The position numbers were made by a program, and so were the translations under genes. Below are positions 1 to 34,489 of a DNA stretch of 34,489 nucleotides, piece after piece. Under the pieces are notes generated by a model. The model had not been told where the DNA came from, searched no databases, and saw only the letters and a list, made by a program, of their open reading frames with translations. Origin of the DNA: a virus (taxonomy: Duplodnaviria > Caudoviricetes); the IMG/VR virus record IMGVR_UViG_3300027627_000015, positions 1 through 34,489 of that record; one strand, 5' to 3'. The number at the start of each line of letters is the position of its first letter. The stretch's first letter is position 1.

Positions 1-333
1 AGCCGAGCGACCTACGCTGCGTTGTTTGCAGTTACGTCCACGACTTTCGGTGTTGGTGACGGCTCTACCACATTCAATCTGCCTAATCTTAGAGGCGAGT
101 TTGTTCGAGGCTGGGACAATGGGCGCGGCGTTGATGCTAGTCGTGCGTTTGGTTCAGCGCAGGCGGACGAATTGAAAGCCCACACTCATTCAGTTTACGA
201 GCCTGTCCCGGGCTCTACTCAGGCATATGCAGGCGGTTACGCTGGTCAGATTCACGTTCAGGTGACTGGAAGCACTGGTGGCGTGGAAACCCGCCCACGC
301 AACATCGCTCTGCTTTACTGCATCAAGACTTAA
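1..333 (+). CDS. Tail fiber protein with phage tail-collar domain (5' truncated)
   Basis: Frame open from base 1: SRATYAALF...FGVGDGSTTFNLPNLRGEFVRGWD...ETRPRNIALLYCIK, the tail-collar signature. Confidence 0.92.
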   Translation, partial: SRATYAALFAVTSTTFGVGDGSTTFNLPNLRGEFVRGWDNGRGVDASRAFGSAQADELKAHTHSVYEPVPGSTQAYAGGYAGQIHVQVTGSTGGVETRPRNIALLYCIKT

Positions 334-334
334 T

Positions 335-2074
335 ATGCCCGCCCCACTGTTCAACGAGTTGCTCGACGACCCGCTCATGCTGGATGCGGCGACCGATTTC
401 CGTGGCGGGGCCAACAGTTCCGTCGCGGCGCACCTCCTGCTGCCGGGGGAGTACGCATGGAGCCAGAACTGCACCATAGACCCTAGCGGAGGACTGGCGA
501 CGCGCGGCGGGACTGAGCAAGTTACCGTAGCAGCTAACTGTACCCGGATACTCCCGGTGGCCATTACCAACGTCGGTGCGATGTATCTTTTCACCGGCGC
601 AGCAACCTCGCGGCACACAGGGCAAGTCAGTTCGGCGAACCCTGCGCCGACGCTCCTCCAAGCCGACTTCGCCAACCATACCTTGGTTGCGGGCGGTGGC
701 CGCGCCTACATTGTCAGTAATAACAACGTCCACGAATATGACGGAGTCTCGGCGTACCTCCTTCGGCGACTGGAAGTGACTTTAAGTTCCGGCGGCAGTG
801 GCTACGCAACCGCCCCCGCCGTGACCGTGACTCCCGCCGTGGGCAACGCCCCCGTCGAAGCTGCTGTGGTGGAGACGACGCTCGGCTCAGGAGCCAGTGC
901 GGGACAAGTCGTGGCCATCAATGTCATCAACCCCGGCCGAGGGTACGTAGGGACACCCACACTGGCAATTGCCGCCCCCGGCTCGGGCACTACAGCCACG
1001 GCGACGCCCACGCTGCGTGTGCCGCCCACGGGGGCGCTCGGAATATGGCACACGAACCGCCTGTTCATCGCGAACGAGGACACACTTTCTGTGTCAGATT
1101 TCTTCGACCCCGGTTGGTTCGCCGCCGGGAGCAGCCTGCGAGTGGGTGGCGACGGACATCCCATCACCGGACTCAAGAGCTGGGATAATTACAACCTCCT
1201 TGTGTTCAAGGCTCAGTCGGTCTGGCTCATCAACACCGACCCACAACTCACGGTGGCGAACTGGGGCGTGGAGAAGGTCAGCAGCACGTTGGGCTGCGCG
1301 GCCAACCGTACGGCGATACAGGTTGGCGCGGATGTCTGGTGGCTGTCCTCGGACGGCGTGGTGTCCCTCCGCCGAATGCTGCAAGAGACGCAGCGCGAGG
1401 TGTCCGTCGCCATCAGCCTCCCAATTCAATCTTACCTTTCCCGCGTCAACTGGTCTGCGGCCTCGTTGTCCTGCGCGGAGTTCTTTGACAACAAGGTATT
1501 CTTTGCGCTCCCCTTGGATGGTGCGACCGCACCGTCACACCTCTTTGTCTATGACACACGGCACCAGCGGTGGGTCGGAGAGTGGTTGGGGCTTCCTGTG
1601 CGAGATATGTCGGCGACTGTGCTCGACGGCCACTCCCAGCTCATCATGCTCCTCGCCAACGGAATCGTGGTGCGGCATCACCCGACTGAAGTAACGGACT
1701 TGGGTGCGGCCATTTTTACGACGATAGACCTCCGAGGGTTCAGCTTCAACGACCCGACGTTGCCGAAGACGCTGCTCGGCATCATCGCGGAGTTCAACGA
1801 AAGTACGTCCGACGCGGAGTTCTGGACGCGGGCGGATGAAGGTGTATTCGAGATGCGGCTCGCACTGGACGCCACCTCGCGCCCGATTCCGCTGCTCCCG
1901 GAGCCAGTGCCTTTCGTCCTCAATCTTCCGGGCACCCTGACGGTGGCCCGCACGTTCCCCGGCTTGGGGTCGTTCCACTACCTCCAAGTGCGTGTCCTAT
2001 CAAATGTGGGGCATCTGAGCGTTAGAGCCTTGAAGCTCACCGGGTTCGCCGATAACGTAGATTTGACTCGATGA
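335..2074 (+). CDS. Tail nozzle / packaged-DNA stabilisation protein (P22 gp10 / T7 gp12-like)
   Basis: ATG at 335 directly after the upstream stop; ~579 aa beta-rich protein (LLVFKAQSVWLI, TLGCAANRT, VWWLSSDGV, FVYDTRHQRW); located before the ejection genes. Confidence 0.72.
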   Translation: MPAPLFNELLDDPLMLDAATDFRGGANSSVAAHLLLPGEYAWSQNCTIDPSGGLATRGGTEQVTVAANCTRILPVAITNVGAMYLFTGAATSRHTGQVSSANPAPTLLQADFANHTLVAGGGRAYIVSNNNVHEYDGVSAYLLRRLEVTLSSGGSGYATAPAVTVTPAVGNAPVEAAVVETTLGSGASAGQVVAINVINPGRGYVGTPTLAIAAPGSGTTATATPTLRVPPTGALGIWHTNRLFIANEDTLSVSDFFDPGWFAAGSSLRVGGDGHPITGLKSWDNYNLLVFKAQSVWLINTDPQLTVANWGVEKVSSTLGCAANRTAIQVGADVWWLSSDGVVSLRRMLQETQREVSVAISLPIQSYLSRVNWSAASLSCAEFFDNKVFFALPLDGATAPSHLFVYDTRHQRWVGEWLGLPVRDMSATVLDGHSQLIMLLANGIVVRHHPTEVTDLGAAIFTTIDLRGFSFNDPTLPKTLLGIIAEFNESTSDAEFWTRADEGVFEMRLALDATSRPIPLLPEPVPFVLNLPGTLTVARTFPGLGSFHYLQVRVLSNVGHLSVRALKLTGFADNVDLTR

Positions 2075-2472
2075 ACCTTATGACCCTTGCTGCATTTGTG
2101 AAACGGAATTATCGCCCAGCCCGACGCTGGGACGGTGCCCGCATCCTACTGTGGCTGGAGTGGTTTCGAGAAGACCGACGCCTCGCCCATGTGACGGACG
2201 ACTGCGGTCGCCTCGTCGGCATCGCCTTGGCGCGGAAACTGCCGGACCTTGCGGAAGCGGGCGACTTCTACGCGCACGACGAGGCCGCCCCGCACGTCTT
2301 CGTGGACTTGGTCATCGCCAAGAAACCCGGTGTCCTCCGTGTCCTGTGGGCCGCGATGGTCCACCGGTTCGGTGCGCCGGTCCGCGTGGCGTGGAAGCGC
2401 CACAAATACGACATGACGTATGCGCATGACTTTTCCCTAGTCACTAAACACCTAACCCTAAGCGAGACGTAA
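2071..2472 (+). CDS. Hypothetical virion-assembly protein, possibly GNAT-like (T7 gp13 position)
   Basis: ATGA overlap with the upstream gene; 133 aa alpha/beta pattern (GRLVGIAL, VFVDLVIA); synteny between nozzle and ejection genes. Confidence 0.5.
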   Translation: MNLMTLAAFVKRNYRPARRWDGARILLWLEWFREDRRLAHVTDDCGRLVGIALARKLPDLAEAGDFYAHDEAAPHVFVDLVIAKKPGVLRVLWAAMVHRFGAPVRVAWKRHKYDMTYAHDFSLVTKHLTLSET

Positions 2473-2473
2473 T

Positions 2474-3550
2474 ATGGGCAGCGACGAACCACCTCCGCCA
2501 CCTCCCCCGGACTACGCAGCCGCTAACCGCGCGGGCATCCTGGCCGACGTCGAGACGCTGCCTGTTCGCCGCCAAATCGAACTGGCGGCCAAGCTCGGAC
2601 AGCGCGGTTCGTACACGCTGGATGGCAAGCAGTACTCCTACGATTTCACTAACCAAGGAGACGCGGAGTTTGCCAAGCAGCAGGCCGTCACCGCGCGCCA
2701 GACCGCGATGGATGGCGCACAGAACCTATTGGACATACAGGAGAAGTACGGCCAGCGATTCCTAGACACCTCCCGCGAACAGTTGAAGGCCAGCGACCCC
2801 ATTGGCTTCGCGCTCCGGGAAGACCTCGGGCGCCGTGTGTCCGGCCAGCTTGGTGCGGGTGGCTCTGTCACTGACAGCGAGCGGCGCGGGGTGTCCCAGA
2901 ATGTCCGGGCTGTCCAGACACGGCTCGGCAACACCAACGGTGTCGCCGCAGGTGTGCAAGAAGCGTTGTCTCAAACGGATTATCAACGCGGCATCGAACA
3001 GCAACGTCTCGGTAACGCCGGTGCGTTTCTGGCGGGCACCACCCCGCTCTCCCAGTTCGGCCAGTTGCAGTCGGCTGGTGTCGGTGCCGCGCCGTACATG
3101 GCGACCGGCGTCAACGCGATTGGGCAGAATGCCAATGCCGGTCAGATGGGTACGCAGTTTGCCGCCAACGTATACGGCACACAGGGCAGCATCTACTCGG
3201 CGCAGCTACAGGCGCAGGCATCGCAGGGCAACCCGTGGATGCAAGGCTTGGGTATCGTCGCAGGTGTCGCAGGCAGCCTTGGCTCGGCAGGCATCATGGC
3301 TGGCGGCATGGCGGCAGCCGGTGGAGCCGCGAAACCATGCCACGTCGCCCGCGAGGTGTACGGCATCGACGACCCGCGCTGGATGCTGTTCCGCGACTGG
3401 TTGCTCACTGAATCCCCGGGCTGGTTCCGCGCGGCGTACATCCGGTTCGGCGAGCGGGTCGCAACGATGATTCGTCCGTTCCCGCGTGTGAAATCACTCA
3501 TCCGCCGCTGGATGGACTCTAAGATTAACCGTGCCCCGCGCACAAACTAA
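2474..3550 (+). CDS. DNA ejection/pilot protein with C-terminal CFI-box-like domain
   Basis: N-terminal PPPPPPDY, Gly/Ala/Gln-rich body, Gly/Ala hydrophobic segment, then CHVAREVYG...W..FR.WL...WF...Y...GE tail. Confidence 0.7.
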   Translation: MGSDEPPPPPPPDYAAANRAGILADVETLPVRRQIELAAKLGQRGSYTLDGKQYSYDFTNQGDAEFAKQQAVTARQTAMDGAQNLLDIQEKYGQRFLDTSREQLKASDPIGFALREDLGRRVSGQLGAGGSVTDSERRGVSQNVRAVQTRLGNTNGVAAGVQEALSQTDYQRGIEQQRLGNAGAFLAGTTPLSQFGQLQSAGVGAAPYMATGVNAIGQNANAGQMGTQFAANVYGTQGSIYSAQLQAQASQGNPWMQGLGIVAGVAGSLGSAGIMAGGMAAAGGAAKPCHVAREVYGIDDPRWMLFRDWLLTESPGWFRAAYIRFGERVATMIRPFPRVKSLIRRWMDSKINRAPRTN

Positions 3551-3559
3551 GGAGGAACT

Positions 3560-4513
3560 ATGGCAGCAGGACGAGACTTACTAGACGGGTTCCGGGCAGG
3601 CATGGAAATGGGGCGACCCATTGTCGAAGCGCGGATGCAGCAGATGTCGGACACGCGCCGAGCCAAACAGTCCAAGGATGACATGGAGCTGCACGCGAAG
3701 CTCATGGAGAAGCAGCAGGCCCAAGCGCAAGCGCACGCCGAAAAGCTACAGACTAGCGCGCAGTTAAACGCCAATTCCATGCAAGACCGGAACCTAAGTT
3801 CCGCCGAGAATCAAAACGCGCTAGCCCGCCTCGCCGACGCCACAAACAACGAGGCGAACCGTGGTGTGGCTCGTGAAGGACAGAGGATAACTGGGGTTTA
3901 TCAGGACGGGCAGCTCAGACTCGGGCAGGGGCAGTTGGACGCCACGGTGGCTAACAATGTGAGGATGGGGAAGTACCAACAAGATGCGTTGAAACTAGAC
4001 CGGGACAGACTTACAAACTCGACGGTCGAGGGAGTTGGCATGGACATCGGTAACACCCTCAACCGCATGAGCAATCTCAAGGAGATGGCGGCGGACCCCA
4101 ACGCAGACCCTCGGACCCGGCGCGTGGCCTACGACCAATACATGGGATTGCAGACTGCTATGCAGTTCAGTGCGGCAAAAGTCCACATGAACATGAACGA
4201 CCCGAACATCACCCTTGGGGATTTCACCTCGGGTATACAGTCCCTATTCAGCCCTCAAACCACCCCACCTCCCATTCTCAAGCAGGAAGACGCGATGGGT
4301 CAGACCAATTTCGGCAGATACAACGGGTTAACGGGGAAGATAGACCAAATCCCCTTCGTGCGCACTCCCGATGCGGCCACTCCCCGTGTGCCCACTCCCG
4401 GAGTGACCGGCCCTCCTGCCGCCGTAACGCCCCCCGGTAACGCGGGCGGTTGGGGCACTAAATATAACTTCAATCCGCCGCCAAAAGGTGTGGTGCCGCT
4501 CGCACCGAGGTAG
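3560..4513 (+). CDS. Putative internal virion/ejection protein
   Basis: AAGGAGG SD just upstream; N-terminal LLDGFRAGMEMG, Gln/Ala helical body, Pro-rich tail; lies between the pilot and the giant ejection gene. Confidence 0.6.
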   Translation: MAAGRDLLDGFRAGMEMGRPIVEARMQQMSDTRRAKQSKDDMELHAKLMEKQQAQAQAHAEKLQTSAQLNANSMQDRNLSSAENQNALARLADATNNEANRGVAREGQRITGVYQDGQLRLGQGQLDATVANNVRMGKYQQDALKLDRDRLTNSTVEGVGMDIGNTLNRMSNLKEMAADPNADPRTRRVAYDQYMGLQTAMQFSAAKVHMNMNDPNITLGDFTSGIQSLFSPQTTPPPILKQEDAMGQTNFGRYNGLTGKIDQIPFVRTPDAATPRVPTPGVTGPPAAVTPPGNAGGWGTKYNFNPPPKGVVPLAPR

Positions 4514-4528
4514 TCCCACCATCTGTAT

Positions 4529-7500
4529 ATGGATAAGACGCTGCTCCCTAACCCGGTTATCACTGCGTGGGCAAAGGAACGGGACGAGCTGGACGCCAGC
4601 TCGCCCAAGGGAAGTCATTGGAACGACTTCACGCCCGACATCCAGAACTCGGTGCTGACCCAGTTTGCGCAGAAGTGGCGCGACTCGAATCCGAAGAACT
4701 TGCAAGTGGATGGCTGGGCGTCTGACTTCTTCAACCGTGCCCAGCGCAAAGCCACGGAGGCGACTCCGGTGGAGGCAGCGCCAGTGCCGCAACCGAACAA
4801 CGCCACATTCGCGGGAGCCTTTCCGCCCAACCAGAACGGCCTCTCCCCGCGTCGCGCTCCGGTGACGTTCGCGCCGCGCAACTATGTCCCGCCTGACTCA
4901 GATATGCCGACGCAGTTCGGCACTCACATGGGTGGGCAATATCTCCAGTCCATCGCTGAGAAGAACGACCGCATCGCGATGTCGGCGGGTTTGGTGACGG
5001 GTCAGCTTACAGGCGAAGACCTTCAGCGCACCCTTAATGACGAGTTTGAGAACCGGAAGCTCCACCCTGAGCGGTTCCAAGAGCAGCCGGGCATCCTCCC
5101 ACGCATCGCGGGCGAGCTGTCCTACACGATTCCGGCGATGGTCGGCATGACAGTGGCCGGTGGCGGCCCTGCGGGGTTGCTCACGGCAGGTGCCCTCGAG
5201 TCCATGAGCAGCAAATTGCTCAGTCTCAAAGACAACTACTACGCGCTCCTCGACAAAGGGCTGGACCCAGCCGAAGCGTGGCAGAAGGCTGGGACTATCA
5301 GCAACATCTCCGCCGCCATCATGGGTGTGGCGTCCGCTGTTCCCATCGGCCAGACGGTGATGGCCGTCGGCGGCGGTCAAGCGACCAAAGAGACTTTGAA
5401 AATCGCGCTGGGCCAGCAACTCGGCACCAAGGCTGCGGAGAAGGTGGCCGGGTTGGCAGTAGCGAAGGGCTTCGACAATGCGGGCGCTACTGTGCTCGGT
5501 GGCGCTGCGAAAGCCCTCGGCGGGCTGTCACAGACAGGTGTGGCGAAGGTCGGCATCCTCGCGAGCATCCAAGGGGCGGAGAACCTCCTAGCCGAAGGTG
5601 CGGACATCAGCCAAGAGCGCACCCAAGGTAGTGACACCAGCGCCTATCGCGGCACGGCGGGCGAGCGATTACTTTTCGCCGGTGCAACTGGCGTCGGTAT
5701 CGGTTTTGCCCACGCGGGAGGTGCCCGCATCCTCGACCTCCGCTCCGGCAAAGTGGCCGGTGAAGAGACGGCGGCCCGCATCAACGGCGTCTTCCAGATG
5801 CTTGATGCCAACCTGCGCGGCGGTAGCGCAGCCGTGGAACAACTGGCGAAGATTAACTACGGCGACGGCCCGGGTGGCAACGCGGCCAAGTTGACCACAC
5901 AAGCCGTGTGGGACGCGGCAACCTTGGGGCAGAGCGGCTTGAAGATGACGGTCGAACCCGGCGCGCATCCCACGCAACCCGGCGCGCTCGCACAGGCGAC
6001 CCGTGACACAGTTAACTTCTACGGTAGGCTCGTCCAAGCGGATGACACCGCTAAGGTGGCGACTGTCACGCACGAAGCGGCGCACCCTTACTTTGACCAG
6101 CTTCACCCTGACGTGCAGCGGGCGGCGTTCCAGCGGTTCCAGCGTGAGCTGGGGTCAGGAGAGAGCGCCTTGTTTACCCGAGTGGAAGAGGACGGCAAGG
6201 TGCGCCTGACCACCCGTGAAGGCGTGGACCCGCAAATACTCGAGTCGTGGCAGAAAGCACTCCGCGCCACTGACCCCGAGGAGAAGGCCAAGCACACCAA
6301 CACCGCATTCCGTGAATGGTTCGCGGAGCATCTGACGTTGTCCCAGCTCGACTTTGTCTCCGGCCGAGTGAGGGCGGCGCAGGACACCTCGTTCTTCGGG
6401 TCGCTGACACGGGACATCCGCACCCGCAGCGAGTTGGTGGGCCGTGCGTTGGGCGTGCAGAACGCGCTCCTCGCTGGGTACCGCAACGTGCTGGACGCGC
6501 CGCTGCGCACCGACTACAACCCCTCTCTCACCATCGTCCGCGAAGCGATGGGCTTGAAAGAGGCTCCGGCTCCGAAAGACGCGGCTGCGGCTCCCGCTCC
6601 GACCCCCAAGGTTGCTGACCCGGCCCCAGAATCCATTGTCGGCACGGCTCCGAAAGACGCGACACCGGCCGAGCAGGCAATCTTCCTTTCCCCAGAAGCC
6701 CTCGTTGAACGTGCGAAGGGGATGTCCGTGTTTTTCAAGCCCCCTGAGTCGGCGGTTGTCGCACCCGAGTCGAAGCCGGTGGTAACGCCCGAACCCGTGT
6801 CAGTGACAGAGCCGCCTGCGGCAAAGCCAACGGCTGCTCCCGCACCGAAGCCTGAGCCGACCTTGGAAGCCACGGTTGCTAAGAAAGTGTTGAAAGCCAA
6901 GCTCAAGGCACTGGCCCCCGAGCTTCCGCCGGTCGAAATTAAGCCGGAAATTAAACAAATTGAGGCGGAACCGTCGATTGCGACCAAAGAACCTGTGGCC
7001 CAAGATGACATCGCTTCGCCGATGCCGGACGCGAAGTTCGCACCGAAGCCTGAGCCGATGTCCGGCGAGAAGTTCAAGTCCTCCCCCGAAGACCTTGGCT
7101 ACAACTACGGAGGGAAAGCCGACGCCCCGATTACCCGTGTCGGCGACCGTGTGTCATTCATACGGACGGAGACAGTGCTCAAAGACGGCAAGACCATCCA
7201 ATCCCCCCGTGGCCGTGTGGGCGGCGAGGTGGTGGGGTTCAGCCGGAACGGGCGAGTCATCGTCCAGATGCGGCAAGCGGGTACGGCGACGACGACGCAG
7301 CAACATTTCTCGGGCGCATCAAAGTTGCGGCTGGAAGCGGCTTTGCCGACGGCCGTCCCGACGGCAGCGCCGAAGAGCAAGGCCACCCGTGTCGCCGAGA
7401 CGCTGCTGGAGCGGGGCGAGGCCATCACCAACACCGAGCTGTGGCGGCTGCGCGATGCGATTGACGCTGAAATCGCTCCCCAGCGCGAGGCGAGGCGCAA

Positions 7501-10500
7501 GCTCATCGAATTTGAAGAAGGCGACCTGTCCAAACGTGGCGATGACCCGCTCGCGCCCAACCGCAGCCTGTGGCTGGCCCCCGATGGTGGCACCTATGAC
7601 GCGGAGTTCCACGGCGCGACCCCGGATGGTTCGAGTTACAGCCACGGGTTGTTCATCAAGCAGTGGGTGCGGGACCGACTTAGCCCTCGCCGTGCGGGCA
7701 AGTTCCCCGAGGCCGAAGTGGACAGTGCGCGGCGGATGAAGGCGCGGGTGGACGAGATGTTGGCGGCGGACCCGGCGCTGCGCGGTGACGCGGATGAGGA
7801 CGGCCAGTACAGCATCTTCTCCGCCGACCAAACGTGGAACCAAGCCGCGCAAGAGCGTGGCTGGGTGCGCATCAAACCGATGCCGGTCCCGACCAACCGT
7901 GCGACCATCTTCGCCGAGAGTGCTGGCGATATGTCCGCCGCGCAACGGGCCGCGCTACAACTGGCCACCGACAAGGGGATGGAGGTGCGGTACATCCGTG
8001 GCGGTGCGTTGGCCAATCGTGCGGCGTTCTCGGAGTACCGGGCGTTCGTAGACAGGGTCGGGCAGGAGGAAGGGTATCTGACGCGCCGTGGCGACCTCGT
8101 GGATGAGACGACCGTTGGGCCGAGAGGCGCGCTCTTCGTGTCGCCGAACATCCGAGAGGGCTTAAATTTCAACGACGCCGTGACCGCGCTACGCGGTGAG
8201 CGACACGCTCAAGTGCGGGCCTTCGCCGAGAAAGTGGATAAGTGGTTGCCACCCTCCGAACGCCACGATGCCATCGGCGACTGGAAGGACGGGGCGGAGA
8301 ACTCAACCGTGACCATGTACGGCCCGGATGTCCCGTACAAAGATGTGCGAGTGGCGGGAGCTTTGCTCGGCGACCACGCGCGCCAAAAGTCCGTGCTGAC
8401 GTTTCGTTCCGACCCGTTCCGAGCCAACTCGGCCCTTTACGACTTCATCCTGCCCGGCACGTTTGAAGACGCGCGGGTCATCCTGACGAGACACGGCTTT
8501 GAGCATCGAACGCTGGTTGACCACAAAGACGGTGTGCGCGTAATGTTGTTCGACAACGAGGCATCATTGGTGGATAACGTCCGAAACCTTTCTTATGAAA
8601 ATGACATCAAAATCACAAGGGTCCGTGGGTACGGCGAGTTCTTCGGAAGCAAAATCGACTCCCGCGAAGACGCCGCGAAAGTTTTCCGAGATGTCGCCGG
8701 AAGAGCAGGAGGCGGTGTTCAGCGACCCTTGCTTCGTGGACGGGACGGCCAAGGGGATGCAGTATATTTTGCCCAGCTCCGGGCAGAAGCCGAGCGCGGA
8801 GCCGTAGCCGACCTTTCCACGCGCGGCTCGCGGCGGTTCCCCGAGCGCGCCGCCGAGGGCGACCCAGACTTGAAGGACATCCGAGACAATCGTCCTGACA
8901 TAGCGGGGTACGAGACGCAGGTCATCGCCACCGGTAAGGCGGAGGCGAACATGAAGACGGACGCCGAGTTGGTCACGTCGGCCGACCGCCTCACGGACAT
9001 GGTGCAGACCGACACCGCGAAGAACTTCCTCGTATTAGACGGGTTGGAGCTGATGCAGCGAGCCTTAGCCAAAGGCGACCGCATCACCGCTGAAGGTGCG
9101 TTCGACACGATTTCAAAGGCGGGCACGACCTTCGGTCAGTTGCTTCGTCAATTCGCTGAGTTGAAAGCGACCCCCGCCCACGTCGCCGCTGTGGTGGAGA
9201 TTGGCCTCGGCAAGAAGGGGTTGATGTTGCAGCCGCACCAGAAAGCGGACCTCAAAGCCAAGCTCGACGCAGCAGACACCGCAACTGCGGCGCACTCCGC
9301 TGCGGTTGATGCCGCCTTGCTGAACCCGTCCGACGCCACATACAAGGTGGCTGAAGCGGCAGAGTCTGTCGCCCGCCGTGCCAAGCTCAATTGGGTCAGG
9401 GACTTAGAAGTGCTGCTGCCGCGCGAGAGCCTGTCGCAAGACTTCTTGTCGGTAATTCAAGGCAACTTGCTCACGCCGAAGTCGGAGCTGCGAAACTTCC
9501 TGAGCAATTACTCACGCGGAGTCATTGACCTCCCCGCGCGGACCGTCGGTGCTATGGGAGACGCTGTCTGGTCGGCCATCACCGGCACCCCTCGGACGGT
9601 GAAGATGCCGACGTTGACCGAAGGACAGTGGGTCGCTGCTGCCTCGATGCGCGCTGTCCCCGACGCGGTAGACACGCTGCTGCGTGGCCCCGGCGGCTCG
9701 GACATTCTCGGGGAGCGCATACGTGGGTTCCACCCTGTGGGTGCTTTAATCAAAGCGTTAAACGGCGACCTGCCAGTGGACATGGGCACTGGCCGTGTCC
9801 CACTGAAGCTTCGCACCGCGAAACTGGCCGAGGCGTTCTTCGGCGCGACCCCTGAGCCGATGCTCCGTGGTCTTGCGGCGTTCGACAACATCGCCAAAGC
9901 CGGTCTGCGCGCCTCCCGGATGGCGCAAGAGGTTGACCTCCGTAGCGCGGCCGAAGGCACGCGGGAATACGCGGAAGCGAAATTGATGGCGACCCGTCAA
10001 CTGAGGGCGACCGCCGAAGAGGCAGCCTTGGAAGGTACGTTCCAAAACGCCAGTGCCCCTGCGATGGCGGCCTCGGCCGTCGAAGGTATCATCCGCCGAA
10101 CCGCAGGAGAACCGGGCGTCACCGCGTTCCGCCTAATGACGAGTGTGTATCAGCGCACGCCGCTCAACGTCTTGGCGACCACGCTACCTTACCTCGTCCC
10201 ACCACTGGCGGGTGCCCAGATGGTGTACCACGCTCGGACCGGCAACCGGCGAGAAGCGGGCATTGACTTCGGTAAGTTCTGGGTCGGCACGACCATCGCC
10301 GCCATCTCTGACCTACTCCTCCGGGACGACCTCATCTCCGGTGGACCTGAGTCCGAGGAGAACCTACGCCGTCTCCGAAGCTCGGAAGACATGGGTTACT
10401 ACCGGGTCAATCTCACGGGCTTGCAGCGCAAGCTCGACGGTGGCGACGGCAAGTACCAGACTGGCGACACCTCGGTGCGCTTGGACCTCCTCGGTGTCCC

Positions 10501-11341
10501 CGGTGTCCTCCTCGGTGTCCGCGCTGACATGGCTCGCATCGATGGCAAGTCCTCGAAAAACCGGGTGGAGGGCGAACCGACTTTCAACCTCGACGTGTTC
10601 GGAGAGGTGTTGGGGATGTCACGGTTCATGGTCGAGACGACTATGTTTCAGAACGTAGGCAAAGGACTCAGAGCTGTCGCCAACGGTGAGTTCGCGGCGT
10701 ACCTCCAAAACCTGTTCCAGCAAGTTTCCGTCGTCCGTCCCGACTTCGCAAACACGGTGACGGCCATCCGCCACGCGGACCAGCCGTACCGTGTGGACCT
10801 TGCCGACCGAGGGAATGGCAAGAACGTGGTCGAGCAAGTTTGGGAAAATGTAATCAAGCACAAGAAGGGTGAGTGGGACGACTTGCCGAGGAAGCTGAAC
10901 CTGTGGGGCCAGCCGATTCCCAACGTCCCCGCTGGACGGAACCCCTACGTATACAACCTCGTCGATGTCCTGATGCCCGCGAACCAGCAGGACGCGGCGG
11001 TGACGGTCATTCGCGACGCATTCACCGCGACTGGCGACAAGGGGGTCATCCCCGGCTGGCCGAACCGCGTGCTCTCTTACAAAGACTTGCCGCAGGGAAT
11101 GTATCTCTCCGGAAAGATGTACGAGTCTTACGTCACGGCCGTGCAGGGAGCGAAGCTCGACGGGCTGAAGATGCTGATGGCGGACAAAGATTTTCAGAAG
11201 GCCGACGGCGATGCTCAGGCGAAGGCAATGCAGCGGATTTACGACCGCACCGGCGGGAAGGCCGAGCTGCGATGGCGCTACGAGCACCGCGACGAGTTGG
11301 AGGTGGAGCGCACGAAGCTCAAGGCGTTTCTAAATCGTTAG
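4529..11341 (+). CDS. Giant polyvalent DNA-ejection protein (2270 aa): zincin HExxH domain, Pro/Ala linker, KOW/SH3-like segment, WxxPDG..H..GWVR domain, SAM-lyase-like domain, helical C-terminal region
   Basis: Single long ORF ending the virion operon (T7 gp16 / P22 gp16 position). THEAAH at aa ~515-519 with EWFAE at ~596; C-terminal FQN, QRTPLNV, NLWGQPI and VIPGWP motifs resemble large polyvalent ejection proteins. Confidence 0.8.
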   Translation: MDKTLLPNPVITAWAKERDELDASSPKGSHWNDFTPDIQNSVLTQFAQKWRDSNPKNLQVDGWASDFFNRAQRKATEATPVEAAPVPQPNNATFAGAFPPNQNGLSPRRAPVTFAPRNYVPPDSDMPTQFGTHMGGQYLQSIAEKNDRIAMSAGLVTGQLTGEDLQRTLNDEFENRKLHPERFQEQPGILPRIAGELSYTIPAMVGMTVAGGGPAGLLTAGALESMSSKLLSLKDNYYALLDKGLDPAEAWQKAGTISNISAAIMGVASAVPIGQTVMAVGGGQATKETLKIALGQQLGTKAAEKVAGLAVAKGFDNAGATVLGGAAKALGGLSQTGVAKVGILASIQGAENLLAEGADISQERTQGSDTSAYRGTAGERLLFAGATGVGIGFAHAGGARILDLRSGKVAGEETAARINGVFQMLDANLRGGSAAVEQLAKINYGDGPGGNAAKLTTQAVWDAATLGQSGLKMTVEPGAHPTQPGALAQATRDTVNFYGRLVQADDTAKVATVTHEAAHPYFDQLHPDVQRAAFQRFQRELGSGESALFTRVEEDGKVRLTTREGVDPQILESWQKALRATDPEEKAKHTNTAFREWFAEHLTLSQLDFVSGRVRAAQDTSFFGSLTRDIRTRSELVGRALGVQNALLAGYRNVLDAPLRTDYNPSLTIVREAMGLKEAPAPKDAAAAPAPTPKVADPAPESIVGTAPKDATPAEQAIFLSPEALVERAKGMSVFFKPPESAVVAPESKPVVTPEPVSVTEPPAAKPTAAPAPKPEPTLEATVAKKVLKAKLKALAPELPPVEIKPEIKQIEAEPSIATKEPVAQDDIASPMPDAKFAPKPEPMSGEKFKSSPEDLGYNYGGKADAPITRVGDRVSFIRTETVLKDGKTIQSPRGRVGGEVVGFSRNGRVIVQMRQAGTATTTQQHFSGASKLRLEAALPTAVPTAAPKSKATRVAETLLERGEAITNTELWRLRDAIDAEIAPQREARRKLIEFEEGDLSKRGDDPLAPNRSLWLAPDGGTYDAEFHGATPDGSSYSHGLFIKQWVRDRLSPRRAGKFPEAEVDSARRMKARVDEMLAADPALRGDADEDGQYSIFSADQTWNQAAQERGWVRIKPMPVPTNRATIFAESAGDMSAAQRAALQLATDKGMEVRYIRGGALANRAAFSEYRAFVDRVGQEEGYLTRRGDLVDETTVGPRGALFVSPNIREGLNFNDAVTALRGERHAQVRAFAEKVDKWLPPSERHDAIGDWKDGAENSTVTMYGPDVPYKDVRVAGALLGDHARQKSVLTFRSDPFRANSALYDFILPGTFEDARVILTRHGFEHRTLVDHKDGVRVMLFDNEASLVDNVRNLSYENDIKITRVRGYGEFFGSKIDSREDAAKVFRDVAGRAGGGVQRPLLRGRDGQGDAVYFAQLRAEAERGAVADLSTRGSRRFPERAAEGDPDLKDIRDNRPDIAGYETQVIATGKAEANMKTDAELVTSADRLTDMVQTDTAKNFLVLDGLELMQRALAKGDRITAEGAFDTISKAGTTFGQLLRQFAELKATPAHVAAVVEIGLGKKGLMLQPHQKADLKAKLDAADTATAAHSAAVDAALLNPSDATYKVAEAAESVARRAKLNWVRDLEVLLPRESLSQDFLSVIQGNLLTPKSELRNFLSNYSRGVIDLPARTVGAMGDAVWSAITGTPRTVKMPTLTEGQWVAAASMRAVPDAVDTLLRGPGGSDILGERIRGFHPVGALIKALNGDLPVDMGTGRVPLKLRTAKLAEAFFGATPEPMLRGLAAFDNIAKAGLRASRMAQEVDLRSAAEGTREYAEAKLMATRQLRATAEEAALEGTFQNASAPAMAASAVEGIIRRTAGEPGVTAFRLMTSVYQRTPLNVLATTLPYLVPPLAGAQMVYHARTGNRREAGIDFGKFWVGTTIAAISDLLLRDDLISGGPESEENLRRLRSSEDMGYYRVNLTGLQRKLDGGDGKYQTGDTSVRLDLLGVPGVLLGVRADMARIDGKSSKNRVEGEPTFNLDVFGEVLGMSRFMVETTMFQNVGKGLRAVANGEFAAYLQNLFQQVSVVRPDFANTVTAIRHADQPYRVDLADRGNGKNVVEQVWENVIKHKKGEWDDLPRKLNLWGQPIPNVPAGRNPYVYNLVDVLMPANQQDAAVTVIRDAFTATGDKGVIPGWPNRVLSYKDLPQGMYLSGKMYESYVTAVQGAKLDGLKMLMADKDFQKADGDAQAKAMQRIYDRTGGKAELRWRYEHRDELEVERTKLKAFLNR
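8595..8807 (+). CDS. Putative 70-aa protein nested in the +1 frame of the giant ejection gene
   Basis: ATG in a locally AT-rich context; protein-like core KFSEMSPEEQEAVFSDPCFVDGTAKGMQYI, while the main frame turns Arg/Gly-rich over the same bases. Confidence 0.4.
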   Translation: MKMTSKSQGSVGTASSSEAKSTPAKTPRKFSEMSPEEQEAVFSDPCFVDGTAKGMQYILPSSGQKPSAEP

Positions 11342-11561
11342 GGACAACGTCTATGATGGACGAGGACACCGGTGGCGGTGCTTTGCCACGGCGCTCCCAA
11401 AAGGCGACGTAGCCCTCATTGACGAGGCGCAACGTCTCCGCGTCTGCTTCGGACAGCCATGTTCGACTGGACACGCGGCGGAACGAGAGGTTCCCCGCCT
11501 CGTCCCAGCTTAATCCTGCGAACTCGCTGTTAACTTTGGGTTTTCTAAGGTCAGGGTCCAT
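11319..11561 (-). CDS. Hypothetical protein (~80 aa)
   Basis: ATG at 11561 (MDPDLRK...); fills the gap between the converging helicase and ejection genes; the start is uncertain. Confidence 0.35.
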   Translation of the reverse strand: MDPDLRKPKVNSEFAGLSWDEAGNLSFRRVSSRTWLSEADAETLRLVNEGYVAFWERRGKAPPPVSSSIIDVVPNDLETP

Positions 11562-12844
11562 AACGACAGTCCGTTGATGCGTTTGCGGGACACGATTTTC
11601 GGAAATTGACGGGCCAACCGTCCGAGGTGAGTTCCGGCCGCGCCGGGCCAGCTCAGGAGTTTTCGGGAGATGTCGCGGCTCGGCATGGCGGCCCCGAGCA
11701 GCAAACGCTCCAAGTCCGCCGAGCCGCCGGTCCACACCGTGGCCCCCACCTCGACCACGGCGGGGAGGTCGTGCATGGCGCAGGACAAAAACAGGGATTC
11801 GGTGGAGTTGTCCTCAACGGACTCAAGCAGGGTCGGACAGTGATACTCGGCAACGCCGTACCGTGCATGGCGCAACGCGAGTGGCACCTCATGCGTGTCC
11901 ACGTGTTCAGCAAACGCGGGCAGCTCCGCCGCGATGCGCCCTGCCCACTCACCCCATTTGTCCGCAGCAGGGAGGCACGTCGGCGCGTGGCAGGAGAACA
12001 TCATCAGCTTGTCCTTGACCGATTCGTCCAACGGAGGGAGGACGTTGAGGTTCTCGCGGTCGGGGTTGAGTGAGATGCTGACGCGCCACTTGGGTTGGAG
12101 GAACAACGCCGTCTGGCCCTTGGTGTGGCAGCGTTGAAAGTGATTCACCGCAAGCTCCTTCAACCGCGCGCCGAACTTCCGGCGCGTGTCCATGTCCGAC
12201 TTAAAGAACTTGTCCTCAACGGCAAGGTGGTCTGCACCGAACAGCTCGCCGTTGAAGTCCGTCACGCCGCTCATGTAGTCGAACGGGTCAGCCTGACGCC
12301 CGCCGAACATCACGGTGATGATGTGTGATTGCAGGAACGACTTGCCGATGCCGTGCTTCCCGCTTAGGACAACGACCTGACCGGGGAGCACCGTCGTGCC
12401 GAAGATGCTGCGCCGACCCTGTTGCAGCCACCCGAGGAAGTGAGGAAGCTGGACGGGGCCGAGCAGTTGGTTGAGGTACTCGGCCAGCGTTGGCCACTCG
12501 CCCTTGGTCGCCACCGTCGGCTTGGCTCCGTCCAGCACAAGGAACCGTTGGCTGGCCATCTCATACAGCCCCGCCTTGTGTCCCGACAGCTTGCCGAACG
12601 AGTGAGCTTTGTTGTGCCGCTGGTAGGCGAGGAGGCACTCTTCCAGCGGGGAGACATCCGAGCCGCGTGCGATTTTCTGGCTGATGCCAAGTTCCCGAAG
12701 CCGACGGACGACGTTGCGCTCATCAACCGTGTCCCATTCTCCGTTGCGGTCAGCGAGGTGGTAACGGGTCGGGTTGTAGGTGACGACTGCGTCCAGCGGC
12801 ACGGGGACTCCGTCAATAAGGGGGCGGTGGGGCGTGATAATCAT
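11510..12844 (-). CDS. SF3/D5-like (DUF5906-type) primase-associated helicase
   Basis: Walker A VVVLSGKHGIGKS, FNGEL motif, Walker B-like LAVED, ISLN sensor; coupled to the primase gene. Confidence 0.82.
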   Translation of the reverse strand: MIITPHRPLIDGVPVPLDAVVTYNPTRYHLADRNGEWDTVDERNVVRRLRELGISQKIARGSDVSPLEECLLAYQRHNKAHSFGKLSGHKAGLYEMASQRFLVLDGAKPTVATKGEWPTLAEYLNQLLGPVQLPHFLGWLQQGRRSIFGTTVLPGQVVVLSGKHGIGKSFLQSHIITVMFGGRQADPFDYMSGVTDFNGELFGADHLAVEDKFFKSDMDTRRKFGARLKELAVNHFQRCHTKGQTALFLQPKWRVSISLNPDRENLNVLPPLDESVKDKLMMFSCHAPTCLPAADKWGEWAGRIAAELPAFAEHVDTHEVPLALRHARYGVAEYHCPTLLESVEDNSTESLFLSCAMHDLPAVVEVGATVWTGGSADLERLLLGAAMPSRDISRKLLSWPGAAGTHLGRLARQFPKIVSRKRINGLSLWTLTLENPKLTASSQD

Positions 12845-13767
12845 TTCGGAATGGTGGTGTCTAGGTAAAGGAGTTCTTGGATGCGCCCGGTGTCGCGGCG
12901 GTAGCCGGGGGCGCGGACGGGTTGCGCAAGACGGAGGGTCGCGGGGTCAACGCCGAGGGCGGGGAGCACGGCGATGGCCCACTCGTGAGCCTCGGCGTCG
13001 TATGTGAACCACCCGTGCAGCGACTTATTGCCGCTGTCTATGACAGCCCGGAGGCGCAGGTTAGGGCGCACCGTCAGCAAGTACTTAAACACTGCGCCAG
13101 ACATCTCGCGGTTCAGCACGGGGTCGGGGTGTAGCTCGTCGCATTCGATGACCATGTGGCGGGGGGTTTCGATGCGCTCGACGGTGCGGGAGACGCCGCC
13201 CGCCGTGAACGGGTTGGCGCAGATGAACGGGGCGGGCGGTATGGCAAGCTGCCGCCATGCGGTGACACGGCGGAAGTTCCGAAGATGCATCGAAGAGCCA
13301 CTGTGATGCGGTTCGCCGACCCAAAGCGTGTCCTTCTCGTCGAACAGGTCGAGGAGTTGAGGCCACCCGTAGGGTCGGATGGGCACGGGGGACGCGGCGC
13401 GCAGCGTGTTCAGAGGCCACGCATACCCAGTCAAAACCGCGTCCTTCGCCACGGCGAGCCGCCGCGCTTGGCGCTCGTATTCCATCTGCCGCTCGCGCCG
13501 AGCCTCTTGCTGCGGTGTCGGCGGGGGCGGCGTCCAGTCACCCTGCTCGAGCAGCGCTCGGCGCAGAAGGATGTTGGCCTCGCGCACCTTCATGCGGCAG
13601 CCCTTGTGCAGACAGAAAATGGTCGGCACGCGGTCCAAGTAGAGGCGCGTGTCCCGTGCGCCCGTGGCGGTGGTGTGCAGTTCCGCGCCGGGGCAGTTGA
13701 TGAACCCGCTCCGGTGAAGCACTTGCCAGTCAACGGGGCCAAGGATGGTTGTGAGGTCAGCGTTCAT
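12841..13767 (-). CDS. Archaeo-eukaryotic (RepB-like) primase with N-terminal Zn-binding motif
   Basis: CPG..H...C.H..C N-terminus; HMVIECD and VIDSGNKSLHGWF AEP motifs; PVRAPG. Confidence 0.78.
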   Translation of the reverse strand: MNADLTTILGPVDWQVLHRSGFINCPGAELHTTATGARDTRLYLDRVPTIFCLHKGCRMKVREANILLRRALLEQGDWTPPPPTPQQEARRERQMEYERQARRLAVAKDAVLTGYAWPLNTLRAASPVPIRPYGWPQLLDLFDEKDTLWVGEPHHSGSSMHLRNFRRVTAWRQLAIPPAPFICANPFTAGGVSRTVERIETPRHMVIECDELHPDPVLNREMSGAVFKYLLTVRPNLRLRAVIDSGNKSLHGWFTYDAEAHEWAIAVLPALGVDPATLRLAQPVRAPGYRRDTGRIQELLYLDTTIPK

Positions 13768-13768
13768 T

Positions 13769-13861
13769 AAGTGAGTTCACTGTTGGGGCCGGTGACTTGT
13801 CCGGTGACTTGTCCGGCGATAGGTTCATGTCTAGTTCAAAGTGAGTTCACTGTTGGGGCCG
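13769..13861. repeat. 23-bp direct repeat flanking a 12-bp tandem repeat
   Basis: AAGTGAGTTCACTGTTGGGGCCG at 13769-13791 and 13839-13861; CCGGTGACTTGT twice at 13789-13812. Confidence 0.9.
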
Positions 13862-13989
13862 ATGCAGGGGCAGTCAGCGTAGTGAGCCTCGTGCAGCGGG
13901 CACCACGGTTCACCGCAGCACGGGCACTCGGGTAGGTCTGCGGCGTAGACCGTGAGGACGATGGGAATGTGCGGCGTCTCCTCGCTCAT
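13831..13989 (-). CDS. Small Cys/His-rich protein (52 aa)
   Basis: MSEETPH...CPCCGEPWCPLHEAHYADCPC; ATGA overlap with the upstream ORF. Confidence 0.55.
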   Translation of the reverse strand: MSEETPHIPIVLTVYAADLPECPCCGEPWCPLHEAHYADCPCIGPNSELTLN

Positions 13990-14171
13990 TCCTGCGGCCC
14001 TTCCTGTTCCGCCTTCTCCTCTTCGCGGCGCTCGACGCACGCCTCGCAGTGGCCGTTCTCGTCCAGCTCGTACGCCATGAGTGGCTCCTTGCAGTCAGAG
14101 CACTTCTCCTCGTATTCACCGGCGGATTGGTTGATGTCATTCACGGAACATCCGGGGGGTAGGTCGCTCAT
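13986..14171 (-). CDS. Small Zn-finger protein (61 aa)
   Basis: LPPGC N-terminus, CSDC...CEAC, acidic tail; ATGA overlap with the PolA stop. Confidence 0.6.
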   Translation of the reverse strand: MSDLPPGCSVNDINQSAGEYEEKCSDCKEPLMAYELDENGHCEACVERREEEKAEQEGPQE

Positions 14172-15925
14172 TTGGTGTATGCGTTTTCAACACTGCCCTC
14201 GGCCGCGAGTGGCAGATGGGTTGCCCATTCGGGCGGGGTGGAGAGGATGCGGATGGTTTCGGCCAAGGCTTCCGCGCCGCTAGCGGTGTCCACCTCGATG
14301 ATGACTTCGTCGTGGACGTGCCAGATGACCGGGAGTCCAGCGGCTTCGAGGCGGAGCAGGGCGTCCGCGAACACGTCCCGCGCCACGGCTTGCACCACGT
14401 TCTCGCAGAGCTTGCCGCCCCACGTCCCACTGCGGGGGCCGTTCTTGACCGTGCCCGCAATCATGCGGTGCGGGTCTTCGGGGTCGGGGCCGGGCCGCGT
14501 CCAGCGCATCTCGCGACCGGATGGCAAAGCGTACAAAAAGTCGTTGCGCCGCGTGGACGCCCCAGCGAGTTGGTGGTCGAGCGCGCGCCAGTAGGCGGTG
14601 ATGTCGGGGTTGGTCCTCCGCCACGCGCGGACGACCTTGTCGCACTCGTCCTCGCCGAGGACCAACCCCGCCATCGCTTGGGCGACGGACTTGAACTTCC
14701 CCGCGCCGCAGCCGTAGCCGAGTCCGAGGACACGGGCTTTGGCGAGACGGTAGAGGTCGGGGTTCTGGTCCTTCAGCTTCCCGCCCGTCCACCCCATTGT
14801 GGCGCGGGCGTGGGCTTCATACAGAGGCATCCCCGCACGCAGCGCGGAGAGCATCCCCATGTCATCAGCTAGCCATGAAAGAACACGCGGTTCGATTTGT
14901 GAAAGGTCAACGATTACGAAGACCTTGCCCGGAGTGGGTCGTAGCAGTGGCCGGAGATTGGCCCCGTACATCTCCCCGCGTGGAAGATTTTGTAAATTGA
15001 CACCCGCGTCGCCAGACCAGCGCCCCGTGTGTGCGCCCCAATACTTGAGGTTGACCGGCATGGTGCCGTCCTCGCGGACGCGCCGCTCGATGCCCTCGAA
15101 CTTTCGCAGCAGCATATTCACGCGACGGTAGTCACGGATGGCGCGGATAAACGGGAATTGCTCCGAGTACTGGTCCTCCCATTGCACGCATTCCTCGCTG
15201 TCCTTGGCCATCGACGCGGGGGCTGGGACACCAACGGTCCGGCAGTAGTTTCGCAGCACAGCGAGGGAGAGGACCGCCTCGCCGCCAGCGGCCCACGGAA
15301 TCCCCTGCGCTGCGGCGTCCTTCGCCGCGCGCAACGTGTCCATCCCTGCCTTCAATCCGTCGGTGTCGATGTTGACGCCGCGCCAGATGAGCGCCCGCGT
15401 GTGGGCTGAGAGGCGGCGCTCATGCGCGGGCCAGAGGGGGGCGTGCTCGGTCCACAGCTTGAGGCAGAGTTCGGAGTCACGGCGGGCGTACGCCAGCAGC
15501 TCCTTGTCCTTGCCCTTCGCCACGGCGTCGGCCCAGCGTTTGCCGGACATCCAGTTCCGCATCAGCTTGGATACCTTCTCGCCGAAGGCGGCCTCAGTCG
15601 CATCCGCGAGGGCGCGGGGCAGCCCGCAATACGCAGCGAGGTCGGCGGAGCAGGACCACGAGCGAGGGGTGAACGCGGGGAACATCTTCCGCGTCACCCC
15701 CGCCTGATAAACCGTGGCATCGAACGCCGCGTTGTGGCTGACGAGGTCTTTCCCCGCCAAGGTTGGCCAGTTGAACGCCGCTGCATCGCCGACGTAATCC
15801 ATCCCCTCCCCCCGCACGGACACCATGTAGATGTCCGTGTCGGGGTGGTGCGCGTAGGCCCACGGCCCGTGGTCGCTCACCGTGTGGGCGCGGGAATAAT
15901 ACGTCTCGAAGTCAACGGCTATCAT
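14168..15925 (-). CDS. polA: Family A DNA polymerase with 3'-5' exonuclease
   Basis: ExoI IAVDFET, ExoII HNAAFD, ExoIII YARRD; TGRWSG..NLQN, motif A DLSQIEPR, motif B KARVLGLGYG, motif C HVHDE. Start taken as ATG at 15925. Confidence 0.95.
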   Translation of the reverse strand: MIAVDFETYYSRAHTVSDHGPWAYAHHPDTDIYMVSVRGEGMDYVGDAAAFNWPTLAGKDLVSHNAAFDATVYQAGVTRKMFPAFTPRSWSCSADLAAYCGLPRALADATEAAFGEKVSKLMRNWMSGKRWADAVAKGKDKELLAYARRDSELCLKLWTEHAPLWPAHERRLSAHTRALIWRGVNIDTDGLKAGMDTLRAAKDAAAQGIPWAAGGEAVLSLAVLRNYCRTVGVPAPASMAKDSEECVQWEDQYSEQFPFIRAIRDYRRVNMLLRKFEGIERRVREDGTMPVNLKYWGAHTGRWSGDAGVNLQNLPRGEMYGANLRPLLRPTPGKVFVIVDLSQIEPRVLSWLADDMGMLSALRAGMPLYEAHARATMGWTGGKLKDQNPDLYRLAKARVLGLGYGCGAGKFKSVAQAMAGLVLGEDECDKVVRAWRRTNPDITAYWRALDHQLAGASTRRNDFLYALPSGREMRWTRPGPDPEDPHRMIAGTVKNGPRSGTWGGKLCENVVQAVARDVFADALLRLEAAGLPVIWHVHDEVIIEVDTASGAEALAETIRILSTPPEWATHLPLAAEGSVENAYTK

Positions 15926-15926
15926 A

Positions 15927-16490
15927 TCAATCCAGAAGCAAGCCGACCTTGACCTTGAGGTCATCAAGGTTGCCGTCATTGAACACCGCCTCGGGGGCGA
16001 ATTTCGCGGCCTCGCTCCCGTGAGGCCACACCTCCGTGCAGTGTGCGTCCAACTCGCCGGTTTCACGGATGACACGGATGAGTCGAGCGCCGCGTTCTTG
16101 CAACGCGTGTGCCTCGTTCGCAAACCGGATGTCAGTGACAACGACGAGCGGCGTCTTGACATGGGACAGTTTGCGAACGAGTGCCTTTATCCAGTAGTCG
16201 CGGTCGAACAAGTCGCGGCGCAACTCCGTGCCCCACTGCTGGAGTAGAACACGGAGTTCTGTTTTGTGGGATTCGACCCACGCCACCGGCATCCCGATTG
16301 CGTCGGCGACCTCTTCCTTCACCCCGTCGGCGAAGGCGAGGCGGGTCGCAGGGCGTTGCTCCGCGATGAGGCGATACACCGCGTCCTTGCCCGCACCCTT
16401 GCTCCCGATGAGGCCGATGATTTCCTGCGCAGCAGGGCGCACCCCATCCCCATCGAGGCTCAACGCTGACTGTGTCTGTGTGTCTGTCAT
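15927..16490 (-). CDS. Deoxynucleoside monophosphate kinase
   Basis: IIGLIGSKGAGKD P-loop, LAFADGVK, R.LLQ.WGTE, VVVTDIRF.NE, NDGNLDDL. Confidence 0.9.
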   Translation of the reverse strand: MTDTQTQSALSLDGDGVRPAAQEIIGLIGSKGAGKDAVYRLIAEQRPATRLAFADGVKEEVADAIGMPVAWVESHKTELRVLLQQWGTELRRDLFDRDYWIKALVRKLSHVKTPLVVVTDIRFANEAHALQERGARLIRVIRETGELDAHCTEVWPHGSEAAKFAPEAVFNDGNLDDLKVKVGLLLD

Positions 16491-17227
16491 ACGATGCTCT
16501 CGAGGTAAGCACGAAGGCTCTCTGAGTTCAAGGCTCCGGGCGTGACTTCGGGGATGAACACCGAGTTCGAGCCGAACTTGGCCTTGCTCACGGTCAAGAG
16601 CCACGACTGCTCGACGAACGACTTGAGGTACATCTGGCGGGCAGACAGTAACGACTTGCCCGCCGCGTTGTATGCGCTGGGGGAGGACAGGGACCAGAGG
16701 GCCAGCGCGTACCGCTTGCCTTCGTGGACCATAGCGAACTCCGGCGCGGTGTCATTGCCAGCGGCACCGTGGATGGCGACGACGCAGTCCAGCACCGGCT
16801 TGGCCGTGGCGTCGATGCCGGTCTTCCACTTCGGCTCCATCGTGAGGCCCGCCGCCTCGACTTCCTTGTGGGTCTCAAACACCTTCGGGCGAATCTCGTC
16901 GCCATAGGCGCGGATTTCCATGAAGTACTTCCTGGCGCGGACGATGGTCAGCGTCACGGCCTGTCCGAACGGGGCGACCACGAGCCGCTTGTTGATGAGG
17001 ATTGTTCCTCCGGGGAACATCTCGGATAAATCACCCACCTTCTGCACGATGGCGAGGCGCGGGATGATGAGGTCGGACTTGTCCATCTCCCCGCTGAACC
17101 CACCATCGCCCGACGGGATGGGTGCGGGCAGATTTGACGCCTCTTCGACGGAGGCGGACGCCTTGCGGGCGACCGTGGGCGGGGTGTCCGAGGCGATGTC
17201 TGCGACTGCGGCTGCGAATGATTTCAT
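16487..17227 (-). CDS. Putative ssDNA-binding/recombination protein
   Basis: DLIIPRLAIVQ motif and beta-rich core; located between the Cas4-like nuclease and the dNMP kinase/PolA genes, where phage SSBs usually lie. Confidence 0.5.
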   Translation of the reverse strand: MKSFAAAVADIASDTPPTVARKASASVEEASNLPAPIPSGDGGFSGEMDKSDLIIPRLAIVQKVGDLSEMFPGGTILINKRLVVAPFGQAVTLTIVRARKYFMEIRAYGDEIRPKVFETHKEVEAAGLTMEPKWKTGIDATAKPVLDCVVAIHGAAGNDTAPEFAMVHEGKRYALALWSLSSPSAYNAAGKSLLSARQMYLKSFVEQSWLLTVSKAKFGSNSVFIPEVTPGALNSESLRAYLESIV

Positions 17228-17231
17228 ATGA

Positions 17232-18302
17232 TTACTTTTTTCTGAGGTATCTGATGGTTTGTTGTTCGTTGTCGGTCTGCTGTACTACTCCCGCCGCTGA
17301 CAGGCGGCGGAAAATCTCTTCCTCGGCGGCGTCCTTCTTGCCACGGGGGGCGGCGCTGCGGGCCGCGCTTTTCAGTTTGGACAAGGACACGGACACTGCG
17401 CCGTGGAACGCATCCAAGGACACCATGTCCCGTACGGCGGCGTACGCGGCGTTCGCGTCGTCGATGGTCACTGCCTTGGCGCGTTCAGCCAGCGTGTGCC
17501 GCGTCAGTGGCTCCCCTGCCATCGCCCGCTCAGTAAGCTCGGCCTTCACCGAGGACACCCAGCGGTCCATGACGCGGGCGACCGGCATCGCCACGGTGTC
17601 GAGCATTTGCGTGGACATCTTGGACGGGGACACCTCCATGAGGATGGCGGGCATGTCGAGGTCGTATCGTTGCGCCACGGCGACGGCAGACCGGGCGATG
17701 GCGGGGCACGTCGCGAGTTTTGCGCAGTACGAGCACGCCTCGCACGGCGTCGCAGGGCTGTCCACGGTCAGCTCGTCGAACAGCTTCTCCAACTTCGCGC
17801 GGTACGCATAGAGGTGCGCTCGCTCCAGCACCACGGATGATGCTTCATCGCGGCGCGGCGTGAGTAACCACGCTTGGATGCGATGCACCAAGGGGAAGGC
17901 GTCGAACGCCCCAACGGCGTAGGCGAGGGCTTGCAGGTTCACGTTCGCCTCGGGCACGGAGAGGCGACCGAACTTGAAGTCAATGAGGTGTGCCAGTCCA
18001 CCGGGGCGGAGGATGAAGCGGTCGCACGTACCGAACGTCTCGTGCGTGCCGAGCTTGATGGCGAGACGTATCTCGCGGTGCTCCGCCACGGCTCCGGCTT
18101 GGAGCGGTTTGAGGAACGCTTGAACCGTGTCATAGACACCGAGTTGCTCGCCGTCCAAGGCGTCGCAGTTGTCGGCCTCCATCGCGGCGTGCATCAGCGT
18201 GCCCTCGATGCTGGCGAGGGATTCTTCTTGGCGGGTCTCCCACTGGCGGCATTGCTGCCGATAGTTCAATGAGGACGGGGATATTTCTGCGTGAGCGGTC
18301 AT
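17232..18302 (-). CDS. Cas4-like PD-(D/E)xK exonuclease (DUF2800 type)
   Basis: HAEISPSS, GTLMH, GTCD, IDFKFG, NLQALAY and C-terminal CEACSYC...C cluster. Confidence 0.88.
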   Translation of the reverse strand: MTAHAEISPSSLNYRQQCRQWETRQEESLASIEGTLMHAAMEADNCDALDGEQLGVYDTVQAFLKPLQAGAVAEHREIRLAIKLGTHETFGTCDRFILRPGGLAHLIDFKFGRLSVPEANVNLQALAYAVGAFDAFPLVHRIQAWLLTPRRDEASSVVLERAHLYAYRAKLEKLFDELTVDSPATPCEACSYCAKLATCPAIARSAVAVAQRYDLDMPAILMEVSPSKMSTQMLDTVAMPVARVMDRWVSSVKAELTERAMAGEPLTRHTLAERAKAVTIDDANAAYAAVRDMVSLDAFHGAVSVSLSKLKSAARSAAPRGKKDAAEEEIFRRLSAAGVVQQTDNEQQTIRYLRKK

Positions 18303-19501
18303 GGGTTTAGGTCGGAATCGGTGAGAGTTTCGATATTATTGAGCTTGGACTGCACCGCCGCGAGCACCCGAACGTCGAGGGTGCCAGCGGCGAAGATGAT
18401 TTTCTGAACGGCACGGGACAGGCTGCCCGCGCGATGGATGCGGCCGAGGGCTTGCTTGAAATCTTGCGCGGACCATGTGGGGCAGTGCAGGGCGACGCGG
18501 GGCACGCCCACCGTGTCGTGCAGGTCGATGCCTACGCCACCCGCGCGGATGTTGCACGCGAGGAATCGCGGGGTGCGGGATGACTGGAACTCGGCGACGA
18601 TGCGCGCGCGGTCCGCGCTCGAGGTGGAACCGTCGAGCACAGCGCAGTTGCCGAGCGTGGCGGCGTAAGTGTGCAGCGGCTCCGTGAAGTTGAAGAACGC
18701 GACGACCGAGTTGCCCTGCGCCTCGGCGTCCAGTGCCATGTCAGTCATCGCGTTGACCTTGGCCGATTCGACCAGCATCCGCGCTTGCAGAGCCTTGGTG
18801 ATGTCGAGCTTGCCCGAGGTCGCGATGATGCGGAGCAGCTCGTCCACTGCCTTCTTGTTCGCGACGGGGGCCGCCTCGGGCTGCACCAGAATGTCGGGAA
18901 ACCCCGTCACGTCCTGCCAGCGGGTCTTGACCATGCCGTTCCCAATCATCCGCCGAATCTCCTCGAGATTCGAGACGCTGCCCCGCCACTGCCACGCATT
19001 GTTGAGGCGTCGGTCACGGTAACACCCGAGCTTGGGCAGCAGACGGTACCACTCCGACCACGAAGTCGCGCGGAGCGCCGAGAGGATGGCCCGCGTGTCG
19101 AGCGGTGTGCTGAACGGCGTGGCGGAAAGAAGTAGCGTCTGGAAATCTCGGGCGACGCGGACGAGGAGCTGCGCTTGCTGCGATGAGGGGGATTTGCAGC
19201 GATGGACTTCATCAAATACCACGAAGGAGCCGCTCGGCGGCACCCACCCCGGGCGGCGAGCCTTTTCGTAGTTCGTCCACCCTGCGAGGTCCACCTCGCA
19301 CATGGCGGCCTTCGCCTCCCAGCCCGGGCCGACGGAGAGGGGACATACGATGAACGGTTTGCGGCCAGTGGCGGCGGCCACGGTGAGGGCGGTAAAACTT
19401 TTGCCCGTCCCTGTGTCAGAGCAATCGATGGCAGAGCCACGGCTGCGGACCGACGCGAAGAGGTGGTGTGCGTTGCTTAATTGGTGAGGATAAAGCTCCA
19501 T
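18299..19501 (-). CDS. SF2 (SNF2-like) helicase
   Basis: LYPHQ Q-motif, TGTGKS, DEVH, LSATP, GVGIDL, QALGRIHR. Confidence 0.92.
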   Translation of the reverse strand: MELYPHQLSNAHHLFASVRSRGSAIDCSDTGTGKSFTALTVAAATGRKPFIVCPLSVGPGWEAKAAMCEVDLAGWTNYEKARRPGWVPPSGSFVVFDEVHRCKSPSSQQAQLLVRVARDFQTLLLSATPFSTPLDTRAILSALRATSWSEWYRLLPKLGCYRDRRLNNAWQWRGSVSNLEEIRRMIGNGMVKTRWQDVTGFPDILVQPEAAPVANKKAVDELLRIIATSGKLDITKALQARMLVESAKVNAMTDMALDAEAQGNSVVAFFNFTEPLHTYAATLGNCAVLDGSTSSADRARIVAEFQSSRTPRFLACNIRAGGVGIDLHDTVGVPRVALHCPTWSAQDFKQALGRIHRAGSLSRAVQKIIFAAGTLDVRVLAAVQSKLNNIETLTDSDLNP

Positions 19502-19537
19502 GTGGTGTGGTGGTGTGGTTGTTTCGACGTGTGCATA

Positions 19538-19933
19538 TTAGACAGGGCGGTGGGACAAATGCGGTCCAACCAAAGTCATAGGGGCCGACACCCAGCCGCC
19601 GCCAGCGGCAGGGCTGCGCGTCGCGAGGAAGACGAAGTCCTCGGCGCGGAGGACAACGAGCCATTCGCGGTCGTTGCGGCGATGAAACACGGTGGGCATC
19701 TTCGCCCCAGCGTCCGCGATGGCTTGTGTCATCCACACGTACGGGCTGCCCGCCTCAACGCGCTTCACTTCGATGTGTATGTTCTCGAACGCGGCCCCAG
19801 TGGTGACAACGTCAGGGCTGTCATCGCCCCCGCTGAACTGCTGGCCGCGCCGCGCGGGGATGCCGTGCTCGGTCAACCAGTGCGCGAGTTCGAGTTCGCC
19901 GCGCTTGCCCTTCTGGCGTGAGTTGATTTTCAC
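19538..19933 (-). CDS. Hjc-like Holliday junction resolvase / PD-(D/E)xK nuclease
   Basis: GTG start; NSRQKGKRGELE, SPDV, HIEVKR. Confidence 0.82.
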   Translation of the reverse strand: MKINSRQKGKRGELELAHWLTEHGIPARRGQQFSGGDDSPDVVTTGAAFENIHIEVKRVEAGSPYVWMTQAIADAGAKMPTVFHRRNDREWLVVLRAEDFVFLATRSPAAGGGWVSAPMTLVGPHLSHRPV

Positions 19934-20007
19934 AGGCGCACCCCCGCTTTCCGGTCGGCGCGGGTTGTGAACATGGAGACGAAGGCGGCGAGGATGTCGC
20001 GAATCAT
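19930..20007 (-). CDS. Translationally coupled 25-aa peptide (MIRDILAAFVSMFTTRADRKAGVRL)
   Basis: AGGAGGT SD at 20011-20017; ATGA overlap with the HTH gene stop and GTGA overlap with the resolvase start. Below the ORF-track length cutoff. Confidence 0.55.
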   Translation of the reverse strand: MIRDILAAFVSMFTTRADRKAGVRL

Positions 20008-20249
20008 AGAACCTCCTTGGGGTTGGGAGCCGTGGCCGATGCATCCAAGTAATGCTGTATGTCGTCAGGATGGATTCGGTAGCACCTCGAGGTCAGCCGA
20101 TGAGCACGCAGTGCGCCGGACTTTATCCAACTGCGTACTGTACTACGTTGCACTCCGAGCCATGACGCGGCTGCGGCAAGGTCCATAAGACCTTCGACTT
20201 CAGCCAGTTTTTCGGGGGTTTTCTGGTTTCGGGGGGTGGTGTCCTTCAT
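20004..20249 (-). CDS. Excisionase/Cro-like winged HTH DNA-binding protein
   Basis: LMDLAAAASWLGVQRSTVRSWIKSGALRA...YRI..DDI..YL (HTH_17/MerR-like pattern); first gene of the leftward early operon. Confidence 0.85.
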   Translation of the reverse strand: MKDTTPRNQKTPEKLAEVEGLMDLAAAASWLGVQRSTVRSWIKSGALRAHRLTSRCYRIHPDDIQHYLDASATAPNPKEVL

Positions 20250-20258
20250 GTGGCGCAC

Positions 20259-20288
20259 ACTGTATTCGAGTGTGTTCGTGTTCGTCAA
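20259..20288 (-). promoter_or_regulatory. Sigma70-like leftward early promoter
   Basis: TTGACG (20283-20288) - 18 nt - TACAGT (20259-20264), ~10 nt before the HTH ATG, implying a nearly leaderless mRNA. Confidence 0.6.
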
Positions 20289-20345
20289 TACTTTTTTCAA
20301 AAATAATTGTTGAGAAAGTATTAGAGTGCGGTAGAGTGCATTCGT
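20288..20345 (+). promoter_or_regulatory. Divergent control region: AT-rich imperfect inverted repeat and candidate rightward promoter
   Basis: AATACTTTTTTCAA...TTGAGAAAGTATT inverted repeat; TTGAGA (20310-20315) - 16 nt - TAGAGT (20332-20337); tandem TAGAGTGC. Confidence 0.45.
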
Positions 20346-20368
20346 TTCTTGGCAGTATTGAAGAAAAT

Positions 20369-20704
20369 ATGAAATCACTAGACCCCCAAGCGCGCGGTGC
20401 GGCCGCCGGACTCTCACTGCGTTTCTCCCGCGCCACCCTCGACCGAATCGCCAGTGTCGCTCGACGCAGTGACCTCACTACGTCCGAACTCTGCCGCAGC
20501 CTCGTCGAAGGCGCGCTCGACCAAGTGGACACGGCGGCGATTCCCGTCGGGGACTTGCCGAAGCCGCTGGTGCGCGTGCGTCAGCGTTTGTCCGAAGCGC
20601 CGCAGCCAGTGGTCGCACCCACCGACGTCGCGCCGGAAGTACTCGCGGCCATCGAAGCCCGCATCCTCGCCCAAGTCCTCGCCGCAGTGGCGAAGCGGCC
20701 TTAG
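20369..20704 (+). CDS. Ribbon-helix-helix (Arc/CopG-like) regulator, candidate repressor
   Basis: LSLRFSRATLDRIASVARRSDLTTSELCRSLVEGAL; transcribed divergently from the HTH/replication operon. Confidence 0.75.
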   Translation: MKSLDPQARGAAAGLSLRFSRATLDRIASVARRSDLTTSELCRSLVEGALDQVDTAAIPVGDLPKPLVRVRQRLSEAPQPVVAPTDVAPEVLAAIEARILAQVLAAVAKRP

Positions 20705-20706
20705 AC

Positions 20707-21804
20707 TTAGAGTGCCCACCATGCGGCGGCTTGCGTGCGCGTGACCGCGCGGCGGTAGAACGCGAACGTCACCTGTGGGCTGTGGTGCCCCATTTCCATC
20801 GCCGTGCGCGACGGGTTGCTGTGCTCCACCAGATGGTGCGAGCCGTAACTGTGTCGTAGCGCGTTGACCTCGGGGGTCACGCCCGCCTTCGCAAACGTCC
20901 TCTGCCTTCGCCTGTGCAACGGCGTCCCTTCGAGGTTGTTCATCACCGAGCCGCGCCGCTCAGGCAGAAGCGCCTTCCACATCCGCAGCACGGGTGGGGT
21001 GAGGGACACCCAGCGTTCCGCGTTCGCGGTCTTGCCCGCCGAAACGTAGAGGTGCCCTTCGGCGAGGCGCACGTCCTCCCAGCGCAGTCGGTCAATCTCG
21101 GAGGTCCGAAGTCCCATGAACCCGCCAAACACCAGCCAGCGCCGCGTCAGCACGTCTGCATGAGCGAGCAGGGACGCCATGTCCTCGGGGGTGAGGATGC
21201 AAGGGGCGGCCCTGCGCAACGCGGGCAGCCGCACCTTGGCCATCGGGGACACGGGTATCCAGTCCGAGCGGACCGCGTGGTTGAAGAACGCACCGACGGC
21301 ACGGAGGAGGTTCCATTTCGACCGAGGAGCGAGGGGCAGCGCGGCGAGCCACGCCGTCAACGTGGCAGGCAGGATGTCAGTGACAGCGACGCCGGAGGGC
21401 ATGGCTCCGAGGAAGGTGCGCAGGTGGCGGCGGGTGTCGCGGGCGTGCAGCGCCGAGATTTCACCGGCGACGTGGCGCGCAGCCATGTCCGCGCCGAACT
21501 CGCTAAGACACTCCGCAAGGGGGCGGGAGCCGAGCTTCTTGCGCTCCACCTCGGCGGCAAAGGCGCGCGCCATGTCCACGAAGGTCAGGGTGGGGCGGTA
21601 CTGTGTGAGCAGGACTTGCTCCTCGCGCGTCACCGGAGTGACCGCGTTGCGCGAGCATTGGTTCTGGAGCGTCGTGAGATAGACCTGCGCGGCGGCTTTA
21701 GCCACGAACCTCCTGCGTATCCGACGGCCGAACAGGGACGTTGGGGCGACGACTTCCCACTCATAGCGAGGATGGGTTGAGCGAATGATGCGCGGAGTTT
21801 TCAC
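20707..21804 (-). CDS. int: Tyrosine recombinase/integrase
   Basis: Catalytic R (GLRTSEI), K (AGKT), HxxR-equivalent NALRHSYGSH, MGHH and Y (TFAFY). Confidence 0.95.
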   Translation of the reverse strand: MKTPRIIRSTHPRYEWEVVAPTSLFGRRIRRRFVAKAAAQVYLTTLQNQCSRNAVTPVTREEQVLLTQYRPTLTFVDMARAFAAEVERKKLGSRPLAECLSEFGADMAARHVAGEISALHARDTRRHLRTFLGAMPSGVAVTDILPATLTAWLAALPLAPRSKWNLLRAVGAFFNHAVRSDWIPVSPMAKVRLPALRRAAPCILTPEDMASLLAHADVLTRRWLVFGGFMGLRTSEIDRLRWEDVRLAEGHLYVSAGKTANAERWVSLTPPVLRMWKALLPERRGSVMNNLEGTPLHRRRQRTFAKAGVTPEVNALRHSYGSHHLVEHSNPSRTAMEMGHHSPQVTFAFYRRAVTRTQAAAWWAL

Positions 21805-21820
21805 AACAGAAACGGTTTTT

Positions 21821-21842
21821 TGTGTCCAAAAGTGTGACCAAA
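21821..21842 (+). repeat. Candidate integrase arm-type sites
   Basis: TGTGTCCAAA-AG-TGTGACCAAA tandem; related TGTGTCAAA (21951) and TGTGACCAG (22031) flank the att core. Confidence 0.55.
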
Positions 21843-21869
21843 TGTAGTCAACACTACTGTACTTGTCAA
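21841..21869 (-). promoter_or_regulatory. Integrase promoter (sigma70-like)
   Basis: TTGACA (21864-21869) - 17 nt - TACATT (21841-21846). Confidence 0.7.
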
Positions 21870-21908
21870 CAATAACCTCGCATTACTCAACTCCACGTAA
21901 CACGTTGA

Positions 21909-22350
21909 GTGGCACCCTGTAGTGGCACCATATTTGGGGAGGACAACTGTGTGTCAAACAGGATTCGATTCCCTTCACCCGCTCCACTTAACCCCTTCAT
22001 AAACAGTGGTTTACGCGAATTACAAAACCGTGTGACCAGTTGTTTCCACTTTCAAAACAGGGTGTTTTAGCAAAGGTTGGTGGCACCATCGGGGGCCATG
22101 CTTTTCGGTATGGTGCCACACGATTGCGACCAATAGCCATGCGGGTGCGGTGAGGGTCGAGGGGGATTTGGTGGCACCATGCTGGCCAAGTTGCCACGGC
22201 GGCCGCCAGCGGCGGTGGCCCCATGTATCATACATATTCACATATACATAATAGGGGGGGGTATGGTGCCACCAAGGTACCATTGGCCTATGGCTATTGG
22301 TCGGGATTGGTGGCACCATACCCCGTTTATGGTGCCACTTGGTGGTACCA
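21909..22350. repeat. Cluster of (TG)GTGGCACCA iteron-like repeats in both orientations around an AT-rich core (candidate ori)
   Basis: Copies at 21909, 21922, 22078, 22111(inv), 22169, 22214(degenerate), 22264(inv), 22308, 22330(inv) and 22340(variant); AT-rich 22224-22253 followed by G8. Confidence 0.8.
21964..21986 (+). other. attP core matching the 3' end of tRNA-Gly(CCC-type)
   Basis: TTCGATTCCCTTCACCCGCTCCA = T-loop, 3' T-stem, acceptor strand and CCA of tRNA-Gly; no 5' half of the tRNA upstream; 160 bp from the int start. Confidence 0.85.
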
Positions 22351-22476
22351 CCCCCTGCTTTCGGGCATGGCTTCCGGCGAGCGCCATACGCGAGCCGCGC
22401 CGCGCTGGACCGCTGTCCTATCGCGCCAACGATGGCGCGTAAATCTATCCTTATTAAAATGACAAATTTTTGGCAC

Positions 22477-22513
22477 AAAAAAACCCCCGCACAGGCGTGA
22501 ACCTGTACGGGGG
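22477..22513 (-). terminator. Intrinsic terminator of the AAA+/vWA operon
   Basis: Minus strand CCCCCGTACAGGT-TCAC-GCCTGTGCGGGGG followed by T7. Confidence 0.85.
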
Positions 22514-22621
22514 CGTCGAAACACCACGGCCACCGTGGAGCTGCGGCTTGGGCACCACACCCGAGTTCGCGCTGTCAACGTAGCGTTGACGGGTGGCGGG
22601 GGCAAGCCGATTAGTGTGGAC

Positions 22622-22720
22622 TCATGTTTGACCCACCCTGCCGTGTCGTCGCTTTCGACACGTCCGGCCCTCGTGTCGAAAGTATCCATCTTTTTCGACT
22701 GGACTGATAACTTGACTCAT
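22622..22720 (-). CDS. Possible 32-aa basic peptide
   Basis: ATGA overlap with the upstream stop (MSQVISPVEKDGYFRHEGRTCRKRRHGRVGQT); overlaps an 11-bp hairpin, so it may be non-coding. Confidence 0.25.
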   Translation of the reverse strand: MSQVISPVEKDGYFRHEGRTCRKRRHGRVGQT

Positions 22721-23028
22721 GGTCGGGGGAAGCGGATGTAGAACACGTCTGTGTCTATGTTGGTGAGCGCGTCAACGATGGCGCGTTCCGTCTCGTCGAA
22801 CGGTTGCTGATGGAGCGCGCTCGCCCATACACGCGCGGTGTACGCGACAGCGTCGTGGCTGATTATCGCGTCAACGCCGCGAGCCTGTTCGTTGTGTTCG
22901 TCTCCGTCGTCGGCCGCGAGGTAGACAAACTCCTGCAAGGAGTCTGCCTCGCGCTGGTCGAGGAGCACGTCAGTGACACGTATGTGCACATATTGGCGAA
23001 TGGTTACTATTTTTGTAGTCGTTTTCAT
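22717..23028 (-). CDS. Hypothetical protein (103 aa)
   Basis: A/C-rich leader like other genes in this phage; protein-like composition; lies inside the operon. Confidence 0.7.
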   Translation of the reverse strand: MKTTTKIVTIRQYVHIRVTDVLLDQREADSLQEFVYLAADDGDEHNEQARGVDAIISHDAVAYTARVWASALHQQPFDETERAIVDALTNIDTDVFYIRFPRP

Positions 23029-23101
23029 GGTGTGGTTTTTCTGTGTGGTTTGGGTTGTCTAAGACAAGGGGCGAGGGACTTGCGTCCCCCGCCTTGGTGT
23101 G

Positions 23102-24793
23102 TCAGCGGGTGCTTCGTGTGATGTACTCGCACAGTGCGCCAGCAAGCTGTGCGCCTGATTCGCGGGTTACGTGGCGGCCGAAGTGCCACTGTAGCGCGTC
23201 GGGGATTTGGCTCGTCGAGGAGCACGTCGCCGCGCCGATGAGGTTGACGCCTCTGCCTCGGTACGAACCAGCGTCCACGAGGCCATCCGAGATGTTTCCG
23301 TCTGTGTAGCAGACGACTGCGCTGGCGTCCCGCAGCGTTTGGAGCGGGATGGCCGCGAGTGTGGCGGCGTACGACTCGCAACCATGCGCTGGTGCGATGG
23401 CTGCTAGCTCGGCGTCCGGCTGGCGTAAGTCCACCTTGTGGTGATAGCCGTCGCCCGTCAGGTAAACGTCAACGTGCAGCGTGCCGGAGCGATGCAGTGC
23501 GGCGAGGGACAACAAAAACGGACGGCCGTGAGTGTTGTGCCGTCCGGCCATTGACCCCGAGCCATCGAACACCACTACGATTTTCCGCTTCCCCTTGGTG
23601 ACGCCGCGTTGGACGAACGCATTCGCCTGTCCCGATACCGCATTCTGCGGGTGAATGCGCGGCCCGTCACATCCAGTGCGGATGGGAGCCGTGTCAGCGC
23701 GCCGCACTAGCCCTGTGAGCGTTGCGACTTGCTGTGCAACGAGCGGCCGCAGTCCATTCACTAGGTCTTGACCGCGAGTGGTCCCGTTGTGCTTGTGCGT
23801 CAGCCCCTTGTCTTGGAAGAACTCGATACCGCGATGGTGCCGATGGACTGGAGCACTTGTCGGACCGCCGTAGGCATTCGTGTCCGCTCGCGTTTGCGCT
23901 GGTGCCGCACCGTCATACAACCCGCCGTTGGTCACGCTGCCGTTGCCGCCGCTTGCGCCGCCCGAGTTTTTGACCGGAGCCACTTCGGGACCGACGGGAG
24001 TGCCGCCGCTGGACCCGTCATTCTGCGCACCAATGCTGTCAGTGACACGAGGTTGTGGCGGCGTTGTTCCGCCGAATATGGCGACCCACCGGACGCACAC
24101 GTCCACGATTTCCTCGGTGCTCACTGCGGCGATGGCCTGTGCGAAGAAGTCTCGGATGGTGCGACCGACCGCACCAGCGCCGATGGTCGGCCCGAGGTTC
24201 GCGGGCTTCCAATCGCCGCCAGTCCAGCGCGGCGCTCGGACCGTGAGCGATGAGTACGAGGACGACTCTCCGTTTATTAGCGCCCAAAAGTACTCGGTCG
24301 GGCGCTTCGTTTCCTCGGGTTGAGCGTAGTAGTTCACCCAGCCAAACCGCTGCCCTCGTGTGGACGGATGCAGCCTCGCGGCGTGTTCGATTCGTGCGTC
24401 CTCGAACAGGTTGAGCAAGGCGAACGGGACGCCCTTTGTCCGGCATTGCGCCGCGATGCTATCCAATGACGGCTGCGTTCTGTGCCCGTGCCAGCATTCA
24501 TGCAGCAGCAGCGATTGCAACGCGCTGTACGATTTGCTGTCACTGACAGCGGCCGCTGGCAACAGTCCGGCACGCCATTGCGCGCCAAGTTCGATGCGGT
24601 GCCCACCAGTGTCGAACCGCCAACTTGCTGTTTGCGATGGCGTGCCGAGTTTTACGCTCACGGTCCAACGTGTAGCGGTGCCGAGTGTGCGGACGCAGCC
24701 TTCGTGCTGCTTGGCCGTCTTGCGACGCGTCCCCCATGAGCGGACGTTTGCGAGTAGTTTTTGGTCAATACCGTGAGCGATGGACGTGTTCAT
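23102..24793 (-). CDS. vWA-domain protein with N-terminal HExxH metallopeptidase-like domain (CobT/DUF2201-like)
   Basis: LLLHECWHGH plus NLFEDARIE; Gly/Ser linker; MIDAS VVVFDGSGSM and CYTDG. Start taken as ATG at 24793. Confidence 0.85.
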   Translation of the reverse strand: MNTSIAHGIDQKLLANVRSWGTRRKTAKQHEGCVRTLGTATRWTVSVKLGTPSQTASWRFDTGGHRIELGAQWRAGLLPAAAVSDSKSYSALQSLLLHECWHGHRTQPSLDSIAAQCRTKGVPFALLNLFEDARIEHAARLHPSTRGQRFGWVNYYAQPEETKRPTEYFWALINGESSSYSSLTVRAPRWTGGDWKPANLGPTIGAGAVGRTIRDFFAQAIAAVSTEEIVDVCVRWVAIFGGTTPPQPRVTDSIGAQNDGSSGGTPVGPEVAPVKNSGGASGGNGSVTNGGLYDGAAPAQTRADTNAYGGPTSAPVHRHHRGIEFFQDKGLTHKHNGTTRGQDLVNGLRPLVAQQVATLTGLVRRADTAPIRTGCDGPRIHPQNAVSGQANAFVQRGVTKGKRKIVVVFDGSGSMAGRHNTHGRPFLLSLAALHRSGTLHVDVYLTGDGYHHKVDLRQPDAELAAIAPAHGCESYAATLAAIPLQTLRDASAVVCYTDGNISDGLVDAGSYRGRGVNLIGAATCSSTSQIPDALQWHFGRHVTRESGAQLAGALCEYITRSTR

Positions 24794-24828
24794 GTTTTTC
24801 CTTTTTGGTTCGTGTTTCGGTGCATGTC

Positions 24829-26169
24829 TTAGACAACCTTGAGTACTTGCGTGATGGTTTCGCGGGCCTTGGCGTCTGTGTCGCCGAGGTCCAAATCCCA
24901 ATTTGCGGAATGTGCCACGGCCAGCTCCTTGATGAGCGCCGTAACGCCCGCCTCATCCTGCGTGGCGCAGTGGGCAGCGGCACACTCGAGCAAGCGGAAA
25001 TCCACAGGATAGGCACAGCTTCCCGACTTGGTTGTGATTCGAGTAGCTCCAATCAGTTGTGCGAACTTTTCTGGCAAGCCGTTCGAGGGGATGCCGTACT
25101 TGTCTAGAATGGACTTTGCGATTGCGGTGCAATCCGAAAGGGACCAGTCCAAGCGGAGCTTTGCGTTTAGGCGGGACCAGAGCGCCTCGAATGGCTTGAC
25201 GTACCCGAGGTTGGATGCCGCGACGAGGTGCAAATTCGCAGCAGGGCATTCGATGACCTCGAGTATGTTGCCGTCGGGCTTCCGAGTCCTGAGCCTGTAG
25301 GTGGGCACGCCCTTCACGTCCACAGTCGTGAGAAACAGGAGCAACCATTGCTGTGCCGATTCGTTGAGGCGAAACGTCTCGTCCAAAAACAGCAGCACAG
25401 ACTTGCCCGAGGACGCTGCACGCACCGCTTGGGTGATGACGCCATCGACGATGCTAAAGCCGCCCTTGCCGTCTGGAACGAACGAACCCAGCAACGTGCT
25501 CACTTCATCCGCTTCCGGCGAGCAACCGTGCTCCAAGAACACGTCATAGCCCTTGCCGAAGATTCGGACGCCGTAGGACTTGCCGTAGGACGGCGGTGAC
25601 AGTAGCAAAACATGAGAGTTGTGGGTCGGCTGTCCCGCCTTGTAAAAACGGGACAACCAATCGACGACCTTGTTCCCGCTCACGGCAGCGGCGAGGATGG
25701 GCAAGCGTCTCGCTGTCACGGCGTCCGTTGCGGCCCGTGCCGCCAGCGCCGCCAGCGGTCGGAGCGTTTCCAGCTCTTCCTCGAGGTCGGCGATGCGAGA
25801 ATTTATCGGCGACGTTTCGCCATCGACAATGGTCCGCACTTCTTCCGCTCCAAGTCCGCCTTTGGTGCCGCCGAATATCGACGCGATTTGTTCGAGGACA
25901 AGGCGAGGGTCAGGTGAGGCCGGAGCGTGGGTGGGCGCTGGTGCCGGAGCCGCAAGTGCGTTGCGGGCAATGACAGCGCTCAAGGTGGCGTCGGTTGTGT
26001 CGTTGTAAGCCGCTCGAATCTCGGCTTGCGACAGGATGGCGACGACTGCACGGGACACGCCGCGCGCTTGCAACCATTGACGAGCGACTTCCCGTAAGGG
26101 GCCGCCTACGATGGCTGCTGTGCCGCGAGCGCCGAGTAGCGGTTCGCATTCTTGGATGGTCTTTTTCAT
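24829..26169 (-). CDS. MoxR/CobS-like AAA+ ATPase
   Basis: HVLLLSPPSYGKS Walker A variant, LFLDE Walker B, VAASN sensor 1, ALWSR Arg finger; N-terminal coiled coil. Confidence 0.87.
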   Translation of the reverse strand: MKKTIQECEPLLGARGTAAIVGGPLREVARQWLQARGVSRAVVAILSQAEIRAAYNDTTDATLSAVIARNALAAPAPAPTHAPASPDPRLVLEQIASIFGGTKGGLGAEEVRTIVDGETSPINSRIADLEEELETLRPLAALAARAATDAVTARRLPILAAAVSGNKVVDWLSRFYKAGQPTHNSHVLLLSPPSYGKSYGVRIFGKGYDVFLEHGCSPEADEVSTLLGSFVPDGKGGFSIVDGVITQAVRAASSGKSVLLFLDETFRLNESAQQWLLLFLTTVDVKGVPTYRLRTRKPDGNILEVIECPAANLHLVAASNLGYVKPFEALWSRLNAKLRLDWSLSDCTAIAKSILDKYGIPSNGLPEKFAQLIGATRITTKSGSCAYPVDFRLLECAAAHCATQDEAGVTALIKELAVAHSANWDLDLGDTDAKARETITQVLKVV

Positions 26170-26194
26170 GGTGTTTTTGGTCCGTTTTTGTGGT

Positions 26195-26248
26195 GGGGTT
26201 TCGACTAAGCCGTCTCATCAGGCACAGTTGGCTACGCTGTGCGACCCC
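26195..26248 (-). ncRNA. Type III hammerhead ribozyme
   Basis: Minus strand GGGGUC/GCACAG-CGUAGCCAA-CUGUGC-CUGAUGA-GAC-GGCUUA-GUC-GAAA-CCCC: complete catalytic core, three perfect stems, GUC cleavage triplet, and complementary loops (AGCC/GGCU). Confidence 0.93.
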
Positions 26249-26585
26249 GACTCACGAGTGATATGGGCCTACCGCAGGGGCAGGAAGCTCGTGAGCTGTC
26301 AGTGACACGCCGTGAGTCATGCTTTGAACCTCGATTGCTCAAGGGTGCGTCTTCACTCGTGTGACTCCCGCTTGGCCGATTGAATGGTTATGCGGGGATG
26401 GTCGGGCAATGGACTTGCGGGTCCACTGCTGCCGTTAAGCTGTCCTGTGACGGGGACTCCCTCGTCGGTTCCAGCGTGTCTTTCCGCTCGTGGTGCGGTC
26501 ATGTTCGATGCCGCTCGGCGTGCCCTTTTCCGTCCGGCAAGGACGTGGCGCTTTGGATTCGGTGCGGCAAAACCGATGAACAACG
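26249..26585 (-). ncRNA. Candidate structured leader RNA upstream of the hammerhead
   Basis: No convincing ORF; serial stems such as CGUCC/GGACG, GUCC/GGAC, GCAGUGGAC/GUCCAUUGC, CCCGC/GCGGG, GAGUCA/UGACUC and CUCACGAG/CUCGUGAG. Confidence 0.5.
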
Positions 26586-26590
26586 ACAAC

Positions 26591-26619
26591 ATTGAACTGC
26601 ATTCGAGTCTATTTGTCAA
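26591..26619 (-). promoter_or_regulatory. Sigma70-like promoter for the leader-ribozyme-AAA+/vWA operon
   Basis: TTGACA (26614-26619) - 17 nt - TTCAAT (26591-26596). Confidence 0.65.
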
Positions 26620-26695
26620 CATTTAAGCGCTGTTACCCTTGTATTCATTGGGGATTTCGATTGTCGGCCTCACGTGATGCGGACACAGTGCTCGA

Positions 26696-27364
26696 GTGTC
26701 TGACGCACCTATGACGCGCCCCCGTCGGCTAAACGCGCGCAGCAAAAGCCAAACCCAGACGACTCGCCGACGCGCAACGAGCGCGATGGCAAACGCCGCG
26801 ATGCGCGCCGCAGGCGGCCCGCAACTTGGGCGGCCGACCATGCCGCTCACAGACGCCACGCGCGCTGCTGTCCTTGACAGCGTTCGCGCAGGCGCGGACC
26901 CAAACTCGGCAGCGGCCGCAGGCGGCGCGAACATCCAGACGATGCAGCGTTGGCTTGTGGATTATCCCGCATTTGCCCTTGAATATAAAAAAAGCCAAGG
27001 CGAGCACATCACTCGCACGCTCTCGGAACTACGCGAGCTGCCCGCAGGACGATGGCAAGCGCGAGCGTGGGAACTCGAGCGCCTGTATCCCGAGCGCTTC
27101 GGAACGGGGCACCGACCCGACCAAACGAGCACGGTGCGCGTGGAGATTTCGGCACAGATTTGTGCACAGATGGCGGATTCGTGGAAGACGTTCAAAGCCA
27201 AAGTGATTGATGCAGAGGATGTTACACATCCTGATTCGCACAATATCAATTATATTCAATTGCCACAGAAATCGAAGGCAAAGCCTTCCAGTGCACATAG
27301 TTCCAGAGACAAAAATGAGGATGCCCCACCGAAGGTGTCGAAGGAGCCGGAGGGCGACGAATGA
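26696..27364 (+). CDS. terS: Terminase small subunit (start uncertain: 26696/26711/26786/26840)
   Basis: HTH-like TMQRWL..YPAF and WQARAWELERLYPERFG motif; directly upstream of terL. Confidence 0.75.
   Translation: MSDAPMTRPRRLNARSKSQTQTTRRRATSAMANAAMRAAGGPQLGRPTMPLTDATRAAVLDSVRAGADPNSAAAAGGANIQTMQRWLVDYPAFALEYKKSQGEHITRTLSELRELPAGRWQARAWELERLYPERFGTGHRPDQTSTVRVEISAQICAQMADSWKTFKAKVIDAEDVTHPDSHNINYIQLPQKSKAKPSSAHSSRDKNEDAPPKVSKEPEGDE
27233..27260 (+). other. dif-like XerC/XerD recombination site
   Basis: GATTCGCACAA-TATCAA-TTATATTCAAT versus E. coli dif GGTGCGCATAA-TGTATA-TTATGTTAAAT (8/11 and 9/11 arm matches, 6-bp spacer). Confidence 0.65.
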
Positions 27365-28905
27365 AGCGCTCACCGAAGGTGTCGGCCTCAAGTGACGCAG
27401 CATCACCAGCGGCCGCAACTGCGGGTACCGTGTCAGTGCCAGCGCCATCGTGGGCCAGAGACGGGGGGGCGGGGGGAGGAGGGGGGCCACACGTTCGTAG
27501 TGCCTATCTTACAATGGGCGCGGAACAAAAGGCTTCACCGCTGGCAGGTACCCCGGGCTGGTTCTGCCGAGAGATTCTGCGAATCAAGCCGCACGGATGG
27601 CAGGACAAGGTTCTATGGGATGTCGCCGTTGGCCAACGTCCGGTCGCGCTATGTGCGGCCAACGGTTCTGGCAAGACGCAGATGGTGGCAGCGCCGCTCA
27701 TCCTGTGGCACTGCGCAGTGTTTCCAAAGTCGCAGGTCGTAACGACAGCCGGTGTGTATCGGCAGGTCAAGGAGCAGCTCTGGACGGCGCTGCGCCAGTC
27801 AAAGGAACGCCTTGGGGCTTCGTGGGACATCAACGCAACTGACCTGCACGCTCCAAACGGTAGCCGGGCCGTTGGCTTTTCTACAGACGACCCCGGAAAG
27901 TTCGAGGGCTGGCACAACGACAATTTGTTGATGATTGTCGATGAGGCCAAAAGCGTGCCGGATGAGATTTTCCAAGCCATCGAGAGGTGTCAGCCGACCC
28001 GACTGTTGCTCATGTCCAGCGCGGGCACAAGCGACGGGGAGTTTGCGGCGGCGTTTTCCACGCGGCGTCGGTTCTACTCGCAGCACAAGGTGACGGCGAT
28101 GGATTGTCCACACCTCAAGGACAAGTGGATTGCCGCTCAGATTGAGAAGTGGGGACGCGACCACCCGCTGGTGCGTTCTATGATTTTCTCGGAGTTCTCC
28201 GAATCGAACTCTGGAGCGCAGGTCATCACGCGGACGGCGGTGGCAAAGTGCTTGGAGTCGCCCCCGGAGTACGTGCATGGCCCGACGGTCGCGTTCATCG
28301 ACTGGGCCGCTGGCGGCGATGAGAACGCGATTGCCATTGTGAAGGGCAACCGCCTGTTCAAGCTCATCTGCTGGCGGGACAAGGACACCATGCAGGCCGC
28401 AGCGCGCGCCATCGCGGAGCTGCATCGCTGGGAGGTGCCTGCGGGCGGTGTGTTCGCGGACGACAGTGGCTTGGGGCATCCCATCAACGATGCGTTGGCC
28501 AAGGCGGGCGTGCAGGTCCGGCGTGTCATGAACAACGCGAAAGCGTGGGACGAGGAGCACTACATGAACCTCGGCGCGGAGCTGTGGTACACGGCGGCGC
28601 GGCGCATTGAGCACCGAGAGGTGTCCTTGCTGGATGACGAAGTGTTGCTGGAGCAGTTGACCGGGCGGCGGCAGATTGTCACGCCGAACGGACGGCTGGC
28701 GTTGGAGCGGAAGGAGGACATGCGGTCGCGAGGGATGTCCTCGCCCGACCGCGCGGATGCGGTTTTGGCTGCGATTGCGATTGCTCATCTTACACGTGGT
28801 GGATACTTTGAGTCAGATGCAATGGATGACAGTGATACTGTGGTCACAGATGAGTCGGTGTCCCGGCACGCGCTGGAGCACGACGGATTCTACGCTGGAG
28901 CTTAA
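27361..28905 (+). CDS. terL: Terminase large subunit (true start may be ATG 27514)
   Basis: WQ motif, AANGSGKT Walker A, MIVDEAK Walker B, RNase H-like FIDWAAGGDEN and SPDRADA. Confidence 0.93.
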   Translation: MKRSPKVSASSDAASPAAATAGTVSVPAPSWARDGGAGGGGGPHVRSAYLTMGAEQKASPLAGTPGWFCREILRIKPHGWQDKVLWDVAVGQRPVALCAANGSGKTQMVAAPLILWHCAVFPKSQVVTTAGVYRQVKEQLWTALRQSKERLGASWDINATDLHAPNGSRAVGFSTDDPGKFEGWHNDNLLMIVDEAKSVPDEIFQAIERCQPTRLLLMSSAGTSDGEFAAAFSTRRRFYSQHKVTAMDCPHLKDKWIAAQIEKWGRDHPLVRSMIFSEFSESNSGAQVITRTAVAKCLESPPEYVHGPTVAFIDWAAGGDENAIAIVKGNRLFKLICWRDKDTMQAAARAIAELHRWEVPAGGVFADDSGLGHPINDALAKAGVQVRRVMNNAKAWDEEHYMNLGAELWYTAARRIEHREVSLLDDEVLLEQLTGRRQIVTPNGRLALERKEDMRSRGMSSPDRADAVLAAIAIAHLTRGGYFESDAMDDSDTVVTDESVSRHALEHDGFYAGA

Positions 28906-30831
28906 ATGAACTGCGAACTTTCTTCCCTTCCGCTGCGAGAGAAGCTGACCGCGCTTGATACGCGCGTCCGCAACGCGCTGTCCGCCCGGCTACTCTGGGA
29001 GAACCGGCAGCAGATGTACTACAAGCTGCGCCACAACGGCCTTGAGCGCGTAAATAAGCCGTTCCCCAACGCCGCCAATATGAATTGGCCGCTGTCGGAC
29101 ATGATGGTGGAGAAGATTAAGCCGTACTACGTGCAGCAAGTGTTCGCGAATGAGCTGTTGGCGAATTTCTACGCGCTTCGCCGCGAGCTTTCCCCTTTTA
29201 ACAACGGCGCTGCACAGTGGTTTGACCACCGCTTGCGACAGCGCACAAATTTCGAGTTCGAGATTATTGCCGTCGCGGACTATATGTTGATGACCGGCAA
29301 AGGCATCCTCAAGGTTTTGTGGGACGAGACGACGAAGCAGGTCAAGTTCGACTGCGTGGACCCGCTCTATTTCATCGTGCCGACCCACACGGGCACGCTA
29401 GACGAGGCCGACTGGTGCGTGCAAGTCCATCAAGTCAGCCCGGAGTCTTACCGCCGCAACTCGAACTGGAATCAGGACGAGACGCTCATCAAGCGAATGT
29501 TGGAGACGGCTTCGCTGACCCGCGAAGGCGCGGCCACTGACAAGCTCTGGCGCGAAGGTCTGACGCACGGCGCGGATGACCAGCAGATTGTCCTGTGGGA
29601 AGTGTACTGGCGCGATGCAGACAACAAAGTCCGCACGCTGGTCATGTCCCCCGTTGTCCCGGATGTGTTGGTCCGCGAAGAGCAGGAGATGCCGTACGAC
29701 CACGGTCAACTCCCCTACGTCGATTTCAGTTCCGAAGTGAAGGACAAAGGTTTCTACAGTCCGCGCGGTATCCCGGAGCGCGTGGCCTCGTTGCAGATGT
29801 CACTGACACGCCTGTGGAACGAGAAGTTGGACGCGCTGTCGTTTTACATGAAGCCCATCTTCGTCTCTGATTCCCCGTTGGGGAACGCAGGGTCGTTGCA
29901 GCTTCGTCCCGGCTCGGTGCTCCCGTACGCACTCCGCAAGGTAGACATGGGGCAGCCCCCGTTGGCGTGGGACAGCGAAATGGGCAACCATCGCGCCACG
30001 GCGGAGCAGCTCATCGGCGTGCCGGACGCGGGCCTGACGCAGCAGCTTCACTCGAACGAGCGCCGCACCGCGTCCGAGGTGAACCTTATCGGAAGCTTGA
30101 TGTCGCAGGTGGTGGACTTGCGCAGCCGCGTGTTCCGCCGCTCGCTCGCCTCGGTGTTCCGCCAGTCGTGGCAGCTTTACGTGCAGTACGACAGCGCCTC
30201 GCTCGATTATTTCTTCCGCAACGAACTGCTGGCGCTGCCGCCCGCCGCATTGTCGGACGACTACCGCATCGAACCGCTGGCCAGCGCGGACAACTTCAAC
30301 AAGCAGTTCGTCTACCAGAAAAAGGTGACGCGCTTTCAGATGTTGCAGAACAACCCGTTCGTTAACCAAGGCGAGCTGACGCGCGACCTTATTGCTGCGG
30401 ATGACCCGCAGGACGTGAAGCGCCTCTTCATGGACAACCAGTCGCAGAGCCTCGACCAAGCGGAAGACCAAGCCGGGGAGATTGGCCGTATGCTCATCGG
30501 CTTCCCGTCGCAGGTGAAGCCGGTGGACGACGATGCCGCGCACCTCACTGTGGTTCGTCAATTCGTTGAGCGCCGCCTCACGACCGGCGAGGCAATGTCC
30601 GCAGAACTAGCGACGCTCCTGCTGAATCACAGCAACCTCCACTTCCGCCAGATGATGCAGAAAGACCCGGAGAAGGCGGCTCAGTTGGAGCCGTCGATGC
30701 AACAGATGGCGCAGTTGCTTGGTAAGATTGTCGGGCAGGAGCAGCAACGGCAACAGGAGATGCAGCAGCAGCAGCAAGCGATGCAGCAGCAGGGACAGGG
30801 AATGCCGATGCCGCAGGGAATGCCGATATGA
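28906..30831 (+). CDS. Portal protein
   Basis: 641 aa directly after terL; GKGILKV.W, FYSPRGI, RTASEV motifs; Gln/Met-rich tail typical of podovirus portals. Confidence 0.88.
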   Translation: MNCELSSLPLREKLTALDTRVRNALSARLLWENRQQMYYKLRHNGLERVNKPFPNAANMNWPLSDMMVEKIKPYYVQQVFANELLANFYALRRELSPFNNGAAQWFDHRLRQRTNFEFEIIAVADYMLMTGKGILKVLWDETTKQVKFDCVDPLYFIVPTHTGTLDEADWCVQVHQVSPESYRRNSNWNQDETLIKRMLETASLTREGAATDKLWREGLTHGADDQQIVLWEVYWRDADNKVRTLVMSPVVPDVLVREEQEMPYDHGQLPYVDFSSEVKDKGFYSPRGIPERVASLQMSLTRLWNEKLDALSFYMKPIFVSDSPLGNAGSLQLRPGSVLPYALRKVDMGQPPLAWDSEMGNHRATAEQLIGVPDAGLTQQLHSNERRTASEVNLIGSLMSQVVDLRSRVFRRSLASVFRQSWQLYVQYDSASLDYFFRNELLALPPAALSDDYRIEPLASADNFNKQFVYQKKVTRFQMLQNNPFVNQGELTRDLIAADDPQDVKRLFMDNQSQSLDQAEDQAGEIGRMLIGFPSQVKPVDDDAAHLTVVRQFVERRLTTGEAMSAELATLLLNHSNLHFRQMMQKDPEKAAQLEPSMQQMAQLLGKIVGQEQQRQQEMQQQQQAMQQQGQGMPMPQGMPI

Positions 30832-31070
30832 CCGAGCCGCTCGACAAGAACTCGGTCGAATGGATTGTCAGTGACATCAACACTAAACTGACTGCGCACG
30901 TCGAAGACAGCCGCGTGTTCCGCCAACGGCTGGACACCCGGCTTGACATGCAGCACGAACGTATTGATGTCCTCGAAAACGAGCGCCAGCGGTTGCTCGG
31001 GTTCTCCGTGGGCCTCGGCGCTGCCGCCGGTGGCCTCGGCGCATGGCTCTACCGTATTTTCCTCCCCTGA
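30828..31070 (+). CDS. Small coiled-coil plus C-terminal TM protein (holin/antiholin-like)
   Basis: RIDVLENER followed by hydrophobic LLGFSVGLGAAAGGLGAWLY; ATGA overlap with the portal stop. Confidence 0.6.
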   Translation: MTEPLDKNSVEWIVSDINTKLTAHVEDSRVFRQRLDTRLDMQHERIDVLENERQRLLGFSVGLGAAAGGLGAWLYRIFLP

Positions 31071-31088
31071 CCCCAACCCAAACACCAC

Positions 31089-31274
31089 ATGAACAAAACA
31101 CAAATACTCGGACTCGTTCGACACCTGCTGACGTTCGGCGCTGGCTTTCTCATCGCCAAGGGTCAGCTCGACGATGCGAACGCGCAGAACATCATCGGTG
31201 CCGTCATCGCCGTCATTGGCGGCGTCTGGTCCGCCACCTCCCCGGAGAAGGCTGCGCCTGCTCCGCAGCCCTGA
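31089..31274 (+). CDS. Putative two-TM holin
   Basis: ILGLVRHLLTFGAGFLIAKG...IIGAVIAVIGGVWS; A/C-rich leader. Confidence 0.75.
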   Translation: MNKTQILGLVRHLLTFGAGFLIAKGQLDDANAQNIIGAVIAVIGGVWSATSPEKAAPAPQP

Positions 31275-31282
31275 GCAGCCCT

Positions 31283-31540
31283 GTGACGCTCGCTGCCGCC
31301 ATTGTGATGCTGCTCGGCGGAGTGGTGCCGCTCATCGTCTGGATGATACGGCGGCACGTCGAACGCTCCGCCACGCCGCAGGAAACACTGAAACGCTATG
31401 AAGAAGACGCTCGTAAGGTCATCGCTCAACGCGATGTTGACGGGGTTAATCGCGCTCTGGATGACCGGCTGCGTGCATTACACCGTAATTCCGTCGGACC
31501 GGCTGGTGGTGAGGCTGCGAGCGGGCCAGACCGCCCCTAA
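31283..31540 (+). CDS. Putative inner-membrane spanin (Rz-like)
   Basis: GTG start, N-terminal TM (LAAAIVMLLGGVVPLIVWMI), then a charged helix; overlaps a lipoprotein gene in another frame. Confidence 0.55.
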   Translation: MTLAAAIVMLLGGVVPLIVWMIRRHVERSATPQETLKRYEEDARKVIAQRDVDGVNRALDDRLRALHRNSVGPAGGEAASGPDRP

Positions 31541-31631
31541 AGACGGGTACCTCGTGCCGGATGCACGGATGTTGGAAATACTGGACGAGTTGGGCCGCCG
31601 CGAGGTGGAAACACGTCCTCCACAGAAATAG
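31398..31631 (+). CDS. Putative outer-membrane spanin lipoprotein (Rz1-like)
   Basis: MKK..hydrophobic LTGLIALW..MTGC lipobox; +1-frame overlap with the Rz-like gene. Confidence 0.6.
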   Translation: MKKTLVRSSLNAMLTGLIALWMTGCVHYTVIPSDRLVVRLRAGQTAPKDGYLVPDARMLEILDELGRREVETRPPQK

Positions 31632-31655
31632 TTTGGCAGACCCTATACTACCGAT

Positions 31656-31961
31656 ATGTTCAATTTCATAAGACTATGTGTGTCAGTCATACAGAGAATG
31701 CGGCAGGCACTTCGTTACGGCGATTTGGCTGCGTGGACGGAGGGGGACGCGACCGCGTGGGCGGCGTTTCTCCGGTCCCCCGCCGGGCAGAAGCTTGACA
31801 CCATGATGACCCACCTTGTTTTAGACACGATGCAGGAGGCGGTGACGCGCAAAGGTACGGAATACGACGTGGGCACGTCGAACGGCGTCCGCCAGACGTG
31901 GGTCCAGCTCAAGACACTTTCGGCAATCGGAGTCGCGCCAGAAGACGATTCTAAAGAATGA
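31656..31961 (+). CDS. Hypothetical protein preceding the scaffold gene
   Basis: 101 aa with FLRSPAGQKL motif; ATGA overlap with the scaffold gene. Confidence 0.7.
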   Translation: MFNFIRLCVSVIQRMRQALRYGDLAAWTEGDATAWAAFLRSPAGQKLDTMMTHLVLDTMQEAVTRKGTEYDVGTSNGVRQTWVQLKTLSAIGVAPEDDSKE

Positions 31962-32959
31962 CAAATACAGCACAACCCGAAGTAGATACGGAACTCGCGC
32001 AGCTTTACTCCGACGCGGAAGCGTTGGACACAGGCCACGCGGTGCCGTTAGCCGTTGACCCCACCCTTCTTGGCGGCGAAGGGACCACGGATGTCGCTGG
32101 CGACGAACCGAAGGCCGAGGATGTCGGCCCGTCGAGCGTACCGGAAGCGGACGCGCCCAAGACAGACACGGAACCCGAGGATACCCTTGGGACGGACCCC
32201 GAACCGACGGCGGACAAACCGCTGGCGGAGGCCGAGGCCGCGACCCACGAAACGACCAAGCCGACCCGCGCCGATAAAAAGCGCGAAGCCTTGGACCGTA
32301 CGTGGGACAACGCGGAACGACGCCACCGGGAAGCGGAAACGAGAGAAATCTCGATAGCCACGCGGGAACGCCAGATGGTCGAGCGCGAACAGCAGCTCGT
32401 CCAGAAAGCCCGTCAGGTGGAGACACCAGATGACCCGCTCCCGAAGCACTCGCTCGACGACCTTGCGGCCTCTTTGGCCGAGTTCGTGGACGAAGGCGAC
32501 GCGAAGATGGCCAAGCAGCTCGCACGCAGCATCGCGGACAAAGCCAAGGCGCAGATTGCGGCCCAAGGCACACAAGGTCCGCAGTTCACTGCTGCATGGG
32601 ATGCCACCCGCCAGTTCGTCCTTAAGTCGAATCCTGAGCTGGCCGACAGCAAGTCGCCGCTCTACATCACCGCCAGCAAATTGCTGACCGGCGAGTGGGG
32701 ACCGTTCTTCCAAGCGCATACGTCTGGCGCAGCGGCCGCCGTTGAGGTGGCCAAGCTGCAACTCCAGCTCGGACGCGAGACAGGCATGGCGGACAAGGTC
32801 AAGAAACTTGAAACAGAAAACCAAACGCTTCGGAAGAAGCTGCAATTGGACGGGTCTACGCCCACCTCGCGCGACGTGAAGTCAGATGACTTCAGCTCGC
32901 TCTCGGCGGACAAACAACTCGCACAGTTGCGGCGGGAAGCTGAAGCACTCACCCGATAA
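31958..32959 (+). CDS. Capsid scaffolding protein
   Basis: Acidic disordered N-terminus, coiled coils, C-terminal FSSLSADKQ helix; directly before the capsid gene. Confidence 0.78.
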   Translation: MTNTAQPEVDTELAQLYSDAEALDTGHAVPLAVDPTLLGGEGTTDVAGDEPKAEDVGPSSVPEADAPKTDTEPEDTLGTDPEPTADKPLAEAEAATHETTKPTRADKKREALDRTWDNAERRHREAETREISIATRERQMVEREQQLVQKARQVETPDDPLPKHSLDDLAASLAEFVDEGDAKMAKQLARSIADKAKAQIAAQGTQGPQFTAAWDATRQFVLKSNPELADSKSPLYITASKLLTGEWGPFFQAHTSGAAAAVEVAKLQLQLGRETGMADKVKKLETENQTLRKKLQLDGSTPTSRDVKSDDFSSLSADKQLAQLRREAEALTR

Positions 32960-32982
32960 CCGCAGACTAGGAAACTAAAAAT

Positions 32983-33933
32983 ATGGCAGCTCTCACTGGT
33001 ACAATTACGACCACGATTGGTAGTGGTCTTGACTCCACGCGCATCGCGCAGGTCTTCAACAAGAAGTTCCTGCAACACGCGACTGAAAAACTCGTGCTCG
33101 CCAACACGGCCGAGCAGTTCGACCTTCCGCGCAACGCGGGCAGTCTCACCATGCGGTTCTTCCGCCGTGGCGAGTCCAACGTGGACAACGTCCGCGCGTT
33201 GACCGAAGGCACCCCACTCAGCACCTACACTCACGCTGCGATTGAGAACGTGGAAGTCGCGCTCGCCCAGTTCGGCGACGTGGCTAAAATCACGGACACC
33301 CGTGTCGCCACTGACCTCATCAAGCAGTTGGAGCTGGAGACGGCTCGCATGGGCGAAGAGGCCGCGCTGCACCTCGACACGCAAATCCGCGACGTGGCCT
33401 ACGCCTCGGCCGCGCAGGTGCTCGACAAGACCACGTCTGGCACCTTGGCCCTCCGTGTCATCACCGTGGGCGACCTCGATAAAGCCGCCACCATCCTCGA
33501 AGAGAACCGCGCTGCGTCGTTCGAGGGCAATAGCTACATCGCTGTCGTCAGCCCCCGTCAGGCGTATGACCTGCGCCGTGACTCGGACTGGAAGAATGTC
33601 TCCACCTACTCGGATAAGGAGAAAATCTACAACGGCGAAATTGGCAAGCTGTTCAACGTGAAGGTCGTCATCGCGACGAACCCGAAAGAGTTCACCCACA
33701 ACACGACCTATACCGGCCATGCCGCTCTCGTGTTCGGCCGTGAGTTCCTCGGCACGGTGAAGCTCGCTGGCTCCAATTCCCCGTTGAAGCCGCAGCTCAT
33801 GTACAATGACAAACCGGACAAGAGCGACCCGCTCGGCCAGTTCAACGTCGTCGGCTGGAAAGCGTACTACGCCTCGATGGTGCTGAACCCGAAGTTCGGC
33901 GTCATCATCAAGTCGGACAAGACTACGCTGTAA
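32983..33933 (+). CDS. Major capsid protein (N4-gp56-like, HK97 fold)
   Basis: LP.NAG..MRF, LTEG, QFGD...ITD, YIAVVSP...YDLR, GEIGK, DPLGQF..VGWK. Confidence 0.92.
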   Translation: MAALTGTITTTIGSGLDSTRIAQVFNKKFLQHATEKLVLANTAEQFDLPRNAGSLTMRFFRRGESNVDNVRALTEGTPLSTYTHAAIENVEVALAQFGDVAKITDTRVATDLIKQLELETARMGEEAALHLDTQIRDVAYASAAQVLDKTTSGTLALRVITVGDLDKAATILEENRAASFEGNSYIAVVSPRQAYDLRRDSDWKNVSTYSDKEKIYNGEIGKLFNVKVVIATNPKEFTHNTTYTGHAALVFGREFLGTVKLAGSNSPLKPQLMYNDKPDKSDPLGQFNVVGWKAYYASMVLNPKFGVIIKSDKTTL

Positions 33934-33944
33934 AGCGTATGCAT

Positions 33945-33988
33945 GGGGCGGGGTAGCGGCACAGGGCTGCTGCCCCTCCCTCTTTTTC
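33945..33988 (+). terminator. Intrinsic terminator after the capsid gene
   Basis: GGGGTAGCGGC-ACAGG-GCTGCTGCCCC stem followed by TCTTTTT. Confidence 0.7.
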
Positions 33989-34003
33989 TGTCACTGACAC
34001 GAT

Positions 34004-34489
34004 ATGCCACTGACCTTGAAAGATATGGCGGACCACGTCTGCGAGCTTACCGGCTTGCTTGACGCGGACAGCAAGGCGATTGCGCGGACCTTCCTCCGCC
34101 GTCGCTATGAGATGGTCTATGACTCCCAGCTATGGGAGGACAGCAAAACCGTGGTGTCGTTGGCGACCACCTCTGCCGAGGTTGTCCTGCCGAACTGGGT
34201 GGACAAGGTGCTCGCCGTCAAAACGGCTGGAGCCAACCCCATTTACCTCGCCCCCGAAGCGATTGAAACCATCTGGCGGACCAATGCGTCCGCGTACGAC
34301 GAGGAGGGAGACTCTGTCGTTTATACGGAGCTGCCCCCCGTGGCGACCCACACCCATCCGGGTGGTGCCCGCGTGGAGTTGACCAGCTCCAGTGCTTCTG
34401 ATTTTGGTGCCGTGCGACTGCGCGGCTTGCACAACGGTTTGGAATGCGAGGAGACGGTGGTGCTGACCGGCGCGACCCCGGTGGTGAGC
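34004..34489 (+). CDS. Head-tail adaptor / tail tubular protein A-like (3' truncated)
   Basis: ATG at 34004, open to the window end (MPLTLKDMADHVCELTG...FLRRRYEMVY...W...VVLP); follows the capsid gene. Confidence 0.6.
   Translation, partial: MPLTLKDMADHVCELTGLLDADSKAIARTFLRRRYEMVYDSQLWEDSKTVVSLATTSAEVVLPNWVDKVLAVKTAGANPIYLAPEAIETIWRTNASAYDEEGDSVVYTELPPVATHTHPGGARVELTSSSASDFGAVRLRGLHNGLECEETVVLTGATPVVS

Follow-up and report, generated by a model that had tools for sequence, protein, structure and literature searches.

The largest protein encoded by this phage contains a conserved module, at aa ~1200-1391, whose modelled fold and invariant residues resemble those of phage SAM lyases. In our main reading, to which we give roughly even odds (about 0.5), the module cleaves SAM, probably travels in the capsid and enters the cell together with the DNA, and weakens SAM-dependent defences. 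Homology of the fold to SAM lyases is by itself highly probable, and delivery of the giant protein in the virion, judged from gene position and fusions, is probable. To our knowledge, the phage SAM lyases characterised so far are small proteins encoded on their own, and that of T3 is the product of the first early gene. Literature searches, judged mostly from their listings and reaching few subscription papers, gave no report of a SAM lyase within a virion protein. The family described here amounts to 752 clusters at 50% identity, mostly within large proteins, many of them tied to virions. If active, it would be a case of counter-defence by SAM chemistry that arrives pre-loaded, and would provide the enzyme in a single-chain form; the answer to whether its substrate is SAM or a SAM-derived signal may lead to an as yet undescribed defence pathway.

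Results

The phage and its giant protein

The window, meaning the whole stretch of DNA analysed, is a linear IMG/VR record of 34,489 bases, 82% complete. The sequencing runs that contained at least half of its words (8 of the 22 listed, with 4 flagged as a possible source) were lake or freshwater metagenomes. Genes for a terminase, a portal-like protein, a major capsid protein, a DNA polymerase A, a helicase and an integrase are present, and the phage is probably temperate and short-tailed. The features used below are the following.

278..4513, + strand: genes upstream in the same block, encoding a tail/connector-like protein of 598 aa, then proteins of 133, 358 and 317 aa without family; their order resembles a podovirus ejection-gene cluster
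4529..11341, + strand: giant protein of 2270 aa, probable gp16-like ejection or polyvalent protein, last gene of the structural block
6071..6085, + strand: HExxH zincin-type motif, aa 515-519 of the giant protein (motif match)
8126..8416, + strand: unit 1 of the module, aa 1200-1296, a SAM-lyase-like ferredoxin fold with predicted active-site residues (model, fold searches, alignments)
8276..8305, + strand: G1250-x-W1252-x-D1254-G-A-E1257-N-S1259 with a short T-loop, predicted equivalents of Svi3-3 Gly56, Tyr58, Glu69 and Ser71 (alignments; residue roles from PMC7877911)
8384..8389, + strand: Q1286-K1287, the Gln aligned with T3 Q94 and Svi3-3 Gln104, the Lys standing at T3 D95 and Svi3-3 Glu105 (alignments)
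8417..8647, + strand: unit 2, aa 1297-1373, predicted to be another ferredoxin-like unit but lacking the Gly/Glu/Gln set, with conserved G1323, R/H1327-T/S1328, D1342 and G1367
8648..8701, + strand: helix that ends the module and contains the near-invariant R1379 (model, alignment)
8966..11338, + strand: C-terminal scaffold region of the giant protein, LPD38-like (language-model features, a lead only)
27361..33933, + strand: genes of this phage for the terminase large subunit, a portal-like/head-tail adaptor and the major capsid protein

The giant protein is the largest open reading frame and closes a small cluster behind the tail genes, as expected of a gp16-like protein under the gene-order rule given in a paper on the podovirus ejection-gene cluster (PMC8954989). 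As a whole it matched nothing in Pfam or PHROG, and no PHROG match connected it to a known ejection protein. A hydropathy scan gave no strong transmembrane segment (maximum 1.39, with weak hydrophobic stretches). For the C-terminal scaffold, language-model features gave PF18857 as the nearest named cluster (score 0.96, the recognition value being under the mark). HExxH was also found in 4 of the 5 relatives that were checked (P0153, P0003, P0201 and P0202). Following an idea in PMC5512222, such a zincin-type motif could serve to cleave the polyprotein and release the module.

Two further segments of the protein were noted. The one directly before the module (aa ~1000-1190, nt 7529-8110) is aromatic-rich, gave no Pfam or PHROG match, is missing in P0201 and is partly common to P0003; it is probably another cassette. 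The other, aa 812-934 (nt ~6960-7340), is small, beta-rich by eye, 40% identical to its counterpart in P0003, and flanked by Pro/Ala/Lys/Glu-rich linkers. Elsewhere in the window, on the minus strand at nt 23102-26169, lie two long open reading frames of 599 and 446 aa without Pfam match, the second with a weak ATPase match.

Extent and conservation of the module

The original prediction had described a domain like the T3 SAM lyase at 8126..8650. Its motifs are in frame in ORF 4529-11341, E1257 at nt 8297 and Q1286 at nt 8384, and a conserved module does occupy this interval, but it ends near aa 1391 (nt 8701) and includes R1379, kept in 148 of 152 relatives. It therefore spans nt 8126-8701, ~190 residues. 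The original prediction had missed a second ferredoxin-like unit and the size of the family. Among 50%-identity representatives, a query with aa 1195-1391 retrieved 752 proteins at E<=0.001 and 410 at 1e-10, numbers that set the conserved module well apart from chance.

Conservation was read from 152 aligned relatives, namely the 150 best hits plus 2 from another search. G1250 and Q1286 were kept in all 152, W1252 and E1257 in 151, S/T1259 in 147, D1254 in 146 and K1287 in 143, with G1255 within 146-152. E1257 and Q1286 are the residues proposed to match the conserved Glu and Gln of T3, and a profile alignment placed them, weakly, in register with the lyase Glu and Gln (E 0.0022, probability 13%). 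The 'RH' resemblance to the RHRHMV of T3 did not survive, as this position is variable in the family (R in 40%, then Q in 56% or H in 41%).

Unit 1 is the most conserved part of the module: in 100-residue windows, identity was 100% versus 89% with the closest relative and 59% versus 45% with the next one. Between strains, the counts of silent and changed codons were 1 and 0 for unit 1, 7 and 5 for the remainder of the module, and 5 and 10 for the linker that follows. These small numbers cover 31 of the 34 variant sites, as three adjacent ones and a 3-base deletion were excluded. A single contig from another study spans 7800-8641 with 11 differences, so the junction between the upstream part of the gene and the module is not an assembly artefact. 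Units 1 and 2 occurred together in 232 of 232 sequences, found with a full-length query, which favours co-occurrence.

In RNA run X15, one contig matched from 8595 onward and carried 94 unlike bases before that point, hinting at a related strain with a differing sequence in, or in place of, the module. Cover of the stretch by one RNA run was patchy and was not counted as evidence of expression. Two proteins, P0027 and P0086, each had two matched module stretches.

Predicted fold

The AlphaFold2 model, made with 45 sequences, reached a pLDDT of 96.0 and a pTM of 0.90, and consists of two beta-alpha-beta-beta-alpha-beta units and a closing helix; unit 1 alone, folded without an alignment, gave a pLDDT of 39. 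Fold searches used the whole two-unit model. In a Foldseek-independent (VIA) search of 48,161 chains, the T3 lyase 7ock_L came first (Z 8.5, rmsd 3.7, 124 residues). The other chains at Z of at least 8 were an AcrB-type pump (Z 8.4, rmsd 3.5, 155 residues) and Svi3-3 6zm9 (Z 8.2, rmsd 3.4, 106 residues), and the SAM-AMP lyase 9gab was seventh (Z 6.6, rmsd 3.7, 94 residues). A second structure search again put the T3 lyase first (8bb1_E, Z 9.1, rmsd 3.1, 119 residues), Svi3-3 scoring 8.2-8.6 over both searches. These Z values are middling, and the AcrB pore domains are effectively level with the lyases (Z 8.4-8.7); among the top rows identity was highest for the lyases, 11-16% versus 5-8% for AcrB-type chains. 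Many lower rows of the two VIA searches were occupied by ACT-type regulatory domains (Z 5.6-7.0). With Foldseek the lyases stood at ranks 46 and 47 (probability 1.0, E 0.006). In BFVD, giant phage proteins without a name gave the best matches (TMq up to 0.67); small Autographiviridae proteins came next, and an annotated SAM hydrolase was among the hits.

The model has a ferredoxin-like, PII-related core. The SAM-lyase-like fold that had been proposed is supported by a pLDDT-96 model and by the first place of the T3 lyase at Z 8.5-9.1, with modest statistics and ties with AcrB. We regard this modelled fold call as good, not decisive by itself. The Svi3-3 alignment (105-106 pairs) extends over model residues 1-183, beginning where unit 1 begins and reaching the last strand; these ranges suggest that unit 2 is an insertion ahead of the last strand.

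Active-site residues

In Svi3-3 numbering, Gly56, Glu69 and Gln104 are described in PMC7877911 as the only strictly conserved residues of the lyases. Tyr58 contacts the sulfonium; the Glu105/D95 position is conservatively substituted, and E105Q costs only threefold (same source). All three strict residues are present in the module, in a register that comes from a weak profile alignment and not from coordinates, and the aromatic residue for the sulfonium is W1252 (151/152 relatives). At the position after the Gln, where the lyases have an acidic residue, Lys stands in 143/152. No clear match was seen in the module for the lyase-invariant Asn (T3 N27), nor did its consensus contain the MetK-binding tail and QTH motif of T3.

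The statistics of this register depended on the lyases compared. Against T3-only profiles, hhalign gave E 0.1-0.3, not better than reversed controls. With divergent gp0.3-like proteins added the E value was 0.012 and then 0.0022 over 91 columns with a probability of 12.8%, G1250, W1252, E1257 and Q1286 falling in register with Gly, Tyr, Glu and Gln. The added proteins came from among the fold hits and relatives of these, and the short-loop ones, which improved the score, are known by annotation alone; phiR8-01 g002 was left out as unalignable. When columns were shuffled, the observed score was reached in 0 of 60 trials with the short-loop set and in 4 of 60 with the full lyase set of 21 proteins. 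An HMM of the lyase set scored at least 5 bits on 24 of 153 unit 1 sequences, versus 2 reversed ones, none in three shuffles and none for unit 2; on the query itself it gave -0.6 bits.

The spacing of the motifs had been thought similar to that of T3. It is not: 7 residues separate Gly from Glu in the module, versus 13 in T3. The shorter distance equals that in gp0.3-like proteins with a short loop from Melnykvirinae, LIMEzero and LIMElight, and is found in 11 of the 21 proteins of the lyase set, two of which read E-N-S at the same place. The Melnykvirinae gp0.3-like proteins (L162:3840-4217, L169-L176) have a T-loop six residues shorter than that of T3; several of them, and T3 gp0.3 as well, carry the misleading RefSeq label of SAM-dependent methyltransferase. 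A 209-aa hypothetical protein of a Campylobacter phage (L167:163-792) also aligns with SAM lyases, with Gln-Lys at the expected catalytic Glu.

The best fold match is T3 gp0.3 (PDB 8BB1, 7OCK; PF23780; phrog_2226), whose G55, Y57, E68, T70 and Q94 align with G1250, W1252, E1257, S1259 and Q1286. T3 gp0.3 is a stand-alone early protein of 152 aa, whereas the module is embedded in late-block proteins. The T3 protein has a T-loop six residues longer, D95 instead of Lys and a MetK-binding N-terminal tail, and lacks the extra ferredoxin-like unit. Svi3-3 (PDB 6ZM9, 6ZNB) has the Gly56/Tyr58/Glu69/Ser71/Gln104 pattern in common with the module; it differs by its Glu105, where the module has Lys, and is a homotrimer with sites between subunits.

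PF23780 was the Pfam family most commonly matched by members (9/70, all under the cut-off, best E 0.0099; 1/45 in another member set, E 0.0079), and the query gave no match to it at the curated cut-off. The module query had no match in Pfam, in PDB sequences or in cultured phage records, and no Pfam LPD model matches the module. Profile searches returned nothing relevant. PHROGs and NCBIfam gave no convincing match, one member reaching phrog_2226, the T3 family, at E 0.029, and ESM Atlas gave unnamed clusters only (<=0.82). We class the module as one that would work like a SAM lyase, and as a distant variant rather than a PF23780 member.

Unit 2 compared directly with unit 1 gave E 0.08-0.13, and with the lyase set E 0.03 over 52 columns, 2 of 40 shuffles scoring as high. 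These values are no more than suggestive of unit 2 being a duplicate of unit 1. T1328 was considered as a stand-in for Svi3-3 Ser50, and the register of the alignment between unit 2 and the lyase set gave it no support.

Host proteins of the family

Among the 150 best hits, 99 proteins exceed 600 aa and 26 have at most 300 aa, some of the latter probably fragments; at 80 viral loci the corresponding numbers are 68 and 3. L035:9929-10687 is an example of a short stand-alone relative. Domains were scanned in 35 of the 99 long hits (portal 6, MuF 2, LPD38 1, ART-PolyVal 4, Acb1 2, zeta toxin 3, none 14) and in 29 of the 80 host ORFs (portal 5, MuF 1, zeta toxin 8, ART-PolyVal 5, Acb1 1, none 8). 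A portal or MuF domain was thus part of the same polypeptide as the module in 8/35 and 6/29 scanned hosts, the two sets overlapping. Named virion genes were nearby in 11 of the 15 loci whose neighbours were scanned. Bacterial assemblies provided ten module loci, and the 8 scanned included 2 portal fusions and 2 with Acb1. One module-bearing locus, L158, is part of a 351-kb Acidobacteria contig.

Disparate domains within one polypeptide, among virion genes and with portal or MuF fusions, are what is expected of polyvalent proteins; in the giant protein itself, HExxH, the module and the LPD38-like end are in one chain. The hosts resemble the phage polyvalent proteins of Iyer et al. 2017 (PMC5512222), described there as multi-domain, late-gene, portal/MuF-fused proteins with zincin, ART, 2H/Acb1, zeta-toxin and LPD domains; the word 'samase' has 0 occurrences in the text of that paper. 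Gene order and the portal/MuF fusions of relatives support association with the virion indirectly.

The module is a swappable cassette, present or absent among orthologues. P0201, a full-length orthologue matching the giant protein at both ends, is without it, and it is found in 2 of 11 relatives of the C-terminal scaffold. A locus search with this scaffold found no locus. At one locus, a DNA methyltransferase-like gene (L039:3652-4575) lies directly 3' of the module gene, a SAM consumer adjoining a predicted SAM destroyer; like the lack of a strong transmembrane segment in the giant protein, this counts against the main reading.

Proposed mechanism, dose and alternatives

The module is predicted to cleave SAM into methylthioadenosine (MTA) and homoserine lactone by a unimolecular lyase route. 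As in Svi3-3, E1257 and Q1286 would grip the methionine end of SAM, W1252 would stack on the sulfonium and G1250 would leave space for the ribose. The oligomeric state varies among lyases, Svi3-3 being a trimer and the T3 enzyme a monomeric barrel in its complex with MetK, which it also binds (10.1101/2023.02.27.530186). Much as the C-terminal strands of T3 close its barrel, unit 2 may close the pocket within one chain, so that the enzyme could work while embedded in a long polypeptide. The giant protein would travel in the virion and enter the cell with the DNA, carrying a ready-made anti-defence enzyme.

The benefit of an injected module is the weak step of this mechanism. We took the SAM pool as 180 micromolar in 1 femtolitre. 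Published values are 9.5 turnovers per second for Svi3-3 (PMC7877911), 4-6 copies of gp16 for T7 (PMC8954989), and 12-30 copies for P22. At this rate and with this assumed pool size, 4-30 copies would turn over the pool in an estimated 6-48 min without resynthesis; at an assumed 100 per second, the estimate becomes 0.6-4.5 min. In addition, the Svi3-3 and ORF1 lyases are reported to leave BREX unaffected (10.1101/2023.02.27.530186). Both points weaken the proposal that SAM removal by the protein takes effect as the DNA enters, and they imply that the enzyme is much faster, that host pools are small, or that the target is a scarce SAM-derived signal.

The last option, with the same fold and chemistry directed at an immune signal made from SAM, for example SAM-AMP, and scarce enough for few injected copies to clear, we judge possible though unlikely. 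Low copy number opposes bulk SAM depletion, and the signal-degrading Acb1 shares polypeptides with the module (2/35, 1/29 and 2/8 in the sets above). The SAM-AMP lyase (PDB 9GAB) and a phage AcrIIIB4 candidate have the fold core, Glu and Gln in common with the module, 9gab matching unit 1 at Z 6.6. According to PMC12255297, this Glu and Gln are all that the SAM-AMP lyase retains of the SAM lyase residues, and the form from a phage acted on SAM-AMP, not on SAM. However, T3 and Svi3-3 outscore 9gab, and the SAM-AMP lyases, which are trimers acting on SAM-AMP, have a longer T-loop, of 13 residues with W64 and C66; the module has neither the long loop nor the conserved Cys. SAM-AMP systems are moreover a minority of type III CRISPR, a share that sits poorly with a 752-cluster family. 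A wider form of this idea is put forward tentatively, with the odds against it: a large single-chain SAM-lyase family, its degenerate second fold copy replacing the trimer neighbour, would be carried as routine pre-loaded cargo by the portal, MuF and ejection proteins of environmental phages, and because only few copies enter the cell it would be aimed not at the SAM pool but at a scarce SAM-derived defence signal, either SAM-AMP or a still undescribed one.

It is improbable that the module has no catalytic role and, like PII or ACT domains, binds or senses SAM, MTA or an amino acid, regulating neighbouring domains or serving as a sponge. The ACT-type rows and the Lys after Gln are consistent with it, but the few residues needed by the lyase mechanism (PMC7877911) are kept, and freely varying partners suit a self-contained activity. 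Nor do we expect an active SAM lyase whose useful work comes late, during bulk expression of the structural operon, with delivery at entry being incidental. The copy-number estimate would fit, as would the short stand-alone members (3 of the 80 loci, at most 300 aa, two of them among head genes); repeated fusion to portal, MuF and LPD38 is needless for a late cytoplasmic role. That an unrelated tandem-ferredoxin module carries lyase-like motifs by chance is very improbable, despite the AcrB tie and the weak sequence statistics, given four functional positions in register, invariant residues clustering exactly there, and a DUF3293 region that repeats the motif order by eye.

This last region (PF11697), at residues 884-970 of P0205, a distant relative of the scaffold that has it in place of the module, reads Asn, Gly-x-Tyr, Glu-Asn-Ser and Gln in the order of the SAM lyases and, from Gly-x-Tyr on, of the module, from which it differs in being a single unit. 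DUF3293 is not among the Pfam families shown for the module, and no paper within the literature searched names it. Judged by eye from these motifs, DUF3293 may be a single-unit SAM-lyase family.

What the first reader, a model, noticed from the sequence alone, without database searches (positions are those of the whole stretch)
22477..26619. Candidate self-contained system: promoter - structured RNA - ribozyme - AAA+ ATPase - HExxH/vWA protein - small ORF - structured trailer - terminator
Seen: a 4.1-kb transcription unit with its own promoter and terminator, running opposite to the head genes and placed between attP/ori and terS, with structured non-coding segments at both ends. Established: MoxR/CobS AAA+ proteins pair with vWA partners as substrate-remodelling chaperones and occur in phages. 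Inference: coupling this pair, which here has an intact HExxH+E zincin motif, to a self-processed RNA could define an early host-takeover, anti-defence or RNA-protein module. I do not recognise this combination as a described system. If packaging starts near terS, the unit would lie at a genome end and could be among the first or last DNA injected.
Basis: partly seen in the sequence, partly recalled or inferred. Interest (0 to 1): 0.8.

Follow-up and report, generated by a model that had tools for sequence, protein, structure and literature searches.

The report
Phage cassette with ribozyme and silencer-RNA
A freshwater phage carries a likely early three-gene cassette (an ATP motor, its protease-like adaptor and an orphan gene) that opens with a complete hammerhead self-cutting RNA motif and closes with a predicted small RNA complementary to the start of each of those genes, so the phage likely switches the cassette off by RNA pairing.

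Summary
The anatomy is real; the "self-contained new system" reading holds only in part. The proteins are a MoxR-type AAA+ ATPase and an HExxH-zincin/vWA partner, a pair already described in phages. The hammerhead is a complete type III motif whose stems and loop-loop contact covary with the nearest relative. It is optional: 12 of 38 complete homologous operons have one nearby, in three positions and two topologies. The 103-aa ORF and the leader sequence are not shared by the family. The new point is the "trailer". Its last ~94 nt look like a small RNA gene with its own promoter. Of 30 start regions in the window, only four have an exact complement of 8 nt or more to it: the three cassette genes and the helicase. 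One site is the hammerhead's own 3' arm. Three lineages use different seeds, each matching its own start motifs (5 of 28 loci pass at ≤1%; 19 show nothing). Best reading: an early host-remodelling operon, processed by a ribozyme and shut off by an antisense sRNA. Nothing is tested at the bench, and the protein target is unknown.

The parts
26591..26619 (-). Probable main promoter: -35 TTGACA (26619-26614), 17 nt, -10 TTCAAT (26596-26591; lacks the usual A at -11)
   Evidence: Sequence; not listed by the scanner; L077 has TTGACA-17-CACACT at the same place; an RNA-run contig begins at 26566
26249..26584 (-). About 335-nt non-coding leader, the predicted 5' cleavage product; lineage-specific
   Evidence: Fold z -1.1; no Rfam match; no homology to other leaders; one 322-nt RNA-run contig covers 26245-26566
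26195..26248 (-). Type III hammerhead ribozyme motif, predicted cut between 26243 and 26242, 73 nt before the AAA+ start; loop I/loop II base-paired contact
   Evidence: stems I/II/III of 6/3/4 bp, full core; stems and loop contact change in pairs in L077 and L100
26193..26205 (-). Predicted sRNA target 1: the hammerhead's 3' arm (stem II strand, GAAA, stem III strand), 12 bp with one bulge
   Evidence: a perfect 13-bp match at the same place in L077
26169..26176 (-). Predicted sRNA target 2: 8 nt running into the AAA+ start codon
24829..26169 (-). MoxR/CbbQ/NorQ-like AAA+ ATPase, 446 aa, with a variable N-terminal region
   Evidence: Motifs; model pLDDT 75; best fold matches CbbQ2 and NorQ (Z 15.4, rmsd 4.4, 244 aligned)
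24812..24819 (-). Predicted sRNA target 3: 8 nt, 26 nt before the vWA start
23102..24793 (-). N-terminal HExxH...E zincin-like domain, low-confidence linker (267-317), C-terminal vWA/MIDAS domain, 563 aa
   Evidence: vWA matches Rea1/MDN1 MIDAS (Z 17.2, rmsd 3.0, 201 aligned) and NorD; full-length matches to phage 'CobT'/vWA proteins
23070..23093 (-). G+C-rich hairpin after the vWA stop, weak U-tail; likely a stabilising or processing hairpin
   Evidence: a hairpin follows the vWA stop in most of the 17 loci folded
23029..23036 (-). Predicted sRNA target 4: 8 nt directly before the 103-aa start
22717..23028 (-). 103-aa orphan ORF, a lineage-specific passenger
   Evidence: One relative at 69%; no hit in other loci, Pfam, PHROGs, PADLOC or the Atlas
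22627..22709 (-). Variable spacer between short direct repeats
   Evidence: Replaced by 11 letters in contigs of runs X15, X18 and X20
22577..22605 (-). Predicted second promoter: TTGCCC, 17 nt, TACGTT
   Evidence: same pattern and place in 6 of 9 seed-bearing loci, 0 of 20 others, 11 of 2,524 background windows
22477..22570 (-). Candidate ~94-nt antisense sRNA: two 5' hairpins carrying the anti-start seeds, then the intrinsic terminator (22514-22477)
19504..19528 (-). Predicted extra target outside the unit: helicase start region (two 9-nt complements, net -20.9 kcal/mol)
   Evidence: not conserved in the L077 genome or L049/L056

Best explanation
This is likely an early operon of a temperate phage: it encodes a MoxR-type ATPase and a zincin/vWA adaptor that are predicted to grip and remodel or clip an unknown protein, its message likely cuts itself at the hammerhead motif, and a predicted 94-nt RNA at its end, which is complementary to the start of all three genes, likely shuts their translation off. 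Steps: (1) Transcription starts near 26584, away from terS (inferred from an imperfect promoter). (2) The hammerhead would cleave during transcription, releasing the ~340-nt leader and leaving an mRNA that begins with a 5'-OH and a hairpin, a form that resists 5'-end-dependent decay (established knowledge, not tested here). (3) The ATPase would form a ring and work through the MIDAS site of the vWA protein, as CbbQ/CbbO and NorQ/NorD do; the kept HExxH+E motif would let the adaptor also cut the client or itself. A host protein is the likeliest client because the cassette sits with early and replication genes, not with structural genes (inference). (4) The terminal sRNA, made from its own predicted promoter or as the mRNA's 3' end, would pair with the start regions and so act as an off-switch or timer. 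The hammerhead and the sRNA are lineage-level add-ons to an old protein pair, not fixed parts of one particle.
For: Pair fixed: vWA gene follows the ATPase in 62 of 75 loci; the other 13 end at or just after the ATPase. Catalytic and MIDAS residues invariant in 132 of 132 sequences. Folds. Hammerhead: full core, covarying stems and loop contact; 19 of 19 hits in 51 cluster representatives lie on the ATPase strand, 0 in three shuffles of 559 kb; found in six lineages, at least 5 gains or losses forced (quick tree); Rfam confirms two relatives. One RNA-run contig spans the leader and stops 2 nt short of the cut, with no loose end, at depth 9.2 against 2.6-3.8 for the cassette's gene contigs (weak). 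sRNA: 4 of 30 start regions have a complement of 8 nt or more, all on the early arm; 3 of 3,000 shuffled seeds hit all three cassette starts, and 1 non-trivial window of 4,920 in the genome does, the sRNA itself; 5 of 28 loci at or below 5 of 500 shuffles, 9 of 28 at or below 25; own-lineage trailers score 15-20 and cross-lineage ones 8-15 in a 7 x 7 table; seed TGGCGGGG invariant in 7 of 7 aligned relatives while the flanks vary; the related strain's deletion spares promoter and sRNA. Early context in relatives: replication and small orphan genes.
Against: No cleavage, expression or repression was measured. 26 of 38 complete operons lack a nearby hammerhead and 19 of 28 show no trailer complementarity. 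The window and L077 were where I first saw the pattern, so only L049 and the L014/L043 lineage are separate support, and the nine 'seed' loci were marked after viewing. Most window matches are only 8 nt, and one seed is partly paired in the predicted fold. The helicase site is not conserved. No promoter pattern was found for L077, L049 or L005. The RNA run also covers late genes (depth up to 43), is one study and contigs only, so it does not show early or special expression. The pair also occurs in cellular assemblies among ordinary genes, and PMC7824862 proposes virion assembly for such pairs. No PADLOC or Pfam family names either protein.
Confidence: 0.5

Rival explanations
1. End-to-end pairing in cis: the trailer is only the mRNA's 3' end and folds back on the 5' end left by the ribozyme, closing a loop that changes stability or translation; there is no separate sRNA.
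For: In the window and L077 the best match is the hammerhead arm, which becomes the new 5' end (12 and 13 bp), and the duplex stacks on the terminator in the cofold. In L049/L056 the match lies just after the hammerhead.
Against: Several start regions are matched, not one; a promoter pattern precedes the element in 6 of 9 loci; L016 and L054 have the element with no hammerhead call.
Confidence: 0.15
2. Ordinary case: a known phage MoxR/vWA-peptidase pair with an optional hammerhead; the trailer matches come from A/C-rich start regions or from a reused DNA motif and have no RNA function.
For: Matches are short; start regions here are low-complexity; 19 of 28 loci show nothing; GTCGAAA occurs four times in the trailer on both strands; a similar motif precedes the helicase of L085, whose called trailer has no complement.
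Against: Dinucleotide shuffles keep the composition and rarely match; seeds differ by lineage and track their own targets; the seed is invariant in a hairpin behind a promoter pattern.
Confidence: 0.2
3. The proteins serve virion assembly (chaperone plus maturation peptidase), and the RNA elements only time their synthesis.
For: Proposed for jumbo-phage MoxR plus metallopeptidase-vWA pairs, by analogy with Acidianus two-tailed virus (PMC7824862, passages). The cassette lies next to terS.
Against: It is transcribed away from the head genes here and in the related genomes that carry this terS, sits before replication genes in others, and occurs in cellular assemblies.
Confidence: 0.1
4. First reader's module: leader RNA, AAA+, vWA protein and 103-aa protein form one RNA-protein machine for takeover or anti-defence.
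For: The leader may persist as a separate RNA; long leaders recur before this operon, one with 19 covarying pairs; some vWA proteins are parts of RNA-protein particles (Ro60 at Z about 10, no better than other vWA folds).
Against: Leaders are not homologous between lineages; many operons have almost none; the 103-aa ORF is an orphan; no nucleic-acid-binding family matched the ATPase N-terminus in 25 members.
Confidence: 0.05

Closest known systems
Phage MoxR AAA+ with N-terminal metallopeptidase-vWA co-chaperone (Iyer et al. 2021, PMC7824862, passages); phage 'cobS/cobT' clusters (Liu et al. 2021, PMC8651126, passages)
   Same: Gene order, MoxR-type fold, HExxH domain fused before a MIDAS vWA domain; full-length fold matches to phage 'CobT'/vWA proteins
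   Different: A distant subfamily: no Pfam hit, one weak PHROG hit, no tblastn match among 50,697 GenBank phage records; found in a small temperate phage; flanked by RNA elements that those passages do not mention
CbbQ/CbbO and NorQ/NorD remodelling pairs; Rea1/Midasin MIDAS
   Same: Best structural matches of both proteins
   Different: About 12-19% identity; no Rubisco or nitric oxide reductase context; an added zincin-like domain
Hammerheads flanking prophage genes (Perreault et al. 2011, PMC3088659, section 6 and passages; review PMC6765202, passages)
   Same: Full core, loop contact, intergenic place in a phage operon, neighbours not constant
   Different: Type III here where most relatives use type II; missed by Rfam; its 3' arm is complementary to the terminal RNA
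OppZ and CarZ, 3'-end sRNAs that repress their own operons (Hoyos et al. 2020, PMC7398697, abstract)
   Same: RNA at the operon's 3' end pairing with its own transcript to block translation
   Different: Phage-borne; predicted own promoter instead of RNase E release; one shared motif before every gene; untested
c4 RNA of phages P1/P7 (review PMC12197685, passages); CI RNA of P4 (recalled)
   Same: Phage RNA acting on same-strand complementary sites near ribosome-binding sites of early genes
   Different: No Rfam match; lies at the operon end; targets a remodelling ATPase cassette, not an antirepressor

Membership tests
Hammerhead ribozyme (type III) | Core CUGANGA, GAAA, UH with three stems | tested here: met
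   stems 6/3/4 bp, GUC site
Hammerhead ribozyme (type III) | Tertiary contact between loops I and II | tested here: met
   4-bp loop pairing, 5 bp with a paired change in L077 and L100 (sequence-level only)
Hammerhead ribozyme (type III) | Match to an Rfam hammerhead model | tested here: not met
   no hit up to E 10; two type II relatives do match RF02276
Hammerhead ribozyme (type III) | Self-cleavage | not testable with these tools
   Only a weak hint from one RNA-run contig end
MoxR-type AAA+ ATPase | Walker A and B and AAA+ fold closest to CbbQ/NorQ | tested here: met
   relatives hit Pfam AAA_5
MoxR-type AAA+ ATPase | Adjacent vWA/MIDAS partner | tested here: met
   62 of 75 loci, the rest truncated; DxSxS, T, D kept
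MoxR-type AAA+ ATPase | Ring formation and physical binding to the vWA protein | not tested
   No complex model was obtained
Zincin-like metallopeptidase | HExxH plus a downstream Glu ligand | tested here: met
   H98, E99, H102, E131 invariant in 132 of 132; both motifs on helices in the model
Zincin-like metallopeptidase | Zincin fold of the N-terminal domain | tested here: inconclusive
   Fold lists were filled by the vWA domain; the domain was not folded alone; one relative hits PHROG 459 'peptidase' weakly
Cobaltochelatase CobS/CobT | Sequence match to CobS/CobT and a CobN partner | tested here: inconclusive
   Profile matches solved CobT only at E 0.02-0.1; no CobN among the window ORFs scanned; host not known
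Autoregulatory 3'-end sRNA (OppZ/CarZ-like) | Complementarity to start regions of its own operon | tested here: met
Autoregulatory 3'-end sRNA (OppZ/CarZ-like) | A discrete RNA that represses translation | not testable with these tools
   Needs northern blot and reporters
Described anti-phage defence systems | Match to a PADLOC model | tested here: not met
   0 of 3 window proteins (2023 library)

The most novel reading that the evidence does not exclude
An RNA-only switch: the terminal sRNA pairs with the hammerhead's catalytic arm on the nascent transcript, so a natural trans-acting RNA gates a self-cleaving ribozyme, and it blocks every start region of the cassette. In a temperate phage where no HTH_3-type repressor was found (0 of 2 records, one complete), this circuit could hold the lysogenic state and set immunity groups through lineage-specific seeds.
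Probability: 0.15. Interest if true: 0.85.

Novelty: new variant of a known kind. Interest (0 to 1): 0.56.

Why it matters
The purpose of self-cleaving ribozymes near phage genes is still open (PMC6765202, passages), and the client of the widespread phage MoxR/vWA-peptidase ('CobST') pair is unknown. This locus puts a canonical ribozyme, a predicted antisense RNA with named 8-13-nt targets and the protein pair in 4 kb, with natural seed variants in three lineages as built-in specificity controls. Both RNA claims can be tested in vitro and with reporters without the host. If the sRNA also gates the ribozyme, that would be a natural case that my searches of the library did not find.

Tried and rejected
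Rfam on the window and on 34 of the first 75 loci: no other ribozyme class at gathering score; the 22 later viral and 16 cellular loci were not scanned with Rfam. A shared leader family: window leader against six other leaders z 2.4 or less, no nhmmer hit; a motif picked by eye from window and L077 found only those two lineages and three chance hits in coding sequence. Selection on the leader: 7 differences in 322 nt against 216 in the 2.6-kb block that holds the ATPase, but the late genes are as conserved (139 in 6.4 kb), so not evidence. Unit-specific expression: rejected, late genes are covered too. No RNA contig over the sRNA among the rows shown (12 rows hidden); contigs would miss so short an RNA, so this says nothing. 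boxA-like element: none in the window. Rho-N/HeH nucleic-acid-binding domain at the ATPase N-terminus (a recalled resemblance): no Pfam or Atlas support. Helicase as a conserved sRNA target: not met in the L077 genome, L049 or L056. Host: not found; no ATPase-profile hit in genome contigs; integrase matches in four Verrucomicrobia-labelled assemblies are generic, 30-34%. Long ORFs in leader and trailer (89 and 120 aa) cross the promoter or terminator and have no PHROG hit. No AAA+/vWA complex model and no covariance model were obtained. In one search the L034 ATPase start was mis-set and the L028 and L097 vWA starts are doubtful; seven trailers were under 30 nt; 6 of 34 loci were dropped beforehand (no terminator call, or a cut start). 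The supplement of PMC5737381 could not be read; it, and the 2014-2015 ribozyme papers it cites (not read), may already list AAA+/vWA genes as ribozyme-associated or describe these leaders.
Full report
Setting. The window is most of a temperate phage genome: integrase, excisionase-like HTH, helicase, exonuclease and family A polymerase on the minus strand; terminase subunits, portal-like and major capsid genes on the plus strand. The record is linear and about 82% complete. Runs that hold half or more of the stretch's words are freshwater or lake metagenomes (8 rows). The host is not known. The unit lies between terS and a repeat-rich region next to the integrase; related genomes with the same terS, terL and integrase keep this layout.

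Proteins. ORF 24829-26169 has Walker A and B motifs, conserved among 16 aligned sequences, and its model matches CbbQ2 and NorQ best. ORF 23102-24793 has HExxH, a downstream EDxRIE and a full MIDAS motif; H98, E99, H102, E131, D132, S412, S414 and D498 are invariant in 132 of 132 full-length sequences (drawn from the best 150 of at least 500 profile hits). Its C-terminal domain matches Rea1/MDN1 MIDAS and NorD, and the whole model matches phage proteins labelled vWA or CobT. The N-terminal fold was not tested alone. The vWA gene follows the ATPase in 62 of 75 loci; the 13 others are cut at or just after the ATPase. The pair also occurs in assemblies labelled Sulfurimonas, Arcobacter, Akkermansia and Verrucomicrobia, mostly among ordinary genes. 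Such pairs are in print: PMC7824862 (passages) describes MoxR with a metallopeptidase-fused vWA protein in jumbo phages and proposes virion assembly; PMC8651126 (passages) finds cobST widespread in tailed viruses and proposes cobalamin synthesis; PMC11705849 (passages) calls the role speculative. The 103-aa ORF has one relative (69%) and none in the other loci.

Hammerhead. My pattern scan finds one motif in the window, type III, 26248-26195, with none as good in 100 Markov controls. Rfam misses it. In the nearest distinct relative (L077, vWA 44% identical) the motif is in the same place, stems I and III have changed in pairs, and the loop I/loop II pairing changes from AGCC/GGCT to TCGCC/GGCGA. 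Over 97 loci, 18 of 51 clusters at 90% ATPase identity hold a canonical hammerhead, the window's own cluster included; all 19 hits in the representatives are on the ATPase strand, and three shuffles of 559 kb give none. Among complete operons, 12 of 38 clusters (8 of 26 at 70%) have one between 400 nt before the ATPase and 100 nt after the vWA gene; three more lineages have one 1-2.9 kb upstream. Most are type II, and they sit before the ATPase, between the genes or after the vWA gene. A quick tree of 49 ATPases needs 7 changes, at least 5 forced. None of 16 cellular loci has one. L079 has two, before successive genes, and L086 a second core. This is the pattern of PMC3088659 (section 6): hammerheads flank genes in prophages and the genes vary. 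So the ribozyme belongs to the transcript, not to a fixed RNA-protein unit.

RNA data. One metatranscriptome holds a strain about 92% identical over the cassette. A 322-nt contig covers 26245-26566, ends 2 nt short of the predicted cut with no loose end, and is deeper (9.2) than the cassette's gene contigs (2.6-3.8); the next contig starts at 26227. This fits cleavage and a lasting leader, but it is one study, contigs only, among 46 short pieces, and late genes are covered as well or better. It is a weak hint.

Leader. It shows no overall folding signal, no Rfam match and no homology to other leaders. Other lineages have their own: the L005 group has a ~330-nt leader with 19 of 93 predicted pairs showing double changes, a boxA-like motif and a type II hammerhead. 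Many operons have almost no leader. I read the window's leader as lineage-specific, with no role assigned beyond carrying the ribozyme.

Trailer: the main new result. Its 5' part is dispensable (83 nt replaced in a related strain). Its 3' part has a promoter pattern (22605-22577) and then ~94 nt ending in the terminator. The 56 nt before the terminator stem have exact complements of 8 nt or more in 4 of 30 start regions of the window: ATPase (two sites, one the hammerhead's 3' arm), vWA, 103-aa ORF and helicase. Three of 3,000 shuffled seeds hit all three cassette starts, and of 4,920 windows of the genome only the element itself does, apart from three on the opposite strand of the ATPase start. 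A fixed test on 28 loci (60 nt before the called terminator against the ATPase and vWA start regions) gave 0, 0, 1, 3 and 4 of 500 shuffles for the window, L043, L049, L014 and L077, 8-21 for four more, and nothing for 19 (three loci had wrong or doubtful starts, seven had very short trailers, six were dropped before the test). The seeds differ: GTGTTTCGAC in the window and L077, TGGTTCTTGT in L049/L056, TTGGCGGGG in the L014/L043 group, each matching its own start motif; own-lineage scores are 15-20 and cross-lineage scores 8-15. In the third group the seed is invariant in 7 of 7 aligned loci while the hairpin around it varies, and its complement sits directly at several start codons. The promoter pattern is present in 6 of 9 seed-bearing loci, chosen after viewing, and 0 of 20 others. 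Against: the helicase site is not kept in the L077 genome or in L049/L056, matches are short, and no RNA evidence covers the element.

Mechanism. Shown by sequence and comparison: the protein families and intact active-site motifs, the hammerhead motif with covariation, the complementarity and its lineage specificity. Inferred: early timing, cleavage, stabilisation by the 5'-OH hairpin end, ring formation and client remodelling, a host client, the existence of the sRNA and repression. I put 0.5 on the whole reading; rivals are cis end-pairing (0.15), no RNA function for the trailer (0.2), virion assembly (0.1) and a fixed RNA-protein particle (0.05).

Comparison and novelty. It works like OppZ/CarZ (PMC7398697, abstract) and like c4 RNA (PMC12197685, passages), without being a member of either by sequence. 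Library searches for ribozyme + phage + MoxR, for ribozyme + phage + von Willebrand + AAA and for a temperate-phage antisense RNA on early start regions returned no paper; a search for a trans-acting sRNA on a hammerhead returned one unrelated review listing. The library lacks most subscription papers, and the supplement of PMC5737381, whose text says bacterial self-cleaving ribozymes lie near specific gene classes, could not be read. Unchecked notes from this scan report hammerheads at other phage MoxR/vWA operons and anti-start RNAs at the ends of other early operons; they are leads, not support, and I saw the second set only after my own test. Verdict: known parts, a new arrangement, with a testable RNA circuit; new variant of a known kind, interest 0.56.

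Noticed in passing
L005, L011-L014, L051, L053, L057, L058, L060, L066, upstream of the ATPase (e.g. L014:6185-6530): A ~330-nt leader with covarying stems, a boxA-like motif and a type II hammerhead with a bulge in stem III; no Rfam match in the members scanned; its 5' part recurs in L015/L016/L022 about 1.8 kb before the ATPase.
   Followed up: partly
Heads of the early operon in L005-group, L016, L019, L034, L043, L050: boxA-like TTTGA(A/C)AA motif (name recalled from rRNA leaders): 18 sense against 1 antisense hit within 3.2 kb upstream of the ATPase in 49 representatives; 13 against 8 elsewhere. Suggests Nus-type antitermination; absent from the window.
   Followed up: partly
window 21909-22351: Many direct and inverted GTGGCACC(AT) repeats, origin-like; the same repeat lies at the same place in L077.
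   Followed up: no
window 21961-21986: A tRNA-3'-end-like stretch beside the integrase, a likely attP core (tRNA-Gly by recall); also in L077; no whole tRNA gene in the window.
   Followed up: no
window and G005: No HTH_3 (CI-type) repressor found in this integrase-bearing phage or its complete relative; only one family was searched, and the HTH_17 protein at 20004-20417 could serve.
   Followed up: partly
L077:6880-6985: Between ATPase and vWA genes: a long hairpin followed by a hammerhead-like 3' arm without the CUGAUGA core, perhaps a decayed ribozyme kept as an sRNA target.
   Followed up: no
L003/L039, L006/L042, L090-L092 intergenic gaps: Long bulged hairpins before genes in operons with no hammerhead; possible RNase III-type processing sites standing in for the ribozyme.
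   Followed up: no
L019/L050 and L018/L034/L059, upstream of the ATPase: Two further lineage-specific non-coding leaders of 275-325 nt with no Rfam match in the members scanned.
   Followed up: no
ATPase N-termini across the family: At least two unrelated N-terminal domain types are joined to the same ATPase core; none matches Pfam.
   Followed up: partly
L049:10238-11080, L079:3661-4107, L082:8472-8906: A small endolysin-like (cell-wall hydrolase) domain gene directly after the vWA gene in two lineages.
   Followed up: no
L027:3875-3944: A 70-nt match to the tRNA-like ends of tmRNA with the whole middle missing.
   Followed up: no
window 4529-11341: A 2,270-aa ORF with no Pfam match.
   Followed up: no

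Follow-up and report, generated by a model that had tools for sequence, protein, structure and literature searches.

A type III hammerhead motif ahead of an AAA+ ATPase gene in an uncultured freshwater phage

The minus strand of a phage genome recovered from metagenomes holds a complete type III hammerhead motif at positions 26248–26195, directly ahead of a gene for an AAA+ ATPase. The predicted ribozyme is very probably active, and it is best explained as a portable element found at gene boundaries in phage early regions, and not as a dedicated regulator of this ATPase. The window that we analysed is a whole virus record (34,489 bases, 82% complete) whose genes include terminase, major head protein, PolA, helicase and integrase; near-identical DNA is present in freshwater and lake metagenomes.

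Results

A complete type III hammerhead with a single predicted cut site

The element (26195–26248, minus strand; coordinates below run 5′ to 3′ on that strand) was read from the sequence and recovered by a descriptor. It opens with the 5′ strand of stem III (26248–26244), which pairs with 26199–26195, followed by C17 at 26243. Stem I joins 26242–26237 to 26227–26222 around loop I (26236–26228), the core CUGAUGA lies at 26221–26215, stem II joins 26214–26212 to 26205–26203 around loop II (26211–26206), and GAAA occupies 26202–26199. Stems I, II and III thus comprise six, three and five pairs. The consensus core (CUGANGA ... GAAA ... NUH, with A15.1–U16.1) is present with zero deviations; stem III is open and loops close stems I and II, as in the type III permutation. 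Searching both strands of the window with descriptors for types I, II and III returned this one site and no second hammerhead. None of 400 dinucleotide shuffles held a site with at least six, three and five pairs in the respective stems (33 held a loose match), and the core pattern, matched once in the window, was matched in none of 100 shuffles. The initial annotation had proposed a complete type III hammerhead here, and every part it named is where it was placed; the descriptor also sets the cut after 26243, in agreement with the predicted cleavage between 26243 and 26242. Cleavage after GUC is described as leaving a 2′,3′-cyclic phosphate and a 5′-OH (PMC6765202), and 14 of 18 consensus hammerheads are reported to have cleaved in vitro (PMC3088659).

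The element is intergenic, on the sense strand and shortly before a start codon: 25 nt separate 26195 from the ATG at 26169, the spacing first annotated, and the N-termini of four homologues of the ATPase (P0004–P0007) align to this Met. The intervening linker (26170–26194, minus strand) is A/C-rich, unstructured and without a Shine–Dalgarno motif. Across 20 start codons checked in this phage, most have A/C-rich leaders that likewise have no such motif, a possible clue to the host.

Folding predictions were consistent with a ribozyme that competes with another structure of equal stability. The free-energy minimum differs from the hammerhead fold (z −1.37); constraining the hammerhead in its context gave −48.7 kcal/mol against a minimum of −48.8 kcal/mol, within 0.1, with the pseudoknot excluded from the energy. 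Pair probabilities were 0.83–0.99 for stem III, 0.54–0.57 for stem I and a weak 0.30–0.32 for stem II, and remained steady over six context lengths from the bare 54 nt to 490 nt.

The initial annotation had also suggested a search with the Rfam hammerhead models, which turned out negative: no model of clan CL00010 matched the window at E ≤ 5, or a 301-nt segment at E ≤ 10. A scan of 17 homologous ATPase loci at the Rfam gathering score gave two type II hammerheads, one tRNA and no other ribozyme class, with no sign of twister or pistol ribozymes in the hammerhead slot. Because the models also missed most of the type II sites that we found in these 17 loci by descriptor or by eye, we attribute the silence of Rfam on the window element to model coverage.

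Predicted loop–loop pairing and kinship with type II hammerheads

Loop I contains AGCC (26233–26230), predicted to pair with GGCU (26211–26208) in loop II. The four possible Watson–Crick pairs would place the element in the pseudoknot class (at least four pairs); since such a match arises by chance alone in 6–11% of comparable loops, it is weak in isolation, and we rely instead on relatives. The loop I motif is also found in a family of type II hammerheads, whose 3′ tail is the GGCU of loop II, and the A at 26206 corresponds to a conserved A that precedes stem II in 39 of 46 type II elements. In three type II elements (L002, L003 and L009), stems I, II and III are letter-identical to those of the window element or nearly so. 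Around a match to the search pattern, L006 and L010 have a shape like a type II hammerhead with the core altered after CUGA, immediately ahead of a start codon. The initially proposed loop I–loop II contact is thus strengthened, as a prediction, by the same motifs in the type II family and by a swapped pairing in other type III elements. The U at 26234 is a candidate partner for the last A of loop II (26206); a U–A reverse Hoogsteen contact is described for hammerheads (PMC2632901).

Pseudoknotted type III hammerheads were rare in our searches. A search with the pseudoknot motif (121 of ~550 loci, 107 unique) yielded 45 type II elements, one type III, one doubtful type I and 60 non-ribozymes. 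The closed-loop form, sought in a complete scan of IMG/VR (116 loci, 95 unique), gave two type III elements, that of the window phage and a second (L472/L585), which follows a 148-aa ORF and precedes an ATG by 12 nt. With the motif swapped between loops (121 of ~170 loci, 100 unique), 11 type III elements were recovered; five carry the matching swapped bases in loop I, and at least four Watson–Crick pairs are possible in two of these five. Among type III elements chosen regardless of their loops, 1 of 55 had at least four Watson–Crick loop–loop pairs, and none of the eight matches to the pseudoknotted type III pattern in prokaryote genomes was a hammerhead. The window element lies outside RF02276, in which stem II is open: its loop II is closed, so that the family motifs appear in another permutation.

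Taken together, these comparisons identify the window element as a rearranged member, in type III order, of a widespread family of type II pseudoknotted hammerheads. Its loop II would be accounted for if two tandem type II copies had fused, combining the tail of one copy with the lead-in of another; no leftover halves flank the window element, and the record with the second type III example (G001) holds just one match of the family pattern. A pseudoknotted type III subfamily may already figure in Dataset S1 or Fig. S4 of PMC3088659. Finding the motifs of a type II pseudoknot family arranged as a type III element is of modest value: it may be useful for better search models, and as a candidate compact insulator.

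Three metagenome runs hold a related phage, with 140–142 differing letters over ~1,995. Within the ribozyme, where the comparison covers indels, the only one is an extra base in run X12, which reads as a U between A9 and G10.1 and also occurs in the second type III element and in 7 of 45 members of the type II family. A viroid hammerhead tolerates additional bases at this position. Deletions of 2 + 2 nt affect the linker (26170–26194) in all three runs, and the leader upstream of the ribozyme has no indels in any of them.

Phage hammerheads commonly sit shortly before start codons

The core pattern occurs in an estimated 6,600 or so IMG/VR stretches, extrapolated from 2 of 64 parts, from which 126 loci were fetched. 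The resulting sample comprised 131 unique matches, of which 67 were type I, 18 were type III and 46 fitted neither type; a narrower pattern (126 of ~560 loci) gave 120 unique matches (85 type I, 30 type III, 5 neither). An ORF starting with ATG began within 40 nt downstream in 71 of 83 type I and 24 of 27 type III elements of the narrower sample and in 42 of 64 and 14 of 17, respectively, of the core-pattern sample; for random places, the count was 239 of 1,620. The median distance from hammerhead to ATG was 20–24 nt in the two samples. A spacing of about 20–25 nt is therefore the normal phage arrangement, and the position of the window hammerhead is ordinary for phages.

Its upstream setting is not the commonest for type III: 32 of 53 type III elements follow an ORF of at least 40 aa within 45 nt, whereas the window element is preceded by a 22-codon ORF only. 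A helix of at least five pairs ending within 3 nt of the ribozyme, which the window element has, was present in 35 of 57 type III elements versus 80 of 570 shuffles, and in 12 of 159 type I and 6 of 46 type II elements.

An apparent early transcription unit

On the minus strand, a promoter candidate, a leader of ~340 nt, the hammerhead, the ATPase gene, a vWA-type gene, two small ORFs and a terminator-like hairpin form an apparent transcription unit. The candidate promoter (26591–26619; perfect −35 box, 17 nt, four-of-six −10 box) was picked by eye and not called by a consensus scan. The likely end of the unit is a hairpin resembling an intrinsic terminator, with a U tract, at 22476–22514. Between promoter and ribozyme, the apparent leader (26249–26590), the piece that cutting would release, has local hairpins and no convincing gene. 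Its overall folding z-score is −1.09; one 80-nt segment reaches −2.77, and 9 of 10 segments are weaker than −1.5. A search of 50,697 phage records and of the loci that we fetched revealed no homologue of the leader. A helix within 26249–26318, formed by 26256–26249 with 26318–26311 or by 26258–26250 with 26296–26288, ends 0–1 nt before stem III. No RNA runs holding the phage were found among the sequencing runs listed.

The 22-codon ORF (26320–26252, minus strand) has GAGG 8 nt ahead of its ATG, and its stop codon falls inside the helix that abuts the ribozyme. An 89-aa ORF at 26622–26353 was treated as spurious: it runs across the −35 box of the promoter candidate and matches no family. Just past the stop codon of the vWA-type gene, a 10-pair hairpin with a GNRA loop (23093–23070, minus strand) is followed by an A/C-rich linker and an ATG; a type II hammerhead occupies the matching slot in one ATPase homologue locus (L013).

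Elsewhere in the record, 26 bases at 21961–21986 (plus strand), adjoining the integrase gene, resemble a tRNA, presumably Gly-like, over its T-loop and acceptor end, and are a candidate attP; ARAGORN found no full tRNA there. An 8-base motif that occurs eight times, in both orientations, at 21909–22338 may represent integrase arm sites or origin repeats, and a good sigma-70-like promoter (21869–21841, minus strand) lies ahead of the integrase and replication genes. Among the virion genes, a 2,270-aa ORF (4529–11341, plus strand) has no Pfam or PHROG match.

Hammerheads do not follow the ATPase/vWA module

The gene after the hammerhead (24829–26169, minus strand) encodes a 446-aa AAA+ ATPase that is AAA_5/MoxR-like by its homologues: 8 of 16 match PF07728, the window's own protein has no match, and the ATPase profile found no solved structure. 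Next on the same strand, a 563-aa protein (23102–24793) has an HExxH motif at residue 98 and vWA-type DxSxS/TDG motifs at 410 and 497, with no Pfam or NCBIfam match. The original description of the pair as AAA+ and vWA genes therefore stands, through homologues for the one and motifs for the other. Homologous ATPase loci were grouped into 46 clusters at 95% identity; a gene with HExxH and DxSxS follows the ATPase in 28 of the 29 clusters with enough DNA, the other 17 being too short. The nearest homologues (P0004–P0006, ~50% identity) are proteins without flanking DNA, and no relatives of the ATPase were found in prokaryote genomes or in 50,697 phage records.

Hammerheads at these loci were called with a 12-pair cut-off in a script, to which sites seen by eye were added. 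Within 400 nt upstream of the ATPase, 10 of 46 clusters have one, namely the type III element of the window and nine type II elements (eight by script, L016 by eye). Four clusters carry a hammerhead between the ATPase and vWA genes (three by script, L067 by eye), and in three it lies elsewhere on the same strand (just past the vWA gene in L013; also L041 and L054). The remaining 29 clusters showed none, 4 of them with less than 400 nt of upstream and 5 with less than 100 nt of downstream DNA. In L083, an antisense type I candidate was too weak to reach the 12-pair cut-off and was dropped. In all, type II hammerheads sit beside the ATPase gene in 13 clusters, belonging to two clades other than that of the window. 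In a quick tree, from which L082 and L083 were left out as short and to which six proteins without DNA were added, the nine upstream clusters form one clade and the four between-gene clusters another, both with support of 100 and both apart from the window. Hammerheads were therefore placed beside this ATPase at least three separate times, yet most lineages have none.

These counts do not support a special tie between the ribozyme and the ATPase/vWA operon. The comparison of homologous AAA+/vWA operons that the initial annotation had put forward shows that the ribozyme is mostly not kept, and no cluster but the window's own has this type III form. With a hammerhead upstream in 10 of 46 clusters and none seen in 29, the element is not a conserved cis-regulator of these operons; the window supplies a further, independent example of a phage AAA+/vWA module bordered by a hammerhead. 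A search of the literature available without subscription turned up nothing relevant that links ribozymes to MoxR or vWA genes.

The leaders of the homologous loci showed other features. A motif conserved upstream of the type II hammerhead in seven loci (L016, L022, L024, L062, L064, L068 and L071), and found also in the ATPase leader of L045, resembles the boxA of rRNA antitermination. Two loci (L030 and L061) share a conserved, long, hairpin-rich non-coding leader that follows a promoter-like site ~300 nt before the ATPase start; that of L030 has no Rfam match. Long stop-anchored hairpins with similar closing helices lie between the upstream stop and the ATPase start in L014 and L017/L053, in the slot occupied elsewhere by the hammerhead.

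Discussion

We consider it likely that the ribozyme cuts the early transcript constitutively after 26243, removing the leader and leaving the ATPase/vWA message with a hairpin-capped 5′-OH end. Transcription would start near 26619, and the predicted pairing of loops I and II would make the ribozyme fast at low Mg2+, with constitutive self-cleavage after the GUC that ends at 26243. Only the five pairs of stem III would then hold the leader, so we infer that it is released; the helix abutting stem III may cap and protect its new 3′ end. Given the type III strand order, the whole ribozyme body would stay on the downstream message. The predicted 3′ product begins with the 6-pair stem I hairpin, a 5′-OH and no free 5′ bases, in keeping with the hairpin-capped start proposed in the initial annotation, and the message may be steadier or better translated, as with the insulator RiboJ.

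Cutting might instead be gated, either by alternative pairing of the leader or by a ribosome that completes the 22-codon ORF only three bases ahead of stem III, and ATPase/vWA output would then depend on conditions. The GAGG before that ORF and its stop codon within the abutting helix fit such a switch, as do the three possible partners of the 3′ arm at 26260–26249 and the equally stable competing fold of the ribozyme. We nevertheless regard it as unlikely: the near-constant stem probabilities from 54 to 490 nt indicate that no upstream partner invades the ribozyme, an abutting helix is standard in type III elements, most start codons checked in this phage do without a Shine–Dalgarno motif, and the leader has no homologue in the loci or phage records searched. 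Alternatively, the cut could serve mainly to mature the leader into a small RNA of its own, protected at its 3′ end, any effect on the ATPase message being secondary. The absence of a convincing gene over its ~340 nt, the terminal helix that ends at the cut, one well-folded 80-nt segment and the lack of indels in the related phage agree with this; its unexceptional folding as a whole, the lack of an Rfam match and the many homologues in which, judged by eye, the ATPase starts without a leader, immediately downstream of a promoter-like site, make it quite unlikely.

Two further readings deny the message any benefit. Cleavage could lower expression, with the 5′-OH product degraded to damp or time the early genes, as when the ribozyme cut in glmS leads to decay (PMC6765202); the outcome would hang on the nucleases of the host. 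We judge this very unlikely, as there is no evident ligand pocket, the product would open with a 6-pair hairpin and no free 5′ bases, and the same layout precedes many unrelated genes. Least probable, in our view, is an inactive or neutral leftover of recombination between hammerhead-flanked gene cassettes. That would accord with the 29 homologue clusters without a hammerhead and with a loop II that looks as if the lead-in of one type II copy had been attached to the tail of a different one, but the core is perfect, the sole indel seen in a relative produces a form common in the family, and remnants of the exchange are missing both beside the window element and in the record of the second type III example.

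Constitutive cutting at a gene boundary is thus the reading that we favour. A bolder one is improbable: AAA+/HExxH-vWA early modules would have repeatedly and independently recruited hammerheads of various permutations at their borders (ahead of the ATPase, between the two genes and past the vWA gene) to set message stability or stoichiometry, the window copy being a permutation by fusion of two type II copies with cutting gated by a ribosome on the 22-codon ORF. If true, it would provide a regulated phage hammerhead and a handle on what bacterial hammerheads do.

Known hammerheads offer several points of comparison. Hammerheads are reported to flank phage genes, with pseudoknots in all three types and in ~40% of representatives (PMC3088659), and two reviews treat what phage hammerheads do as an open question (PMC6155905, PMC6765202). 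The window element is a clean example missed by Rfam; as one of thousands similarly placed, in an uncultured phage, it does not make that question easier to test. The type II hammerheads with a pseudoknot between loop I and the 3′ tail (RF02276; PMC3088659) resemble it in the loop I motif, the 3-pair stem II, the pseudoknot partner and the conserved A; they differ in strand order, the window element being type III with loop II closed and stem III open, and the RF02276 model does not detect it. With type III hammerheads (RF00008), both those of the sTRSV and viroid type and the pseudoknotted bacterial ones (PMC3088659), it shares topology, core, GUC cut site, the U in loop I and the 3′ A in loop II. 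Its four Watson–Crick loop–loop pairs are uncommon among phage type III elements, and no Rfam model scores it.

The closest parallel in setting is HHphage of haloviruses HF1 and HF2, reported to lie 13 nt before the first ORF, a helicase, of an early transcript; the mapped 5′ end of that transcript is no more than 3 nt from the cut (Perreault et al. 2011, PMC3088659). In both cases, a hammerhead sits a few bases before the first ORF, encoding an ATP-using protein, of an early polycistronic phage transcript, and cleavage would determine where the message begins. HHphage differs in its core insertion, its shorter spacing and its haloarchaeal hosts, as against the consensus core, 25 nt and freshwater source of the window element, and in its mapped transcript end. 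RiboJ, measured in E. coli, raised protein 2–10-fold and mRNA ~2-fold (Clifton et al., 10.1101/317875); it too is a ribozyme placed between a promoter and a gene, where its self-cleavage strips off the leader and leaves the message with a hairpin at its 5′ end, although as an engineered element it provides a functional analogy only. Set against these systems, the window element, probably active, appears to add to the known class of phage hammerheads with a minor structural twist.
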